A DNA stretch of 64,000 bases from Gemmatimonadota bacterium (lineage in GTDB: Bacteria > Gemmatimonadota > Gemmatimonadetes > Gemmatimonadales > GWC2-71-9), in the NCBI GenBank assembly GCA_036679605.1, contig JAZDCZ010000327.1, positions 29,094-93,093 on the forward strand, given 5' to 3'. The position numbers and the translations under genes are program-made. The notes beneath the pieces are model-generated. The model was not told the origin of the DNA. It saw only the letters and a list, made by a program, of their open reading frames with translations, and did not search any database. Of the stretch, positions 1 through 64,000 are shown piece by piece (the stretch's first letter is position 1; each line of letters starts with the position of its first letter).

Positions 1-1430
1 ATGCACGATCCGCCCACCGAAATGATCAGTGCCTGGGGGGGTATCAGTTGCGCAAACTGCTTGGCGCATTGGAAGGTTCCAAACCAACCCTGTGGTTTGA
101 GATTCTGCATGACCTGTAGTCCTTGAGCAAAGAGAGCCGGTGCCGCCACGATCAGGCACGCCGTTCCCGTCAATGCGAGCCGGCGTTCTCTTCCTGTCGT
201 ACGGGCGGGCTTCAGGGACCGGGCCCACGACAGTCCGACCAGCAGTAGCACCGTTCCTCCCGCCCCAAATGCGCTTTGTCGCAGGTGCACCGCCAAGGGG
301 CCATCGCCCTTGAGCAGTGCGGCAACACTCCCGAGAACAGCGATCCCGGCAAATGCTACTATTAGCCCTCCCAGCACCTTGGGGTCTCGCCAGCGCTTGG
401 CGAAGACGTCGAGCCCCACCCCGAACAGGATGGCCGCCGGCAGCACCACAAACACATGATAGTGAATGGCCCAACTTTCCGAGGCTGTCCGGCCGGCGAC
501 CAAAAGAAAAACGGCTACGGAACCCAGCCAAAAAAGTGCGTAGTGAACGGGTCGACTTCGAGGTCGCGAGAGAACCCCGAGAACTGCTAACACGATACCG
601 GACGGCATCCAAACAAATAGCACATCAAGCCCTGCGAGGCGAGCATAGAAGCTGGGGCTAGCAAGCAGGTCAGCACCGATCCAATGGTACTCGCTGGACA
701 GTCCCAACGAGTTACCGTAGGTTAGCCAGAAACCCCTTGCGTGCGCATACCATGCAACTGCCGGGAGCAACGACATGAGCGCAAAGACCCAAATCCGGCC
801 GTCGCGAATCCACCGCAAGCCTCGCTCTCGAAACAATACTACCAGGAAGAACAATCCAATGTGGGCGGCGCTGGCCTTTGCTAGAACGGTGAGTGCCGTA
901 AGGATGAGTGCGGATACGTACGAGCGAACAGAGCCTTCTCTCACCCATCGAAGGAAAGTGAACGCAGCCGCGACATAGCACAAGAGCATCAAACCGTCTG
1001 GTTGCACAGCGGTCCCAAGGCGCACGACCAATGGGCTTAGTACAAAGAACGTCACTGCACCAATGGCGGCAACAGCCGGGAGCATCCAACGCGCCAGTGC
1101 CAGGAAGACGACCAGAGTGAGAAGCGAGAAACAGAACGAGAGTATGCGGCCGAAGACCTCGTGGTATCCAAAGGCTTTGTAAAGCACGGCCACAGACCAA
1201 GGGTAGAGTGGGAACTCCATTTCGACGTACCCTGGCCCGTCTCCGCGCCAGTCGATCTTGGGATACAACGGGTTCATACTCTCGCGATAGTAGTTGCGCG
1301 CCACGCCAGCAACATCACTTTCGCGCCACGGGTCGCCCACCACACCATCTATGGGATGCCAAACATTGCCACTCCGCAAGGCGACGCCGAGCACGAAGAG
1401 GAGAACGAGAACGGCTGTGTGTCGGCTCAT
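1..1430 (-). CDS. Membrane glycosyltransferase, ArnT/GT39-like (GT-C fold); runs off the left edge
   Basis: Not in the ORF track, presumably because no stop lies in the window. Manual translation from ATG at 1430: MSRHTAVLVLLFVLGVALR...PWRESDVAGVARNYYRESMNPLYPKIDWRGDGPGYVEMEFPLYPW, a typical ArnT-family N-terminus. The same frame is open at the window edge (...QFAQLIPPQALIISVGGSC). Confidence 0.8.
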   Translation of the reverse strand, partial: MSRHTAVLVLLFVLGVALRSGNVWHPIDGVVGDPWRESDVAGVARNYYRESMNPLYPKIDWRGDGPGYVEMEFPLYPWSVAVLYKAFGYHEVFGRILSFCFSLLTLVVFLALARWMLPAVAAIGAVTFFVLSPLVVRLGTAVQPDGLMLLCYVAAAFTFLRWVREGSVRSYVSALILTALTVLAKASAAHIGLFFLVVLFRERGLRWIRDGRIWVFALMSLLPAVAWYAHARGFWLTYGNSLGLSSEYHWIGADLLASPSFYARLAGLDVLFVWMPSGIVLAVLGVLSRPRSRPVHYALFWLGSVAVFLLVAGRTASESWAIHYHVFVVLPAAILFGVGLDVFAKRWRDPKVLGGLIVAFAGIAVLGSVAALLKGDGPLAVHLRQSAFGAGGTVLLLVGLSWARSLKPARTTGRERRLALTGTACLIVAAPALFAQGLQVMQNLKPQGWFGTFQCAKQFAQLIPPQALIISVGGSC

Positions 1431-1513
1431 CTCAATCGCCTACCAACTCCCGGAACGGTCCCAGCTAAGCGACGGCCGATGGTGCTACCGGACACGGTTG
1501 GGGACATGTGGTG

Positions 1514-2872
1514 CTAGCGACCCTGAATGCTGCCATAACGACGCTCATACTGCAGAATCAGTCGAACAGCGGTTGAGTCCACAGCCAGCCTAGGTGCAGC
1601 TTGGGGCAACCCCCATGCCGCACGATAGGCTGGCCCAAGGTAATCGTCACGAAACTCCAGCGCGAAGCTGCGACCCAACAGCGCCCTTCTCGTGTTGAAG
1701 GCATGTCCGACAACACCCGCAGCCCCGAACAGCAGACAATACGACACCATAAGAAAGCGCAGTTTGGACAATCGTCCAAGTCGCGTACTCACAGAACCCA
1801 ACGATCCAAGAAACAGTGGCTCTACCGGCAGCCAGAAACGCGTATCACTGTACGGCCAAACGAGCATGATACCAACGTATGCAAGCAAGAAGATATCGGC
1901 CGGGCCAAGATCCCTCCGTCTCACCCATATTGCAACGACCCATACTCCAAAAGCAATTGCTCCAATCCCAGGCAAAAGGACACGAAAAAAGGCTGGTACG
2001 CGAGCAACTGGAACATTTGCGGCGAGCTGACCCCACTCAGCAAGGCGATAGTTCCAAGTCTGTAGCAACATCGACACCAGTCCAGCGTCGGCCAGTCGGC
2101 TAGGAAGATCGCCCGTCACGTAATCACTGCGCAAGACCGCCCAGCCAACTGATAATGCGAGCATAACTAGAGCGGCGGACACTACAACAGTAACACGACG
2201 ATTCTGCGTTGCCAGAGCTTTGATTGATCTCATACCGCCCAAGCGACCGATCATACACCAACCCAGCGCAGGAATCAGTGCGATCCCAATAGTACGTACG
2301 CCCATTGCAATGAAGGAGAGCAGGATGGCACTTGCCAACCAGGCGGCCCATCTCGCTTCGGTCCGAACGGCCCTCGTCACCAAGTACACGGCGGTGGACG
2401 CCAGTCCGAAGAAGGCATACTCGCTGAGGGGAACAGCGGAGTACTTGAACACGGGAAACGAGAGAAGGAACATGCTACATAACCAGAGCGCAGCTCTACG
2501 CTCGAAACCAAACCCAAGCCGAAGGATTCCAAAGGTACTGATCAAGCCCATGGCAAGGAAAGTCAGATTAACCAGTACAAACGTACGAGCGCCTGCCATG
2601 TTCGCCTTAATCAGCATCGCAAGAATTGCGGGGTATCCAGCAGGATATCCGATCGGACATCGAGCGTGCACACAGCTCGGACAATCGAATCCACTGCCCT
2701 GAACGGCCCCTTCGGCCGTCAAGATGTAGCAAACCGAATCCGGCTCCAGGTGTAGCGGCCTGGCCAACTGAACCAGATACGCCAGGCCAACTACCGCAAG
2801 CACTGCGATGGCAACCTCCGCCCGACACAGATTGCTTGGTGCTCCTGACTGATGGATTGGCGGGGTATTCAT
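1514..2872 (-). CDS. Multi-pass membrane protein, probable GT-C type glycosyltransferase
   Basis: DSVCY motif after the first TM helix, GYPAGYP, LSEYAFF, VRTIGIAL and WPYSDTRFWLP motifs, many hydrophobic helices. Start uncertain (ORF extends to 3028). Confidence 0.6.
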   Translation of the reverse strand: MNTPPIHQSGAPSNLCRAEVAIAVLAVVGLAYLVQLARPLHLEPDSVCYILTAEGAVQGSGFDCPSCVHARCPIGYPAGYPAILAMLIKANMAGARTFVLVNLTFLAMGLISTFGILRLGFGFERRAALWLCSMFLLSFPVFKYSAVPLSEYAFFGLASTAVYLVTRAVRTEARWAAWLASAILLSFIAMGVRTIGIALIPALGWCMIGRLGGMRSIKALATQNRRVTVVVSAALVMLALSVGWAVLRSDYVTGDLPSRLADAGLVSMLLQTWNYRLAEWGQLAANVPVARVPAFFRVLLPGIGAIAFGVWVVAIWVRRRDLGPADIFLLAYVGIMLVWPYSDTRFWLPVEPLFLGSLGSVSTRLGRLSKLRFLMVSYCLLFGAAGVVGHAFNTRRALLGRSFALEFRDDYLGPAYRAAWGLPQAAPRLAVDSTAVRLILQYERRYGSIQGR

Positions 2873-3126
2873 AAGATGTAGTAGCCTGCTTGGCTGGTAG
2901 GGCCGATGTGTCCTTTTGCGTAGCCCACGCCATGCATCCACTGCTCGAGCCAGCTCGAAATCCGCCAACATTGCCTGCACGGCGGCTCCCGTTTCACAGC
3001 GGCGCCAACCTTTCAGGAGAAGGTGCACTATTTAGCCAGGTCCAGCGAGCGAGCGCGGCCCAGCGCTTGCACAGTACGGTCAGCTCGCTAGCCTCCACCA
3101 GCTGTAAGAACCGAAGGAGCAATCGC

Positions 3127-3834
3127 ATGCCAAAGCTGTCCATAGTGATTCCAGCCTTCAACGAAGAAAGCACAATTGGACAGGTAGTGAGAGCAGTGCT
3201 CGACGCAGAACTCCCGACGGATATCCAACGTGAAGTGATCATTGTTGATGATTGCTCCACTGATCAAACCGCAGCTCTAGCCGCCGTGGCCGCATCCGAT
3301 CTCCACGTTTCCCTGCTACGCTTACCTGAAAACCGTGGCAAGGGGGCCGCCTTACGGTATGGCTTTAGCAAAGCCACCGGAGATTTCGTCGTCGTTCAGG
3401 ATGCCGATTTGGAGTACGATCCGCGTGAGTACGTCAAGTTACTTGCCCCTCTTTTGTCCGGCAAGGCAGATGTTGTCTACGGCTCGCGTTTTAGTGGTGG
3501 CGAATCGCATCGAGTCCTCTTCTTCTGGCATGCCGTAGGCAATCGGTTTCTTACTCTACTCTCGAACGCCGTCACCAACCTCAACCTTACAGACATGGAG
3601 ACGTGCTACAAGATGTTCCGTGCCAATGTACTGCAACGCATCAATCTCCGGGAAAATCGGTTCGGATTCGAACCCGAAATCACGTGTAAAGTAGCAAGAC
3701 TTGGTGTCAGGATATATGAGATAGGAATTACATACTCCGGTAGGACGTATGAGGAAGGCAAGAAAATCGGTTGGCGAGATGGCATATGGGCATTGTGGTG
3801 CATCATAAAGTACGGCCTCCTCAGGTTTCCATGA
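3127..3834 (+). CDS. GT2 glycosyltransferase, polyprenol-phosphate hexosyltransferase (DPM1-like)
   Basis: [62 protein letters not shown]. Confidence 0.92.
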
Positions 3835-4017
3835 ACTGTTTGCCATACGGACCCCCCGACCAGAAACCACATCACTGAGAAAACCCGATGCTCCGAGCGG
3901 TTTCGCCCACCACTATGAAGCACCCTCCGAAGGCTAGGAGGACATGCAACATGCCGGGGGCACCGCTGCAACGGCACGTCCACAGGTGCGATCGACTCAG
4001 AAAGCATGCCCCAAATG

Positions 4018-4818
4018 CTAAATGTCTCTTACAGTAATCTTGTTCAAGAATGCACGCCGCCATTCAGCGTATCTATTGGGACCGAGAGCGCGGCGTATCA
4101 TACGAAGGAAACCATCTCGCGCCTGGCGCGACGCACCAAGGGCACGGTCGCCCTCAAGTATGCGACGGAACCGAGTGGAGGCGACTTCACCACGAATGGT
4201 ACACCGCCGGACAGGCCGCGGCTCGGGACTCTGCCAACGGACTCTGTTGACTCCCCATGTGGACGTCGCAACAAATCGGTAGCCCGCCGCAGCAACGAGC
4301 GCCCGCAAGCTTCGCCGGGGAGGATCCCCACCGGGGAACGCGAGCGTCGAAGTGTCTTGATCCAGCTTGGCGTCGAGAAGACTCTTCGACGCGCAAAGCT
4401 CGTCGCGCAACGCGCCCTCATCGAGGTTGGAAAGAAACGGATGCGTTCGCGTGTGGGATTGGATCGACATTCCTGCCATCTTCATCTTCCGGAGCTGATC
4501 CCATCCAGCGTAACCCGACTGGCCCACCCAGTCCGTTACGACAAAGAACGTAGCGGTCATCCCTCGCTTGATCAGCTCGGGAAAACCGTGAGTGTACTGC
4601 CCGGCGTCAGCGTCATCGAATGTGATCGCTATGCGCCCCGGAGCTGTCCCGTCAAGCACCTCCTCCAACGATCGACCCTCGAACCCCATCTCATGTATCA
4701 TGTCGAGCTGCTCTCTGAATTTGCGCACCGGAACAGAGAAATGTTCCTTGCCGCCTGATGGTCCAACAGATCCGGGCGCAATATCGTGATACATGAGGGC
4801 AACCCACGAGCGTTGCAT
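4018..4818 (-). CDS. Polysaccharide deacetylase (NodB/CE4)
   Basis: LMYHD, ITFDDA, SHTRTH, LAFPGG motifs. Confidence 0.9.
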   Translation of the reverse strand: MQRSWVALMYHDIAPGSVGPSGGKEHFSVPVRKFREQLDMIHEMGFEGRSLEEVLDGTAPGRIAITFDDADAGQYTHGFPELIKRGMTATFFVVTDWVGQSGYAGWDQLRKMKMAGMSIQSHTRTHPFLSNLDEGALRDELCASKSLLDAKLDQDTSTLAFPGGDPPRRSLRALVAAAGYRFVATSTWGVNRVRWQSPEPRPVRRCTIRGEVASTRFRRILEGDRALGASRQARDGFLRMIRRALGPNRYAEWRRAFLNKITVRDI

Positions 4819-6098
4819 CAGCCAGCTTGGCTCGCCAAGGGTTCCGCGTGCTCACCTACAAGATCAGCGACAATATCGAGAAACGTAGCTGCGCGTCGCT
4901 CCCATGTATGTTGAGCAGCCAGATCTTGCCCCGTACGCCGCACCAAATCACTATCTCGAAGGAGTACTTCTTTTACGGCAGCTACGAACGCATCGCCTCC
5001 CGAAGCGATGCTGACGGTGTTGGAGTACTTCTCAACTTCGGGTAGCGGCGTCGACACTGCGGGAATGCCCGCCGCGAGGTACTCCAACAACTTTAGAGGA
5101 TCGACTGCCTCGGTCCACTCGTTCAGCAAGTACGGAATTATCCCTACGTCGAAGCCCTGCACATAGGCTGGTAGTTGATCGTAGCTCTTTGGCCCAAGCA
5201 CGTGAATGTTGGGTAGGTCCAGTTGTGCAACGTCGATCGAAACGGGACCAACCAGAACCACAGATCCGGTGCGGAACTCACGGGACAGACGGCTTAGCAG
5301 CGAGACGTCCACGCAGGCGCTGACACCACCGGCGAACCCAAGTCGCGGCCGTGGCAACCGGCGCAGGTCAGACGGCTCCGGACGTCGCTTGGCAAAGTGT
5401 GTGAAAGTTACACCCTGAGGAAGATGATAGACTCTACCGGACCGAGGTTGCTTCGTGCGCGTCAGCTTCTCAGCTGTGGCAATGACCGCATCTACCCGCC
5501 TCAGCAAGCGCTGCTCCAACGGACCGATCATATCGGCTGAAACACCCGGAAGCTGTAGGAACTCATCCATGCAGAAGTAGACCGAGGCTGATTCGCCCAA
5601 TCTACCCACAACATTAACAGATGGAGGCGATCCAGTAATCAAGATCGGACGGTGGTGACTTTCCAGCTTGTGTAGCGCCTTTCGAATATCTCGAACGAGC
5701 GACCAAGTATTGAAAGCCAGAACGGTTCTGTATTTATGTAGTGGTATGACGCGCGGCTCTATGATCACCCGCGGAGCAGGCCTGGCAAGGGTCGACGGGT
5801 GTCGGTCAACATTGCCTTGGCTACGCCCGAGAGTCTTTTCCCACACGCGGCGAAGGTCCGCCACCGATAGTGACGGCACGCGGTGCCCGATGGAGTTGAC
5901 CCAGATAACCGGGTACCTTGGAACGACGTGGCGGAAAAGATGCTGCATGGAGGAGACGTGCCGCCCCCAATCGTCACCGAACACGACCAGAGGCGTTCCC
6001 GAGGCAAGATTCCCCGGTGTTATATGCTCGTTCTTGGGATTTCGACGAAACATCTCGTCATAGAAGACGCTTTCTGCGACTCGATCTTGCATCTCCAT
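4818..6098 (-). CDS. GT-B glycosyltransferase (TuaH-like)
   Basis: VVFGDDW, YFCMDEF, LPQGV, VDPLKLLEYLAAGIPAVST, HTWERR. Confidence 0.88.
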   Translation of the reverse strand: MEMQDRVAESVFYDEMFRRNPKNEHITPGNLASGTPLVVFGDDWGRHVSSMQHLFRHVVPRYPVIWVNSIGHRVPSLSVADLRRVWEKTLGRSQGNVDRHPSTLARPAPRVIIEPRVIPLHKYRTVLAFNTWSLVRDIRKALHKLESHHRPILITGSPPSVNVVGRLGESASVYFCMDEFLQLPGVSADMIGPLEQRLLRRVDAVIATAEKLTRTKQPRSGRVYHLPQGVTFTHFAKRRPEPSDLRRLPRPRLGFAGGVSACVDVSLLSRLSREFRTGSVVLVGPVSIDVAQLDLPNIHVLGPKSYDQLPAYVQGFDVGIIPYLLNEWTEAVDPLKLLEYLAAGIPAVSTPLPEVEKYSNTVSIASGGDAFVAAVKEVLLRDSDLVRRTGQDLAAQHTWERRAATFLDIVADLVGEHAEPLASQAG

Positions 6099-6220
6099 CT
6101 GTCTCAGTTGAAGGGTTGCCTTGCCATCCTTAGGAACAGGGATCGTGTCTCAAGTGCCCCTAGTTCCCTAAGGAACCCAATGCCTTACGTTTCGCCACTC
6201 TAGTACTACTCGTAAGATAC

Positions 6221-6234
6221 GCAAGGTCTGCGCC
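6221..6234 (-). promoter_or_regulatory. Putative sigma54 -24/-12 promoter for the leftward GT/deacetylase genes
   Basis: GGCGCAGACCTTGC on the minus strand (GG-N10-GC with TTGC), intergenic and correctly oriented. Confidence 0.55.
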
Positions 6235-6311
6235 CCACGTCGCTGCAACGTTTCTCTGTTACACACACTGGTCAGGACATCTAGCTAGCTTCGAACAGGG
6301 CGAGCTCTTAC

Positions 6312-6329
6312 TGTTGCATCCTCGCAACA
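6312..6329. promoter_or_regulatory. Palindrome TGTTGC-N6-GCAACA, candidate enhancer-binding-protein site
   Basis: TGTTGCATCCTCGCAACA lies between two divergent sigma54-like sites; related copies at 15742, 29735 and 38531. Confidence 0.55.
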
Positions 6330-6381
6330 CTCCCCATTTTGCCGCAGTGAACACCCCATTAGCGCTCCGATTAGGCCCACG

Positions 6382-6395
6382 GGTACACCGATTGC
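6382..6395 (+). promoter_or_regulatory. Putative sigma54 -24/-12 promoter
   Basis: GGTACACCGATTGC just upstream of the O-antigen ligase-like gene. Confidence 0.55.
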
Positions 6396-6418
6396 AAGGC
6401 TCGGTCGGACTATGATGA

Positions 6419-7870
6419 TTGGCAGATAAACCTACTCACCCGCATCCTAGAGATAGCTTAGATAGATTGCTAACCCTACCGTTGCACAGAAGCGGTCGCC
6501 GTACCGCCTCCCAAGGCCACACCAGGATCACGTTCCCGGTGGCGTACATGTACTTACTCTGGAGCGTGATCATCCTTAGCTGGCACCGCTTGCTGGCCTC
6601 CCTCGGGCTCGGAATCCTCCTCCGCGCTGAGACTTTTCTATTCGTACCGCTCATAATTGTCTTCGCCTTCAAGTTTCAAGTAATGTTATCACGTTCGCGC
6701 ACAACAACATTTTATCCGCTATTCCTCATCTACACTGGCGTGGCCGCAATCGCAGTGGTATTTGCGCCAAATCGAGGCATGGCTTTCGAAGTTTTTCGGG
6801 TACTCGCACTTTACTACCTTCTCGCAGTAGCTACCACTGCCTATGTGCGAACTCCGGTACAAGCCATACCGATCCTACTGATATTCCTTCTGCAATACGC
6901 GTGGTGGGGTATCTTCGCTGGCACGTCAGGAAGGGTTCCATGGCATCCAACATTGTCCAACGATGATGGGTTCGGGGCGGTAGTTGTGATGGGCATTGGA
7001 CTCTGCTATTGGTTTGGCCTTTCTTTTAGAAATGGGCTCCTGAGATGGTTAGCCTTTCTGCTGGCGGCATACTGTGTCTTTGGAGCTGTCGCTTCATTTG
7101 CACGGGGAGCTATTTTTTCCGCGATAGGAGTCGCTGGTTACATCTGGCTCAGGTCTCCCCGCAAGCTCCACACCGCCGCTGCGGGCGTTTTGGCCGTAGT
7201 GATGTTCACTGCTGCTAGTTCCATCCTGTTCCCCTCCGGAGCCATTTGGGCCGAGCTACAGAGCGCCTTCGTAGAGGGAACGCAGGAAGGAACTGGCCTA
7301 GACCGCTGGACGCTCTGGAAAGCCGCTCTTCAGGTGTTCCTCGAAAGGCCGCTAGTGGGCGCCGGAGGAGGTAATTTCGGAGTGTTTGCGATGCAGCTCT
7401 TTCCTGATGGCTTGGGAACCTACACCAATCCAGGGTGGCTGTGGGGCCGCAACGTCCACAGTGCCTACTTCCAGATATTAAGCGAGTTTGGGATAGCGGG
7501 TTCGTTGCTATTTGTCTGGCTAGTAGTTGACTTCTGGAAACGTTGTCGTGCGCTGCGGAGTGTCGACCGTCTCCGCACCTGGGAGATCGCCACCAGGGGC
7601 CGGGTCGACCTGCGGTACATTTCATACGGGTTAGAGGCAGCAATGCTAGGAAATCTCCTCGGAGGAGTATTCTACGCATCTCTTTACGACCCATGGATCT
7701 ACACGTTACTGGCCCTTAACATACTGCTCTTTTCTGTTACGGAAACTCCAGGCACCCTCACTCAGACACTTGCTAACCACAGATCGCCGGGGACTGACAG
7801 AAACATTTTCCAAACATCGTGTGGTCCGCTGTCCGTCGCTCGAACATCGGCGAACCGGTTGCAGACGTAG
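6419..7870 (+). CDS. O-antigen ligase/polymerase family (Wzy_C) membrane protein
   Basis: Multi-TM; SFARGA, DRWTLWKAA, PLVGAGGGNF, NVHSAYFQILSEFG motifs. Confidence 0.88.
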   Translation: MADKPTHPHPRDSLDRLLTLPLHRSGRRTASQGHTRITFPVAYMYLLWSVIILSWHRLLASLGLGILLRAETFLFVPLIIVFAFKFQVMLSRSRTTTFYPLFLIYTGVAAIAVVFAPNRGMAFEVFRVLALYYLLAVATTAYVRTPVQAIPILLIFLLQYAWWGIFAGTSGRVPWHPTLSNDDGFGAVVVMGIGLCYWFGLSFRNGLLRWLAFLLAAYCVFGAVASFARGAIFSAIGVAGYIWLRSPRKLHTAAAGVLAVVMFTAASSILFPSGAIWAELQSAFVEGTQEGTGLDRWTLWKAALQVFLERPLVGAGGGNFGVFAMQLFPDGLGTYTNPGWLWGRNVHSAYFQILSEFGIAGSLLFVWLVVDFWKRCRALRSVDRLRTWEIATRGRVDLRYISYGLEAAMLGNLLGGVFYASLYDPWIYTLLALNILLFSVTETPGTLTQTLANHRSPGTDRNIFQTSCGPLSVARTSANRLQT

Positions 7871-8005
7871 AGCATCACCTTGAGCCGGACATGTTTCTCG
7901 ACGACCCACACCTTACGCCGGCTGGCAATTGTCGAAGGCCCGAGGACTTTGTGAACGCCATCCTGCACTGCTTGCCAAAAGCATTCCGTAGTCACTCGCG
8001 TACAG

Positions 8006-8746
8006 GTGAATCGAATCTGCAGAAATCAACTAACGCCAGTCCGCCAAAGTCACGTGGTCCAGTCGGACAGTAGCCCGTCTTGGGCTCCGCCACAGAATGC
8101 AGACATGCCAGGGGTGTCGCACAGAGGACTAGGGAACTGGATATGGCTCGCGGAGTTGGATTGTTGGAAACGCGCACTGCAGGTCGGCTGCATATCTGAC
8201 AGCCTCGCTGCTGCACTGCGGATTCACTTCTGCCATGTCTACAATCTTCCACTAAAGGATACGTTAGACTTCATAAAGTCATGCGATGCGCCCGCCACCT
8301 CACAGTGGCATTTTCAAGACGGCGCATTCGATTGTGTCACCCTGCACGGCGGATTCCATGACATCTACGCCAGCCACAGCCCTAACGTGTCCCAAAACGC
8401 ATGTCGTCGTGTGCTGCAACAGTGCCACAGAGTGTTACGACCTGGGGGATGCCTGTACATCGCGACTGCCAACCCCACATGGCTTGGACGTAGAAGTCCA
8501 CGGCGACTTGTGTTCTCTTACGCCGATTGTCTCAAGCAGCTTGGCTTTCGAACTGTCCGTAGGTTCTATACTGAGCCGTCATACGACATTCAGATATCGA
8601 TTATCCCTGCCAGCCGGCGTGCTGTCCTTGCACATCAGGGCACAACTGCAAGGACCGCGCGGGGACGTTTGCCAAAAAAACTGGCCACGCACATTGGGCT
8701 GCATAACTTTCTCTACCCGGGTCTCATACAGTTGGCCTACAAGTGA
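8006..8746 (+). CDS. Class I SAM-dependent methyltransferase-like protein
   Basis: RALQVGC, FQDGAFDCVTL, CHRVLRPGGCLYI; motif I is degenerate. Confidence 0.65.
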   Translation: MNRICRNQLTPVRQSHVVQSDSSPSWAPPQNADMPGVSHRGLGNWIWLAELDCWKRALQVGCISDSLAAALRIHFCHVYNLPLKDTLDFIKSCDAPATSQWHFQDGAFDCVTLHGGFHDIYASHSPNVSQNACRRVLQQCHRVLRPGGCLYIATANPTWLGRRSPRRLVFSYADCLKQLGFRTVRRFYTEPSYDIQISIIPASRRAVLAHQGTTARTARGRLPKKLATHIGLHNFLYPGLIQLAYK

Positions 8747-9777
8747 TACCCTCCAAGTGGACGACCTTGTTGACGGAGCTGAAACTGCCGGACTATCCGC
8801 ACAAGGACGTCAAGTGGACGGACTGCCTCGTGGTTAACAGTGTCGCAACGATTCCGGCTGGCCTTCGCGCCAGTGAATACCCAAAGCCGAACCGAGGCTG
8901 CAACCTCATCTTGCTTGGTCGGAAGGGAGTACCACAATATTTCGTCAAGGTGCGGCCGGCATGGGACCAAAGGCTCATCCGCGCTACGGGCATTCGGGAG
9001 CGGCTCTGTAACGATCCAATCCTCCGGGAGGTGGTCCCCTGGACCAAGGGGCTCAGGAACCGAGAGGTTACGATCCAAGCAAGCAAGATGGTGCCCGGTC
9101 ACACGTTCGATCGGATCATGCCGAACAATGCTGATCGCTGGCGTGAATCGGTCAATGACATCCTGAGGGTAACCTCCCTGCTCACGAAACGTTCGGTAGC
9201 GTTACTGCCAGACCTCTCCGTAGGCGGTGGTGGGATTGACGTCGCAAATGCGGCCGTTGAAAACCTCGAGTATCTTGCGACGTTGGGGTTTCCCAGACGG
9301 CACCTCGACAGTCTTGAGGCGGTGCTACGCTCGGCAGGCACGTTGCCGAGCATACCACAACACGGTGACCTCTGGCCCAGCAACATCGTGCGGTATCGTC
9401 GCCGGTGGTGGCTGCTCGATTACGAGGACTTCGGGCAGATCCGGGTTCCCCTTTATGACATGTACCATCTCCTTCGCTCCTGTATGGTTCAGCAAACACG
9501 GCGTGCCGAGGCACTACAGGGCCCCGTTTGGGTAGAGATGCTCTCGAGTGCCAACGCCGCAGCAGCGACAGGCAGAGAGATTATCGGGTACGCAGCAAGA
9601 GAACTCTCTTTGGAACCGCGACAAGTGTTGGGGACTCTTGGCTATTACCTGTCAGATATAGCGGTACGAATACGCCGCCGTGGTAACCCCCAGGCAATCT
9701 ATGGACCATTCCTTGAGGATCTCGTATCCTTCTGCTACGACAATCAAAGTTTTCTGGATAGCTGGGCAGTTTGGTGA
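8743..9777 (+). CDS. Aminoglycoside phosphotransferase/kinase-like protein
   Basis: FVKV, HGDLWPSNI, LLDYE motifs; GTGA overlap with the upstream gene. Confidence 0.8.
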   Translation: MIPSKWTTLLTELKLPDYPHKDVKWTDCLVVNSVATIPAGLRASEYPKPNRGCNLILLGRKGVPQYFVKVRPAWDQRLIRATGIRERLCNDPILREVVPWTKGLRNREVTIQASKMVPGHTFDRIMPNNADRWRESVNDILRVTSLLTKRSVALLPDLSVGGGGIDVANAAVENLEYLATLGFPRRHLDSLEAVLRSAGTLPSIPQHGDLWPSNIVRYRRRWWLLDYEDFGQIRVPLYDMYHLLRSCMVQQTRRAEALQGPVWVEMLSSANAAAATGREIIGYAARELSLEPRQVLGTLGYYLSDIAVRIRRRGNPQAIYGPFLEDLVSFCYDNQSFLDSWAVW

Positions 9778-10016
9778 CGCTGCCTGGCACCGCGCCTTCG
9801 GAACCTGGCCCGGCGTCAGGGGAACTGCACGATCTCGTTGATTTGCTGAGAAGGGGCGACGACATTGGCCCGATGTTTTTCGGGAAGTCAGCGTGAGTTG
9901 CCAACCACAACCACGGACAGGCGTTCCCGTATCGTGGGGTAAGTCAAGCAACACAGGTCGAGAAATGGTGCAATGCGAATAAGAGCAACACCAAATACAT
10001 GTCGCTTCGGTTGGGC

Positions 10017-11342
10017 CTAGTTCTCCCTTGAACCGCGCAGCCGGTTACTGATCAGTTCAGCTATTGCCCTATGCCCAAACACATTTGGATGCCCATCAGC
10101 TGTAGGTTGATACGGTTGACTGCCAGCTAAGAACTGTTTTCGCAGGGCCGGCAGGGCATCTACATACTCGATACCATATCTGTCGAGAAAATCGACAGTG
10201 GTACGCAAAAATAATTCTTCATTCTCGATCAATGATCGATAGCTTGCAGTTGGTCTCTCAACAAGATCCCGAAACACCGACTCCTTCGTTGGGATCAAGA
10301 CAACTAGAAATCGTATGCTATCGGCGGTAGCAAGATCATTCATTTGTCGTATTGCCTTGAGCGAAATCTGCAACCCTTCAGCGATTCTGGGATCCTGAAG
10401 ATCGAGAACTGAAAGACGATACTCAGACGTAAAAAGTGTCTTGTACTGACCCTTCTCAAATACATGGGCGTACCGCGAGTGTTCCTCCGCAAATAGTTTT
10501 TGCTCTTGCCAGACGATTTGAGGAGTGTTCTTGAGTTCGAAAAGATAGCGCGCACCGGCATACCTAAGGCGTCGCAGCAGTCCATACAACCTTGAATGCA
10601 AGGAGAGAAAGCGTAGTGGGGAACTCTCGTTGCTTGAACTCGTTGCATCGATCGTTTCGCCCATCGCATACATCTGAGACACACGTTCGGCTATTGACTC
10701 CGATTCTTCCGCTGACCGCACTGACGACTGCACCGATCGGCTGCGGCTCTTCAGCTCGGCCAAGAGACCTCGGTTGTATACGAGGTTGAAGGAGTCATAC
10801 AAATCATTGCCTGCGTAAAACGCTTCAATGATCACTTTCGGACGTAGGGCAACTGCTTGGTTCCATAGAATGAGGCTGTGGGTAGGTCCATAGCCCCCAA
10901 ACGCCATACTGTACACGGCCTCTCCGGTCATGGATTCCAATTGCCTTGGCCATGCATTGCGAGGTTCAACACCAGTACCGTAGGTTTGCGAATCACCGAG
11001 CCCAATGATATCAGCCTCTATTGGCACGTTCGGATTGCGAAAGCCGTTTCTGTCGTGCCCTGGGTATTCGGGACTGGGACGATGACCGAGTCGGGGGTCA
11101 GGAAGAGTCTGAGGAATGGTGGACCATGGTGACGAAAGCAACCGTTCAACCTCAGGCGACGCCATTGCCAGGAGTTTGAGACCGCTCTCTAGGAGAGTAA
11201 TGGTCACCAAAGCTGTAAGCAGTGCAAAAAAAGCCTGCTTCTTACTGAATTTGGTCCGTCGCAACGCCCACTCCTCCGGATATCGCCAAGGCGTGTTCCA
11301 ACCGCTCGGCCCGTTTGGCAAGGACTCCTTGTCAATTGTCAA
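10017..11342 (-). CDS. SGNH/GDSL hydrolase family protein (AlgX/AlgJ-like, membrane anchored)
   Basis: N-terminal TM helix, LGDSQTYG, GGYG, AGND, DGHPN. Confidence 0.85.
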   Translation of the reverse strand: MTIDKESLPNGPSGWNTPWRYPEEWALRRTKFSKKQAFFALLTALVTITLLESGLKLLAMASPEVERLLSSPWSTIPQTLPDPRLGHRPSPEYPGHDRNGFRNPNVPIEADIIGLGDSQTYGTGVEPRNAWPRQLESMTGEAVYSMAFGGYGPTHSLILWNQAVALRPKVIIEAFYAGNDLYDSFNLVYNRGLLAELKSRSRSVQSSVRSAEESESIAERVSQMYAMGETIDATSSSNESSPLRFLSLHSRLYGLLRRLRYAGARYLFELKNTPQIVWQEQKLFAEEHSRYAHVFEKGQYKTLFTSEYRLSVLDLQDPRIAEGLQISLKAIRQMNDLATADSIRFLVVLIPTKESVFRDLVERPTASYRSLIENEELFLRTTVDFLDRYGIEYVDALPALRKQFLAGSQPYQPTADGHPNVFGHRAIAELISNRLRGSREN

Positions 11343-11383
11343 TTAACTATACCACCAGGTGGGCGAATCTTACCTATGTATCG

Positions 11384-12391
11384 CTATAGATCTGACTTGC
11401 CGTAGAGCCTTTCCCTTGCCATCAAATGCACACAGATCGCAGCCGCTTTGAATCGAGCACTCTGTCCGGCCTGGGTCACAGTAGACTTTAACACTCTCGC
11501 AAATTCTTCAGCAGGGTCCTTCGGAAATGCGGCGTAGAATTCTTCTAACCCGTCGGAATTATCCGCCGTTGCCTGAGAAAACTCCCTAAGCTTGTCATGA
11601 ATGTCCGCCAACGTCTGGGCGCACCAGCACCCAGGAAACGGCCAGGAGAATATGACATGCTTGCGCCTTCTGAGGGCATCAAGTACCATGCGCGGCATTC
11701 CGTCGTGCCGCGTAATGCGAAGGAGACAACCGACACGGGACCAGACGGGCTCAAGATCGTCCATCCAACCCGGGCTCTCCACATTTGGATATTCTGTGAA
11801 ACGATTCAATTCGTCAGCCACGATGATAAACTCAATATCGCTATTCCTCCGAATCAACTCCTCTACGGCCGGGCCACTATAGAATTCAAACCGGTTAGTC
11901 GGCAAGTAAACGAGTACTTTCTTAGGTAATCGCTTGCTACCCACTTGTGGCCACTCGCCTCTCGAATCAACGACCGAGGGAATCGGACGGGACTTCAAAC
12001 CTATAGTACTCAACTCCTCAACGAGGTGAGGGGCTACAGCGATGTTGCATGCGACAATCCGATCCAGCAGGAGCGCGGCTCGTTTGGTCTCAGGATCCGT
12101 CAAGCAGTTCAGTACGTCTGTTCCGACCCACCACCTGACAATGGGCGTGCCGAGAGATCTGGCAACGCTCAGCTGCCGGATGGAGTGCAGGTCGGGTCCA
12201 TTATACGCGACATGGATGATGACATGATGCTGCCGAAAGAGGCGTATCCAACTACGAACGCCGCAAGGCCTTTCGCGCGCAACAAACGTTGAGACGAAGC
12301 CCATTTCATTCAAACGCCTTGCTAATGTCAGCGAGGGTGCTGATGACACCGGTTTCTCACCGAAGAACAAGATCCTAAGCTGGTCACACAT
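11384..12391 (-). CDS. Putative GT-B glycosyltransferase
   Basis: WWVGTDV, HDGMPRMVLDAL (E/D-x7-E/D-like motif); located in the polysaccharide operon. Confidence 0.6.
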   Translation of the reverse strand: MCDQLRILFFGEKPVSSAPSLTLARRLNEMGFVSTFVARERPCGVRSWIRLFRQHHVIIHVAYNGPDLHSIRQLSVARSLGTPIVRWWVGTDVLNCLTDPETKRAALLLDRIVACNIAVAPHLVEELSTIGLKSRPIPSVVDSRGEWPQVGSKRLPKKVLVYLPTNRFEFYSGPAVEELIRRNSDIEFIIVADELNRFTEYPNVESPGWMDDLEPVWSRVGCLLRITRHDGMPRMVLDALRRRKHVIFSWPFPGCWCAQTLADIHDKLREFSQATADNSDGLEEFYAAFPKDPAEEFARVLKSTVTQAGQSARFKAAAICVHLMARERLYGKSDL

Positions 12392-12455
12392 TCATTCTAG
12401 AATCCGCTTGGGCTGCTACATTGCCGCCAGTGCTCACCGCCATCAGTGTTCCGGA

Positions 12456-13202
12456 TCAGCGCCGATTAGTACAAACGGCAAGCAAATAGAGGCCGCGATC
12501 GAGTTGTTGCTCCGCGAGTCGATCCAATCTCTCGTAAAGCGTCCAGCCCCCCGGAGCTCTTGAGATTAGATGACGTAGTCTCTGACGAAAAGGGTGCAGG
12601 CGATACCAATAGCTAGTGTCAAATGTCGTAACATCAACAGATTTCATGCGATGCCTCACCAAATGCAAAAACTCTGTGTGCGAGAGCCAACGTTCAATCG
12701 GCTGTGGCTCTGCGCTCGTGGCGGAAAAGTAGGTCGCCTGGTATCTGCCATTGGGTGTTGTTATTACAAGTCGTCCACCCTTCTTCAAATGTTTAACCAG
12801 AAGATCCACAAATCCGGCCTGGTCATCAACGTGCTCAAGGACTTCACTGCACGTGACAACATCAAATCTGCAAGGAAACGTGTATGTTCCGAAGGCACCT
12901 TGTACAACCTGTGCCCGGGGTGTTCGTTGGCTGGCGTTTTGCACAGCGACAGCAGACGGATCGATTCCAAATAGGGAGCAATCTTCAACTACTTTGGCAA
13001 TCCCTTCAAGAAGCCACCCGTTACCACAGCCGACATCCAAAATCTTGGGGCTCGCCAAAAATCGTACAGCTTTACGAACCGCAGAGACCACCAGTGATAC
13101 TCTCTTTGGATTAGGTGGCTGCTGATGTTGGGCCTCCCGTTTCCAGCGTGAGTCATAGTACTTTGCTGCTGATCGTTCTAGAGCATGTGGGTCGATAACC
13201 AT
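12456..13202 (-). CDS. Class I SAM-dependent methyltransferase
   Basis: ILDVGCGNG, FDVVTCSEVLEHV, LKKGGRLVITTPN. Confidence 0.92.
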   Translation of the reverse strand: MVIDPHALERSAAKYYDSRWKREAQHQQPPNPKRVSLVVSAVRKAVRFLASPKILDVGCGNGWLLEGIAKVVEDCSLFGIDPSAVAVQNASQRTPRAQVVQGAFGTYTFPCRFDVVTCSEVLEHVDDQAGFVDLLVKHLKKGGRLVITTPNGRYQATYFSATSAEPQPIERWLSHTEFLHLVRHRMKSVDVTTFDTSYWYRLHPFRQRLRHLISRAPGGWTLYERLDRLAEQQLDRGLYLLAVCTNRR

Positions 13203-13465
13203 GATGACCTATTCGTCCGTCAGCTGTTTCAAGGAATACCAAAGCGTGGTCTTGCGGTGAGACTCCGGCATTACTTTGGAAGCGCCCAGCATGTTCCATT
13301 TTGATTCGCTGTCATCAAACATCTTTTCTCCAGAACTCACTCGTGCTGAGGCTCGGTTATCCTGTCGTCTAGAAGTTGGAGACATGAACTTCATGGACGG
13401 TGTCTGAGGGTTCCCAATAGGGAAAGCACTAGAAGGCGAACGGAATGCAGATTGAGTCAGGAACA

Positions 13466-14641
13466 TTAGAGCACCTTCATTGAAGGATTAAGCTGGACTG
13501 ACCCCTCCGCACCATGCCCCCGCACGTTCGCCATAGCGATTGGCCCGCGATGTACGTCCGTGTGGCGTGTGTTGCGTACGACGGATTCGATGAGATAGGA
13601 ACCGTCGGGCAGATTCATTTGCAGGCTCATGTCGACTACGAAGTCGCGTTCCTCTGGCAGTTCCATCTTGAGTACTTCGTTACTAACTACGAAGAGAGCT
13701 TCCCCCGTTGCTGGGGACTTGACCCTCACTACGATGCCTTCGCCATCAACAGAACATTCACAGGTTCTTTGGGTGTGGATGAGAATTCGTAGACGTGCTC
13801 CCGATTCTACGGTGGAGCCGTCGGGCAACTCCACTTGGTTGATCTGGTATGGCGAATTGAAACGAGCATCTTCTGATGGCGTAGCATTGCCTGAAATATA
13901 TTTCGCGACACAATCGGACGGATTGCCTTCGAAAACTACGCTTCCCTGGTCGAGGAGCAAAGCGCGGTTACACAACGACACGACTCTTTGAAGTTGATGG
14001 GTGACTATTATGACGGGGATGCCGCTCTTGACTAGTCGGTGGAGGTGCTCAAACGCTCTTGCCTGAAATTGCCAGTCGCCAACTGCAAGCACTTCATCGA
14101 TAAGGAGGACATCGGGATCGAGGTGCGCAGCGATTGAGAACCCCAACCGGGCGTTCATTCCGCTCGAATAGCGCTTAACCGGAGTATCGATGAAATCCGA
14201 AATTCCTGAGAACTCCACGATCGCGTCGAACTTCCGGACTATCTCAGCCCGCTTCATTCCTGAAATCGCCCCCTGAAGGTAAAGGTTCTCGCGACCAGTC
14301 AGATCCGGATGAAATCCGGCCGCGATCTCGATCAGTGCTCCCACTCGTCCCTTGATGTCCATCGCTCCGCGGTTAGGACGGAGGATCCTGTTCAGGATCT
14401 TTAGCATCGTGGACTTTCCGGCGCCGTTTGGACCGATGATGCCGAGGGCCTCTCCAGGCTTGACGTCGAAGCTCACATCGCGCAGCGCCCAGAAGTCGCC
14501 CTCGTCGAGCCGATCCCGCTTCGGCCCGCGCCCAACCAGCCTCTTCGCCATCGCGGGGACTAAATCCCGCAGGCTGTCATGCACCTCGCCCTTGTGGAAC
14601 TTCTTCCATACCCCATCTACTACGATCCCGTGCTCAGCCAT
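13466..14641 (-). CDS. wzt: Polysaccharide ABC exporter ATPase with C-terminal carbohydrate-binding extension
   Basis: GPNGAGKST, GFHPDLTGREN, YSSGM signature, LLIDEVLAVGD, plus a ~140 aa C-terminal domain. Confidence 0.92.
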   Translation of the reverse strand: MAEHGIVVDGVWKKFHKGEVHDSLRDLVPAMAKRLVGRGPKRDRLDEGDFWALRDVSFDVKPGEALGIIGPNGAGKSTMLKILNRILRPNRGAMDIKGRVGALIEIAAGFHPDLTGRENLYLQGAISGMKRAEIVRKFDAIVEFSGISDFIDTPVKRYSSGMNARLGFSIAAHLDPDVLLIDEVLAVGDWQFQARAFEHLHRLVKSGIPVIIVTHQLQRVVSLCNRALLLDQGSVVFEGNPSDCVAKYISGNATPSEDARFNSPYQINQVELPDGSTVESGARLRILIHTQRTCECSVDGEGIVVRVKSPATGEALFVVSNEVLKMELPEERDFVVDMSLQMNLPDGSYLIESVVRNTRHTDVHRGPIAMANVRGHGAEGSVQLNPSMKVL

Positions 14642-14644
14642 GGA

Positions 14645-15616
14645 TCAGGCATACTCCGCGAAGAGAAACTCGAGCCGGTGGAACAGCAGTGAGGCACCCA
14701 GAAGGCCGAGCAACGCCCAGCCAGCACTGTAGGCCAGGTACCAGGGCGACCAGACCAACACTGTCTCACCGCTGGGCAGAGCTTCCATAATCGGTGCCAG
14801 AAGCCCCTGGCCCTCTACCACCGTTAACCGAATGCCCTCCAAAATGGGCGCCACGGGGTTCATCATCATGAGCTTGGCTCCCAATGGTCCCATCATGACC
14901 GGCTCGAAGAACACCGGAGTGAAGAATATCCCAAACATCAGAATGACTTGCACAAGGTATTTGACGTCTCGAAAGAACAGGTTGGCCGAACTCAAGAACA
15001 GCGCGGCCGCCCATGTGAACAGGAAAAGCAGTAGCGCCAATACCGGAATCCACAGCAGCGCCAGTGAGAACCCCACCCCCAGCACCGGAAGCAAGAGCAC
15101 CAGACCGAGAGACCCTACCGCTGTGTCGAACGCCTGCGCGAACACCGAGGCGACAGGTAGAACCTCTCGCGGGAAATAGATCTTCGTGACCAGGTTCTGG
15201 TTGGCGATGAGACTCGTGTTGGCAAACCCGATCGCCCCTACGAAGAACGCCCAGGGAAGCGCACGGACTGCGATCCCCGCCATGGCCGCCCGCTCCACAC
15301 CACCACCAGACAGGTGGGACATAGCTATCCGGACGACCATTCCCGCGAGCACGATCAGCATCGGCATGAAGATGGCCCATGCGAACCCCATCACCGCCTG
15401 TTTGTAGCGGATCCGAATGTCGCGCAGTACGAACTGGTACAGTAGTTCTCGATACACCCAATAATCCCGAACAACCTCGCTCAGGTCAGCTAAGGCCGAG
15501 CGATGCGGCTCGGCCGAAGGTTCGGCTGCTACCCTCTGATGCTCGATCGGGCCGCTACCGGTCTCCGAGAGATCCTGGGTGCCCCTGCTAGGGGAAACGT
15601 TGAGATTGGTCATCAC
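14645..15616 (-). CDS. wzm: Polysaccharide ABC exporter permease
   Basis: RDIRIRYKQAVMGFAWA, KIYFPRE, FFRDV, TPVFF, NP motifs; adjacent to wzt. Confidence 0.92.
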   Translation of the reverse strand: MMTNLNVSPSRGTQDLSETGSGPIEHQRVAAEPSAEPHRSALADLSEVVRDYWVYRELLYQFVLRDIRIRYKQAVMGFAWAIFMPMLIVLAGMVVRIAMSHLSGGGVERAAMAGIAVRALPWAFFVGAIGFANTSLIANQNLVTKIYFPREVLPVASVFAQAFDTAVGSLGLVLLLPVLGVGFSLALLWIPVLALLLFLFTWAAALFLSSANLFFRDVKYLVQVILMFGIFFTPVFFEPVMMGPLGAKLMMMNPVAPILEGIRLTVVEGQGLLAPIMEALPSGETVLVWSPWYLAYSAGWALLGLLGASLLFHRLEFLFAEYA

Positions 15617-15741
15617 GCTGCATCGACCACCGCAAGGACCAGGGCACCCGACTCTTTTTCAGTGGGACTGCCGCAAGTTGTTGTATTTCATACAGTTAGC
15701 TATGTGATCGAGGGTTTTCTGCCGACCTCTACGGATTGACT

Positions 15742-15833
15742 TGTTGCATCGACACCACACCGAGCGCCAACCTCTGCGGTACCGTGCTATCGTGTGAAGG
15801 CATCATACCCCCAAACCCCGGTATGCGGCTTGC
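15742..15833 (+). promoter_or_regulatory. Candidate enhancer site plus sigma54 promoter
   Basis: TGTTGCATCGACACCACA (15742-15759) and GGTATGCGGCTTGC (15820-15833) upstream of the ATG at 15901. Confidence 0.5.
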
Positions 15834-15900
15834 CATAATGCGGCTGTCAGAGGTTCCGGTACCCATCAACGGTAGCCCCTTTTTTCACGACAGGACAAAC

Positions 15901-17022
15901 ATGACCCAGCAACGTCCCTTGCGCGTGCTGTATCAATACAGATCACAGCACCTTGATACGGGCTCGCCACGGGCATTGCTCAGACTCATCGAACTCGTCG
16001 ACAGGAACATCGTGGACCCATGGTTCATGGCAAGTGGTGACGGTCCGTTGATCGACGCTCTTCGGGAAAGGAATGTGACTATCGTAGAGGGAGGAATGCA
16101 GACGATATCTCATCGGCACCCGCTGAGGTCAGTTCGAGCAATCGCGCGCCAGAGGCACAGGCTGCGTAGTTGGAAGATCGATGTGGTGCACCTGAACGAA
16201 CTGGGTTGGAACCAGGATCTCATCTTCGCCGCTGCTTCACTGCGCCTTCCGGTCTTCCTTCACGTCCATCTGCCTCAAGCCATCGAGTTCCGCAACGCGC
16301 ATCGGCTCCTGGCATCAAAGGTTATCCTGGTTTCCGAGGAACAGCGGGTATCGATCCGTCACTTTCATCGCATCATGGACAAGGCAATCGTGATTCACAA
16401 TCCCGTGGATCTCGCGACATTTGCATCGGGCAAGAACATTCGCGACGCCCTCAGCTTGCGAAGCGACCAGCGGGTTGTCGGAACCATTGCACAGATTCGA
16501 CCGAACAAGGGTATCGTGACCCTAGTCGAGACTGCCCGACTGCTAATACCCCGCCAACCGAAACTCATATTCCTAGTCGTGGGCCCCGATGGCAAAGGAC
16601 ATGGCCCGTTCGCCGATGACATGAGGCGACTGGTGGGAGAACCCGTGTTCGACGACCGCGTGAGGTTTCTTGGATCTCGAACGGACATCGCCGACCTTCT
16701 TGCAACCTTTGATGTGTTCTTTCTTCCTACGGAACTCGAAACATTGAACATGTCGGTCACCGAGGCTATGGCGGCCAGCGTTCCGGTGGTAACGAGCCCA
16801 GTGCACGGCATGGCCGAACTCATCCCGTCGTCAGAGTTCGGACGTGTGGTCACGCCACCAACCGCCGCAGGGTTCGCCCAGACTATTGAGGACTTGCTGA
16901 CGGACCCAGAGCTTGCATCAGGCATCGGTGCACGGGCATGCCACAGCCTGACGGCTCGCTTCGATCGTGCTAGCGTATCGAGCAAACTGAATGAGTTGTA
17001 CAGCAGTCTCTTTCTCCCTTAA
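15901..17022 (+). CDS. GT4 glycosyltransferase
   Basis: IHNPVD, PNKG, ETLNMSVTEAMAASVPVV; start placed at MTQQR after AGGA (ORF extends to 15736). Confidence 0.9.
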   Translation: MTQQRPLRVLYQYRSQHLDTGSPRALLRLIELVDRNIVDPWFMASGDGPLIDALRERNVTIVEGGMQTISHRHPLRSVRAIARQRHRLRSWKIDVVHLNELGWNQDLIFAAASLRLPVFLHVHLPQAIEFRNAHRLLASKVILVSEEQRVSIRHFHRIMDKAIVIHNPVDLATFASGKNIRDALSLRSDQRVVGTIAQIRPNKGIVTLVETARLLIPRQPKLIFLVVGPDGKGHGPFADDMRRLVGEPVFDDRVRFLGSRTDIADLLATFDVFFLPTELETLNMSVTEAMAASVPVVTSPVHGMAELIPSSEFGRVVTPPTAAGFAQTIEDLLTDPELASGIGARACHSLTARFDRASVSSKLNELYSSLFLP

Positions 17023-17104
17023 CTGCGCGAACACTGCATCAGCAGCGAGCAGCGCGCTGGAGCATCCAACGCCGCGTCGACCACCGAGTGTTGTTGGCAA
17101 GTGG

Positions 17105-18151
17105 TCAGCCGGCGTAAGGGACCCCTCGGCGGAGATTCCTGAGCGCCGCACGTAGCTTGGTCGGTACCAAGCTCTTAGCCAGCATTGCGAGAACGGTCCA
17201 CGATCTGCGCCACGCCCAAGCCTTCATCAAGGCTCTGCGTTCCTCCCGCGTGGCACCGGCCACGGCATAATAGTAGGCAAGGTCCATGCATCGAGTCGCG
17301 ACCAGACTACGACAGGCTTTCTGATCAGCAGGTGACATCTGTGCCGCTCCCCGCAAATAATTTCCTATGTACAACTCAACATTGCATTGTAAGACACTCT
17401 CGGACTTCGATGTGTCAACTCCCACTCTGAAATGGCCCGTGTGCGAATCCGGGCGCAAGCGAAAGTAGCTCAGTGGCTCATCCAGATAAGCGAACTGGCC
17501 CTGGAGCGCTAGGCGCAGCCACAGGTCTTCGTCTTGGTTGTACCTTAGGGCCTCCGAGAAACCACCAGCCACTTGGAATGCTTCCAATCGGACCGTCACG
17601 GCGGACGTGTGCATCGGGATCTGCTCCAGCGACATGAACGAATAGAAGCTTGGCTTGCAGACGTACAAGCCCTCACCTACCGCATCCAGATACTTCCCTG
17701 CACGCTCAACGAACTTCGTTCCCCCCAAGAACGGTTCCTGGTCCGCCACATCCTCATTTTCCCAAAAGCGCACGTGGTCGTGGAATACCGCAGTCAGTTG
17801 TGAGTTCGCCTGAAGCACATGAATGGCGCGTTCGACGCGTTCCGGATGGTAGAAGTCGTCGGCGTCCAAGAACGCCACGAACGGTGTTCTTACGTGTTCG
17901 ATCCCGCGGTTCCGTACCACTCCTGGGAACCCGGTGTGTTCAATTTGTACGAGCCTGACGCGCTCATCTTCATTGGCAATCTGCTTTACGATACGAACTG
18001 TGGCATCGGTGGATCCGTCATCTACGACGATCACTGTTAGCCGCGGCTCTGATTGGGAGAGCACAGATTCCAGGCTTTGGCGAAGATACAGTTCGCAATT
18101 AAAGCTGGCTATGATGATGGAGATCAGCGAATCAGAACTCGCAGTCATCAT
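17105..18151 (-). CDS. GT2 glycosyltransferase
   Basis: ISIIIASFN, VDDGSTD, RNRG, FLDADD, DEDLWLR. Confidence 0.92.
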   Translation of the reverse strand: MMTASSDSLISIIIASFNCELYLRQSLESVLSQSEPRLTVIVVDDGSTDATVRIVKQIANEDERVRLVQIEHTGFPGVVRNRGIEHVRTPFVAFLDADDFYHPERVERAIHVLQANSQLTAVFHDHVRFWENEDVADQEPFLGGTKFVERAGKYLDAVGEGLYVCKPSFYSFMSLEQIPMHTSAVTVRLEAFQVAGGFSEALRYNQDEDLWLRLALQGQFAYLDEPLSYFRLRPDSHTGHFRVGVDTSKSESVLQCNVELYIGNYLRGAAQMSPADQKACRSLVATRCMDLAYYYAVAGATREERRALMKAWAWRRSWTVLAMLAKSLVPTKLRAALRNLRRGVPYAG

Positions 18152-18266
18152 GCATGGCCTCTTACAACCGATTGCCCACCAGAAGGGGACCTTTTCATGC
18201 GGCCAGCACCGCGCCTACCGATCGCACGCGGCGGACCCAACGCATACAAATACTATGGGGTCGTAC

Positions 18267-18425
18267 CTAGAAAATGGTGTAGATGAACGGCGCCAACGCC
18301 GACCCCTGAGCAAATACCAGCAACGCTCCCACCATCACCATTACCAGTACAATCGGCAACAGCCAAAATTTCTTGCGGACCTTCATGAATGCCCAGAATT
18401 CTCTTACCAGACTCGACTGGCTCAT
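18267..18425 (-). CDS. DUF5989/SxtK-like small membrane protein (52 aa)
   Basis: Below the ORF-track cutoff. Manual translation MSQSSLVREFWAFMKVRKKFWLLPIVLVMMVVGALLVFAQGSALAPFIYTIF has the characteristic RKKFWLLP...APFIYT.F pattern. Confidence 0.88.
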   Translation of the reverse strand: MSQSSLVREFWAFMKVRKKFWLLPIVLVMVMVGALLVFAQGSALAPFIYTIF

Positions 18426-18434
18426 GTATTCACC

Positions 18435-18836
18435 CTAAAATTGACGTTCCAGATCGCTGCGTACCGACGACGCCCGCGAAACCCACACGGAGTCTCCGCC
18501 GCGTTGTGCGGTAAGGGGGTTGCGACCGAATAGACGCATCACCACCCCTATCGGCATCAATACCACGTAGTATACCACCCCCATAAAGATCGGCGTTGTC
18601 ACCTTGGAGATAGCGTGCGCCAGGCCCATCCACGCCCGATGGACCGGGCCCAGACGATCGGGAATGATCAAACCGGCGCCGAGGAACAACGCTGCAACAG
18701 ACCAGACAACAAGGTCTGCCGGCTCTTTGCCCCGCCACCAGAGAATGGTCCCCAGGACTCCAAATGCAATGCCGAGGGTGAGGCCAAAGCTACGGCCCTC
18801 CTTGCGGCTCAGTCTAGCTGGAATTCCTGTCGCCAA
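18435..18836 (-). CDS. SxtJ family membrane protein
   Basis: EGRSFG, RAWMGLAHAISKVTTPIFMG, DLERQF terminus; probable TTG start overlapping the end of the carbamoyltransferase. Confidence 0.85.
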   Translation of the reverse strand: MATGIPARLSRKEGRSFGLTLGIAFGVLGTILWWRGKEPADLVVWSVAALFLGAGLIIPDRLGPVHRAWMGLAHAISKVTTPIFMGVVYYVVLMPIGVVMRLFGRNPLTAQRGGDSVWVSRASSVRSDLERQF

Positions 18837-20674
18837 TCGGATGTCTCCTTCCACTGGGGCTGGGCCGTCTTGTCGAGCAGGTACGTACCCAGAACCAAAT
18901 AATCCATGTGCGTTCGCATGAAACAACGATGTGCGTCCCTTGGAGTGCAAACTATTGGCTCACCTCGCACATTGAACGACGTGTTCACCAGGACACCGCA
19001 TCCGGTCTGGTTTTCGAACTCCTTGATCAACGCGTGGTAATTGGGGCTGGTGTCGCTGGACACCGTCTGCACGCGAGCCGAGTAATCGATGTGGGTGATC
19101 GCGGGAATGTCAGACCGAGGCACGTTAAGCTGCTCGATTCCCCACAGCTGCTGCTGATCGTCGGTCATGGGAATCTGGCGGCCCTTCTTGACCGGAGCGA
19201 CCAAGAGCATGTAAGGCGAGTCACAGTCCATCTCGAAGTAATCGCTTACCCGCTCTCGGAGAACGCTGGGGGCGAAAGGCCGGAAGCTCTCGCGGAACTT
19301 GATCTTCAAGTTCATCTGTTCTTGCATTTTGGTACTTCTCGGGTCGCCCAGGATAGTTCTCCCACCCAGCGCCCGGGGGCCAAACTCCATTCGCCCGTTG
19401 AACCACCCCACCACCTTTTCGTCGGCCAACACTCCCGCCACCCGCCGGTTTAGCTCGCTACGTTCCAACCGCTCGTACACGCAACCCTCCGAATCAAGAA
19501 ATTGTCCGATCTCTTCGTCGGAGAAGCTCGGTCCGAGGTATGCTCCCCTCATGCTGTCCTTGCCCGGTATGACTTTCCTTGGCTGCTTGCAGTGGCGGTG
19601 CCAAATGAGCTGTGCCACGCCCAGCGCCCCACCGGCATCACCCGCAGCAGGTTGGATCCATATATTCTTGAATGGGCCCTCGCGAAGGAGCCGGCCGTTC
19701 CCAACGCAGTTGAGAGCGACGCCGCCAGCCAGGCAAAGATTCTCAGAGCCCGTCTCTTCGTGAGCGCTTCGCGCCATCCGCATCATGATCTCTTCGGTTA
19801 CTTCCTGAACCGATCGGGCAAGATCCATCTCTCGCTGCGTGAGCTTCGATTCCGGCTGGCGCGGCGGACCGCCGAACAGCTTCGAGAAGGCCCCGTTCGT
19901 CATGGTCAGGCCAGTCAGGTAGTTGAAGTATTTCTGGTTGAGCGTGAACGAGCCATCATCGTGCAGGTCAACCACCTCATCCAGAATCAGCTTCACGTAT
20001 TTGGGTTCACCGTACGGCGCCAGTCCCATCACTTTGTACTCGCCCGAGTTCACCTTAAACCCGGTGAAATACGTGAAGGCGGAGTACAACAGCCCTAGCG
20101 AGTCGGGCCAGTGCAACTCCTTCAACAACTCGATGTCGTTACCCTTGCCAACTCCAAAGGACGCGGTCGCCCACTCCCCCACCCCATCCATGGTGAGGAT
20201 GGTTGCCTCCTCGAACGGAGACGGGAAGAACGCGCTCGCGGCATGGGACTCGTGGTGCTCGGCGTACAACATAGGACCGTCGTAACCCAACGAGTCCCGT
20301 AGCTGCCGATCAATGTACAGCTTGTCCTTGATCCAGAGTGGTCCCGCCTTGAGGAACGAACGGAAGCCTCTGGGCGCCACGCCGAGATAGGTCTCGAGGA
20401 TCCTCTCGAACTTGAGGAGCGGCTTGTCGTAAAACCCTACGTATGAGAGATCCGACACCTGGATCCCGCCGGCTTTCAGGCAATAGCGCACCGCATTGTC
20501 AGGATACGAGGCGTCACCCTTTTTGCGGGTGAAGCGCTCCTCCTGGGCGGCGGCCACGATCTCCCCGTCCTGCAAGAGGCAGGCTGCGCTGTCGTGGTAG
20601 AAAGCAGAGATGCCTAGGATATGTGTGGAATCACCCACGGGCCTCACACCTCGTTCAGTCAGAATAACGGCCAA
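18809..20674 (-). CDS. Carbamoyltransferase (NodU/CmcH/SxtI family)
   Basis: ILGISAFYHDSAA, EERFTRKK, HHESHAASAF, GEYKVMGLAPYG, GGVALNC, EFGPRALG, KFRESFRPFAP, NTSFN; true start may be the GTG near 20638. Confidence 0.95.
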   Translation of the reverse strand: MAVILTERGVRPVGDSTHILGISAFYHDSAACLLQDGEIVAAAQEERFTRKKGDASYPDNAVRYCLKAGGIQVSDLSYVGFYDKPLLKFERILETYLGVAPRGFRSFLKAGPLWIKDKLYIDRQLRDSLGYDGPMLYAEHHESHAASAFFPSPFEEATILTMDGVGEWATASFGVGKGNDIELLKELHWPDSLGLLYSAFTYFTGFKVNSGEYKVMGLAPYGEPKYVKLILDEVVDLHDDGSFTLNQKYFNYLTGLTMTNGAFSKLFGGPPRQPESKLTQREMDLARSVQEVTEEIMMRMARSAHEETGSENLCLAGGVALNCVGNGRLLREGPFKNIWIQPAAGDAGGALGVAQLIWHRHCKQPRKVIPGKDSMRGAYLGPSFSDEEIGQFLDSEGCVYERLERSELNRRVAGVLADEKVVGWFNGRMEFGPRALGGRTILGDPRSTKMQEQMNLKIKFRESFRPFAPSVLRERVSDYFEMDCDSPYMLLVAPVKKGRQIPMTDDQQQLWGIEQLNVPRSDIPAITHIDYSARVQTVSSDTSPNYHALIKEFENQTGCGVLVNTSFNVRGEPIVCTPRDAHRCFMRTHMDYLVLGTYLLDKTAQPQWKETSDWRQEFQLD

Positions 20675-20886
20675 TAAAGCAAGACTTGCACTCCATTCAC
20701 TGCTAACGCGGCAGACACTTCAAGTCAAGATGTTACAAGAGGTTACAATCTGTCCACGCAAGCCAGCGATGGCTTGTTCGATCACGGGTGTTGCGGGGGC
20801 CCTACAGTTCACGACGGTGCCGCATTTTCTATGGATGGCTCCATCGCGCTGTCCGGCCGGTAGGATCCCGAAGCCTCGGAGCGTTT

Positions 20887-22107
20887 CTAGGAGGATTCAC
20901 ACTGACCGCCACAGTACAGGCGTTCATACTCCGCCAGCATGCGGGTAAGATTAAAACGTGTGACGACTCGCTCCCGCCCATGGTCTGTCACTGCTGCCTG
21001 GTGGCCGGCCGAATGCATGGTTCTCTTGAGCACGCGCACGTACTCATCTCGGTCATGCAGATCCACTACCTGATCTTGCAGCTCAGGACCAAGCACATCG
21101 GCATTGGCTCCGACGTCCGTAACCACAGGGATTGCCCCACAGGCCATCGCCTCCAACAAGCTAAGGGACAAACCCTCGCTCAAAGATGAGAGGGCAAACA
21201 CGTCAAACATCCTGTAGTATTCTACCGGGTCGTCCACCCAGCCAACGAATCGGACCACGGCCGAAATTCCGAGAGCCCGCACCTTCGCCTTGAGAGCTTC
21301 TTCTTGAGATCCACTTCCACAAAGCACCAGGTATGCTGGTCTCCTTGACTCAAAGGAAGCGTGCACGCTAGCAAATGCTTCGACTAGCCGGTCGTAAGCT
21401 TTGATGGGTTCCAGCCGACCAACGCTCCCCACAATGCACGCGTTCTGCGGGATGCCTAGGCTGGAAGGAAGAGCGGAACTACGCCGAGGGGCAGGCGAGA
21501 AAACCTCCGTATCGATTCCGTTCTCAATTGTGGTTAGGGATCTGTGGTCAACGCCCATCTCTTGCAGGTCCTTCCGCACCCTATCAGAAACGGCAACCGC
21601 AAAGTGAGTCCATGCCGCAGCATGTCGTCTCAGCCACCTATTGACTGTTCCGTTGTCAAGTGTTAGTCCGTGCTCTGTATAGATGATTCTTGGTACATTC
21701 ACCATCCGAGCAGCTCGAGCACCCTTGTACCAACAGCCGGAGTGCACGTGTACGACATCGGCCTTGAGTTCCCGTAGGCATCGAGCCAACTTGCGCGGAG
21801 CCAACATCGAGAAGCCGGGGACGCACTTCAATACTCTGAAATCCTGGAGCAGTGGTCGGATCGACTCTCCCACTTTCCCTGCCCGCCCCGACAGAGTGAC
21901 AACGGACATGCCAATGCGACTTCCTTGAAAGTGCTTCGCCATTGCTGCGACCAGACTCTCCATCCCGCCGCCGTGAATGTCGAAGACAACGTGTGTGACC
22001 CGCACCTTATCGGAAGGGGAAACTCGATCACACGGTTTAGAACTCAACTGCAGGGCTTGTCTTCCTCTTTCACACTCGGCTCCTGAATCGAGATAGGTCA
22101 ACGCCAT
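20887..22107 (-). CDS. GT4 glycosyltransferase
   Basis: GGMES, TEHG, IENGID, VGRLEPIK, EGLSLSLLEAMACG. Confidence 0.92.
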   Translation of the reverse strand: MALTYLDSGAECERGRQALQLSSKPCDRVSPSDKVRVTHVVFDIHGGGMESLVAAMAKHFQGSRIGMSVVTLSGRAGKVGESIRPLLQDFRVLKCVPGFSMLAPRKLARCLRELKADVVHVHSGCWYKGARAARMVNVPRIIYTEHGLTLDNGTVNRWLRRHAAAWTHFAVAVSDRVRKDLQEMGVDHRSLTTIENGIDTEVFSPAPRRSSALPSSLGIPQNACIVGSVGRLEPIKAYDRLVEAFASVHASFESRRPAYLVLCGSGSQEEALKAKVRALGISAVVRFVGWVDDPVEYYRMFDVFALSSLSEGLSLSLLEAMACGAIPVVTDVGANADVLGPELQDQVVDLHDRDEYVRVLKRTMHSAGHQAAVTDHGRERVVTRFNLTRMLAEYERLYCGGQCESS

Positions 22108-23710
22108 GGACTCTCACTTTCCACGCAAGAGTCTCATGGTCTCCGCCAAGCTCGATCCGAGAGAGATCAAACAAATCCGAGCCAGGAAAGTTTTCTCCGG
22201 GCATGTCTGTGAAGCTCGCCCCATATCCCGCTTCTCGGACAACTGGCCGCCAATTGTCGGGCACATCATCAGCCTGACCAAACGGATAAGCCATAAGGAG
22301 ATCGGTGGACCCGAGGTTCTCTCTCAACGCTTCTATCGGCGCCGTTACCTCGTAGGCTAAGCGCTCTTCGTCCAGCTCCGAAAGCCGTGCATGAGTTGCC
22401 GAATGAGCCCCGATTTCCCATCCTTGCGCCTGCAAACATCGAAGCTCATCCCATCCCATCACATCCAAAAACTGCTGGACTGAACTGTCCAAATCGTGTT
22501 GGAACCGACGATCCGTGTCCACCATATCGGTCGGGACGAAGCAGCAACCGACTATGCCAGCACGCTTCATTATGGGTCTAGCCTGATTGAAGACGCTCCG
22601 ATAACCATCGTCGAACGTCAGAACTGCACAAGCCCGACGCAAACCCCGCGAAGACTTAATGAGTTCAACCGCTTCGCCGGCCGGAATCACTCGGTGGTGT
22701 TTCATCACGTATTGTACCTGGCGCTCAAATACGGCAGGTGAGACTGTCATCCCGTCGCGGCAAAGATCCGTCACACGGTGGAAATTGAAGACGCGAACTG
22801 GATGACGGGCTGTCGCTGTGCGCCACAGATCCCTCAGGGGGCGAAGTACCGTTAGCACGAGAATCGAGACTAGCATCTTCGGCCAATGACCAGGCTTCGA
22901 GTTCCAGTACCCATACCGCCGCAAGGCGTTCCGGACCTGTACTTTGATCCGCTGCGACACCAGTGGTTGCTTGAAAGTGCACCCACCGGGTGCTTGAGGG
23001 TGAGAAGACGTTTCTCCAATGGAAACTCCCGCCAGCACTCTTGACAATATCGACCGCCCCATCTCAACGGCTCGGGATTCCACATCACTGATGCCGTCGT
23101 TCTCGTACACGTGAGCTACCGCTTCTTCGATGATGTCTCCTGTATCCAACCCCTCGTTCATCCAATGTACCGATGCCCCGATCTGTCTCGCACCCTTGAA
23201 GATTTCCCAGAACCCGGGAGGCGCGCCCCTGAAATCCGGCAGCTTGCCACAATGAACGTTAATGGTGCCCTTCACAGGGATCGTGAACAAACTTGGCTTC
23301 AGAATGGGTGCTCCTATCGAGAGTCCCAAGTCGGGACCCCATTCTCTGACTTTTGACAAGGTGTCGCCGAAATGGATATTGTTGGACTCAATCCTAGTCA
23401 CACGGGTTTCCCAGCGTTCCTCACTGCTAACTGTCGGGTGCCGGAACAATCTCCCCGCAATGGCTCTGACGAGGCGGTAAATGCGATACGGAACGAAGAT
23501 GAGCCCGTGCTTACGAACATTCCGCCCGAATCTCCGGGCAACACTTGCCCAATCGTTGGGTGTTGTCTTCCTGCAGATGAGCACCGCATCAAGGCCAGGA
23601 TTATTCATTACCACAGGCCACCAGTCGGTTGACTCAATGTCAAGGGTAGTAAATAGTACGATTCTCACTTCACCAGTCTGGCCAAGTCGAACGATACAGC
23701 GGTTGGGCAT
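22070..23710 (-). CDS. Formyltransferase - polysaccharide deacetylase fusion protein
   Basis: N-half: INVHCGKLPDFRG, GLDTGDI. C-half: FHRV, LTFDDGY, AHSATH, AYPFG. Start may be GTG 23668. Confidence 0.85.
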   Translation of the reverse strand: MPNRCIVRLGQTGEVRIVLFTTLDIESTDWWPVVMNNPGLDAVLICRKTTPNDWASVARRFGRNVRKHGLIFVPYRIYRLVRAIAGRLFRHPTVSSEERWETRVTRIESNNIHFGDTLSKVREWGPDLGLSIGAPILKPSLFTIPVKGTINVHCGKLPDFRGAPPGFWEIFKGARQIGASVHWMNEGLDTGDIIEEAVAHVYENDGISDVESRAVEMGRSILSRVLAGVSIGETSSHPQAPGGCTFKQPLVSQRIKVQVRNALRRYGYWNSKPGHWPKMLVSILVLTVLRPLRDLWRTATARHPVRVFNFHRVTDLCRDGMTVSPAVFERQVQYVMKHHRVIPAGEAVELIKSSRGLRRACAVLTFDDGYRSVFNQARPIMKRAGIVGCCFVPTDMVDTDRRFQHDLDSSVQQFLDVMGWDELRCLQAQGWEIGAHSATHARLSELDEERLAYEVTAPIEALRENLGSTDLLMAYPFGQADDVPDNWRPVVREAGYGASFTDMPGENFPGSDLFDLSRIELGGDHETLAWKVRVHGVDLSRFRSRV

Positions 23711-23719
23711 TCACCGACA

Positions 23720-24919
23720 CTAGTCCGATAGGTTGACGACCGTTGACTTGGGGGCCTCTCGCCGAGTCGGCTCCCAAATAGGGTTCAACTCTCCTCGAAG
23801 CGCGTTGAGCCACGCGTGCATCCCTGCGACCAATCCCAGCGCAAAATACCCTGGAAGGGCAACGAACCGTGGCATCGCACGGGAAGCAGGCCAGAACCAA
23901 GCAACCGCAGCATCGAGCCCAAAGATGGCCACCACGAGAACCACGATCGGCAGAGCCGGCGTCGACGCCGCCACGACCACCAGTCCGATCAATGCCGCCA
24001 GTGTGCCCCAGGGAACCAGCCACCGCACCAACTTGTGACTCACCAGCATCCAGCCAAACCACCCATGTTTGAGTGGATTCAATAGATGACGCTTGTAGTA
24101 AAGTGTCTCGAGGCCGCGGGTCATCGTGCGCACCTTTCGGCGGTACTCGTGGCGGAGCGATCCCTGGCGCGGCACGAAGCAAACGGCGTCCGAAACCGAC
24201 ACCGATCGGTAACCGTGTTCCTTAGCGATAAGCGGCGCCGCAAAATCACGGCTCAGTGCATCCGGAACTACGTGCTCGTGCAAATCTGCTCTGGTTGCGA
24301 AGAAGCATCCGGACGCCCCGACGATACCGCCGGCTTTGGTTTCCCGCTCACGCACCCACATCTCGTATCCCACGTAGCGTGACTCACCCACGTTGGCATC
24401 GCGCTCGCCACTCACAACGCTCACGTCGCGGCCGGACGCAATACCTACCGTTTCATCGAGGAACGCCGCGACAAGCGGCTTGAGCGAGTTGGGGGCCAGT
24501 CGCACAGAGGCATCGGTATTGACCACGACCTCGCCTATGACGTGGTGTCGAGCAGCGTTCTCGGCAGCGGTCTTGCCCGATCTCTCTGCCTGTCTGAATA
24601 GCTCAACCCCTCGGCCCGCGTAACTCTTGACAATCTCATCGGTGCGATCGGTCGATGCATCGGATACGACCAGGATGTGTTTTAGGTGTGATGGATAATC
24701 GACGGCGAGAAGGACATCCAAGGTCCGGGCAATCACGTGCTCCTCGTTGTAAACCGGCAGCACGATAGTGATCTCGGGCCACTCGTCGGGCTCCACGTAC
24801 GCCGAGTGACGTGACTTTCTACCCAGCACGAGCAGGATGAGCGGATACAGCACGTAGGCGTAGAGACCGACACTCAATCCGACGGCGACTAGGATCCAAC
24901 CCACCAGGCTCAGTGACAT
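23720..24919 (-). CDS. GT2 glycosyltransferase, membrane anchored (CESA/IcaA-like)
   Basis: YAYVLYP, PVYNEE, VSDASTD, GKTAA, TDA, RRKVR, SHKLVRW. Confidence 0.92.
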   Translation of the reverse strand: MSLSLVGWILVAVGLSVGLYAYVLYPLILLVLGRKSRHSAYVEPDEWPEITIVLPVYNEEHVIARTLDVLLAVDYPSHLKHILVVSDASTDRTDEIVKSYAGRGVELFRQAERSGKTAAENAARHHVIGEVVVNTDASVRLAPNSLKPLVAAFLDETVGIASGRDVSVVSGERDANVGESRYVGYEMWVRERETKAGGIVGASGCFFATRADLHEHVVPDALSRDFAAPLIAKEHGYRSVSVSDAVCFVPRQGSLRHEYRRKVRTMTRGLETLYYKRHLLNPLKHGWFGWMLVSHKLVRWLVPWGTLAALIGLVVVAASTPALPIVVLVVAIFGLDAAVAWFWPASRAMPRFVALPGYFALGLVAGMHAWLNALRGELNPIWEPTRREAPKSTVVNLSD

Positions 24920-24929
24920 GTGCTGCGCC

Positions 24930-26489
24930 CTAGTTCACGTCACTGATCTGCCGCGGCTTCAACACCCACCCACCAAACCCATCTGGCACTAGGATTCCTC
25001 TAGCCGTGATGGATGCCCCCGGTATCATCCCGGTCACATTAAAACGTGGCGGTGCTGCAGCACCACCCACCAACACGATTTTCAGCGGGCCCGAACCGTC
25101 GTCGACCGTCACAACAAAGTTGGTATCTACGGTAGCAGTATCGGTGATCGGCGCAGTCAAAACTTGCGCGAACGCAGCGTCGAGTCTTCCCCCATCAGCA
25201 GTAGCTGCAATTCCCGTTGTCACCTGCTCTGGTGGCGGCGTGTTACCGAAACTCAGAACGAACGCCGTCACATTATCCATGATCGGCTGCCCATCGCGCA
25301 TCGCCGTCGTACCGACCAATCTCACACTGTCGCCAGCGAAGCTCGTTATCTGAGCCACACGTGTCGCCATGATGGTGCCCGAGCTGTCCGACACACTGAT
25401 CGTACTATCCCCAAAGGCAGTCCACGAATTGAGAGCCACACCGTCAATGAACACACGCGCCCCCGCGGCCATCCCGCGCACCCTCCCAATCGACAACACC
25501 GGCACGTCCAGCGTCACATCCGCCGCAGACCTCGGCTTGAGTCGCCACGATCCCGCTCCGTCGGACACAAGAACACCCTTAAGTGTCGTCAAGTCCGCAC
25601 CCGGTATCAAAAATGGTCCCAGGTTGAACGTGATGTCGCCGTCCAATGCGACGTCCAACGCTCCCGATCCGTCGTCTACGGTGACGACGAGGTCGTTGGT
25701 GACGGTCGCAGTGTCGGTGATCCTCGCGCTGTCGATGACTACGAAAGCTGCATCCAATACGCTCCCGTTCGCAGCCGCGGCGGTCACAGTGGTGAGAGTG
25801 TCAGGCACGGGCAACTCGGCGATTGCAAGCACCAGGGGAGCGCGCCGGTCGAGATTCAACACCGGCTGGCCGTCCCTGGTCGCCATCGTGCCACGCAGGC
25901 GCACACTGTCGCCCGGAAAGGCCACGCCTAATCCGGTCTTGATCGCCCTGATCGTGCCCGACGTATCGGCCACGTGCATTGTCGAATCACCGAACGTACC
26001 GGCGGTGTTGAGCGCAATTCCATCTACGAACACCTTGCTTCCCACCGGAAGCGCCCTGGCCTCGGCCGCGAGCAACAGCGGAAAGCTGATTGCCACCGCG
26101 ATGTCCACCGAGTCGTCCGGCGTCACCCGGATGTCAGCCGTGTCGATCCGCGCCACTATAGTGGTGTCGCCGATCGTGGTGGTGTCCACCACCACGCGGT
26201 AATCTCCCACGGGTACCGACGAGAGATCCAACACACCCTGGTCGTCCGATGTGGCAATCACCACGGTGTCCGACGTCCCCGCAGCCAACAGCGCCACCCT
26301 AACCTGCGCCAACGGAGTGTCGTTTACATCGGGCTCGCGATTCGCGTTCGCATCAAAGTAGACCAGCCCGGTCAACACCCCGCTCGTCTGAATCGCCAAT
26401 ACGCGATCTTCCCCCGCACCGGTACAGGCCGTGCCGAGAAACCCTGCGACAGCCGCCACGAACAGAAATTGCTTCCCATGAACCCCCAA
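24930..26489 (-). CDS. Lipoprotein with an SdrD-B-like domain and a duplicated beta-rich (OB-fold-like) module
   Basis: Lipobox-like FLGTAC; GLVYFDANAN; two ~190 aa repeats (VF.DG.ALN...FGDST...GDSVRL.GT...RDGQP...ITDTATV...VVTVDDGSG...W.LKPR). Start uncertain; the ORF extension to 26615 spans a REP-like repeat. Confidence 0.65.
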   Translation of the reverse strand: MGVHGKQFLFVAAVAGFLGTACTGAGEDRVLAIQTSGVLTGLVYFDANANREPDVNDTPLAQVRVALLAAGTSDTVVIATSDDQGVLDLSSVPVGDYRVVVDTTTIGDTTIVARIDTADIRVTPDDSVDIAVAISFPLLLAAEARALPVGSKVFVDGIALNTAGTFGDSTMHVADTSGTIRAIKTGLGVAFPGDSVRLRGTMATRDGQPVLNLDRRAPLVLAIAELPVPDTLTTVTAAAANGSVLDAAFVVIDSARITDTATVTNDLVVTVDDGSGALDVALDGDITFNLGPFLIPGADLTTLKGVLVSDGAGSWRLKPRSAADVTLDVPVLSIGRVRGMAAGARVFIDGVALNSWTAFGDSTISVSDSSGTIMATRVAQITSFAGDSVRLVGTTAMRDGQPIMDNVTAFVLSFGNTPPPEQVTTGIAATADGGRLDAAFAQVLTAPITDTATVDTNFVVTVDDGSGPLKIVLVGGAAAPPRFNVTGMIPGASITARGILVPDGFGGWVLKPRQISDVN

Positions 26490-26545
26490 GCTGCCGCTTG
26501 GGGTTAGATGGGGCTCTCCTATCCCTATCCAACCAGCTGCCGGTC

Positions 26546-26573
26546 TAACCCCAGGCGCAAGCCTGGGGCTCCC
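26546..26573 (-). repeat. REP-like palindrome, copy 1
   Basis: GGAGCCCCAGGCTTGCGCCTGGGGTTAG on the minus strand; related copies at 32029, 32986 and 37344. Confidence 0.7.
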
Positions 26574-26607
26574 GACAACGCAGGACTCTCCACTCCGTAC
26601 TCCCTTG

Positions 26608-29571
26608 TTATTCATAATTGACCCTTATGCCAATCCTCACCGCTCGCCCCAAACCCCGCCGCACGACCGGTTTCCCAAAGTCCGGGTTTGCCACTAACGG
26701 CACCGTAACCACCCCCGTCGCAGCGTCGACACTTAAGCTGCCGGATCCGTCTACCAGGTAGAGTGCTCTGTCGAGATCTGCAACGTCGGAATCCAACAGG
26801 TTGAGCCCGTCAATTGTCACAGTGATTGGATAGGTACCGAGACGCACGGCGCTCAAGCTCAACCTCAAATCGAGCGTTTCGATCTTGTCACCCCTGCACG
26901 AGTTGCGCTTGGCGAAGGCGCCGACCTGGCCTCTGAGACAACCCCACTGGTTGAACAGATCGGAGATTCCGGCAACTTGATCGTCGATAAACGCGGGATC
27001 GTTGCGAAACGATCCGTCGCCGTTAGCATCGACTCCGTTCCGGAATCCCGGCGTAAACGGCAAACCCGATTGCACGCGATAGAAACCCGCCAGCGACACG
27101 GAGCCCACGTTGAGTTCGGCACCAAATGTGAAGCGGTCGGGCACGTCGAAGTCCGAACGGGCATCCGCCCAGTCCGCACCGTTCAAGCTGTCGGGAAACG
27201 GCGTGAGTTGGAGCCCCGGTCCACCTCCCCGCCCCGAAAGCCAGTTGTCCTCGGCGCGTGAATGGGTGTAGCTCGCGAACAGGTTCAAGTCTTTGGTCAG
27301 GCGGCGCTCTAGCCGTGCAGTGAGACTCCAGTAGTCCGACTGGCCGTCAGCATCTAGCGCGCTCACGGTGCCGAAGCCCTGAAACCGCCGATTGGACCCC
27401 GGGTCGGCCGCGAGCAGTCCGCCGCGCTGGATCATCGTGCCGAAGAGCGGGCGGCCGTATTGATCGCGGCTGGCGGGAGCCGGCAGCAAGTTGAGGTCGT
27501 GACGCCGTGCCAGAAAATCGGTGTGGCGGTACGCGCCCGAGACGTCCAGCGTAGTGGCGACGTCGATCGGGATCGTCACTCCTCCCGAGATACGCGTCGA
27601 CCTGGGCGGCTCGAAGTCGGGCCCTAGCAGCGCCAGATTGGGGCCCTGAACCGCGGCCACCGCCGAGTCAGGAGGATTGGGCCAGCTACTCAAGGTTCCG
27701 AGCCCGATCCGCATCTGGCCGCTGCCCGACTGCGCAGCCAACTCCGAAAACGTACCGGCGTCGACCGAGCCGTAGTGCACCGTCGCGTCGGCCCGAACCT
27801 GCCAGCGTCTGGGCCCAGCGGAATTCCACACCAAGCCGAACCTGGGGCTGAACTTGGTAATGGTCTTATCTATGCTCGTGTTGGAAAGACCTGTCCGATC
27901 GCGCCAAGTATCGTTGAGCGCAATCTCGTTGTTGGGCAGAACTTCGATATCCACTCTGAAGCCACCCGTCAGGTCGAGGCCCGGTATCGGCGACCACGAA
28001 TCTTGAAGGAACAAGCCAAACTCCGACGTGGAGTACTTGGCCTCAGGTACCTGCCCTACCGATTGGACGAACAGGCCGTCGCGCACCGCTAGGCCCGCCA
28101 CGTCGGCAAACAGAAACTGGCCGCCGCGCCCGAAGTCGAAAGTGTAATCGATCGAGCTGAACGTGCCGCCGGCGCCCAACTTGAACCGGTGTGGTCCCGC
28201 TCTAAGGTGCAGGGTCTCGCTCAGCCTGACCCCGAAACGTTTGAAGTCTCCGGGTAGGGCAGGATCGCTGCCGAACGCCACGGGGCCGGAGATCAACACC
28301 GTCACCGGGAGATCACCCGCACTGTAGTCACGCTCGCTGAACTCGATGCCCAATCGCAATTCGAGGCCCAGCTTGGACGAAAACGCAGATGTAAGGCTAG
28401 CCAACGCCGAGGCGTCAGTCCCGTCCAACTTGGCACCACGTGCAGCCGGGCTGAGCGGTCCCAGGTCGGGATCGTCAGCCGAGATGGTGGCCACGTTGGC
28501 GCGCACGGTGAGCGCGTTCTTGAGACCGAATTGCCAATCCACCCGGCCGAACGCCGAAATCAGGTCGGTCGATGCCTGGCGCGGGTTTACATAGGGCGAG
28601 AGATCCACGGCGAACGAATCCGCCGCGACCGAGACGAGCGATGAATCCAAACTCGTCGGCTCCCACGCCCGCGGCAGCGGGGTCTCCAATCTCCTCGCCT
28701 CAACCCCCAAAACGAAATACGATGTGTCCCTTACTATCGGGCCGGTCAGGAGCAACCCGCCGCGCACGGTGGTCTGAGATACGTCCTCGGGATTGAAATG
28801 GTCAGAACTCGTGAGTGCGTCGCCGATCCAATCGCCGAACGCCTTCACCTCGAGCTGCTGCGTGCCGCGCCTGGTGTACCCTGTCAGCGAAGCGGCTGCA
28901 AAGCCGCCGTATTCGACGTCCACACCGCTGGTCAGGAGACTCAACTCTTCGAAAAAGGACATCGCGAACGGCGCCGTCTGGAACATGGGTGCGGCAAGTC
29001 CCGGATTGCCGGTTCCGGAATACCCCACCCCGTCCACCACCACTCCGGCAAATCTGCTGGGCAGACCCTCCGTAGCCAATTGCCCGGTCGATACGCTCGA
29101 GAACCTACCCAACTCGGCCAGTTCCCTCGTTCTCAACGGCAGCCGCTCCAGCTCGAGCCTAGAGAAACTGCGGGCACCCTCCTGGCCGTTCAAGGCGCCA
29201 CCGCCCGCGAAATCGATCTCGGTGATCTCGGTGATCGGTGGGGTCGCAGGCGTTAGGTATACCTGTAGGCGAGCCTTCCTGGCAGGCCGGACCGGCACGT
29301 GGCGCACCAGGACCGGCCGGTCTCCCAGCCGCTCAGCGAAGACGCTGTATTCGCCCGGCGGCAGAAAGATGAACTCGAACTCGCCGTCGCTGCCCGTCTC
29401 CACTTCCCGTTGAAGACCCGTGGTCGTCTCTGTCAGGATCACGTGCACCCCGTCAGCCGGCTCGCCGGTTCCCGTCACGACGACTCCTCCGACCGTGCCG
29501 GAAACGATGCTTTGGGCCTGAACTGTGGATGTTAGTGCTGCCGCTATGATTGCGAATGCCAAAACGCGCAA
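26608..29571 (-). CDS. TonB-dependent receptor with carboxypeptidase regulatory-like N-domain (Oar-like)
   Basis: Signal peptide ending VQA-Q, LPPGEY, GVDVEYGG, GLFLQDSW, FSPRFGLVW, SDFDVPDRF, barrel-type C-terminus; AGGAG 8 nt before TTG 29571. Confidence 0.85.
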   Translation of the reverse strand: MRVLAFAIIAAALTSTVQAQSIVSGTVGGVVVTGTGEPADGVHVILTETTTGLQREVETGSDGEFEFIFLPPGEYSVFAERLGDRPVLVRHVPVRPARKARLQVYLTPATPPITEITEIDFAGGGALNGQEGARSFSRLELERLPLRTRELAELGRFSSVSTGQLATEGLPSRFAGVVVDGVGYSGTGNPGLAAPMFQTAPFAMSFFEELSLLTSGVDVEYGGFAAASLTGYTRRGTQQLEVKAFGDWIGDALTSSDHFNPEDVSQTTVRGGLLLTGPIVRDTSYFVLGVEARRLETPLPRAWEPTSLDSSLVSVAADSFAVDLSPYVNPRQASTDLISAFGRVDWQFGLKNALTVRANVATISADDPDLGPLSPAARGAKLDGTDASALASLTSAFSSKLGLELRLGIEFSERDYSAGDLPVTVLISGPVAFGSDPALPGDFKRFGVRLSETLHLRAGPHRFKLGAGGTFSSIDYTFDFGRGGQFLFADVAGLAVRDGLFVQSVGQVPEAKYSTSEFGLFLQDSWSPIPGLDLTGGFRVDIEVLPNNEIALNDTWRDRTGLSNTSIDKTITKFSPRFGLVWNSAGPRRWQVRADATVHYGSVDAGTFSELAAQSGSGQMRIGLGTLSSWPNPPDSAVAAVQGPNLALLGPDFEPPRSTRISGGVTIPIDVATTLDVSGAYRHTDFLARRHDLNLLPAPASRDQYGRPLFGTMIQRGGLLAADPGSNRRFQGFGTVSALDADGQSDYWSLTARLERRLTKDLNLFASYTHSRAEDNWLSGRGGGPGLQLTPFPDSLNGADWADARSDFDVPDRFTFGAELNVGSVSLAGFYRVQSGLPFTPGFRNGVDANGDGSFRNDPAFIDDQVAGISDLFNQWGCLRGQVGAFAKRNSCRGDKIETLDLRLSLSAVRLGTYPITVTIDGLNLLDSDVADLDRALYLVDGSGSLSVDAATGVVTVPLVANPDFGKPVVRRGLGRAVRIGIRVNYE

Positions 29572-29605
29572 AAGATTTGCTCCTGTGAGTGCAGCCCGGC
29601 TGGGT

Positions 29606-29752
29606 GCAAGGAGGGCGCCCGGTGGGGGTCTGGTGCAGTTTACCGACGTTGTTGCCGTAAGTTGGTGTAAAACAACATCATAGGAGAATCGAGCAGTACG
29701 GCGCTGCCTGACCGACGGTGGCGAATAGTAACACTGTTGCGGGGATGCTACA
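29606..29752 (-). promoter_or_regulatory. Sigma54 promoter with upstream palindrome for the TonB receptor operon
   Basis: GGCGCCCTCCTTGC on the minus strand (29606-29619) and TGTTGCGGGGATGCTACA (29735-29752). Confidence 0.55.
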
Positions 29753-29839
29753 TGGGAGTGGGGATGTGAAATGTGAAAGGTGAAAGAATACGGACGACAC
29801 CGGCTGAAACCGGACGCACGGAATCCCGTATGCGAACAC

Positions 29840-30436
29840 ATGAGCCGCAATACCGATCTCTCCACCGGCTCCGACCGCGACATCGTGCGCTCCGCACGCG
29901 CGGGCCACGAAGACGCGTACGCCGAGCTGGTGCGCCGCTACCGCCGCCGCGTGCTCGAGTCCATCTATCGCATCGTCCGCCACGAGGAGCGCACGAACGA
30001 CCTCGCACAAGAAACCTTCGTCAAGGCGTTCAACGCGCTCGACCGCTACCATTCCGAGCGCCACTTCCTACCCTGGATCCGCACCATCGCCACCAACTCG
30101 GCTTCCGACTATGTCCGCCGCAAACGCCCGGACCGCGCCGATTCCCCCTGGGCCGTGACCCCCCGGCGCATCGATGCTGAGCGGATCTTCGTACCCGGCC
30201 CCACGGACACCCCGGCGGCGGAACGAGAGAGATGTGACGCCGCTGCCGCGGTTCGCCGGGCCCTGAAACGGCTCAAACCCAAGTACCGCCGCTGCGTCAC
30301 GTTGCGCTACGTCCACAACCGCTCGTACGAGGAGATCGCGCGGCTGATGGGCGTGCCCGTGGGCACGGTCGGCACCTACCTCCACCGCGCGCTCAAAGAC
30401 CTGAGGCGGATAATCGAGAACAGCCCAACCCCGTAA
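29840..30436 (+). CDS. ECF sigma-70 family RNA polymerase sigma factor
   Basis: AYAELVRRY, DLAQETFVKAF, WIRTIATN, SYEEIARLMGVPVGTVGTYLHRA. Confidence 0.92.
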   Translation: MSRNTDLSTGSDRDIVRSARAGHEDAYAELVRRYRRRVLESIYRIVRHEERTNDLAQETFVKAFNALDRYHSERHFLPWIRTIATNSASDYVRRKRPDRADSPWAVTPRRIDAERIFVPGPTDTPAAERERCDAAAAVRRALKRLKPKYRRCVTLRYVHNRSYEEIARLMGVPVGTVGTYLHRALKDLRRIIENSPTP

Positions 30437-30730
30437 CCGCCTACCCCTGCCGCCGCAGGATCTCGTAACTCCCTGCCCCGTAGTGACTTCCAAGAACCCC
30501 GCTGAAAGAAAATCGGGCCCTTCCCGTATACCAGAATAGGGACCAGTGCGACGCCGCGCCCCGGCCGAGAGGTCGGGACCGAGCACTGCTGGTCACGTCC
30601 CAGACGCGAAAGGAGACTCCATGGCCGCCCACATCCTCCAAACCCCGCGGAGAGCCGACGCAGGCTACGACGACGTAAGTCAATGTCACTACTTGACTTA
30701 CGGCGTTTCAAGCACCGTTCCGGATGGCTC

Positions 30731-31255
30731 AAACCGAATTTCGATCGGGTCAAACCGAAATCCGGGTGCCGCGATCGAACATCCGGGTGCGGCGACGGAA
30801 GTTCCGGATGTAGCGGTCCGAGTTCCCTGTACGGCGAACCCAACTTCGCCCGTTCCAATCGGAACTCCGGGCCTGCCGATCAGAGTGCCGGATGCGCCGA
30901 TCCGAGTTTCGGGCGTACCGATCCGAGTTTCGGTCGTACCGATCCGAGTTTCGGTCGTACCGATCCGAGTTTCGGGCGTACCGATCCGAGTTTCGGGCGT
31001 GCCGATCCGAGTTCCGGGTACGCCGGCGCGAGTTCCGGGCGTGCCGATCCGAGTTCCGGGTACGCCGGCGCGAGTTCCGGGCGTGCCGATCCAAAACGCG
31101 GCCACCGTAATCCGACTTCCGGACCTGCCAAGCCAAACTGCGGGCGTGGCGCCCGGAATTGCCGGCGGGCCGATCGGAATTCCCGGCGCGCCACGCCGAG
31201 TTGCGACCGACGCTTCCGGAATTCGGTTCGACCTGTCCGGAGTTCGGCGAAACCT
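30731..31255. repeat. Tandem array of ~25 degenerate 21-bp units
   Basis: Near-perfect core GATCCGAGTTTCGGGCGTACC at ~30899-31090, with degenerate in-phase units on both sides. Confidence 0.9.
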
Positions 31256-31293
31256 CATTTCACCACCCTTTCACCCGTACCAGGAGGTGCATT

Positions 31294-31902
31294 ATGGCAC
31301 GCTTCCCAGAAACAGAGCCCGACATCGCGGCGCTCGCGATGGTCTTGATCCAAGGACTCAGAAACACGCCGGAGCTGTTCCCGGCACCGCCCGTGCCGGC
31401 AGACCCGCTCCAGGCCAGCCTCGATGAGTACAACGAGGCGAGGACCGGCGCGGTCGCGGCGGAGTCGGCAGCCCGCGATCAGGTGGCCGCCAAGAACGCG
31501 GCGCTGGAGCGCCTCGCCAACCACATGCGGCTCGACTTCAAGTACGCAGAGATCGCCGCTAAGGACGCCCCCGAGCACTTGGCAAAGCTCGGCTGGGGGG
31601 CGCGCCGCGACCCCCGCGGTCTCGAGGCCCCGGGCATCATCCGCGACCTGGGGGTCAAATCCCAGGGCGACGGCTGGGTGCTACTCGATTGGAAGGCCCC
31701 GACCAGCGGAGGCGCCGCGGCGGTGTATCACATCGAGCGCCGCCGGCGCGATGGCGGCGAGTGGGGGCAGGTCGCCCACGCGATCGCCACCGAGGACTTG
31801 CTGACCGGACACGAACCCGGTGTCGAGTGGGAATTCCGCGCCTACGCCGAGAACAAGGCCGGCGTGGGTGAGCGGAGCACCGTGGTTACGGTCGAGTTGT
31901 AA
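31294..31902 (+). CDS. Fibronectin type III domain-containing protein (helical N-domain + FN3)
   Basis: AGGAGG RBS before MARFPETE; C-terminal VLLDWKAP...YHIERR...WEFRAYAENKAG; no signal peptide. Confidence 0.8.
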   Translation: MARFPETEPDIAALAMVLIQGLRNTPELFPAPPVPADPLQASLDEYNEARTGAVAAESAARDQVAAKNAALERLANHMRLDFKYAEIAAKDAPEHLAKLGWGARRDPRGLEAPGIIRDLGVKSQGDGWVLLDWKAPTSGGAAAVYHIERRRRDGGEWGQVAHAIATEDLLTGHEPGVEWEFRAYAENKAGVGERSTVVTVEL

Positions 31903-31911
31903 CGGCGGGTA

Positions 31912-31996
31912 GCCGGTTAGGCGGTTGGTGCGGGCCGGTTGAGCTGTCAAGTCGCCGGGTCACCCGTCCAACCGCCTAACCGCTCAACCGCCTGAT
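31912..31996. repeat. Inverted pair of short 8-mer tracts (GCGGTTAG / CAACCGCC), possible terminator hairpin
   Basis: CGGTTAGGCGGTTGG is complementary to CCAACCGCCTAACCG, directly after the FN3 stop. Confidence 0.6.
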
Positions 31997-32028
31997 CGCT
32001 CACGGCCCGGTTGCGAACGCGAGTGTGT

Positions 32029-32054
32029 GGAGCCCCAGGCTCGCGCCTGGTCAG
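32029..32054 (+). repeat. REP-like palindrome, copy 2
   Basis: GGAGCCCCAGGCTCGCGCCTGGTCAG. Confidence 0.65.
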
Positions 32055-32214
32055 CCCTTTCACTCTTCACCTTTTACTCCGCTACTCCCCACTCCCCCAC
32101 GTACCGAGGCTGTTTGCCACGCCATGCGCTCAAGTGGTACCAGTTTCTGTGACCTACCACATTACGCTAGTGCGTGCAGTACTCTTGCCCAATCCGTACA
32201 GCCGAGGTGAGCTT

Positions 32215-32763
32215 ATGGGTATGGCCGCTCCAATCTATTACTCGGCCGAACTGGTCCGTGCGATGCCTGACGACGGGAAGCGTTACGAGACCGTCCACGG
32301 GGAGTTGTTGGTGACACCAGCCCCCCGCATACCCCATCAGGAAGTCGTCCTGGGACTCGCCGCCGATCTTCGAGGATATCTCAAGGAATACCGCGTCGGA
32401 TCTGTGCTAATCTCACCCGCCGACATTTCGTGGGGGACCGGCGTTCTGGTGCAACCCGACGTGTTCGTGGCCGACCGCAACGAGGTCAGGACCAGCGAAT
32501 GGGAGAACGTCCAGACCTTACTGCTGGCTATCGAGGTCCTGAGCCCGAGCACGGCTCGCTACGACCGCTTCACCAAACGGCGGCTCTATCAGGAAGTGGG
32601 AGTACCGCACTATTGGATCGTGGATCCCGACCATCGGCTCGTCGAGGTGTGGACTCCAGACGACACGTTCCCGACGGTTGAGCGCGAGCGGGTTACCTGG
32701 GCCCCGCGAGGCGCCGCGAAGCCGTTCACACTGCCATTGGCCGAGTTATTCGAGGATACGTGA
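32215..32763 (+). CDS. Uma2 family (DUF820) putative restriction endonuclease
   Basis: DDGKRYE, PAPRIPHQ, VQPDVFV, AIEVLSPSTARYD, YWIVDP. Confidence 0.92.
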   Translation: MGMAAPIYYSAELVRAMPDDGKRYETVHGELLVTPAPRIPHQEVVLGLAADLRGYLKEYRVGSVLISPADISWGTGVLVQPDVFVADRNEVRTSEWENVQTLLLAIEVLSPSTARYDRFTKRRLYQEVGVPHYWIVDPDHRLVEVWTPDDTFPTVERERVTWAPRGAAKPFTLPLAELFEDT

Positions 32764-32820
32764 GCCTCGCAGGTCGGGGAGTCTCCAGGCATTCCGTGTC
32801 AATGGAGTTGGGATCAATTC

Positions 32821-32956
32821 CGGCTCAGCGCAGCGTGCCGGAGTGTCCGGAGCACGCGTCGGTGAGCGGCGGGGCTACTTGGGACGTCCGGCCCGTGCGA
32901 GCGAACCGCAGCGTGCAGAGGATCACTGCCGGCATGCGTAGCGACGGGAGCCCCGG
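32821..32956 (+). repeat. ~130-bp palindromic dispersed element, copy 1
   Basis: GGCTCAGCGCAGCGTGCCGG...GCGAACC...TGCCGGCATGCGTAGCGACGGGAGCC; similar to the copies at 37396, 57008 and 59722. Confidence 0.8.
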
Positions 32957-32985
32957 GGATTCATGAGCACCTTTTCGAGCCACTA

Positions 32986-33007
32986 CCAGGCTGGCGCCTG
33001 GGATTAG
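32986..33007 (+). repeat. REP-like palindrome, copy 3
   Basis: CCAGGCTGGCGCCTGGGATTAG. Confidence 0.6.
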
Positions 33008-33028
33008 CCTTTTCACTTCTCCTTCACC

Positions 33029-33042
33029 GGTATACATATTGC
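33029..33042 (+). promoter_or_regulatory. Putative sigma54 -24/-12 promoter
   Basis: GGTATACATATTGC about 50 nt upstream of the deacetylase gene. Confidence 0.55.
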
Positions 33043-33092
33043 CCCTGCGCTAGTTCACATATATTGGCAACTAACACCAGCATGGCGGCACC

Positions 33093-33932
33093 ATCAAACA
33101 CCACTTCACCGTCGACGTAGAGGAATACTTCCAGGTCTCGGCGCTAGAGCCTTACGTTTCGCGTGACTCGTGGGACGAGCGTGAGAGCCGAGTGGAGATG
33201 TGTGTCGATCGGTTGCTGGAACTGCTGGACCGTCACGGGCACACGGCGACGTTCTTCGTGCTGGGATGGATCGCAGAGCGTCACCCGGACCTCGTGCGTC
33301 GCGTAGCAGCTGCAGGGCACGAAATAGCATCGCACGGCTTCGGTCACCGCCGGATAACCGAGCTGACTCCCGATGATTTCCGTGAGTCGATCAGGAGTTC
33401 CAAGGCTACGCTCGAGGCAATCATCGCCGACGATGTAATCGGATATCGGGCACCGAGTTTCTCGATTGTACGAGGCGGAGAATGGGCGCTCGACATACTG
33501 ATAGAGGAGGGCTACAAGTACGACTCCAGCTTATTCCCCATGAAACGTAACGGCTACGGATATGCCGGCGGCGAACGCGGCCCGCATTGGCTCGATCGTC
33601 CCGCTGGGAAACTGTTCGAGGTGCCGCCCACTACTCTTCGCAGGTTCGGCAACAACCTTCCGGCCGCGGGCGGCGCTTACTTCAGGATCTTTCCCTATCA
33701 TGTCACCAAGACGGCCATACTCGAAGCGGAGCGGGATGGCACGCCGGCCACGTTCTACGTGCATCCATGGGAAGTGGATCCCGATCAACCACGGCTCGAT
33801 GTTTCCGCATTTACCCGTCTCAGGCACTATGGGGGATTGAATCGTACACGGCCGAGGCTGGAACGCCTGCTCTCCCAGTTCGAGTTCTCTTCCATCGCCG
33901 AGACACTCAGTGCATGCAGAGAGCATGACTGA
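33093..33932 (+). CDS. XrtA/PEP-CTERM-system polysaccharide deacetylase (DUF3473-containing)
   Basis: HHFTVDVEEYFQ (in frame, upstream of the track start), ATFFVLGW, GHEIASHG, GYRAPSFSI, YDSS, GGAYFR, YVHPWEVDPDQPR. No canonical start codon precedes the first motif. Confidence 0.9.
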   Translation: MKHHFTVDVEEYFQVSALEPYVSRDSWDERESRVEMCVDRLLELLDRHGHTATFFVLGWIAERHPDLVRRVAAAGHEIASHGFGHRRITELTPDDFRESIRSSKATLEAIIADDVIGYRAPSFSIVRGGEWALDILIEEGYKYDSSLFPMKRNGYGYAGGERGPHWLDRPAGKLFEVPPTTLRRFGNNLPAAGGAYFRIFPYHVTKTAILEAERDGTPATFYVHPWEVDPDQPRLDVSAFTRLRHYGGLNRTRPRLERLLSQFEFSSIAETLSACREHD

Positions 33933-34965
33933 AGAGGTTCACGAACTTCACGTCGATCGGTTCGCGGGAGCACCATCGACCTGGAACGAATTCGTTCGCG
34001 CGCAAGATGGATGGACACATTTTCATCTGTTCGAGTGGAAGAACGTCATCCAGGAGGTGTTCGGACACGAATGCATTTACCTAACTGCAGTCGACAGAGA
34101 CGATGCACTCTCCGGCGTGTTGCCGCTCGTGCGGGTCAAAAGCAGGATCTTCGGGCACTACCTGGTTTCGATGCCATTCTTGAACTACGGCGGACCATTG
34201 GGAACTGCAGGCGCGATACGGAAACTCGTGGATCATGCCGTGCATCTTGCCCGCGAGAGCGACGCCGACCTCCTCGAGTTGCGCAGCAGAACTCGATTGG
34301 ATCTTGATCTACCGGTATCGCACCGAAAAGTTGATGTCATTCTCGAGCTACCCGACAATCCCGCCGCGCTCTGGTCGCAGTTCAAGACAAAGAGACGCAC
34401 AAGGATACGCCGCGCAGAGAAGGAGGGAGTCGAGGTTCGGTTCGGATTGTCCGAGCTGGACACATTCTACACCGTGTTTAGACGACACATGCGTGATCTG
34501 GGAACGCCTGTACTGAGTCGCCACATCTTCGAATCCATCGGCGATCATTTCCCCGACGACGTTCGCTTTGTGACCGCCTACCTCAAAGGAGTGCCCATTG
34601 CCTCAGGATGCGGCTTCACTTGGGATAGAGAGTTCGAGATGACTTGGGGAGCATCATTGCAAGAATTCAACAAGTGGGCACCCAACATGCTCCTCTATTG
34701 GAAGACCATGGAGCAGGCCATCGGTGAAGGAGTAAGGGTATTCAACTTCGGCCGTTGCACGCCTGGTGGAGGAACCCACAAGTTCAAGCTCCAGTGGGGA
34801 TCTCGGGAAATACCGCTTTTTTGGTACCAGCATGCCGCCACTCTCACCGAGGGAACGCCGTCGCCGGATGACTCACGCTACTCGTGGGGTCCGCGGATAT
34901 GGAAACACCTTCCCCTACCGCTCGCCAACCTCATGGGACCCGCAATAGTTCGGAACATCCCTTAA
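33925..34965 (+). CDS. FemAB family XrtA/PEP-CTERM system-associated GNAT-like protein
   Basis: GVLPLV, LVSMPFLNYGG, LELR, MRDLGTP, PNMLLYW, FNFGR, FKLQWG. Confidence 0.9.
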   Translation: MTEEVHELHVDRFAGAPSTWNEFVRAQDGWTHFHLFEWKNVIQEVFGHECIYLTAVDRDDALSGVLPLVRVKSRIFGHYLVSMPFLNYGGPLGTAGAIRKLVDHAVHLARESDADLLELRSRTRLDLDLPVSHRKVDVILELPDNPAALWSQFKTKRRTRIRRAEKEGVEVRFGLSELDTFYTVFRRHMRDLGTPVLSRHIFESIGDHFPDDVRFVTAYLKGVPIASGCGFTWDREFEMTWGASLQEFNKWAPNMLLYWKTMEQAIGEGVRVFNFGRCTPGGGTHKFKLQWGSREIPLFWYQHAATLTEGTPSPDDSRYSWGPRIWKHLPLPLANLMGPAIVRNIP

Positions 34966-36168
34966 ATGCTGCGACGGCAGCTCCCAGTCCACTCTCCGAT
35001 CTCCTTGGGCAGTGTCGTAGCCGGCTGGAAATCTCTGCTTTCAGGTTCTCTAGATGATGCTCGCCGGACCCTCGAGCGTACGATCAGCCACAAGTTCGGA
35101 ATGCAGGAAATCCTCCTGACCGACAGCGGCACGACTGCGTTGACCTTGGCGATTCGCGGGGTTTGCACCCGGGAATCCGACAACATGATCGCGCTGCCAG
35201 CCTATTCCTGCTACAACGTCGCCACCGCAGCCGACGGTACAGGCGCTGAAGTGGTACTCTACGATATCGACCCTCATACGCTCGGCCCCGACCTCGAAAG
35301 CCTGAGAGCCGCTGTGGCGCGAGGTCCTGCCACCGTGGTCGTCGCATATCTCTTCGGTGTGCCGATCGACCTGCTGGAACTCACGCACATCACCGCCGAA
35401 CGCGGCATAGCGGTCATAGAAGATGCGGCGCAGGGTCACGGCGCAACGCAAGACGGCGCAACGCTCGGATCGTTCGGGTCACCGGCGGTGCTGAGTTTCG
35501 GCAGAGGTAAGGGAATGACCGGCGGTGGCGGCGGCGCGCTCGTAGCAAACACCGAAATCGGAGCTGAGATCGTCCATCGAGCGGCTGGCACACTTGGGAG
35601 CGCGACAGCAGGGCTGCGTGAGTTGATTGGGGCCTCCGCTCAGTGGGGTTTTGCAAGACCGTATCTTTACGGCATACCTGCGGCGATCCCGTTCTTGAAA
35701 CTCGGCGAGACCATATACCGCGAGCCGCAACCACCCGCCCCGATTTCTGACACGGCCTGTTGTGTATTGACAAGGAACTGGGAAGCCTCCGAAACCGAGG
35801 CGGCGAAGCGTAGAGAAGTGGGCCTGCGCTTGCACGAGATCGTCGCCAAGTGTGACGGTATAGACAACATTGTTGTCCCGTCCAACGGCGAAGCCGGCTA
35901 TCTGAGATTCCCTGTTCTCGCATCCGAACGCGCAAGGCCTGATTTCGATTCCGCTCAGGCGCGAAGACTCGGCATCATGCCCGGTTACCCCAAGCCGCTC
36001 GCCGAGCTGCCGGGATTCGGAGATCGTTGCGTCAATCGCGGCGACGGTTTCCCCGGCGCACGGTGCCTGGCGCATCGCCTGTTCACTCTCCCAACCCACA
36101 GCGTGCTCACAACGACCGACATCGACCGGATCGAACGTTGGCTCCATCGCACCGCAAGAGACTCTTGA
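34966..36168 (+). CDS. DegT/DnrJ/EryC1/StrS family PLP-dependent aminotransferase
   Basis: SGTTAL, PAYSC, IEDAAQG, SFGRGK (PLP lysine), TLPTH. Confidence 0.88.
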   Translation: MLRRQLPVHSPISLGSVVAGWKSLLSGSLDDARRTLERTISHKFGMQEILLTDSGTTALTLAIRGVCTRESDNMIALPAYSCYNVATAADGTGAEVVLYDIDPHTLGPDLESLRAAVARGPATVVVAYLFGVPIDLLELTHITAERGIAVIEDAAQGHGATQDGATLGSFGSPAVLSFGRGKGMTGGGGGALVANTEIGAEIVHRAAGTLGSATAGLRELIGASAQWGFARPYLYGIPAAIPFLKLGETIYREPQPPAPISDTACCVLTRNWEASETEAAKRREVGLRLHEIVAKCDGIDNIVVPSNGEAGYLRFPVLASERARPDFDSAQARRLGIMPGYPKPLAELPGFGDRCVNRGDGFPGARCLAHRLFTLPTHSVLTTTDIDRIERWLHRTARDS

Positions 36169-37367
36169 GGTCACACAAGCTATCTCGAGTCATCGTCGCG
36201 GTGTCGTTCGTTGCCATCGCGATTCTGACTCTGATACCGTCACCCCACAGCGATACCAGTAACTCGTTCGCATGCGTCTTCTGCGGCGAGTTGGGCATGG
36301 CAGATGCGATCCGTAACGTGTTGCTCTTTGTTCCATTGGGTCTCGGCTTGGGACTAACGGGAATGACGCTCCGCAGGGCGGTACTCACAGCCGTACTCGT
36401 TTCCGGCGGCATAGAATTGCTGCAACTCTTCATTCCCGGCCGCGACGCAAGCATCGGCGATGTGATCAGCAACGTGGCGGGATGCGCCCTCGGCATTGCG
36501 ATCGTCGCGACCGCGAAGTGGTGGATATTTCCAACGCGACGTTTGGCGGGCAAGCTGGCGTTGGCATGGGCTGTTCTTGTCTCAAGCACGATCGCATTCA
36601 CTGGCTACCTGTTGCAACCGTCGTTTCCGCAATCGACGTATTACGGCCAGTGGACACCGCGGTTCGGCAACATGGAGTGGTATCGTGGCAAGATCTTAGA
36701 CGCGCGTATCGGATCGCGGTTCATCAGATCGTGGAATCTCGAGCATTCGGACTCGGTGCGCACAGACTTACTGAGGGGTGTGCCCATCGAGATCCTGGCG
36801 TTAGCAGGCCCGAGCGTTCCCGATCTGGCGCCGTTATTCAGTATCGCGGACGAACATCAGCGTAGGATCCTACTGATCGGCCGGGACCGAGACGATCTCG
36901 TATATCAGTTCAGAACGCGAGCGGCCGACTTCAGATTGGATCAACCCGACTTAAGAGTCGCCGGTGCAATGAACGTAACTGCCGGTGACACGCTCAACGT
37001 CAAAGTATCGTCGGGCCTCAAGGAATACTGCGTGTCCGTAAACCACAACGAGACGTGCGGCCTAGGGTTCACTGCCGGCACGGGATGGAAACTGCTGGGC
37101 CGCGTAGACCATCTGCCTCCGGCTGTCAAAACCATTCTGAACGCCGGCTGGATGGCGATGCTCTTGGTACCGCTGGGCTACTGGGTGCGGTTCACAGCTA
37201 CAGCTGGCGCAGGACTAGTTGTGGTCGTATCGACACTACTACTGGTTCCCACGTGGACCGGGCTACTCCCCACCCCGCCACACCAGTGGATCGGTGCACT
37301 GATGGGACTTGCAGCCGGGTTGTTGCTGCGCAAAGCTACCAGTCCCCAGGCTCGCTCCTGGGGTTAG
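36165..37367 (+). CDS. VanZ family membrane protein with a periplasmic beta-domain
   Basis: DAIRNVLLFVPLG, IELLQLFIPGRDASIGDVISNVAG; TTG start overlapping the upstream stop. Confidence 0.8.
   Translation: MRSHKLSRVIVAVSFVAIAILTLIPSPHSDTSNSFACVFCGELGMADAIRNVLLFVPLGLGLGLTGMTLRRAVLTAVLVSGGIELLQLFIPGRDASIGDVISNVAGCALGIAIVATAKWWIFPTRRLAGKLALAWAVLVSSTIAFTGYLLQPSFPQSTYYGQWTPRFGNMEWYRGKILDARIGSRFIRSWNLEHSDSVRTDLLRGVPIEILALAGPSVPDLAPLFSIADEHQRRILLIGRDRDDLVYQFRTRAADFRLDQPDLRVAGAMNVTAGDTLNVKVSSGLKEYCVSVNHNETCGLGFTAGTGWKLLGRVDHLPPAVKTILNAGWMAMLLVPLGYWVRFTATAGAGLVVVVSTLLLVPTWTGLLPTPPHQWIGALMGLAAGLLLRKATSPQARSWG
37344..37367 (+). repeat. REP-like palindrome, copy 4 (supplies the VanZ stop codon)
   Basis: CCCCAGGCTCGCTCCTGGGGTTAG. 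Confidence 0.65.
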
Positions 37368-37395
37368 CGCGCCACTTGGCACGACCTAGATCGAG

Positions 37396-37529
37396 GCCCT
37401 TCGCGCAGCACGCCGGTGTGATCCCGGAGCGCGCGTTGGTTTGCGGTGGAAAGCACCTGGGATATCGCTTTGCTCGCGAACCACAGCGCGCGGAGAGACA
37501 GTGCCGGCGTGCAGAGCGACGGAGGGTCC
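37396..37529 (+). repeat. ~130-bp palindromic dispersed element, copy 2
   Basis: GCGCAGCACGCCGGTGTG...CTCGCGAACCACAGCGCGCGGAGAGACAGTGCCGGCGTGCAGAGCGACGG. Confidence 0.8.
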
Positions 37530-37557
37530 AAACTTAGGGCTCGCGACACACCATGCC

Positions 37558-38469
37558 TCACAACCCAACTAACCTGCCGCTCTCAGCCCAGAGCCGCTCA
37601 GCTACCTCTTCGTCATGGGCGATCTGTGCCGGTACCGCCTCTTTACACTTGACGAAGTACCGACCGGACACACCGGCAACTTCCTGCGACGTGGCAAGGT
37701 AGATACTCGTTGCCGCAGCCTGCTCGGGGGTGTCGAGACCGCTGGGAAACAGCCGCCACTTGATACGGTCCACAACGTACTTGACAGCCAGTGCTACTTT
37801 GTTGGGCTGGCGAGCCGGTTCCGTGGTGGGCGGGCGGGCCACGGTCTCGGCTTCGCCAAAGGCCGCAAGCAACGGAGTCTGCACGACCCCCGGGTGAAGG
37901 CAATTGACCGTAACTCCAGTACCCTCGAGCCGCCGTGCCAGGGCAAACGTGAACAAGATGTTGGCCAACTTGGATCGGCGGTACACGTCCAGTCCGGCGT
38001 AGGTCTGCTCTCCCTGGAGATTGTCAAAATCCATGTCGTGAGCGTGGACCTGAGACGAGACATTGATGACTCGGGCCGGCGCCGAGGCTTTGAGAGTTTC
38101 GAGCAGGAGATTGGTTAGCAGAAAGGGCGCCAGGTGGTTCACGGCCAGGGTTCGCTCGATGCCATCTGCCGTGAGTTCCCTGCGGGGACACACAATGCCT
38201 GCGTCGTTGATCAACACGTGGATGGCCGGATGTCGGCTCAAGAGAGTGGCGGCCAGCTGCCGAACGGCCGGCTGCTCCGATAGGTCCACTGCAGCAAATT
38301 CGACCTCGCTGTTGCCACTCTGCTGTACGATATCCGCAACTGCTTGCGCTCCACGGGCCGGATCTCTTCCCACCAGAACGAGCTTGGCGCCGGCCTTCGC
38401 GAGGCCGAGGGCCGTGGCTTTGCCTATTCCCGAGGTACCTCCAGTAATCACACAGGTCTGTTGGTCCAA
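37558..38469 (-). CDS. SDR family oxidoreductase (retinol dehydrogenase-like)
   Basis: ITGGTSGIG, LINDAG, NHLAPFLL, NVSS, YRRSK, HPGVV. Confidence 0.92.
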   Translation of the reverse strand: MDQQTCVITGGTSGIGKATALGLAKAGAKLVLVGRDPARGAQAVADIVQQSGNSEVEFAAVDLSEQPAVRQLAATLLSRHPAIHVLINDAGIVCPRRELTADGIERTLAVNHLAPFLLTNLLLETLKASAPARVINVSSQVHAHDMDFDNLQGEQTYAGLDVYRRSKLANILFTFALARRLEGTGVTVNCLHPGVVQTPLLAAFGEAETVARPPTTEPARQPNKVALAVKYVVDRIKWRLFPSGLDTPEQAAATSIYLATSQEVAGVSGRYFVKCKEAVPAQIAHDEEVAERLWAESGRLVGL

Positions 38470-38530
38470 TTGATAGAAGTCCCCTCATGTTAGCTAAAGA
38501 ATCTCCGATGCACATCAAGAAACTCCGACG

Positions 38531-38548
38531 TGTTGCACACACGCAACA
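38531..38548. promoter_or_regulatory. Palindrome TGTTGC-N6-GCAACA in the divergent SDR/PKS promoter region
   Basis: TGTTGCACACACGCAACA. Confidence 0.55.
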
Positions 38549-38783
38549 CCCTGCTGCAGGGGTGGGTTGCGTCCATGGCCTGACCAGTCGAGAAAGCAGC
38601 AAGTCGGGCTATTCCCCGCAGTATACGTGCGTTTTACTCGCCACCTTCGACTTGGCAGCGGCACAATAATTGACTTACTCGTCACGACTGCGAGCGCCTC
38701 TTCGGTGACGTTCTGAAAATCTGACAAAAGAAAGTAATACGAACCGTGACGCACCCAGCACCCACGGCCAACTAGACCGCAAA

Positions 38784-41700
38784 ATGCCAGCGAACTCTGA
38801 CTTGAATTCACAGACTTGCATAGCGGTCGTCGGCAGAGCCGCACGATTTCCCGGCGCTCCCAGCGTCGATCAATTCTGGCGCAATATACGCGACGGCGTG
38901 GAATCCATTCGAGCCCTCTCTGACGACGAACTCCGAGAGGCGCAAGTTCGCGAAGCGTTACTGTCCGACCCAACCTACGTGAAACGGGGAGCCCCGCTGG
39001 ACAATATGGAGGGGTTCGATGCGCAGTATTTCGGATTCAACCCCAAAGATGCGGCGATCATGGACCCGCAGCATCGTCACTTCCTTGAGTGCTCCGTCGA
39101 GGCATTGGAGAACGCGGGCTACGCGCCGGAGTTTTTCCCTGGGAGCATTGGCGTGTTCGCCGGCTCAGGCATGCATGCTTACATGATGTTCAATCTGGTA
39201 ACCAACCCGGATCTCGTAGAAGATGTGGGCCTGTTTCTCCTCCGACACACGGGGAACGACAAGGACTTCCTGTGCACACGGGCGTCTTACGAACTCAACC
39301 TGACGGGCCCGAGCGTGAACGTGCAGACGGCGTGCTCGACCTCGCTCGTGGCAATTCACGTTGCGTCTCAAAATCTCCTGAATGGAGAGTGCGACATCGC
39401 CCTTGCTGGGGGGGTGACCATCGAGATTCCCCACAGGCGCGGATACCTGTACCAAGAGGGAGAGATTCTCTCGCCCGATGGGCATTGTCGGGCATTTGAT
39501 GCTAGTTCGAAGGGAACGGTCTTCGGAAGTGGAGTGGGTGTCGTTGTCTTGCGCCGCTTGGAAGATGCCATCAACGACGGAGACCAGATCTATGCCGTTA
39601 TTCGCGGGTCCGCTGTCAATAATGATGGTTCAACCAAAGTCGGATATCTCGCCCCCTCGGTGGACGGCCAGGCCGCCGCCTTAGCCGAGGCTCTGGCAGT
39701 GGCTGGTGTTGATCCCAATTCTATTACCTACATCGAGACTCACGGGACGGGGACACCTGTAGGTGACCCTATCGAGATTGCGGCGCTGCAGCAGGGATTC
39801 GGAGACTGCGAGAGGAAACAGTTCTGCGCGATAGGATCCGTCAAAACAAACATCGGCCACACCGACACAGCCGCCGGAGTTGCTGGGTTCATAAAGACAG
39901 TTGAGGCCCTCCGTCACAAGAAGATTCCACCCAGCCTGCACTTCAGAGAGCCCAACTCAGCCATCGACTTTGCTCAGTCTCCGTTCTACGTGAACGCGGC
40001 TCTCTCCGATTGGTCGAGCCGTGACACTCCGCGTCGGGCTTGCGTGAACTCGATCGGCGTCGGTGGAACCAATGCCCATGTGGTGTTGGAGGAAGCACCT
40101 TCGCTCGATCCATCCGAACCGTCACACTCCTGGCAGCTACTGACACTCTCAGCGAAGACATCGGACGCGCTGGAAGCAGCCACGACAAATCTTTCTGATC
40201 ACCTCAGGGAATACCCGGACCTCAATCTTGCCGACGCGGCATACACGCTCCAACTAGGACGAAGCACACACAGGTACCGCCGCTCCGTTGTGGCAGACAA
40301 TCCTTCGCGCGCGGCGGATGCGTTGGAAAATCCAAACTCTGACCGCGTGAACACCAATGAAGCGCCAGATGCAAAGCGGTCCATTGCGTTCATGTTCGCG
40401 GGCGGCGGCGCACAGTATCCCACCATGGGCTTGGGTCTGTACGACCACGAACCAACCTACCGCCAAGAGATCGACCGTTGCCTCGAGTTCTTGGATTCAC
40501 AAATCGACTTCGACCTCAGAAGCTTGCTCTACCCAGATTCGAACCAAATGGACCAGGCGGCAGCGGAACTGGAACGCCCGTCCCGGGCGCTCCCCGCCTT
40601 GTTCATAACGCAGTACGCCCAAGCCAGGCTGTGGATGTCTTGGGGAATCGAGCCCGAAGTCATGATCGGCCATAGCATGGGCGAGTACACCGCGGCCTGT
40701 TTGGCAGGGGTCTTTTCACCCGAAGACGCGATGCGGCTGGTGCTCCTACGCGGTCGACTGTTTGAGCGTCTACCGAAGGGCACCATGCTCAGTGTCCCCT
40801 TGGGACAATCGGAACTCGAACAATTCCTGTCCGACGACCTGTCGATCGCAGCCGTCAACGCACCTGACCTCTGTGCAGCCTCAGGCCCAGTTGCATCGAT
40901 CGATAAACTCGAAGCACGTCTTGGCGAACGTGAGATCGATGCGCAACGCATACGCATCGCCGTCGCAGCTCATTCGTCGATGTTGGATGACATTCTGGAA
41001 GATTTCAGAGAGTACTGCCAGACCCTGGACTTGAGGTCGCCGCAAATCCCGGTTGCGTCGAACCTCTCGGGAGCGTGGTTAACCGCCCAGGAAGCATGTG
41101 ATCCCGAATACTGGACCAAACATTTGAGACACACTGTGCGCTTCGCTGATGGTATTGGCCTGCTGTTGCAACAATCCGAACGGACTCTGCTGGAGATTGG
41201 ACCCGGGCGAACGCTTGCCACTCTCAGTCGGATGCACTCGGATTTCGGCTCGAATCACATGACCATCACCTCGATGCGCCATCCCGACGAGCACGATTCC
41301 GACTGCGAGTTCATGCTCAAATCGCTGGGCGAGATGTGGCTCGCGGGCATTCAACCATCATGGGACAGTCTGCACCAGCACCAGAGGCGGCGCAGAGTTG
41401 CGCTACCGACATATCCCTTCGAGCATCGCCGCTATTGGATTGATGCCGAACCCAGTGCGATCGCATCAATCGAGCAGAGCGAGACCGCACTCGAGCGGAG
41501 GCCCGACCCGAGCGATTGGTTCTACCGCCCGGTGTGGAAACCGGAACCGCTCGCCGCAGATGACATCAAGCTCGCAGGCCGTCGGTTCCTCGTTTTCGCC
41601 GACGACCACGGATTCGCCGACCTGCTCACTACACGACTCCGCGACGGCGGAGCAAGAGTTCGAGTGGTCCAGCAGGCCACTGAGTTCGCCCAACTGGATG

Positions 41701-44600
41701 ACACAGCCTATACGGTGCATACAGGTGATTCTGGCGACTTCGAACGCCTGGTTCAAAGCGTGTGGGCCCAAGAGTTACCTCCGACAGATGTATTACACAT
41801 GTGGTCGCTCAGCGTTTCGCCCTCGGACGTGACACCGGACAACCTCGGGGATGTGGAGGAGCGCTCTTTTTACAGCTTGATGCTGCTGGCCCAGGCCCTC
41901 GGGACGCACGACGTGACCGCGCCACTTCGGTTAACGGTTCTCACCAATGGAGCGCAGCAAGTTGGAGCCGAGACAGTTCCCTACCCCACACAGGCATTGG
42001 TAGCCGGCCCGTGCCAGGTCATTCCGCGCGAGCTACCCAACATCGCCGCGAGCACGATAGATCTCGACGGGCTCGACGTGAAGGATGGTGCCTGGCTCGA
42101 GCCGATAGTCGCTGAACTCGGCACGGATCAACCGACTGCCCACATCGCTCTACGCGGGCGCGAGAGGCTTGTGAAAGACTGGGAGCACGTCCGGCTACAT
42201 ACTAAGGCGGTGCCGCGACTTCGAGAAGGAGGCGTCTACATCATCACTGGTGGGCTCGGTGGTATTGGCCTCACGGTCGCAGAGAGCATCGCTCGGAGGG
42301 TAAACGCAAAGCTCGTTCTCACGGCACGAACTCGGTTCCCCGACAGGAATGAGTGGGTGACATGGCTGGAAACACACCCCGATTCCGACCCAACTCGCGG
42401 CCGCGTGAGCAAGCTCCAGGAAATCGAGGCACTCGGCTCAGAGGTACTGCCAATCACAGCAGACGTGATGGACGAAGACGAAATGAATGCGCTGGTCGCG
42501 CAGGCCAAGAAACAGTTCGGAGCGATCCACGGGGTGGTACACGCAGCAGGCATACTCAACGACGGCCTGCTACAGTTGAAGGAACGGGGGGACGTCGATG
42601 GGGTTCTCGGGCCAAAGGTGAGGGGAACTCTGGTACTCGATCGCTGCCTGGCCGATGTCGACCTCGACTTCTTCATCTCCTGCTCGTCGATCAGTACGAT
42701 CACGGGCCCGGCCGGGCAAATTGACTACGTTGCCGCAAATGCTTTCCTAAACGCGTTTGCACATCACCAAGCTGCCAGGCACAGCACCTTTGCCTGTGCA
42801 ATCAATTGGCCTGCTTGGAGAGAGGTGGGGATGGCGGCGAAGCTGCTGAACGGTGCAGTTCCAAGTACGGACAGCCCCTCCAGCAACCACCCGCTCCTCG
42901 AGCGCTGTGTCGAGAACTCCGGTCCAATGACCGTTTACACCACTGATCTCGCCGCCGCAGAACATTGGGTTCTGAGCGAACACCGTCTCCGGGACGGGCC
43001 GCATTTGATGCCCGGTGCTGCATACTTGGAATTGGCACGCGCCGCCTTCGCGGCGGCCCCTGAAGAATGCGTCGAGTTCCGTGATGTTTTCTTTGTGTCG
43101 CCATTCGCGGTCGATCCGGACGGTAAACGGGAACTCATGGTCCAGATACATAGGAACGGAACAACTGCAGAGTTTGAGTTCGTGAGCGTCACCGAATCCG
43201 GCAAACAGCAACACGCGCGCGGCGAAATTGCCCAGGTCCCTCGGTCGACGCCAGAACGACTTGGACTGGACGAGGTCGCCGCCCGGTGTAACAGCCGGAG
43301 TGAGGAATTCAACGATACCGATCACCACCAACAAATCGCATTCGGCCCCCGGTGGGGATGCCTGAAGCGGATCGACTATGGTCTTGACGAAGCTCTCGTA
43401 TCCTTGGAACTCTCGGCAGAGTACATCGACGACCTCCAAGACTTCAAGCTACATCCCGCTATGCTTGACATGGCCACGGCCGGTGCCCAGTCGTTGATTC
43501 ACGACTTCGACCCGACACAAGATTTCTATGTTCCCGTAGGGTACGGCCGCCTGTTACTCTCCGGTGAACTCCCTCCCCGGCTAGTCAGTCACATCCGGTA
43601 TCGACCGAACCCTCCTGGTCAACACGATAGGGATGTCGCCGTTTTCGACGTAACCGTCATGGACGAGTCCGGTCTCGAGTTGGTGTTGATCGAAGAGTTC
43701 ACGATGCAACGGGTTCCAGCCGATTCGGCCTCCTCACTGGTGGTAGCCGGCAAGAGTGTGCCGATCGGTTCGGAGTATTGGTCGTCGCAGGGCTCTGCCC
43801 AAACCAACCAGCTGCTTGCGCGGGCCTTGGAACTCGGCCTGGATCCGGACGAAGGAGCGGACGCTTTCGAACGAATCCTCAGCGGACAACAGCCTGGCGC
43901 ACAGGTGGTCGTTTCGCCATATCCGCTTGCTGCAATTATCGAAGACGCCGCTTCAATGGACGAGCACGATGCAGGAACGGGAGAACCACCGCTCGAGCAG
44001 CCGACGGAGCTTAAAGAGGTGGAGAAGCTACTAGTAGACCTCAACGCCATAACTGCGGCCGGCGTCCGGGCATTTCGAGATCGCAACGCGACACAACGAG
44101 TCGCCGCCTTTGTAGTATACGATTCGATGGAACAGACGACGGTGAGCGAGTTGCGCAGGCACATCCGAAAGAATGTGTCCCAGGAATTCGTACCACAACA
44201 GTTCGTCGAAATTGACGACCTCCCGTTAACACCGACCGGCGGGATCAACTATGCGGACCTGCCTAATCCATTTGCCGAGGACGACGATTATGTCGCGCCG
44301 CGAACCGAGACCGAAAAGCAAATCGCCACCATCTGGCGTGGCGTTCTGGGAATCGAGCGAGTCAGCGTGCACGACAATTTCTTTGACATCGGAGGACACT
44401 CACTGCTTGGGATCAGGGTCATTACGCGTGTCAATAAACAGCTCGGTATACGCCTCAATCAAGCCATCATGGTTCTTCAAACACTGGAGCAGATAGCGCG
44501 GGAATGTGATACCGCAGCTACCCGTGTAACCGACGGCGAAGAAACGAGCAAACCACAGAGCCTCCTGAGTTCGGTCAAGGCCGCCGTGATCGGACGATGA
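38784..44600 (+). CDS. Type I polyketide synthase: KS-AT-KR-DH-(A-subdomain-like)-carrier
   Basis: KS: MDPQHR, QTACSTS, HGTGT, KTNIGH. AT: GHSMG, AAHS. KR: GGLGGIG, HAAG, YVAAN. DH: SEHRL...MPG, HPAMLD. Carrier: FFDIGGHSLL. Confidence 0.95.
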   Translation: MPANSDLNSQTCIAVVGRAARFPGAPSVDQFWRNIRDGVESIRALSDDELREAQVREALLSDPTYVKRGAPLDNMEGFDAQYFGFNPKDAAIMDPQHRHFLECSVEALENAGYAPEFFPGSIGVFAGSGMHAYMMFNLVTNPDLVEDVGLFLLRHTGNDKDFLCTRASYELNLTGPSVNVQTACSTSLVAIHVASQNLLNGECDIALAGGVTIEIPHRRGYLYQEGEILSPDGHCRAFDASSKGTVFGSGVGVVVLRRLEDAINDGDQIYAVIRGSAVNNDGSTKVGYLAPSVDGQAAALAEALAVAGVDPNSITYIETHGTGTPVGDPIEIAALQQGFGDCERKQFCAIGSVKTNIGHTDTAAGVAGFIKTVEALRHKKIPPSLHFREPNSAIDFAQSPFYVNAALSDWSSRDTPRRACVNSIGVGGTNAHVVLEEAPSLDPSEPSHSWQLLTLSAKTSDALEAATTNLSDHLREYPDLNLADAAYTLQLGRSTHRYRRSVVADNPSRAADALENPNSDRVNTNEAPDAKRSIAFMFAGGGAQYPTMGLGLYDHEPTYRQEIDRCLEFLDSQIDFDLRSLLYPDSNQMDQAAAELERPSRALPALFITQYAQARLWMSWGIEPEVMIGHSMGEYTAACLAGVFSPEDAMRLVLLRGRLFERLPKGTMLSVPLGQSELEQFLSDDLSIAAVNAPDLCAASGPVASIDKLEARLGEREIDAQRIRIAVAAHSSMLDDILEDFREYCQTLDLRSPQIPVASNLSGAWLTAQEACDPEYWTKHLRHTVRFADGIGLLLQQSERTLLEIGPGRTLATLSRMHSDFGSNHMTITSMRHPDEHDSDCEFMLKSLGEMWLAGIQPSWDSLHQHQRRRRVALPTYPFEHRRYWIDAEPSAIASIEQSETALERRPDPSDWFYRPVWKPEPLAADDIKLAGRRFLVFADDHGFADLLTTRLRDGGARVRVVQQATEFAQLDDTAYTVHTGDSGDFERLVQSVWAQELPPTDVLHMWSLSVSPSDVTPDNLGDVEERSFYSLMLLAQALGTHDVTAPLRLTVLTNGAQQVGAETVPYPTQALVAGPCQVIPRELPNIAASTIDLDGLDVKDGAWLEPIVAELGTDQPTAHIALRGRERLVKDWEHVRLHTKAVPRLREGGVYIITGGLGGIGLTVAESIARRVNAKLVLTARTRFPDRNEWVTWLETHPDSDPTRGRVSKLQEIEALGSEVLPITADVMDEDEMNALVAQAKKQFGAIHGVVHAAGILNDGLLQLKERGDVDGVLGPKVRGTLVLDRCLADVDLDFFISCSSISTITGPAGQIDYVAANAFLNAFAHHQAARHSTFACAINWPAWREVGMAAKLLNGAVPSTDSPSSNHPLLERCVENSGPMTVYTTDLAAAEHWVLSEHRLRDGPHLMPGAAYLELARAAFAAAPEECVEFRDVFFVSPFAVDPDGKRELMVQIHRNGTTAEFEFVSVTESGKQQHARGEIAQVPRSTPERLGLDEVAARCNSRSEEFNDTDHHQQIAFGPRWGCLKRIDYGLDEALVSLELSAEYIDDLQDFKLHPAMLDMATAGAQSLIHDFDPTQDFYVPVGYGRLLLSGELPPRLVSHIRYRPNPPGQHDRDVAVFDVTVMDESGLELVLIEEFTMQRVPADSASSLVVAGKSVPIGSEYWSSQGSAQTNQLLARALELGLDPDEGADAFERILSGQQPGAQVVVSPYPLAAIIEDAASMDEHDAGTGEPPLEQPTELKEVEKLLVDLNAITAAGVRAFRDRNATQRVAAFVVYDSMEQTTVSELRRHIRKNVSQEFVPQQFVEIDDLPLTPTGGINYADLPNPFAEDDDYVAPRTETEKQIATIWRGVLGIERVSVHDNFFDIGGHSLLGIRVITRVNKQLGIRLNQAIMVLQTLEQIARECDTAATRVTDGEETSKPQSLLSSVKAAVIGR

Positions 44601-44601
44601 A

Positions 44602-45378
44602 ATGAACCCGCTCTATTTCGGGTCCGCCGACAGGCCCCTGTTCGGCGTCTATCACCGCCCAAAGGGCACGCCGCGAAATTCGGGCGTTGTCTTGTGCTAC
44701 CCGTTCGGGCAAGAATACATGCGTTCGCATCGCGCATTCCGGCAACTGGCGTTGTTGCTCTCCAAGCGCGGCTTCCATGTATTCCGCTTCGACTACTTCG
44801 GCACCGGCGACTCCGCGGGCCGAAGCGACGAAGGGGACGTGCGTCAGTGGTTGGAGGATATTAGCACCGTCATCGAGGAGCTAAAGGATACCGCTGCAAT
44901 CGAATCAGTCTCTTTGGTTGGGCTTCGGCTTGGCGCAACCCTGGCAGGCTATGCCACAGCCGAGCGAACTGATATTGATCAGCTCGTGCTCTGGGATCCA
45001 CTAGTGAGCGGAGAGTCCTATGTCCAGGAGATTATGCCCCCACATCTTCCCTCGTCGGGAAACGGTTCCTCCTCAGACGCAATCTGTGGAGTCATGGGAT
45101 TCCCGGTTACGGTAAAGCTTAGGGAGAGCATCGAGGTGCTTGATCTCCTGGCGCCCCCCACCGCAAAGGCGCAGAACATATTCGTGGTAAGCTCACATGA
45201 GAGTACGGAATTCACTGGTTTGGCTGAGCACCTTCAAGTCACACATTCTTCGGTCACGTACTTGTGCGTTCCCTCACCGGGCAATTGGAATGAGGTCGAC
45301 AATTTTGGCGGTGCACTTATCCCGCAAGCTATCATTCAAGCCATTGTTGCTCACCTGATGGAGCATTGCGATACATGA
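44602..45378 (+). CDS. Alpha/beta hydrolase fold protein, similar to exosortase A-associated hydrolase 2
   Basis: PFGQEY, RFDYFGTGDS, GLRLGA elbow (no Ser), LWDP. Confidence 0.8.
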   Translation: MNPLYFGSADRPLFGVYHRPKGTPRNSGVVLCYPFGQEYMRSHRAFRQLALLLSKRGFHVFRFDYFGTGDSAGRSDEGDVRQWLEDISTVIEELKDTAAIESVSLVGLRLGATLAGYATAERTDIDQLVLWDPLVSGESYVQEIMPPHLPSSGNGSSSDAICGVMGFPVTVKLRESIEVLDLLAPPTAKAQNIFVVSSHESTEFTGLAEHLQVTHSSVTYLCVPSPGNWNEVDNFGGALIPQAIIQAIVAHLMEHCDT

Positions 45379-46289
45379 CAGATCGTGCGATCCGCTTCGG
45401 GCCACAGAAATCCCTAGTTGGTATTCTCACTGAACCCTCCGGGACTCGAAACTACGAGCAGCGCCCGGCCCTTATTCTGCTGAACTCTGGAATTCTCCAC
45501 AGAGTGGGCGCCTGCCGGCTGCATGTAAACATGGCCCGCATGATCGCAGCTCAGGGCATCCCCTCCCTGCGCTTCGACTTTTCAGGCATAGGGGACAGCG
45601 GGTCACGCCGCGACGCCCTTGCATTCGAGGAAAGTGCGCCGCTAGAGATCTCAGACGCGATGGACTTTCTCGAGAAGAATCGCGGAATAAGCGAATTCAT
45701 ACTGTTCGGTTTATGCTCAGGGTCTGACATGGCATTCGACGCCGCCGCTCAAGATCAGAGAGTCAAGGGGCTGATGCATATCGACGCTTGGCCATACCGT
45801 ACATGGAAATACTACTGGCACCGTTATCGCGGTAGAATCGCCAAACCGTCCGCGTGGACAAGCTTCGTGGCTCGGCGTCTAAGGTCAGTGTATTCGATGC
45901 GGGGTGACGGCGCAGATGAGGAGATTCCCGAGGACCTCGACTTGCCAACTTATGTCCGGGAACTTCCACCTAAGAAACAAGTTGCCAGAACGCTCGAGAG
46001 CCTGATCAGTCGCGGCGTTCAGATGCTGTACATATTCTCGGGCGGACAGTGCGACTACAACTACCGCAATCAGCTCAGAGACGCGTTCCCTCGCGTTAGG
46101 TTCGGCAACACTCTGACCTTGGAGCACGTTCCTGACGCCGACCATATCTTTACGGGTCTCGACCACCAGAGGTGGGTCTTGAACAATGTGAGTCAGTGGG
46201 TCGGTGAACGATGGCCGCTGCTAACCGATGAGGAGAGCGCACTCGATGGGAACCTCTCACAACAGCCACTGCAGGAGGTCCGTAGGTAA
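45375..46289 (+). CDS. Alpha/beta hydrolase fold protein, similar to exosortase A-associated hydrolase 1
   Basis: NSGILHRVG, RFDFSGIGDS, GLCSG elbow (Cys), ADHIF. Confidence 0.8.
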   Translation: MTDRAIRFGPQKSLVGILTEPSGTRNYEQRPALILLNSGILHRVGACRLHVNMARMIAAQGIPSLRFDFSGIGDSGSRRDALAFEESAPLEISDAMDFLEKNRGISEFILFGLCSGSDMAFDAAAQDQRVKGLMHIDAWPYRTWKYYWHRYRGRIAKPSAWTSFVARRLRSVYSMRGDGADEEIPEDLDLPTYVRELPPKKQVARTLESLISRGVQMLYIFSGGQCDYNYRNQLRDAFPRVRFGNTLTLEHVPDADHIFTGLDHQRWVLNNVSQWVGERWPLLTDEESALDGNLSQQPLQEVRR

Positions 46290-46291
46290 GC

Positions 46292-47242
46292 ATGTCTAAC
46301 ACTTCAGTGGCTCGGCTCAGTGATAGCAACGGTGGACCCGTGTCCATCGGTAAGCCTATTGCGAACACGACGTTCTATGTGCTCGACGACAACCTCGACC
46401 CGGTTCCCGTGGGGGTTCCAGGTGAACTTTTCATTGGTGGCAACGGAGTCACCCGAGGGTACCTACACAGACCGGAACTAACACTCGAACGCTTCGTTCC
46501 CAATCCTTTCAGTCCGGATACCAGATTATACCGCACCGGTGACATGGTTAGATACCGGCCAGACGGGAACCTGATTTTCCTTGGGCGGCGCGACGACCAA
46601 CTAAAAGTACGAGGTCACCGCATCGAGTTGGGAGAAATCGAATTTCATGCAGCTCAATTCCCTGGAGTACATGAGGCGGTAGCTGTAGCCCGTACCGATG
46701 ACTCCGATGACACACAGATAGTGGTGTATGTGCGACGCGATGATGGCGCTACCATATCGACCACCGATCTCAAGCAGGCCCTCGGCAATCAACTACCGGA
46801 TTTCATGGTACCATCACATGTTGTGGTGCTCGACCACTTCCCACTTACTCCCAACAAGAAAATCGACCGTAACGCTCTACCTGCTCCCGACCACGTGGCA
46901 CAAGCAGCAGATAACACCTACGTAGCCCCCACAAATGACATAGAGCAGACCATCGCCGAAATCTGGAAGTCAGCTCTAAAGTTGCCACAAGTGGGTATGC
47001 AGGACAATTTTTTTGAGTTGGGCGGTCATTCACTACTGGTCGTCAACGTACACAGTCGCTTGCGTAAGGATCTTGGCAGCGACCTAACTATCACAGATCT
47101 CTTCAGGTTTCCGACGATACGGCTGCTTGCAGCACATCTGAAACATGATGGGGCGAGTGACAGCGCCGACGATGCTATTCAAGACCGGGCGCGAAAAAGG
47201 CAGGATGCGCTAAGCAGGCGTAGACAGCGGCGAAAAGGGTAG
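46292..47242 (+). CDS. C-terminal part of an NRPS: adenylation motifs A6-A10 plus peptidyl carrier protein (inverted fragment)
   Basis: SIGKPIANT, GELFIGGNGVTRGY, YRTGD, GRRDDQLKVRGHRIELGEIE, TPNKKIDR, FFELGGHSLL; lacks A1-A5. Confidence 0.9.
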   Translation: MSNTSVARLSDSNGGPVSIGKPIANTTFYVLDDNLDPVPVGVPGELFIGGNGVTRGYLHRPELTLERFVPNPFSPDTRLYRTGDMVRYRPDGNLIFLGRRDDQLKVRGHRIELGEIEFHAAQFPGVHEAVAVARTDDSDDTQIVVYVRRDDGATISTTDLKQALGNQLPDFMVPSHVVVLDHFPLTPNKKIDRNALPAPDHVAQAADNTYVAPTNDIEQTIAEIWKSALKLPQVGMQDNFFELGGHSLLVVNVHSRLRKDLGSDLTITDLFRFPTIRLLAAHLKHDGASDSADDAIQDRARKRQDALSRRRQRRKG

Positions 47243-50200
47243 AGTGGACGACCAAATTGTGGTCTCGGTCGGACCATACATATTCATCACCTCACCAGAA
47301 ACAACGTCGCTGAGATCGGCCGCCAACCAACCCGGAAGTGCCTCACCGCCCACCAGCAACGCCCGTAAATCTCTGAGAGCATCTCGCGTCGTGGTATCGG
47401 CCATCATTATCTTGGCCATGGATGGCGTACACTGCATATGAGTAACGGAGTGTTTTCTTATTAGTGCGGCAATCGAGTGGTCTTCTCTGCTGATGTGCTG
47501 CGGGGCTGACAGCGCTCGAAGCCTGTCAAGGTGATCGAGGTGCTCCAGCACCAGCTCTAACGGCACGCCAAAATCGATGAGACAGGCAACTTCATCAACT
47601 CCAATTGCTTTCAGCTTCTCGATGGTAGAGCCACAGCCCTCTGGAGTTCCGAAGAGTCCGCTGGTCTCATAGTACCGGCCGAAGGCATGTTCGACCAACG
47701 CGTCAAGATCCTCATCTGACAAAGCCTCGAACGCACGATCGACGCTCTGTTCCTCGCTACGCTCCAGTTTTTCAAACGTTGGGAACGAGGATGCATATTT
47801 CTTGATGAGGCTCGCAGAACTCTTGAGGTAGCTCTTGAGAGGTCCACGTACCTCAGCGCGAACGAAATCGGCATCATCGGCAACGAAGGTGTGAAGCATC
47901 AGGGCAACATGACCTTCGCCAGAGTGGCCCGCATCCTTCCATGCCGTACGATAGATCTTCAGTTTCACGGATACTTCCTCCATACCCTGACCGAGTAAGT
48001 GGGTCAGGATACCCGCACCCAACTCGCCAGCCAGCCTGAATGTCTCCGGGTTCCCGGCAGTCGTGATCCAGATGGGTAACTCTGGCTGAATCGGGCGTGG
48101 CAGCGTACGTACTTCAACCACTCCCTTTGGACCTGGTAGCATCACGCTCTCGCCCCTCCAAAGCCTGCGAACGATATCGATGTATTCAACCATGGTCCGC
48201 TTGGCCTCAGCATAGTTCTCCGGCTTCAGCACGAAGTCATCCGGTTGCCATCCAGACGCAAACGCAATCCCCACTCGGCCATTCGACAGGTTGTCTACAA
48301 CGCTCCACTCCTCGGCGACACGAATCGGATTGTGTAGCGGCAACACACAACTCCCGGCTCTGATCTGAACCCGATTGGTCAGGGCAGCGATCGCGGCGCT
48401 CGCCACGGATGGGTTGGGGTAGAGACCACCGAAAGCATGGAAGTGACGCTCAGGAGTCCAAACCGCGACAAAGTCGTGTTCATCCGCAAATCTTGCTCCC
48501 TCTTTCAGTAGGCGGTACTTGTCGGCGCCGTCGGCACCCTCGTCGCTGGCAAAATAGAAAAGGCTGAAGTCTATCGGCTGGTCGGAGCGGTTGCCGGCCC
48601 GTTCATTTCCCTTCACATCCCACTCCTCGTCGGGATCTATCACGATGGTGAACCCGCGTGCCAACGTCCAAAACAATTCCAAAACGGATATGTCAAACGA
48701 AAGACTCGTTACCGCCAACCAAACTCCGGGAGGATCGTGCGGAACACGTTCGTCCATGCCGGCAAAAAAGTTGATCACATTCCGGTGCTCGACCATCACA
48801 CCCTTGGGCTTCCCGGTCGATCCCGACGTGTATATGACGTAGGCCAGATTGGAGGGAGTGACGTCCTTACCAGGCTCATCCTGATCGGAGCTCGACATCT
48901 CCTTCCACTCCGCATCCATACAGACAACCGTTGCACCGTGATCCGGAAGTTCGCCAGCAATTGCCGTTTGCGTAATCACAACTGGAGCCTTCGAGTCTTC
49001 CAACATGAACGCGATTCTCGCTCGCGGGTAGGATGGATCTATGGGAACATACGCACCGCCCGCCTTGTGAACCGCCAACAGGCTCGCCACCATATCGATT
49101 GACCGGGTTACGCATACGCCGACCAACACCTCAGGGGCGACACCCAAAGAGCGGAGATGACCGGCTAGGGCATTGGCTCGATCATTCAATTCTTGGTAGG
49201 TGACTTTCTCGTTCTTGAATATGAGTGCTGTAGTCTCGGGAGACTGCGCGACACGTTGCTCAAATGCATGATGAACGCAAACCTCTTCCGGACAAGACAT
49301 GGCTGTGTCATTCCAGTCTACCAGGACTTGCTGTCGCTGTCGGTCGGAGAGGAGAGAAACGCCTTCGACGGGCCGTGAAACGTCCGCTACAATCGCATCC
49401 AACAGTGCGGCAAACTGCTCCTGCATGATACCGACAGTCGGCTCATCAAGCGCACCGCAATCGTATTCCCAACGGCAACCAGAGCCGTCTGATGCCACCA
49501 CCCAGCGGAGTTGCAGACCGGCACACGGAGAATTGACACTGGGGTCAGCACCGATGTGCACCGAGACCGACAGCGCATGTGTTTCCCCACTCGATGCCCC
49601 CAGTTCTGGAAACCGAGCTACGACATCGCGCGCATACGTCATCCGGTTCCTGATCTTGGAGACAGCCTCAGCAACTCTGACTGCCGCAGCATCGAATCCC
49701 TCCGTCGGATCAAACTCAATGCGCAACGGCACTTCGGACGAAAATACCCACTCCGCTCCCGCAACGGCCTGTCGCAAGGCCGCATCTGAGAACCCAACAT
49801 CCAGTACAGACACACCTCCCAAGCGTGCCAGATAGACTCCAAGGGACGCCAGCAAGAGCTCTGCAGCGTTAAGGTCGGCCAATCCACTGTTGAGAAACGA
49901 CTGTACTGTACTCGAGATTTCCTGATTCGCAGCTAGCCACTCGCTATGGTCCGACGAGCGCGTTGCGTACGGTATGTGTGCCGGTTCCAACTTCGACAAA
50001 CGCCTAACCCAGTAAGGCTCATGCTGACTTGCGAGAGCGCTGACAGCCTCGACCCGTTTGAGAATCCGCGGTTCGGGATCCTGCAAACGGAACCCTTGTT
50101 TGATCCCAAATCTCTTCGACAACTCAGAGATCGACAGCTTCCTACCTTCAATCGTCGACACTTCCAGTATCTCGATCTCGCCCGAGCTCGATGCGACTCG

Positions 50201-51007
50201 TAGCTTGTCGGAATCGAATTGGGTCACCGTTCCTGGGGCCGCGGAAGAATCCCCATCGATAATGCCAACCGACCGCAGGAGTATTGCCTCACCTCCGATC
50301 AAGACTTTCGGCAAACCAAGCGGGTTTCTGTACCCTCCAAAGTCAAGCGCCCGAACAAGGGCAGATATCTGCTCTGCAGGAGAGGACCACTTGATGGTGC
50401 ACGCTGCGGGAGGGCGATCGTCACGAGCGAAGACATTCAATTCGTCAGAATTTTGGCGGAGTGGCTTCAGGCTCTCCCGTTCCAGATCTTCGACCAGCGA
50501 ACCGAAAGAACTGAGTCCCGCCTCATAACACTTGGTGTTCAGCGTGAAGGAAGTCTCATCACCGGCAATGGAAAAACATTCCTGCCTCAGAATGTCCCCG
50601 GCGTCTACGTTCTCGGTCATCACGTGCCACGTAATGCCATACTCGCGCTCACCACGCATGATGGCCCAAGCGGGCGTATTGAGCCCGGCGTACTTCGGTA
50701 GAGGTCCATCGTGGAAATTAATGGCACCCCGTCGCGGCAGTTCCAAGACTTCGCCGGGCAGAATTGCGAGGCTGGTGATGTTCAGCAGGTAGTCGAACGA
50801 GTTGCGTTCTGCCACGTCGGGGATGTCCCGAGGTCTCGTGACGAGTGGTATTCCCTTCTCCCGAGCCCACTTCCCGATATTTTCGCTCGCCGAGAGGACC
50901 CCCACAACTCTATGACCACGATCCATCAGAATATCGGCACACCCGATCATCAGGGATTCCGCGCCGGCGAGGAAGAAGCTCAGCTGCCTACCCTGTGATT
51001 CCGCCAA
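47210..51007 (-). CDS. N-terminal part of an NRPS: formyltransferase - partial condensation-like domain - adenylation A1-A5 interrupted by a MupA/Atu3671-type luciferase-like monooxygenase
   Basis: INFHDGPLPKYAG, VDAGDI; TYQELN, YTSGSTGKPKG, SFDISV; FSLFYFA, WTPERHFHAFGG, PIRVAEEWS, EVACLIDFG; GGEAL, NMYGPTETTIWSST followed by antisense read-through. GGAG precedes TTG 51007. Confidence 0.92.
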   Translation of the reverse strand: MAESQGRQLSFFLAGAESLMIGCADILMDRGHRVVGVLSASENIGKWAREKGIPLVTRPRDIPDVAERNSFDYLLNITSLAILPGEVLELPRRGAINFHDGPLPKYAGLNTPAWAIMRGEREYGITWHVMTENVDAGDILRQECFSIAGDETSFTLNTKCYEAGLSSFGSLVEDLERESLKPLRQNSDELNVFARDDRPPAACTIKWSSPAEQISALVRALDFGGYRNPLGLPKVLIGGEAILLRSVGIIDGDSSAAPGTVTQFDSDKLRVASSSGEIEILEVSTIEGRKLSISELSKRFGIKQGFRLQDPEPRILKRVEAVSALASQHEPYWVRRLSKLEPAHIPYATRSSDHSEWLAANQEISSTVQSFLNSGLADLNAAELLLASLGVYLARLGGVSVLDVGFSDAALRQAVAGAEWVFSSEVPLRIEFDPTEGFDAAAVRVAEAVSKIRNRMTYARDVVARFPELGASSGETHALSVSVHIGADPSVNSPCAGLQLRWVVASDGSGCRWEYDCGALDEPTVGIMQEQFAALLDAIVADVSRPVEGVSLLSDRQRQQVLVDWNDTAMSCPEEVCVHHAFEQRVAQSPETTALIFKNEKVTYQELNDRANALAGHLRSLGVAPEVLVGVCVTRSIDMVASLLAVHKAGGAYVPIDPSYPRARIAFMLEDSKAPVVITQTAIAGELPDHGATVVCMDAEWKEMSSSDQDEPGKDVTPSNLAYVIYTSGSTGKPKGVMVEHRNVINFFAGMDERVPHDPPGVWLAVTSLSFDISVLELFWTLARGFTIVIDPDEEWDVKGNERAGNRSDQPIDFSLFYFASDEGADGADKYRLLKEGARFADEHDFVAVWTPERHFHAFGGLYPNPSVASAAIAALTNRVQIRAGSCVLPLHNPIRVAEEWSVVDNLSNGRVGIAFASGWQPDDFVLKPENYAEAKRTMVEYIDIVRRLWRGESVMLPGPKGVVEVRTLPRPIQPELPIWITTAGNPETFRLAGELGAGILTHLLGQGMEEVSVKLKIYRTAWKDAGHSGEGHVALMLHTFVADDADFVRAEVRGPLKSYLKSSASLIKKYASSFPTFEKLERSEEQSVDRAFEALSDEDLDALVEHAFGRYYETSGLFGTPEGCGSTIEKLKAIGVDEVACLIDFGVPLELVLEHLDHLDRLRALSAPQHISREDHSIAALIRKHSVTHMQCTPSMAKIMMADTTTRDALRDLRALLVGGEALPGWLAADLSDVVSGEVMNMYGPTETTIWSSTLPFSPLSTPA

Positions 51008-51068
51008 TTCAGAGACTCCGTTCTGGGTTTGTTGCTCCGTGGTCTTGTTAAAGCAAGGTTGGCGCCAA

Positions 51069-51764
51069 CTAGCCCGCCGGCCACTTGAGCACGGCACCGG
51101 TCACAAGATAGCGACCTGCGAGAGCGAACCCCCCATCGATTAAGGACAGCTCCGGGAAATCATGCACTCGAGCGCACCTGACGGTAAAGCGTTGTTTCAG
51201 AGGATCCAGTTCTAGCTCGATGTCCTTGAAATCGAACATTTCTCGCAGAATCGGATAAACGCACTTGTATACGGCCTCCTTGGCGCTGAACAGGACCGCG
51301 GGCCAACCCACGGGGAAGCTCGTCCCAGCGCCCAACGCCCAGCGTGCCTCACGATCAGTAAGCACGGCCTCCACTGCATCTTCTGGAAGTGCCTCAGCTG
51401 GCTCTGTATCTAGTCCTATTCCGCGGAGCGACTCAGCGTGTGCAACTACTGCGGCGGCCATGCTGTCACTGTGAGTGACGCTCCCAACCACCCCGTCAGG
51501 CCAGCGAGGCGCACGATCGCGGCCAGCTGGAATGGGAATACCGGATACACCCAACATCTCCAGCGCCCGATGTGCACACTCCCGGCCTTTGGCGAATTCG
51601 AGGCGGCGCGATGGAACTGCAGATCGAACGCACTCTTCCTCCTCCGGAAACAATGGAGCGGGCTCTCGCTCATTGTCGAACACCGCGACGTGCACCCCTT
51701 CCGGGAACAACTGTCGGAGCACCTGTGCGAGGTCCGTGTCTGAGTTACCTCTCAGGGGTGCCAT
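51069..51764 (-). CDS. 4'-phosphopantetheinyl transferase (EntD/Npt type)
   Basis: RRLEFAKGRECAH, WPDGVVGSVTH, GIGLDTE, FSAKEAVYK. Confidence 0.92.
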   Translation of the reverse strand: MAPLRGNSDTDLAQVLRQLFPEGVHVAVFDNEREPAPLFPEEEECVRSAVPSRRLEFAKGRECAHRALEMLGVSGIPIPAGRDRAPRWPDGVVGSVTHSDSMAAAVVAHAESLRGIGLDTEPAEALPEDAVEAVLTDREARWALGAGTSFPVGWPAVLFSAKEAVYKCVYPILREMFDFKDIELELDPLKQRFTVRCARVHDFPELSLIDGGFALAGRYLVTGAVLKWPAG

Positions 51765-51774
51765 TGTCCCAGCG

Positions 51775-53064
51775 CTATTTGAATTCGAGTCGCAGCAGAA
51801 GATCGTCGTGGGGACCGGGCCTTCCTCGTCCGTCACGATTACTTGTGGTAACATAGACGCTGCCGTCGGGACCAACTTTGATTGCGCGGAGCCTACCGAA
51901 ACGGTTAACCAGCATTTGTTCCTCACACCCGGCACGCCAACCCGTAGCCGAGTTTTCGTCCGGCTCAATAACTATCCGCTTAAGTTGGCGCCCTCGCAGG
52001 CCGGTTACCAGCAGATTTCCAAACCACGGTGTCCCCTCTACCGAATAGACCGCGAGTCCGGCTGGCGCGATCGCTGGGGTCCACTGTGCAATTGGCCAAC
52101 TGAAGTCCGACCCCGATCCAGTGCCGGATGCGTACGGCCAGCCATAATGTTTGCCTGGAACGACGACATTCAGTTCGTCTCGGCCGAAGCGACCTCCCTC
52201 ATTGGGAAGGCCCGTTGGACCATGATCCGTGGCGAACAGTTGCCCCGTCGGATGCCACGCCAGCCCTTGCACATTTCGAAACCCAAGCGCGTACACCGGT
52301 GACGCTTCGAACGGGTTGTCTGTTGGGATTGAACCGTCAGACCGATACCTCAATATCTTGCCCGCAAGCGAGTTGATTCCTTGCGGCTCAGCATCCACGT
52401 ATGCCTCGCCTACTGAGACATAGAGCATGCTGTCGGGACCGAACTCGAGCGCAGCACCAGCATGGAGATGACTTGCCGGCAGGTTGTCGATCACTAGCTC
52501 GGGAGACGATACTTGACCATCGTTATCAACGAAACGGTAGACTCGATCTTCGAACAAGGATTCCGCCGATTTCGACAATACACCCAGCACGCGGCGCATT
52601 CCCCTGTCGAACAAGCGGCCGACTCCTGAGGTGGGACCGCGAAAGAAAGTCCCTACCACATAAATTTCGCGGCTCTTGTCGTAGTCGGGCGCCAAGGCGA
52701 TGCCCATAAGTCCGGCCTCTATACCACTGCTGTTGTCAGCAAATACGTCGAGGCTCGCCCAGGGAGTGGGCTCAACTCTTCCGTTCTCGACAACCCTGAT
52801 CGTCCCCTCACGCTCTGTCACCAGGATCCGGTCTTTGCTAGTGAAAACTAGATCCCAAGGGACATCGAGACCTGTCGCCAATGTGTCGATCGATACCCTT
52901 GAGGAATCCGCACAGAGTGCGAGCGTCGGCAATTGCTCCAACCGATCCTCGACAGCGTCTGACATCCTTTCGGTCTGACGGCAACCCAAGGTCGCGCCGA
53001 CGGCACATAGCGCAATAGCCACACGACTCAAGGAGTTTGGGAAATCAGACACGGTAACCCTCAT
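51775..53064 (-). CDS. PQQ-dependent sugar dehydrogenase (glucose/sorbosone dehydrogenase family), lipoprotein
   Basis: TLGC lipobox, GLDVPWDL, TEREG, FGPDSMLYVSVGE, GKILR, GFRNVQG, YGWP, GRLR. Confidence 0.88.
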   Translation of the reverse strand: MRVTVSDFPNSLSRVAIALCAVGATLGCRQTERMSDAVEDRLEQLPTLALCADSSRVSIDTLATGLDVPWDLVFTSKDRILVTEREGTIRVVENGRVEPTPWASLDVFADNSSGIEAGLMGIALAPDYDKSREIYVVGTFFRGPTSGVGRLFDRGMRRVLGVLSKSAESLFEDRVYRFVDNDGQVSSPELVIDNLPASHLHAGAALEFGPDSMLYVSVGEAYVDAEPQGINSLAGKILRYRSDGSIPTDNPFEASPVYALGFRNVQGLAWHPTGQLFATDHGPTGLPNEGGRFGRDELNVVVPGKHYGWPYASGTGSGSDFSWPIAQWTPAIAPAGLAVYSVEGTPWFGNLLVTGLRGRQLKRIVIEPDENSATGWRAGCEEQMLVNRFGRLRAIKVGPDGSVYVTTSNRDGRGRPGPHDDLLLRLEFK

Positions 53065-53157
53065 AATACGGCAATATCCTTTGCCGAGCCCTGGATTGCA
53101 ATCAAGAAGCTTGTTTTACTTGGGAAGTGTTCGGATTCGTGCTTTGGGACCAGAGAC

Positions 53158-54174
53158 CTATGCGCGTCTACGTGCGACCAAGGCCCTTCGAGCGCGAGCC
53201 CGAACGCTTCCAGTTCGGCTCGCATCGTTGCCGCCGGCTATGTGCTGGGCAAGCGCTCTGACCGTCGGGAACTGAAACACATCTGTGACTGCGAGTTCAA
53301 AACCGATTGAGGCACGGATGCGGTCTCGCATTCTGAGCGCTAGAAGTGAATTCCCGCCCAAACTGAAGAAGCTGTCCTCTGCTCCTACTGTGGGCATTTC
53401 CAACAGCTCCTCCCAGATCTCTGCCACTGCACGTTCTACCTCAATTGGCCGCTGAGGCAGACGATGCCTCTCAGATCTCCCACCTACTCCCCGCAATCCA
53501 GGGGCAACGGTTTGCGTCATCGGTGGTCGATTCAATATCTCACCCGGCGCAGTCATGACCGTGGCGCCCGCCGGCACGTTCTGCATCACAACCGACCCTG
53601 CCCCAACCGTGGCCCAGGCCCCGATCTCAAGATCGGGCAACACGCTTGCGTTGGTGCCCACGTAGACACCTTCACCAAGTTGCACTCGGGCGTTGACCAC
53701 CGCGTTGGGCGCAAGGACACAGCATGCACCTATGCAGCTGCCGTGACCCACGATTGCGCCGATGAACACTACCGAACCCTCACCAACAGATGAGTTCGCG
53801 CCGAGTGTGGCGTTCTGATACACTGTAAGATCGTTGGGAAGTTTGACACCATGCGTGTCGACAGTTGGTGAACACAGTCCTGCAAACGGAACGCCGTAGC
53901 GGTCGATCACGTCACGGGCAGCCGCCCTTTTTTCCGTCGTTCGGGCCACGAGGTTCACAACCTCGTCCCGATTCGCGTCCGCGTCCTGCAACATGTCGAA
54001 TGGCCCTGCGATGGTGACATCCAGAACCTGATCTCCGTGTTTCGCGGAGTCATCGTCTAGCAGAACGATACGATCCCACTGCTGTCGCTCGCGGTTGACC
54101 GTGAGCGCCAGCCTCACGCCTTCGGGGTTGCCCGCTCCACAGAGATAGAGGGTGTGTTTCGAGGCGGACGGCAT
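53158..54174 (-). CDS. NeuD/PglD-like hexapeptide acetyltransferase fused to a C-terminal phosphopantetheine carrier domain
   Basis: GAG N-domain, GAIVGHG, VGAGSVV hexapeptide repeats; IWEELL...FFSLGGNSLL...FQFPTV. Confidence 0.85.
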   Translation of the reverse strand: MPSASKHTLYLCGAGNPEGVRLALTVNRERQQWDRIVLLDDDSAKHGDQVLDVTIAGPFDMLQDADANRDEVVNLVARTTEKRAAARDVIDRYGVPFAGLCSPTVDTHGVKLPNDLTVYQNATLGANSSVGEGSVVFIGAIVGHGSCIGACCVLAPNAVVNARVQLGEGVYVGTNASVLPDLEIGAWATVGAGSVVMQNVPAGATVMTAPGEILNRPPMTQTVAPGLRGVGGRSERHRLPQRPIEVERAVAEIWEELLEMPTVGAEDSFFSLGGNSLLALRMRDRIRASIGFELAVTDVFQFPTVRALAQHIAGGNDASRTGSVRARARRALVARRRA

Positions 54175-54177
54175 GTA

Positions 54178-55131
54178 CTAGCCCACCGGATCCAAAGTTG
54201 CAGACGAAGGACGGAAGGTTCCGACCGCCGGGCGGATTCTAGAAGCTGCACCTGTCATCCAGTCCTTACAGTCCTGGCATCTATCGGGCAATTCGTCGAA
54301 CCGATGCTCCAGGTGCTTCTCACGGTAAGCACCGAGTTCTCCCCATAGACTGGCGAGCGAAGCGTTCCACGCGTTGCCGGCCTCCTCTTCTCCCTCCGTA
54401 TCACCGGGACACCGTGGTACCCGCCCGTCCCAAAACACGTGCATCATGGTGAGCGCCCAGGGACACGGTATACGGTCTTCCTTGGCGATTTCGAGCGGAG
54501 TGCCGAACTTGCCACCCCAACTTAGTTTGTTACGCACTTTGAGGGTGGCGCCCCGCTCCAACCAGTAGGCCTTGAACTCCTCGACCTCGTGTTCGTTCTC
54601 GTCCATCTCGATGAATTGGACTTGGATTTCAGGACCGTTGCCGCGAAGCTCGCGGAGTTGCAGGAAGTGTTCGGCGTTCGCGTATACGCGATCTCGGACC
54701 GCGCCAATCCGAATCGCTTCGAACGCCTCCGCCGAGAACCCATCTATGCCGAACACCACGAGATCGACGCCTGTGTCCATCAGAGGCCCCGCGAGATCGG
54801 GGGTCAGCAACATTCCGTTGGTATTGACGTTGAGCGAAAGCAGACCTACCGACTTGCCGTATCTCAGCATGCGGAACAGTAGGTCAGGTTCCAGCAGGGG
54901 CTCACCGCAGAACGAGAACCAGCACTCGGTACGTGGCGCGGTGGCCGCGATCTCGTCGGCACACTTTTTCCATAGTTCGAACGGCATCGTGCCCTTCGGT
55001 CGCCGCATCATGGGATGATGGCACATGCTGCACGCGAGATTACAGTCTGCACAAACCTCAACCGCAAATTTCTTGGGGAACGGTAGCTCGCCCAGTGTCT
55101 TGGCGATCGTGGCGAGTTCTGGCTGGATCAT
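54178..55131 (-). CDS. Radical SAM protein with SPASM/twitch domain
   Basis: CNLACSMC, GEPLL, TNG; C-terminal CPW...DGRV..CPGD...GN...CQDC. Confidence 0.92.
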   Translation of the reverse strand: MIQPELATIAKTLGELPFPKKFAVEVCADCNLACSMCHHPMMRRPKGTMPFELWKKCADEIAATAPRTECWFSFCGEPLLEPDLLFRMLRYGKSVGLLSLNVNTNGMLLTPDLAGPLMDTGVDLVVFGIDGFSAEAFEAIRIGAVRDRVYANAEHFLQLRELRGNGPEIQVQFIEMDENEHEVEEFKAYWLERGATLKVRNKLSWGGKFGTPLEIAKEDRIPCPWALTMMHVFWDGRVPRCPGDTEGEEEAGNAWNASLASLWGELGAYREKHLEHRFDELPDRCQDCKDWMTGAASRIRPAVGTFRPSSATLDPVG

Positions 55132-55197
55132 GCACAGCTCCTGTTCACATAGCGGTGGCGGGATGAGAACGCTCTTAGAGAATCACCCCGCACAGCA

Positions 55198-55211
55198 GCA
55201 AGACCGAAGCC
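55198..55211 (-). promoter_or_regulatory. Putative sigma54 promoter for the radical SAM operon
   Basis: GGCTTCGGTCTTGC on the minus strand, ~70 nt upstream of the start. Confidence 0.45.
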
Positions 55212-55457
55212 TCAGCGCGTTTTTTTAATGAAGAAGGAATGAATTATTTGTGAAACTCTTGAGGTGAGCCTCTGGCCGGATGCGAGCCGATCCCACGCGT
55301 GGAGTTCATCGCAGGTGTCGGACTCGCCCTGCGTTGGGCACCAACACAAAAAAGGCCCGACATCAAAACGCCGAGCCCACGCTTACCCCGATCCTCGGGT
55401 TAGCCTTTCACCTTTCACATCTTACGTTCCCGTTTCTCGCTTCCCGCTTCCCGCCCC

Positions 55458-56153
55458 TCAATCCCCATCCGCCACATCAAAACCCTTCCTCCGCCGCCGC
55501 GCAGCAGCCCCAACTCCAAGTAGCCCCGTGCCCAACAACGCCATCGTGAACGGCTCAGGAACAACGGAGGTGGCAAAGTCGGAACATTCGCTTCCAATCC
55601 CATCCGAACCACAGCTCAACCCTCTCATATGGGCTGTCCATTGGCCAATGCTAGGATCCAAATTTGTCCAATCAGCGGGACTGCTGAACGCAATTGTGAT
55701 GCGCCCAAACTGTCCCGTCCTAATCCGGAATTCGGCACCACCGGCATCCTGAGTCCGAGTATCCCAGTCGACTTGGAAGCCACCTTGCCCCCCAACGTTG
55801 GTTTTGACTCCCCAGTCCTCTTCACCGACAAAATCATCGAAGGAGGTACCGTCTCCGTTAAAATACTCAGTATGCGCAGAAGTTACTGTAAAGGTCGCAT
55901 CCGGCGGCAGAAACGTGAACAACAGGGCACCAATGAAGGAATTCGGTTGCTCAATTGGGTCTGATGTATTGGCCATCACGATCGTGAGCGTCTTGTTGGC
56001 CAAGTTCCATTCCATAGAAAGCATGCTGGCACAGGCCGTGAGGAACGTGTCTCCGCATCCCTCGGTTATGAACGGCGCTCCACCCAACTGCGCCTGCAAG
56101 CTTACGGGAGCCATTAGACCAGCCACTAGAACCCCAGTTCGTACGGTCTTCAT
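55458..56153 (-). CDS. PEP-CTERM sorting domain protein
   Basis: Signal peptide (...SLQA-Q); C-terminal VVPEPFTMALLGTGLLGVGAAARRRRK; start uncertain (up to 56225). Confidence 0.92.
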   Translation of the reverse strand: MKTVRTGVLVAGLMAPVSLQAQLGGAPFITEGCGDTFLTACASMLSMEWNLANKTLTIVMANTSDPIEQPNSFIGALLFTFLPPDATFTVTSAHTEYFNGDGTSFDDFVGEEDWGVKTNVGGQGGFQVDWDTRTQDAGGAEFRIRTGQFGRITIAFSSPADWTNLDPSIGQWTAHMRGLSCGSDGIGSECSDFATSVVPEPFTMALLGTGLLGVGAAARRRRKGFDVADGD

Positions 56154-56203
56154 ATAATCCCGCTTCAAGAAGCTCATCCGTTTGTCTCCTGTCACAACTC
56201 GTT

Positions 56204-56713
56204 TCATCGTTTTCCGAACCTCCAACTCACCACAGCAGCAGAGGCCAGAATCCCGGTATACACCACCATCTCAACGCCGTTCTTCAAAATCGCTCGTTTT
56301 AATGCTGACATGCCTTCAGGCGGTGTCACCTGCCAGACCTCCACACCACTCAGTATGTACAGACCCGCCAACACAACCATCACCAGAACCCCAAACGCAT
56401 ACCCGGCAGCTACCCCTTTTACCACTCCAGTCCGCAGACCACCAGCCAAGTAACCTACTGCCAAGGGAGCCATCAAGGCCCCCAGTGTAATCATCGGCAT
56501 GTTCGTGAACGTTCGGCTCACAGCTGCGAACTCCCAACCAGCCGTCCCAAACCGAAACGGAGTCCAGAGGATCGCCAAGTCAATCACGCCGACCATGAAC
56601 AATCCAGTTCCGAACACGGCCGCGAGCTTCGCCGCGACCCGACCCAGCTCATGCCCGGCCGGCCGACGCCGCTCACTCGCCCCCTCCCGCACCAACACCT
56701 TGCGTTCCGGCAT
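56204..56713 (-). CDS. Hypothetical 4-TM membrane protein
   Basis: Four hydrophobic segments, PFRFG...WEF motif; co-oriented upstream of the PEP-CTERM gene. Confidence 0.65.
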   Translation of the reverse strand: MPERKVLVREGASERRRPAGHELGRVAAKLAAVFGTGLFMVGVIDLAILWTPFRFGTAGWEFAAVSRTFTNMPMITLGALMAPLAVGYLAGGLRTGVVKGVAAGYAFGVLVMVVLAGLYILSGVEVWQVTPPEGMSALKRAILKNGVEMVVYTGILASAAVVSWRFGKR

Positions 56714-56805
56714 TATCCAGCCACCACGCAGTTCCGCCCACTAGGCACTCTTAGCATGATCCAGACCCAACTTGGCACACCCGACCCATACATTAACTCC
56801 TTTAT

Positions 56806-56818
56806 TATCAATAGATTA
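56806..56818. promoter_or_regulatory. IHF-consensus site
   Basis: TATCAATAGATTA matches WATCAANNNNTTR and sits in an AT-rich intergenic patch. Confidence 0.45.
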
Positions 56819-57007
56819 CACCGTTGCGCCGGTGTCACACCTCTGGTGATCTGTAAGCCAATCACGACAACTGTTGTCGCACTCCAGCACAGCCACTGTA
56901 ACGCCCTGGCACACCCCCCGCCCCCATGAGAGCCATTTCTGTGCCACGGATGGCCTGCTCGCCCCAGGGGAACCCCAACATCGACATGTGAAAGGTGAAA
57001 CTGGCCC

Positions 57008-57140
57008 GGCTTAGCGCAGCATGCCGGTGTGTCCCGCAGCGCGCGTTTGTGAGCGGTGGGAGCTAGTGGGGATTTCGACCCTGCTCGCGAACTGCAGCGC
57101 GCGGAGGGACAGTGCCGGCATGCAGAGCAACGGGAACTCC
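57008..57140 (+). repeat. ~130-bp palindromic dispersed element, copy 3
   Basis: GGCTTAGCGCAGCATGCCGGTGTGTCCC...GGGACAGTGCCGGCATGCAGAGCAACGGG, flanked by GTGAAA / TTTCAC tracts. Confidence 0.8.
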
Positions 57141-57231
57141 ATCTTTTTCACATTTCACTGGCCTTTCCCACTCCCTACTCCCCACTCCCCTCTTTCCCTT
57201 TTGAAGTTTCCCACCCATCTTCGCCCCCGCC

Positions 57232-58650
57232 ATGCTCTTCAACTCCCTCACCTTCCTCGCCTTCTTCGCCCTCGTCCTAGGCGTCTACCGCCTGCCCCTA
57301 CCCTGGCGCATGAAGAAGCTCCACCTGCTGATCGCGAGCTACCTGTTCTATGCCGCGTGGAACCCGCCTTTCGTCTTTCTGATTTGGCTTTCCACGATCG
57401 TGGATTGGTACGTCGCCAAGCGGCTCCCGACCGCGACCTCCGAGGTCCAGAGAAAGGCGCTGCTGTGGACCAGCATCGGCACCAACCTGGGGCTCCTCGG
57501 GTTCTTCAAGTACGGCAACTTCCTGCTCGACAACTTCGTCTCACTCGCCGCCACGGTCGGTATCGATTACAGTCCACCGCCGTTCGACATCATCCTGCCG
57601 GTCGGGATCTCGTTCTACACGTTTCAGACGCTGTCATACACCATCGATGTGTACCGCCGCCAACTGGAGCCGTCCAAGTCGTTCTTGGATTTCGCGCTGT
57701 TTGTGACGTTCTTCCCGCAACTGGTTGCAGGGCCGATCGTGCGCGCCGCTCACTTCCTACCGCAGTGTCTTAGCCCTAGGAAAGTGAGTGCACAACAGCT
57801 GGGCTGGGGACTGACGCTCCTTACAATCGGACTGTTCGAGAAGGTGGTCCTGGCCGACCGCTGGATGGCGCCGGTCGCTGACCAGGTTTACGCCGGCGCG
57901 CTCCAAGCAGGAGCAATCACTGCATGGGTCGGTACGCTGGCGTTTTCAGCCCAGATCTTCTTCGACTTCGCCGGCTACTCCACCTGTGCGATCGGAGTGG
58001 CGCTGTGCATGGGCTTCGCGATTCCCGACAACTTCCGCTTCCCCTATGCAGCGATCGGATTCTCCGATTTCTGGCGGCGCTGGCACATCTCGCTCTCCGG
58101 CTGGCTGCGGGATTACCTCTACATACCCTTGGGCGGCAACAAGAAGGGCCAGGCAAGAACTCGCTTGAACTTGATGGCAACCATGCTGTTGGGAGGACTG
58201 TGGCACGGCGCCGCCTGGAAATTCGTGATGTGGGGTGGACTGCACGGCCTGTATCTCGCCGTCGAGCGTCCGCTCAAGCAACGATTTGGAAACCTCGCAT
58301 GGGTGAACGCTCGCGCGGGCCAAATTGCACTTGCGCTCGTGACATACGTGCTCGTCTTAATCGCGTGGGTGTTCTTCCGCGCCGGCGACTTCTCGAGTGC
58401 GACCGCGCTCCTTCAAGCGATGTTCTTGGGTGGACCAAACCAGGTGCTGCTGAGTGGATTTGCCACAACTCGCGTAATAGCGATAACCGTCGTTCTTCTT
58501 ACCTCCCACTGGCTGCTACGAGACAGCAGCCTCGAGGAGTTGGCCGCGCGCGTTCCTCCATGGACACGGATGCTCGCGTTGGGGGTGATGCTGATATTGT
58601 TGGTGTTGGTTCCAGGAGACAATCGTGCGTTCATCTATTTCCAGTTCTAA
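57232..58650 (+). CDS. MBOAT family O-acyltransferase (AlgI/DltB-like)
   Basis: MLFNS, LPVGISFYTFQ, FFPQLVAGPI, QIFFDFAGYS, FWRRWHISLS, GLWHGA, FIYFQF. Confidence 0.95.
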   Translation: MLFNSLTFLAFFALVLGVYRLPLPWRMKKLHLLIASYLFYAAWNPPFVFLIWLSTIVDWYVAKRLPTATSEVQRKALLWTSIGTNLGLLGFFKYGNFLLDNFVSLAATVGIDYSPPPFDIILPVGISFYTFQTLSYTIDVYRRQLEPSKSFLDFALFVTFFPQLVAGPIVRAAHFLPQCLSPRKVSAQQLGWGLTLLTIGLFEKVVLADRWMAPVADQVYAGALQAGAITAWVGTLAFSAQIFFDFAGYSTCAIGVALCMGFAIPDNFRFPYAAIGFSDFWRRWHISLSGWLRDYLYIPLGGNKKGQARTRLNLMATMLLGGLWHGAAWKFVMWGGLHGLYLAVERPLKQRFGNLAWVNARAGQIALALVTYVLVLIAWVFFRAGDFSSATALLQAMFLGGPNQVLLSGFATTRVIAITVVLLTSHWLLRDSSLEELAARVPPWTRMLALGVMLILLVLVPGDNRAFIYFQF

Positions 58651-59674
58651 CCAACGTCTCCCCGACATCGCCTGGGGGCGAGTGTGGCTCGGCGCGCTGG
58701 CTGTCGCGGTCGTGTGCCTGGGTGGTTGGGAATGGACCCTGAGATCCGCCGGCTTCGTTCCGTCCGTCGAGGACGACCTCCAGGCCTGGGCCGTGAACCG
58801 CGATCGGTTGGACCACAACGGCACCGTGCTGTTGGGTTCGTCGCGAGCCATGGCCGACATCGACCCCCGGGAATGGGCGCGCGCTGTCGGAGGCCGTCCC
58901 CCCCGTCCCCCGATCCAGCTCGCGATCACCTCGGGCTCCGTACTCCCCATGTTGGAGCATTTTGCAGAGGATCGCTCGTTCACGGGCGTAGTGGTGGTGG
59001 ACTTTGTGCCGCGCATCGAATTCGACGCCCGCGGCCTTGGCAGCCGCGCAGAAGGATATCTCTTGTCGTACGATCTATACCGAACCAAGCCGTCAGAATA
59101 CACCGAGGCCAACCTGCGACACTTGATGCCCGTGGTGGCGTGGCGCAGCCCCGCCGTAGCGCCTGAGAAAATGATCGAGCATGTGGTGGGATGGTTGAGA
59201 AATGAAGGCGGCCACGCCGACCCGCTTCCCGAAGCACCGTATTCCCACCTGCGAAAGGATCGCTTCCGCCCGCAGGACTTCTCCAAGACCGACGCCGACG
59301 CGCGCCTACAGCGACAGTACGAGTTCATCTCGACCCAGGGCCGCCCCACCAGCCAGGCCGAGACCACTGAGATATTCCGGCGCGTCCAGACCGCCGTAAC
59401 CGCGATACACGCCCGCGGCGGCCGGGTGGTATTCGCGCTCCTCCCCAGATGCGGCGCAATAAGGCAAGTGGAGGAGGAGCGTTATCCCAAGAGCGTGTAC
59501 TGGGACAGGCTGGTAGCCAACACATCGGCCCAGACCATCGACACCGACAGCATCCCCGCCGTGGGCCAACTCACCTGCCCCGACGGATCACACTTGGACA
59601 AGCACGACGCCGAGGTGTTTACGCGGATTTTGGCATTGGCTGTGGATTCGGCGGTGTCGGCGGAGCGGCACTAG
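58625..59674 (+). CDS. SGNH-like periplasmic partner of the MBOAT (DltD/AlgJ-like)
   Basis: MRSSISSSN overlap with FIYFQF, TM anchor, LLGSSR, DGSHL. Confidence 0.75.
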   Translation: MRSSISSSNQRLPDIAWGRVWLGALAVAVVCLGGWEWTLRSAGFVPSVEDDLQAWAVNRDRLDHNGTVLLGSSRAMADIDPREWARAVGGRPPRPPIQLAITSGSVLPMLEHFAEDRSFTGVVVVDFVPRIEFDARGLGSRAEGYLLSYDLYRTKPSEYTEANLRHLMPVVAWRSPAVAPEKMIEHVVGWLRNEGGHADPLPEAPYSHLRKDRFRPQDFSKTDADARLQRQYEFISTQGRPTSQAETTEIFRRVQTAVTAIHARGGRVVFALLPRCGAIRQVEEERYPKSVYWDRLVANTSAQTIDTDSIPAVGQLTCPDGSHLDKHDAEVFTRILALAVDSAVSAERH

Positions 59675-59721
59675 GCCCCCGAAGCTGGCTGCCGCCGGCT
59701 GAAATGTGAAATGTGAAAGGG

Positions 59722-59857
59722 GCCGGCTCAGCGCAGCGTGCCGGTGTGTCCCGGAGCGCGCGTTGGTTCGCGGCCGAGAGCACTTAGGATGTCCGCCTTG
59801 CTCGCGAACCACAGCGAGCGGAGGGACAGTGCCGAGCATGCGGAGCGAAGGGAGCCG
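59722..59857 (+). repeat. ~130-bp palindromic dispersed element, copy 4
   Basis: GCCGGCTCAGCGCAGCGTGCCGGTGTGTCCC...GGGACAGTGCCGAGCATGCGGAGCGAAGGGAGCCGG. Confidence 0.8.
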
Positions 59858-59980
59858 GAGCCCGCCCAGTTCTACCGCCTCCGTTTCTACCCCCCAACGC
59901 TTGACGAACTATATACTGCAATATAGACTTTACCTTAATGGCATATAAAGGCATATATATTTTAGTTTAAGGATGTAGAG

Positions 59981-60334
59981 ATGAGCAGAAAGAGGCAAGT
60001 CATGCCAACCCCGGTCCGTCGAGCGGTTCGAAAGCTCGGAGCAGACATCAGGGATGCGAGAAGGCGTCGACGCCTGCCAATGTCGGTTGTTGCTGAACGG
60101 GCTCAGATCAGCCGTCCGACACTACATAGAATCGAACGAGGGGATCCGGGCGTTTCGTTTGGCGGTTACGCCACAGTGCTGTTTGTGCTCGGCCTTGGAG
60201 ACTGGCCCGCTCTAATCGCAGACGCGTCAATCGACCAAATAGGACTCGCGCTGGAAGCAGAGAGACTCCCCAAGCGGATTCGCATGACTCGTTCGGAAGC
60301 AGCTGGTGTTTCACGCAGCTTTGGCGGCGAATGA
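59981..60334 (+). CDS. XRE-family HTH protein, HipB-like antitoxin
   Basis: LGADIRDARRRRR...VAERAQISRPTLHRIERGDPGVS...LPKRIR; adjacent to a hipA fragment. Confidence 0.85.
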   Translation: MSRKRQVMPTPVRRAVRKLGADIRDARRRRRLPMSVVAERAQISRPTLHRIERGDPGVSFGGYATVLFVLGLGDWPALIADASIDQIGLALEAERLPKRIRMTRSEAAGVSRSFGGE

Positions 60335-60702
60335 TCTTTAACATTTTGGTTTCCAATACCGACGATCATCTTCGGAATCACGGATTTCTCTACCAAGGTC
60401 CCCACGGCTGGCGGTTATCACCGGCCTACGACATGAATCCGACGCCCACCTACATAAGACCACGCATCTTGTCTACTGCGATCAACCTGGACGGCGATCA
60501 AGATGCATCGATTGAATCCGCCCGCGAGGTTGCCGACTACTTCGGACTAACTCCATCAGATGCCATAGAAGTTGAGCGAGAGGTGGGCACCGCCGTGGCA
60601 AGCTGGCGATCGGTTGCTGCAGAGTTCGGAATTGTCGGAGACGATCTGGATCGTATGAGTTCTGCCTTCGAACATGAGGACTTGAAGATGGTGACCCGCT
60701 GA
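60316..60702 (+). pseudogene. hipA: HipA-family toxin, C-terminal fragment only
   Basis: QLWRRMIFNILVSNTDDHLRNHGF...WRLSPAYDMNP; the N-terminal two thirds expected for this family are absent. Confidence 0.8.
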
Positions 60703-60751
60703 GAGAATGAGCGGAGCGACGAGTGGCCCATCCTTTTCACATTTCACTGGC

Positions 60752-60828
60752 TTTTCCCTTTTCCCTTTCCCCTTTCCCCTTTCCCGCTTCCCGCTTCCCG
60801 CTTCCCGTTTCCCGTTTCCCGTTTCCCG
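60752..60828. repeat. Heptamer tandem repeat (TTCCCGY-like, ~11 units)
   Basis: ttccctt/ttcccct/ttcccgc/ttcccgt units between convergent genes. Confidence 0.9.
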
Positions 60829-60842
60829 AATCTGCCGCATAC

Positions 60843-63800
60843 CTACCGCTCGAAACGCCATAGGTCGTTGAGCCGGCCCGCAAGCCCGGCAACGTCGAAG
60901 CCTAAACCACCAAAGAGCCAGAGGTTGCCGGCGGGGTCGATCCACGAAACAGCACCGGTCCGTGCACCCGGAACGTTCGAGGGGCTGGCGGTGTCCTGGG
61001 TGCCGTAGACGCCCAACTGATCGCGGCTCGAGTTCCCCGAGACCCAGGTCCAGTTGATCCCGTCGAACCGCCACAGGTCGTTGAGGTCACCGACAATCCC
61101 CCCAGCGTCAGAGCCGACACCACCAAAGAGCCAGAGGTTGCCGGCGGCGTCGATCCACGAAACAGAACCGTCCCGCGCACCCGGAACGTTCGAGGAGCCG
61201 GCGGTGCCCTGGGTGCCGTAGACGCCCAGCTGATCTCCGATCGAGTTCCCCGAGACCCAGGTCCAGTTGATCCCGTCAAACCGCCACAAGTCGTTGAGTC
61301 GGGCGCTCCCGTCGTCACCACCAAAGAGCCAGAGGTTGCCGGCGGCGTCGATCCACGACACGGAACTCTGCCGTGCGCCCGGATGGTTCGAGGGGCTGGC
61401 GGTGCCCCGGGTGCCGTAGACGCCCGACTGGGAACGGCTCGAGCTGCCCGAGACCCAGGTCCAGTTGGTCCCGTCAAAACGCCACAGGTCGTTGAGCCGG
61501 CCCGCAAGCCCGGCAACGTCGAACCCATCGCCACCAAAGAGCCAGAGGTTGCCGGCGGCGTCGATCCACGAAACAGGACTCTGCCGTGCACCCGGCACAT
61601 TCGAGGAGCTGGTGACACCCAGCGTGCCGTAGACGCCCGACTGATCGGCGCTCGAGCTCCCCGAGACCCAGGTCCAGTTGGCCCCGTCGAAACGCCACAG
61701 GTCGTTGATCCGGCCCGAAATCCCCGAGGTCAAGGCGAAACCACCAAAGAACCAGAGGTTGCCGGTGGCATCGATCCACGAAACAGAACTCTGCCGTGCG
61801 CCCGGATGGTTCGAGGAGCTGGCGGTGCCCTTGGTGCCGTAGACGCCCGATTGATTGGCAGTCGAGCCCCCGGAGACCCAGGTCCAGTTGGTCCCGTCGA
61901 AACGCCACAGGTCGTTGAGGTCACTTTGAGTCCCCACAGCGTCAAAGCCGAAACCACCAAAGAGCCAGCGGTCGCCGGCGGCGTCGATCCACGACACAGC
62001 ACTCTGCCGCGCGCCTGGAAAGTTCGAGGGGCTGGCTGTGCCCTGGGTGCCGTAGACGCCCGACTGATCGATACTCATGCTGCCGGAGACCCAGGTCCAC
62101 GCGGCTCCGTAGACAAACCCACCCGTCAACGTCGCGTTACCACCCGGATGCTGCACCACCACATCAACCTGGCCCTCCGTCCTCGCCGTCGTCGTCACGT
62201 TAATTGTCGTCGCATTCACCACATTGAACGCCGTGCCCGCCGCGCCACCAAACGTCACCCCCGTCGCATCCGTGAAGCCCGTCCCCGTAATCACCACCGC
62301 CGTCCCACCAGCCTCAGGTCCAATTGTCGGAACCACACTGGTGATGGTCGGTGTGTAGGCAAATCCGTTGGTGAGCGTCGCACTGCCACCCGGATGCTGC
62401 ACCGCCACATCCACCTGGCCCACACCCGCCGGCGTCGTCACGTTGATCGTCGTCGCATTCACTACACTGAACGCCGTGCCCACGGCGCCCCCAAACGTCA
62501 CTCCCGTTGCACCCGTTAAGCCTGTCCCCGTAATCACCACCGCCGTACCACCAGCCTGCGGCCCCGTCGTCACGTTGAGACTCGCAATCGTCGGCGTGTA
62601 GACAAACCCACCCGTCAGCGTGACGTTACCACCTGGATGCTGCACCACCACGTCCACCTGGCCCGCACCCGCCGGCGTCGTCACGTTGATCGTCGTCACA
62701 TTCACCACACTGAACGCCGTGCCCGCTGCACCCCCAAACGTCACCCCCGTCGCATCCGTTAACCCAGTCCCGGTAATGACCACCGCCGTACCACCAGCCG
62801 CCGGACCGGTCGTCACGTTGAGACTCGTAAGCGTCGGTGCGTAGGCAAACCCACCTGTCAACGTGGCGTTGCCACCCGGATGCTGCACCACGACATCCAC
62901 TTGGCCCACACCAGCCGGCGTCGTCACGTTGATCGTCGTCACATTCACCACACTGAACGCCGTGCCCGCTGCACCCCCAAACGTCACCCCCGTCGCACCC
63001 GTTAACCCCGTCCCCGTAATCACCACCGCCGTACCACCAGCCTGTGACCCCGTCGTCACGTTGAGACTCGTAATCGTCGCGGTGTAGGCAAACCCGTTCG
63101 TCAACGTGACGTTACCACCCGGATGCTGCACCACTACATCCACCTGGCCCGCACCCGCCGGCGTCGTCACGTTGATCGTCGTCGCATTCACCACGCTGAA
63201 CGCCGCGCCCGCAGCGCCACCAAACGTCACTCCCGTCACATCCGTGAAACCCGTCCCCGTAATGACTACTGCCGTACCACCAGCAGCCGGGCCCGTCGTG
63301 ATATTGAGACTCGCAATCGTCGGCGTGTAGGCAAACCCGTTAGTGAGCGTCACATTCCCACCCGGATGCTGCACCACGACATCCACCTGGCCCGCACCCG
63401 CCGGCGTCGTCACGTTGATCGTCGTCGCATTCACCACACTGAAAGCCGTGCCCGCCGCTCCACCAAAGGTCACTCCCGTCACATCCGTGAAACCCGTCCC
63501 CGTAATGACCACCGCCGTACCACCAGCAGCCGGGCCCGTCGTGATATTGAGACTCGTAAGCGTCGGCGCGTAGGCAAACCCGTTCGTGAGTATCACATTC
63601 CCACCCGGATGCTGCACCACAACATCCACTTGGCCCGTACCAGCCGGCGTCGTCACGTTGATCGTCGTCGCATTCACCACACTGAATGCCGTGCCCGTCG
63701 CTCCCCCAAACGTCACCCCCATCGCACCCGTGAAGCCCGTTCCCGTAATGACCACCGCAGTACCACCAGCCTCAGGTCCAATCGTCGGAGCCACGCTGGT

Positions 63801-64000
63801 GACGGTCGGCGTGTACGCAAATCCGTTGGTGAGTGTCGCGCTACCACCCGGATGCTGCACCACCACGTCCACCTGGCCCACGCCCGCCGGTGTCGTCACG
63901 TTGATCGTCGTCGCATTCACCACACTGGACGCCGTGCCGAGCACTCCTCCAAACGTCACTCCCGTCGCACCCGTGAAACCGGTCCCCGTGATTACCACCG
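60843..64000 (-). CDS. Large surface protein: at least 8 IPT/TIG repeats plus 6 Kelch/galactose-oxidase-like blades; 5' end outside the window
   Basis: 81-aa repeats (GP.AGGTAVVITGTG...INVTTPAG...FAY); six WTWVSG...PGAR...WID..GNLWLFGG...LNDLWRF units. Confidence 0.9.
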   Translation of the reverse strand, partial: VVITGTGFTGATGVTFGGVLGTASSVVNATTINVTTPAGVGQVDVVVQHPGGSATLTNGFAYTPTVTSVAPTIGPEAGGTAVVITGTGFTGAMGVTFGGATGTAFSVVNATTINVTTPAGTGQVDVVVQHPGGNVILTNGFAYAPTLTSLNITTGPAAGGTAVVITGTGFTDVTGVTFGGAAGTAFSVVNATTINVTTPAGAGQVDVVVQHPGGNVTLTNGFAYTPTIASLNITTGPAAGGTAVVITGTGFTDVTGVTFGGAAGAAFSVVNATTINVTTPAGAGQVDVVVQHPGGNVTLTNGFAYTATITSLNVTTGSQAGGTAVVITGTGLTGATGVTFGGAAGTAFSVVNVTTINVTTPAGVGQVDVVVQHPGGNATLTGGFAYAPTLTSLNVTTGPAAGGTAVVITGTGLTDATGVTFGGAAGTAFSVVNVTTINVTTPAGAGQVDVVVQHPGGNVTLTGGFVYTPTIASLNVTTGPQAGGTAVVITGTGLTGATGVTFGGAVGTAFSVVNATTINVTTPAGVGQVDVAVQHPGGSATLTNGFAYTPTITSVVPTIGPEAGGTAVVITGTGFTDATGVTFGGAAGTAFNVVNATTINVTTTARTEGQVDVVVQHPGGNATLTGGFVYGAAWTWVSGSMSIDQSGVYGTQGTASPSNFPGARQSAVSWIDAAGDRWLFGGFGFDAVGTQSDLNDLWRFDGTNWTWVSGGSTANQSGVYGTKGTASSSNHPGARQSSVSWIDATGNLWFFGGFALTSGISGRINDLWRFDGANWTWVSGSSSADQSGVYGTLGVTSSSNVPGARQSPVSWIDAAGNLWLFGGDGFDVAGLAGRLNDLWRFDGTNWTWVSGSSSRSQSGVYGTRGTASPSNHPGARQSSVSWIDAAGNLWLFGGDDGSARLNDLWRFDGINWTWVSGNSIGDQLGVYGTQGTAGSSNVPGARDGSVSWIDAAGNLWLFGGVGSDAGGIVGDLNDLWRFDGINWTWVSGNSSRDQLGVYGTQDTASPSNVPGARTGAVSWIDPAGNLWLFGGLGFDVAGLAGRLNDLWRFER

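Follow-up and report, generated by a model that had tools for sequence, protein, structure and literature searches.

One NRPS gene of a Gemmatimonadota bacterium is cut inside the core of its adenylation (A) domain, and its two halves (the N half and the C half) lie on opposite strands. As far as the sequence can tell, this arrangement is probably, though by no means securely, an old rearrangement that selection has preserved, the halves functioning in trans. That a working A domain was cut in its core by an old inversion, and is now encoded by convergent genes in two operons with a tolerated split point right after A5, is held with a shade less confidence. The window, i.e., the whole stretch of 64,000 nucleotides that was analysed and to whose first letter all positions refer, corresponds to 29094-93093 of contig C254 and thus reaches the end of this 93-kb contig. 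The assembly comprises 6.7 Mb in 434 contigs without N (completeness 96.5%, contamination 6.3%).

The N half (1265 aa; 47210..51007, minus strand) shows in profile searches the domain order Formyl_trans_N/C, a weak condensation match, A1-A4, an LLM insert, and A5. The insert is of the MupA/Atu3671 type (TIGR04020, aa 814-1164; 503.8 bits compared to a cut-off of 244.45), the AMP-binding match covers model positions 1-241, and after A5 the protein closes with 10 unrelated residues, which the antisense of the C half encodes. The C half (316 aa; 46292..47242, plus strand) begins with four foreign residues followed by the strand that succeeds A5, and the profile search finds AMP-binding positions 341-384, AMP-binding_C, and PP-binding. 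It carries A6-A10 with the A10 lysine, a PCP with the GGHSL serine, and a homologue-like basic tail, and aligns to PheA from about residue 339 on, i.e., over barrel, hinge, small sub-domain, and carrier. All of the motifs A1-A10 are present, shared out over two open reading frames, and the cut is situated after A5 inside the core, not at the A8/A9 boundary between core and sub-domain or at the A8 hinge. The initial annotation had stated that the minus-strand NRPS ceases to match its family just after A5, which profile matches and homologue alignment bear out, and that the continuation A6-A10-PCP lies on the plus strand beside it, which was found at 46292-47242.

The split is accepted on grounds of homology, because the homologues run on past A5; the restoration of a long frame by inversion was rejected as evidence, since 772 of the 2565 breakpoint pairs tried in silico also yield more than 1500 aa. 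All 119 other matches to the N half extend at least 124 aa past A5, and both NRPS parts are found on one strand, in order and unbroken, in each of the 32 related loci that show both (15 + 17, many of them kin). No relative shares the split; the closest relatives have only 53-68% identity, and no metagenome or genome loci closer than about 53% were found. Matches include proteins named Gemmatimonadales and Longimicrobiales, and the mean identity of each half to 85 homologues is about one SD below the homologues' mutual mean. A recurrent natural start after A5 was considered and rejected, as 106 of 120 C-half matches keep A5; among the 13 without it besides the query, 11 are located on contigs of at most 2.1 kb and 2 are named partial. 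Six homologous clusters (L039, L060, L065, L067, L068, L070), mostly on long contigs, exhibit several frame changes, which are probably sequencing indels.

According to profile matches, the locus is a PKS/NRPS cluster within an XrtA/PEP-CTERM polysaccharide region; the NRPS exists as a single copy in the genome, and the other cluster genes are intact. On the plus strand, a type I PKS (38784..44600; KS-AT-KR-DH, a degenerate AMP-binding_C, and a carrier; lagging-type codon bias) is followed by two alpha/beta hydrolases resembling, below cut-off, XrtA-associated hydrolase 2 (44602..45378) and hydrolase 1 (45375..46289). On the minus strand, a run of genes at 51775..55131 for a GSDH-type dehydrogenase, a NeuD-like acetyltransferase fused to a carrier domain, and a radical SAM/SPASM protein leads into the N half, with the 4'-phosphopantetheinyl transferase (PPTase) gene situated upstream of the latter (51069..51776). 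The polysaccharide deacetylase and FemAB-family genes of the XrtA system (33192..34965, plus strand; both over cut-off) appear to form an exopolysaccharide/PEP-CTERM context, and a PEP-CTERM protein is encoded at 55458-56225. The degenerate AMP-binding_C piece of the PKS comprises aa 1745-1819, ahead of its carrier domain. Elsewhere in the window, a small helix-turn-helix ORF at 59981-60702 is followed by apparently only the C-terminal part of what is presumably a HipA-type kinase; a large repeat protein with choice-of-anchor Z repeats and very strong codon skew (60843-63998, minus strand) is truncated by the contig end; and short tandem DNA repeats, open in several frames, are situated at 30546-31427 upstream of a 247-aa ORF.

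Concerning gene order, the NRPS leads directly into the PKS on one strand in 21 of the 24 loci that hold both genes, with 26-89 nt between the NRPS stop and the first KS motif (17 distinct loci measured). This order is not found in L020, in L030 (where the PKS and the hydrolases precede the NRPS), or in L062 (convergent, with an intact NRPS); in L027, L035, and L038, the NRPS is located after the dehydrogenase. In L062 (genome G774, 2479-13675), the NRPS of the convergent pair is one frame with about 1.1 kb inserted in the region of the small sub-domain. In the window, the PKS-hydrolase block, too, is reversed in comparison to most relatives, a rearrangement that the initial annotation had missed, and the boundary of this block is the NRPS stop. 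Both the C half and the PKS-hydrolase block of the window are flipped in place relative to the common order, and the two flips meet at the NRPS stop; there is no glycosyltransferase between NRPS and PKS. A spacer of 313 bp (38470-38783) separates the divergent SDR and PKS genes and is a candidate site of a third breakpoint; comparison of 38466-38790 to the fetched loci and the genome found no remnant of an earlier gene. The PKS ATG lacks a Shine-Dalgarno (SD)-like motif, and in the relatives the PKS ATG is coupled to the NRPS stop.

At the left junction (46300..46311), CACT (46300-46303) is followed by TC (46304-46305) and AGTGG (46306-46310). At the right junction (47240..47248), the TAG stop of the C half directly adjoins the end of the N half, as had been noted before, followed by AGTG (47243-47246) and GA (47247-47248). 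The 4-bp inverted match CACT/AGTG described at the two ends is likewise present, and a repeat search (seed 9, length 12) found no inverted repeat linking the junctions. The inversion of 46304-47242 that had been proposed does restore in silico a frame, of 1567 aa, but the resulting join is probably two codons too long, and the plus-strand continuation is not exact as had been claimed. The spacer between the W-S of A5 and the following [IVL]G.P, readable in 116 of 120 proteins, comprises 13 residues in 101, 14 in 9, and 16 in 2 of them; the proposed join has 16, and both proteins with 16 have their extra residues later in the loop. In a MAFFT alignment, the C half begins its likeness to the family with two residues that share columns with the last two of the N half, and among six joins scored, four with 13-14 residues reach 251.6-252.2 bits, against 241.0 for the proposed one. 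On account of these columns and scores, the halves appear to overlap by about two codons, and this overlap differs in sequence between them. The largest inverted match in the breakpoint grid is 6 bp long and gives a join that is not homologue-like, while the 2-bp core TC/GA gives one that is. The junctions look fresh, with 4-bp inverted and 5-bp direct matches and no sequence lost; their folds are not unusual (z 0.64 to -1.0), and the junction pattern had no match in a collection of genome contigs from which the own genome is possibly absent. The last 7 bases of the C half (47236-47242, plus strand) recur near the start of the N half (50988-50994, minus strand), which places an inverted match of 7 bp on either side of the N part; a flip there gives no sensible gene, and the match is perhaps due to chance.

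One public run holds this stretch and may be the source of the assembly. An unbranched Logan contig of this run (18,302 bases, depth 13.2) covers 39317-55500 without a differing letter, gap, or joint and crosses both junctions. This letter-for-letter layout excludes the error of a single assembler, one form of the chimera considered in the initial annotation, and leaves a chimera at the library level, which is unlikely. No second orientation occurs in the contigs of the Logan assembly, which drop rare variants. In a self-homology scan of the genome, in which 2375 bins of 1 kb were covered, 13 opposite-strand candidates emerged, among which only the NRPS locus (16 supporting queries) appears to be a close, high-scoring continuation; of the 12 other rows, ten were assessed by their table entries alone and are domain matches of 24-51% identity, 0.2-5.5 kb apart. 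The next best candidate, accounting for the remaining two, suggested a second strand-split gene on contig C383, which proved false, the genes there being tandem kinase paralogues. The genome is not full of such flips. Members of a large family of Ser/Thr kinase paralogues with frame-change-like breaks against each other are located on C383 (13264-13686) and C311 (923-953 and 6211-6240; 56, 25, and 20 queries), and another NRPS piece (L018, 593-1272 of the 3.3-kb contig C95) exhibits a frame change at about 766. Matches in the genome number 35 for tyrosine recombinases, 6 for resolvases, and 10 for IS110, none of them on the contig of the window, in agreement with the earlier statement that neither a recombinase nor a long inverted repeat is visible in the window. 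The genome further has one Ku, 53 frameshift-like places, and many mobile elements.

Concerning the age of the split, the genome exhibits a replication-strand bias at synonymous sites, and the minus strand of the contig is keto-rich and presumably constitutes the leading strand. The synonymous codons of the C half carry the bias of the strand that it now occupies (lagging-type), unlike those of the N half (leading-type). A paired test was chosen because a freshly flipped C half would share the history of the N half. The difference C minus N amounts to -0.0223 per codon, compared to +0.0016 +/- 0.0097 in the tails of 161 long leading-strand genes (P = 0.006 with these, 0.008 with 263 genes, and 0.005 by codon permutation; likelihood ratio (LR) of old to recent about 17), a signal limited by about 310 codons, several test forms tried, and a last third of the C half that is leading-like. 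A GC-neutral score gives +0.108 for the N half, -0.077 for the C half, -0.077 for the lagging mean, and -0.105 for the PKS (P = 0.006 with 161 and 0.004 with 263 genes), and when the codon series is reunited, the change-point that fits best (1279) lies 24 codons from the break (1255). At fourfold sites, the keto difference amounts to -0.090, whereas 13 intact homologues range from -0.037 to +0.064, all of them higher; in a second set of homologues, 12 of 13 measurable ones range from -0.063 to +0.087, and L062, which has its insertion there, shows -0.093. The unpaired test of the C half is weak (LR 0.28, leaning to the plus strand; LR 3.5 for old), and the minus-strand radical SAM gene scores the same.

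The N half fits a long residence on the minus strand (LR about 180) and the PKS, which is fully lagging-type, a long residence on the plus strand (LR below 0.01); a recent flip of the PKS block was rejected on this ground. The reversed orientation of this block, together with its full lagging-type bias, means that at least one flip at the NRPS-stop boundary is old. Another history, in which the ATG at 46292 is the old NRPS start and the 3.8-kb N part flipped recently (5-bp match 46297-46301/51046-51050, resulting in an L030-like order), was rejected because of the leading-type bias of the N half, the chance-level 5-bp matches, and a TTG start that fits the N-termini of homologues. Rewriting a strand bias would need substitutions at a large share of synonymous sites; the flip of the C half looks old.

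Under simulated neutral drift of 0.1 substitutions per site, the C frame stayed open in 9% of the runs and the N frame in none of 200; at 0.3 substitutions per site, the C frame was open in 0.25%. If the age signal is true, both halves would have been under selection after the split. The tree branch of the C half accounts for 2.5% of tree length and that of the N half for 2.3-2.5%, without excess in either. The C half retains the motifs A6, A7, and A8 as well as the lysine of A10 and the serine of the PCP, and departures from conserved columns, mostly around A8 and in the small sub-domain, number 8 of 93 in the C half versus 9 of 273 in the N half, with a reference set biased by having been chosen for its likeness to the N half. 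In A10, a lysine replacing the usual glycine is a frequent variant (46 of 223 motifs).

Each half has a putative usable start. The in-frame ATG 2 nt after the hydrolase stop, already recorded in the initial annotation, is present at 46292, and AGGAGGT (46273-46279) lies 12 nt upstream of it (46273..46294, plus strand); this start likely belonged to a gene that formerly followed the hydrolase and is now used by the C half. A bare ATG is no rarity after a convergent stop, being found within 14 nt in 127 of 608 cases, and gaps of at most 20 nt separate 31% of 366 convergent pairs. An ATG combined with GGAGG, however, follows only 6 of the 608 convergent stops compared to 74 of 1735 co-directional ones, which gives modest support for the C-half start. 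The break lies exactly at the stop codon, such that hydrolase and C half are both complete. The N half starts at TTG 51007, preceded at a distance of 8 nt by the ribosome-binding motif GGAG (51016..51019, minus strand), and the length of its N-terminus from there matches homologues. A scan for promoters and terminators found no excess over shuffles. A perfect 8-bp inverted pair (46264-46271/46305-46312) lies around the ATG of the C half and its SD-like motif and could tie translation of the C half to ribosomes finishing the hydrolase; the fold of this pair is no better than that of shuffles (z 0.64).

A fixed split A domain working in trans, one of four options in the initial annotation, is now the best supported of them owing to the strand-bias age signal and the intact frames. 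According to this option, an old rearrangement would have cut a formyltransferase-A-LLM-A-PCP gene at the start of the strand after A5 and reversed its 3' part. The simplest history would be one three-break event repaired by end-joining, because the PKS-hydrolase block is flipped as well and shares the NRPS-stop boundary; the Ku of the genome was counted in favour. The 3' part would have gained, in frame, a start that is coupled to the last hydrolase, and would be translated with the PKS operon, the 5' part would be translated from its own start within the PPTase operon, and the two chains would reassemble. The N half would supply the formyltransferase, the oxygenase, and the pocket with nine of the ten code residues, and the C half the beta-barrel, the A10 lysine, and the carrier docking on the PKS. 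The pocket residues are D-I-L-Q-L-G-M-I-W in the N half and K in the C half, which we take to be a glycine code. The pathway might then start with the activation and formylation of glycine, proceed via a flavin-dependent oxidation and a single PKS extension, and end with the transfer to a surface polymer; its product would be a small N-formyl-glycine-derived acyl unit for a surface polysaccharide. From the sequence we infer age, selection, end-joining, expression, reassembly, substrate, and product alike. A model of the homologue P0122 (pLDDT 85.6) shows a strand at the four residues that succeed W-S, each of which is retained in the C half; a single-sequence fold of the C half was unusable (pLDDT 37). 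Counted against the halves working in trans were the restriction to one genome and one run and the existence of a convergent PKS/NRPS pair with an intact NRPS (L062).

The inactivating rearrangement also envisaged in the initial annotation is still the main rival, with a real if minor likelihood. A recent one-off inversion would have killed the NRPS, the PKS block having turned long ago and decay having not yet begun, and staggered breaks or template switching might have left the 2- and 4-bp inverted duplications. The sharp junctions with their short inverted matches agree with this, as does the two-codon overlap, such as staggered-end fill-in would leave; the split is absent from all relatives checked, open frames are expected of a very young event, and the genome has Ku, many mobile elements, and frameshift-like places. 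Against it stand the three coincidences that it needs: that C and N half differ in strand bias (P about 0.006), that a strong SD-like motif accompanies an in-frame ATG, and that a breakpoint fell inside the 14-20-nt gap between two stops. It is unlikely that the halves are old and selected but of other origin or use, either as two formerly convergent copies trimmed to complementary parts, or with separate roles, in which the C half would chiefly be a free-standing carrier and the N half be used for its formyltransferase and oxygenase. Each half does have its own start and strand bias, the overlap differs in sequence, the NRPS directly follows the hydrolases in L030 and the dehydrogenase in L027, L035, and L038, and trees place N and C half beside different homologues. 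These placements are, however, unsupported (0.09-0.15 for N, 0.81 for C), an almost exactly complementary cut comes free with one inversion, and A6-A10 would not survive for a carrier-only role.

Less probable still is a library-level amplification chimera fixed in the reads of a single run. The one run known, possibly the source of the assembly, has no library type on record, which speaks for such a chimera, but both junctions lie in one contig of even depth (about 13) in a run with 14.4 million contigs, the strand-bias step would be left unexplained, and the NRPS locus stands out as the only close, high-scoring continuation among the 13 candidates of the 2375 bins. An invertible switch, finally, as had also been suggested, is the least probable explanation and very unlikely: a reversible intragenic inverton would toggle a surface modification via a distant recombinase. 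The exopolysaccharide context, the many recombinases encoded in the genome, and the homologue-like join at the 2-bp TC/GA core would fit, whereas inverted repeats, a second orientation in the contigs, and a recombinase match on the contig of the window are all lacking, and the 4-bp core gives a protein of the wrong length, with two residues in excess and a score some 11 bits lower than that of the best joins. With no inverted repeat longer than 4 bp and recombinase matches absent from the contig, the reversible switch is unsupported.

If the halves cooperate, the split point lies inside the A core, while the sole experimentally shown natural split found in print is at the A8/A9 hinge. Such a cut, by which the substrate pocket would be parted from the carrier, the barrel, and the catalytic lysine, would be of use in NRPS engineering, and the locus would constitute a clean case of gene fission by inversion; a fresh knock-out would be an ordinary lesion. 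Synonymous-codon strand bias can date a rearrangement in a genome without close relatives, and split genes of this kind should not be called pseudogenes by default. In main texts of the literature, neither a direct precedent for this split nor a paper combining gene fission, inversion, opposite strands, and bacteria was found.

Intragenic invertons, as described in the main text of Chanin et al. (10.1101/2023.03.11.532203), are defined by inverted repeats (11 bp in the thiC case), and reads show both orientations. The likeness is confined to a breakpoint within a gene that turns one ORF into two; in the NRPS locus, neither flanking inverted repeats nor a second orientation are seen, the latter judged from contigs only. 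The organization of the cluster is similar to the conserved four-gene NRPS/PKS/PPTase cluster of roseobacters, whose product is given as uncharacterised in the main text of PMC4337385. The NRPS resembles the MupA/Atu3671-family LLM NRPS (TIGR04020) of these clusters in domain order, with 43-68% identity, and has the same partner PKS and PPTase (PMC4337385); TIGR04020 is located inside a formyltransferase-A module beside a type I PKS and a PPTase, as is characteristic of MupA/Atu3671 LLM clusters. Unlike in those clusters, the single A-PCP frame is missing here, being split across strands, and the genes are set in an XrtA/PEP-CTERM locus. A further close system is the corallorazine NRPS Crz1/Crz2, with a split A2 domain that is active when its halves are mixed, called the first such report in the main text of PMC11342130. 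In both systems, one A domain extends over two ORFs, the second with the A10 region and a carrier (PMC11342130). Activity with both halves mixed, and only then, is shown there for Crz, and is presumed for the NRPS of the window. The Crz cut, according to the same text, follows A8 and a methyltransferase insert at the natural hinge of core and sub-domain, in adjacent genes (PMC11342130), whereas the NRPS of the window is cut in the core right after A5, with its halves on opposite strands and in two operons and an inversion as the probable cause.
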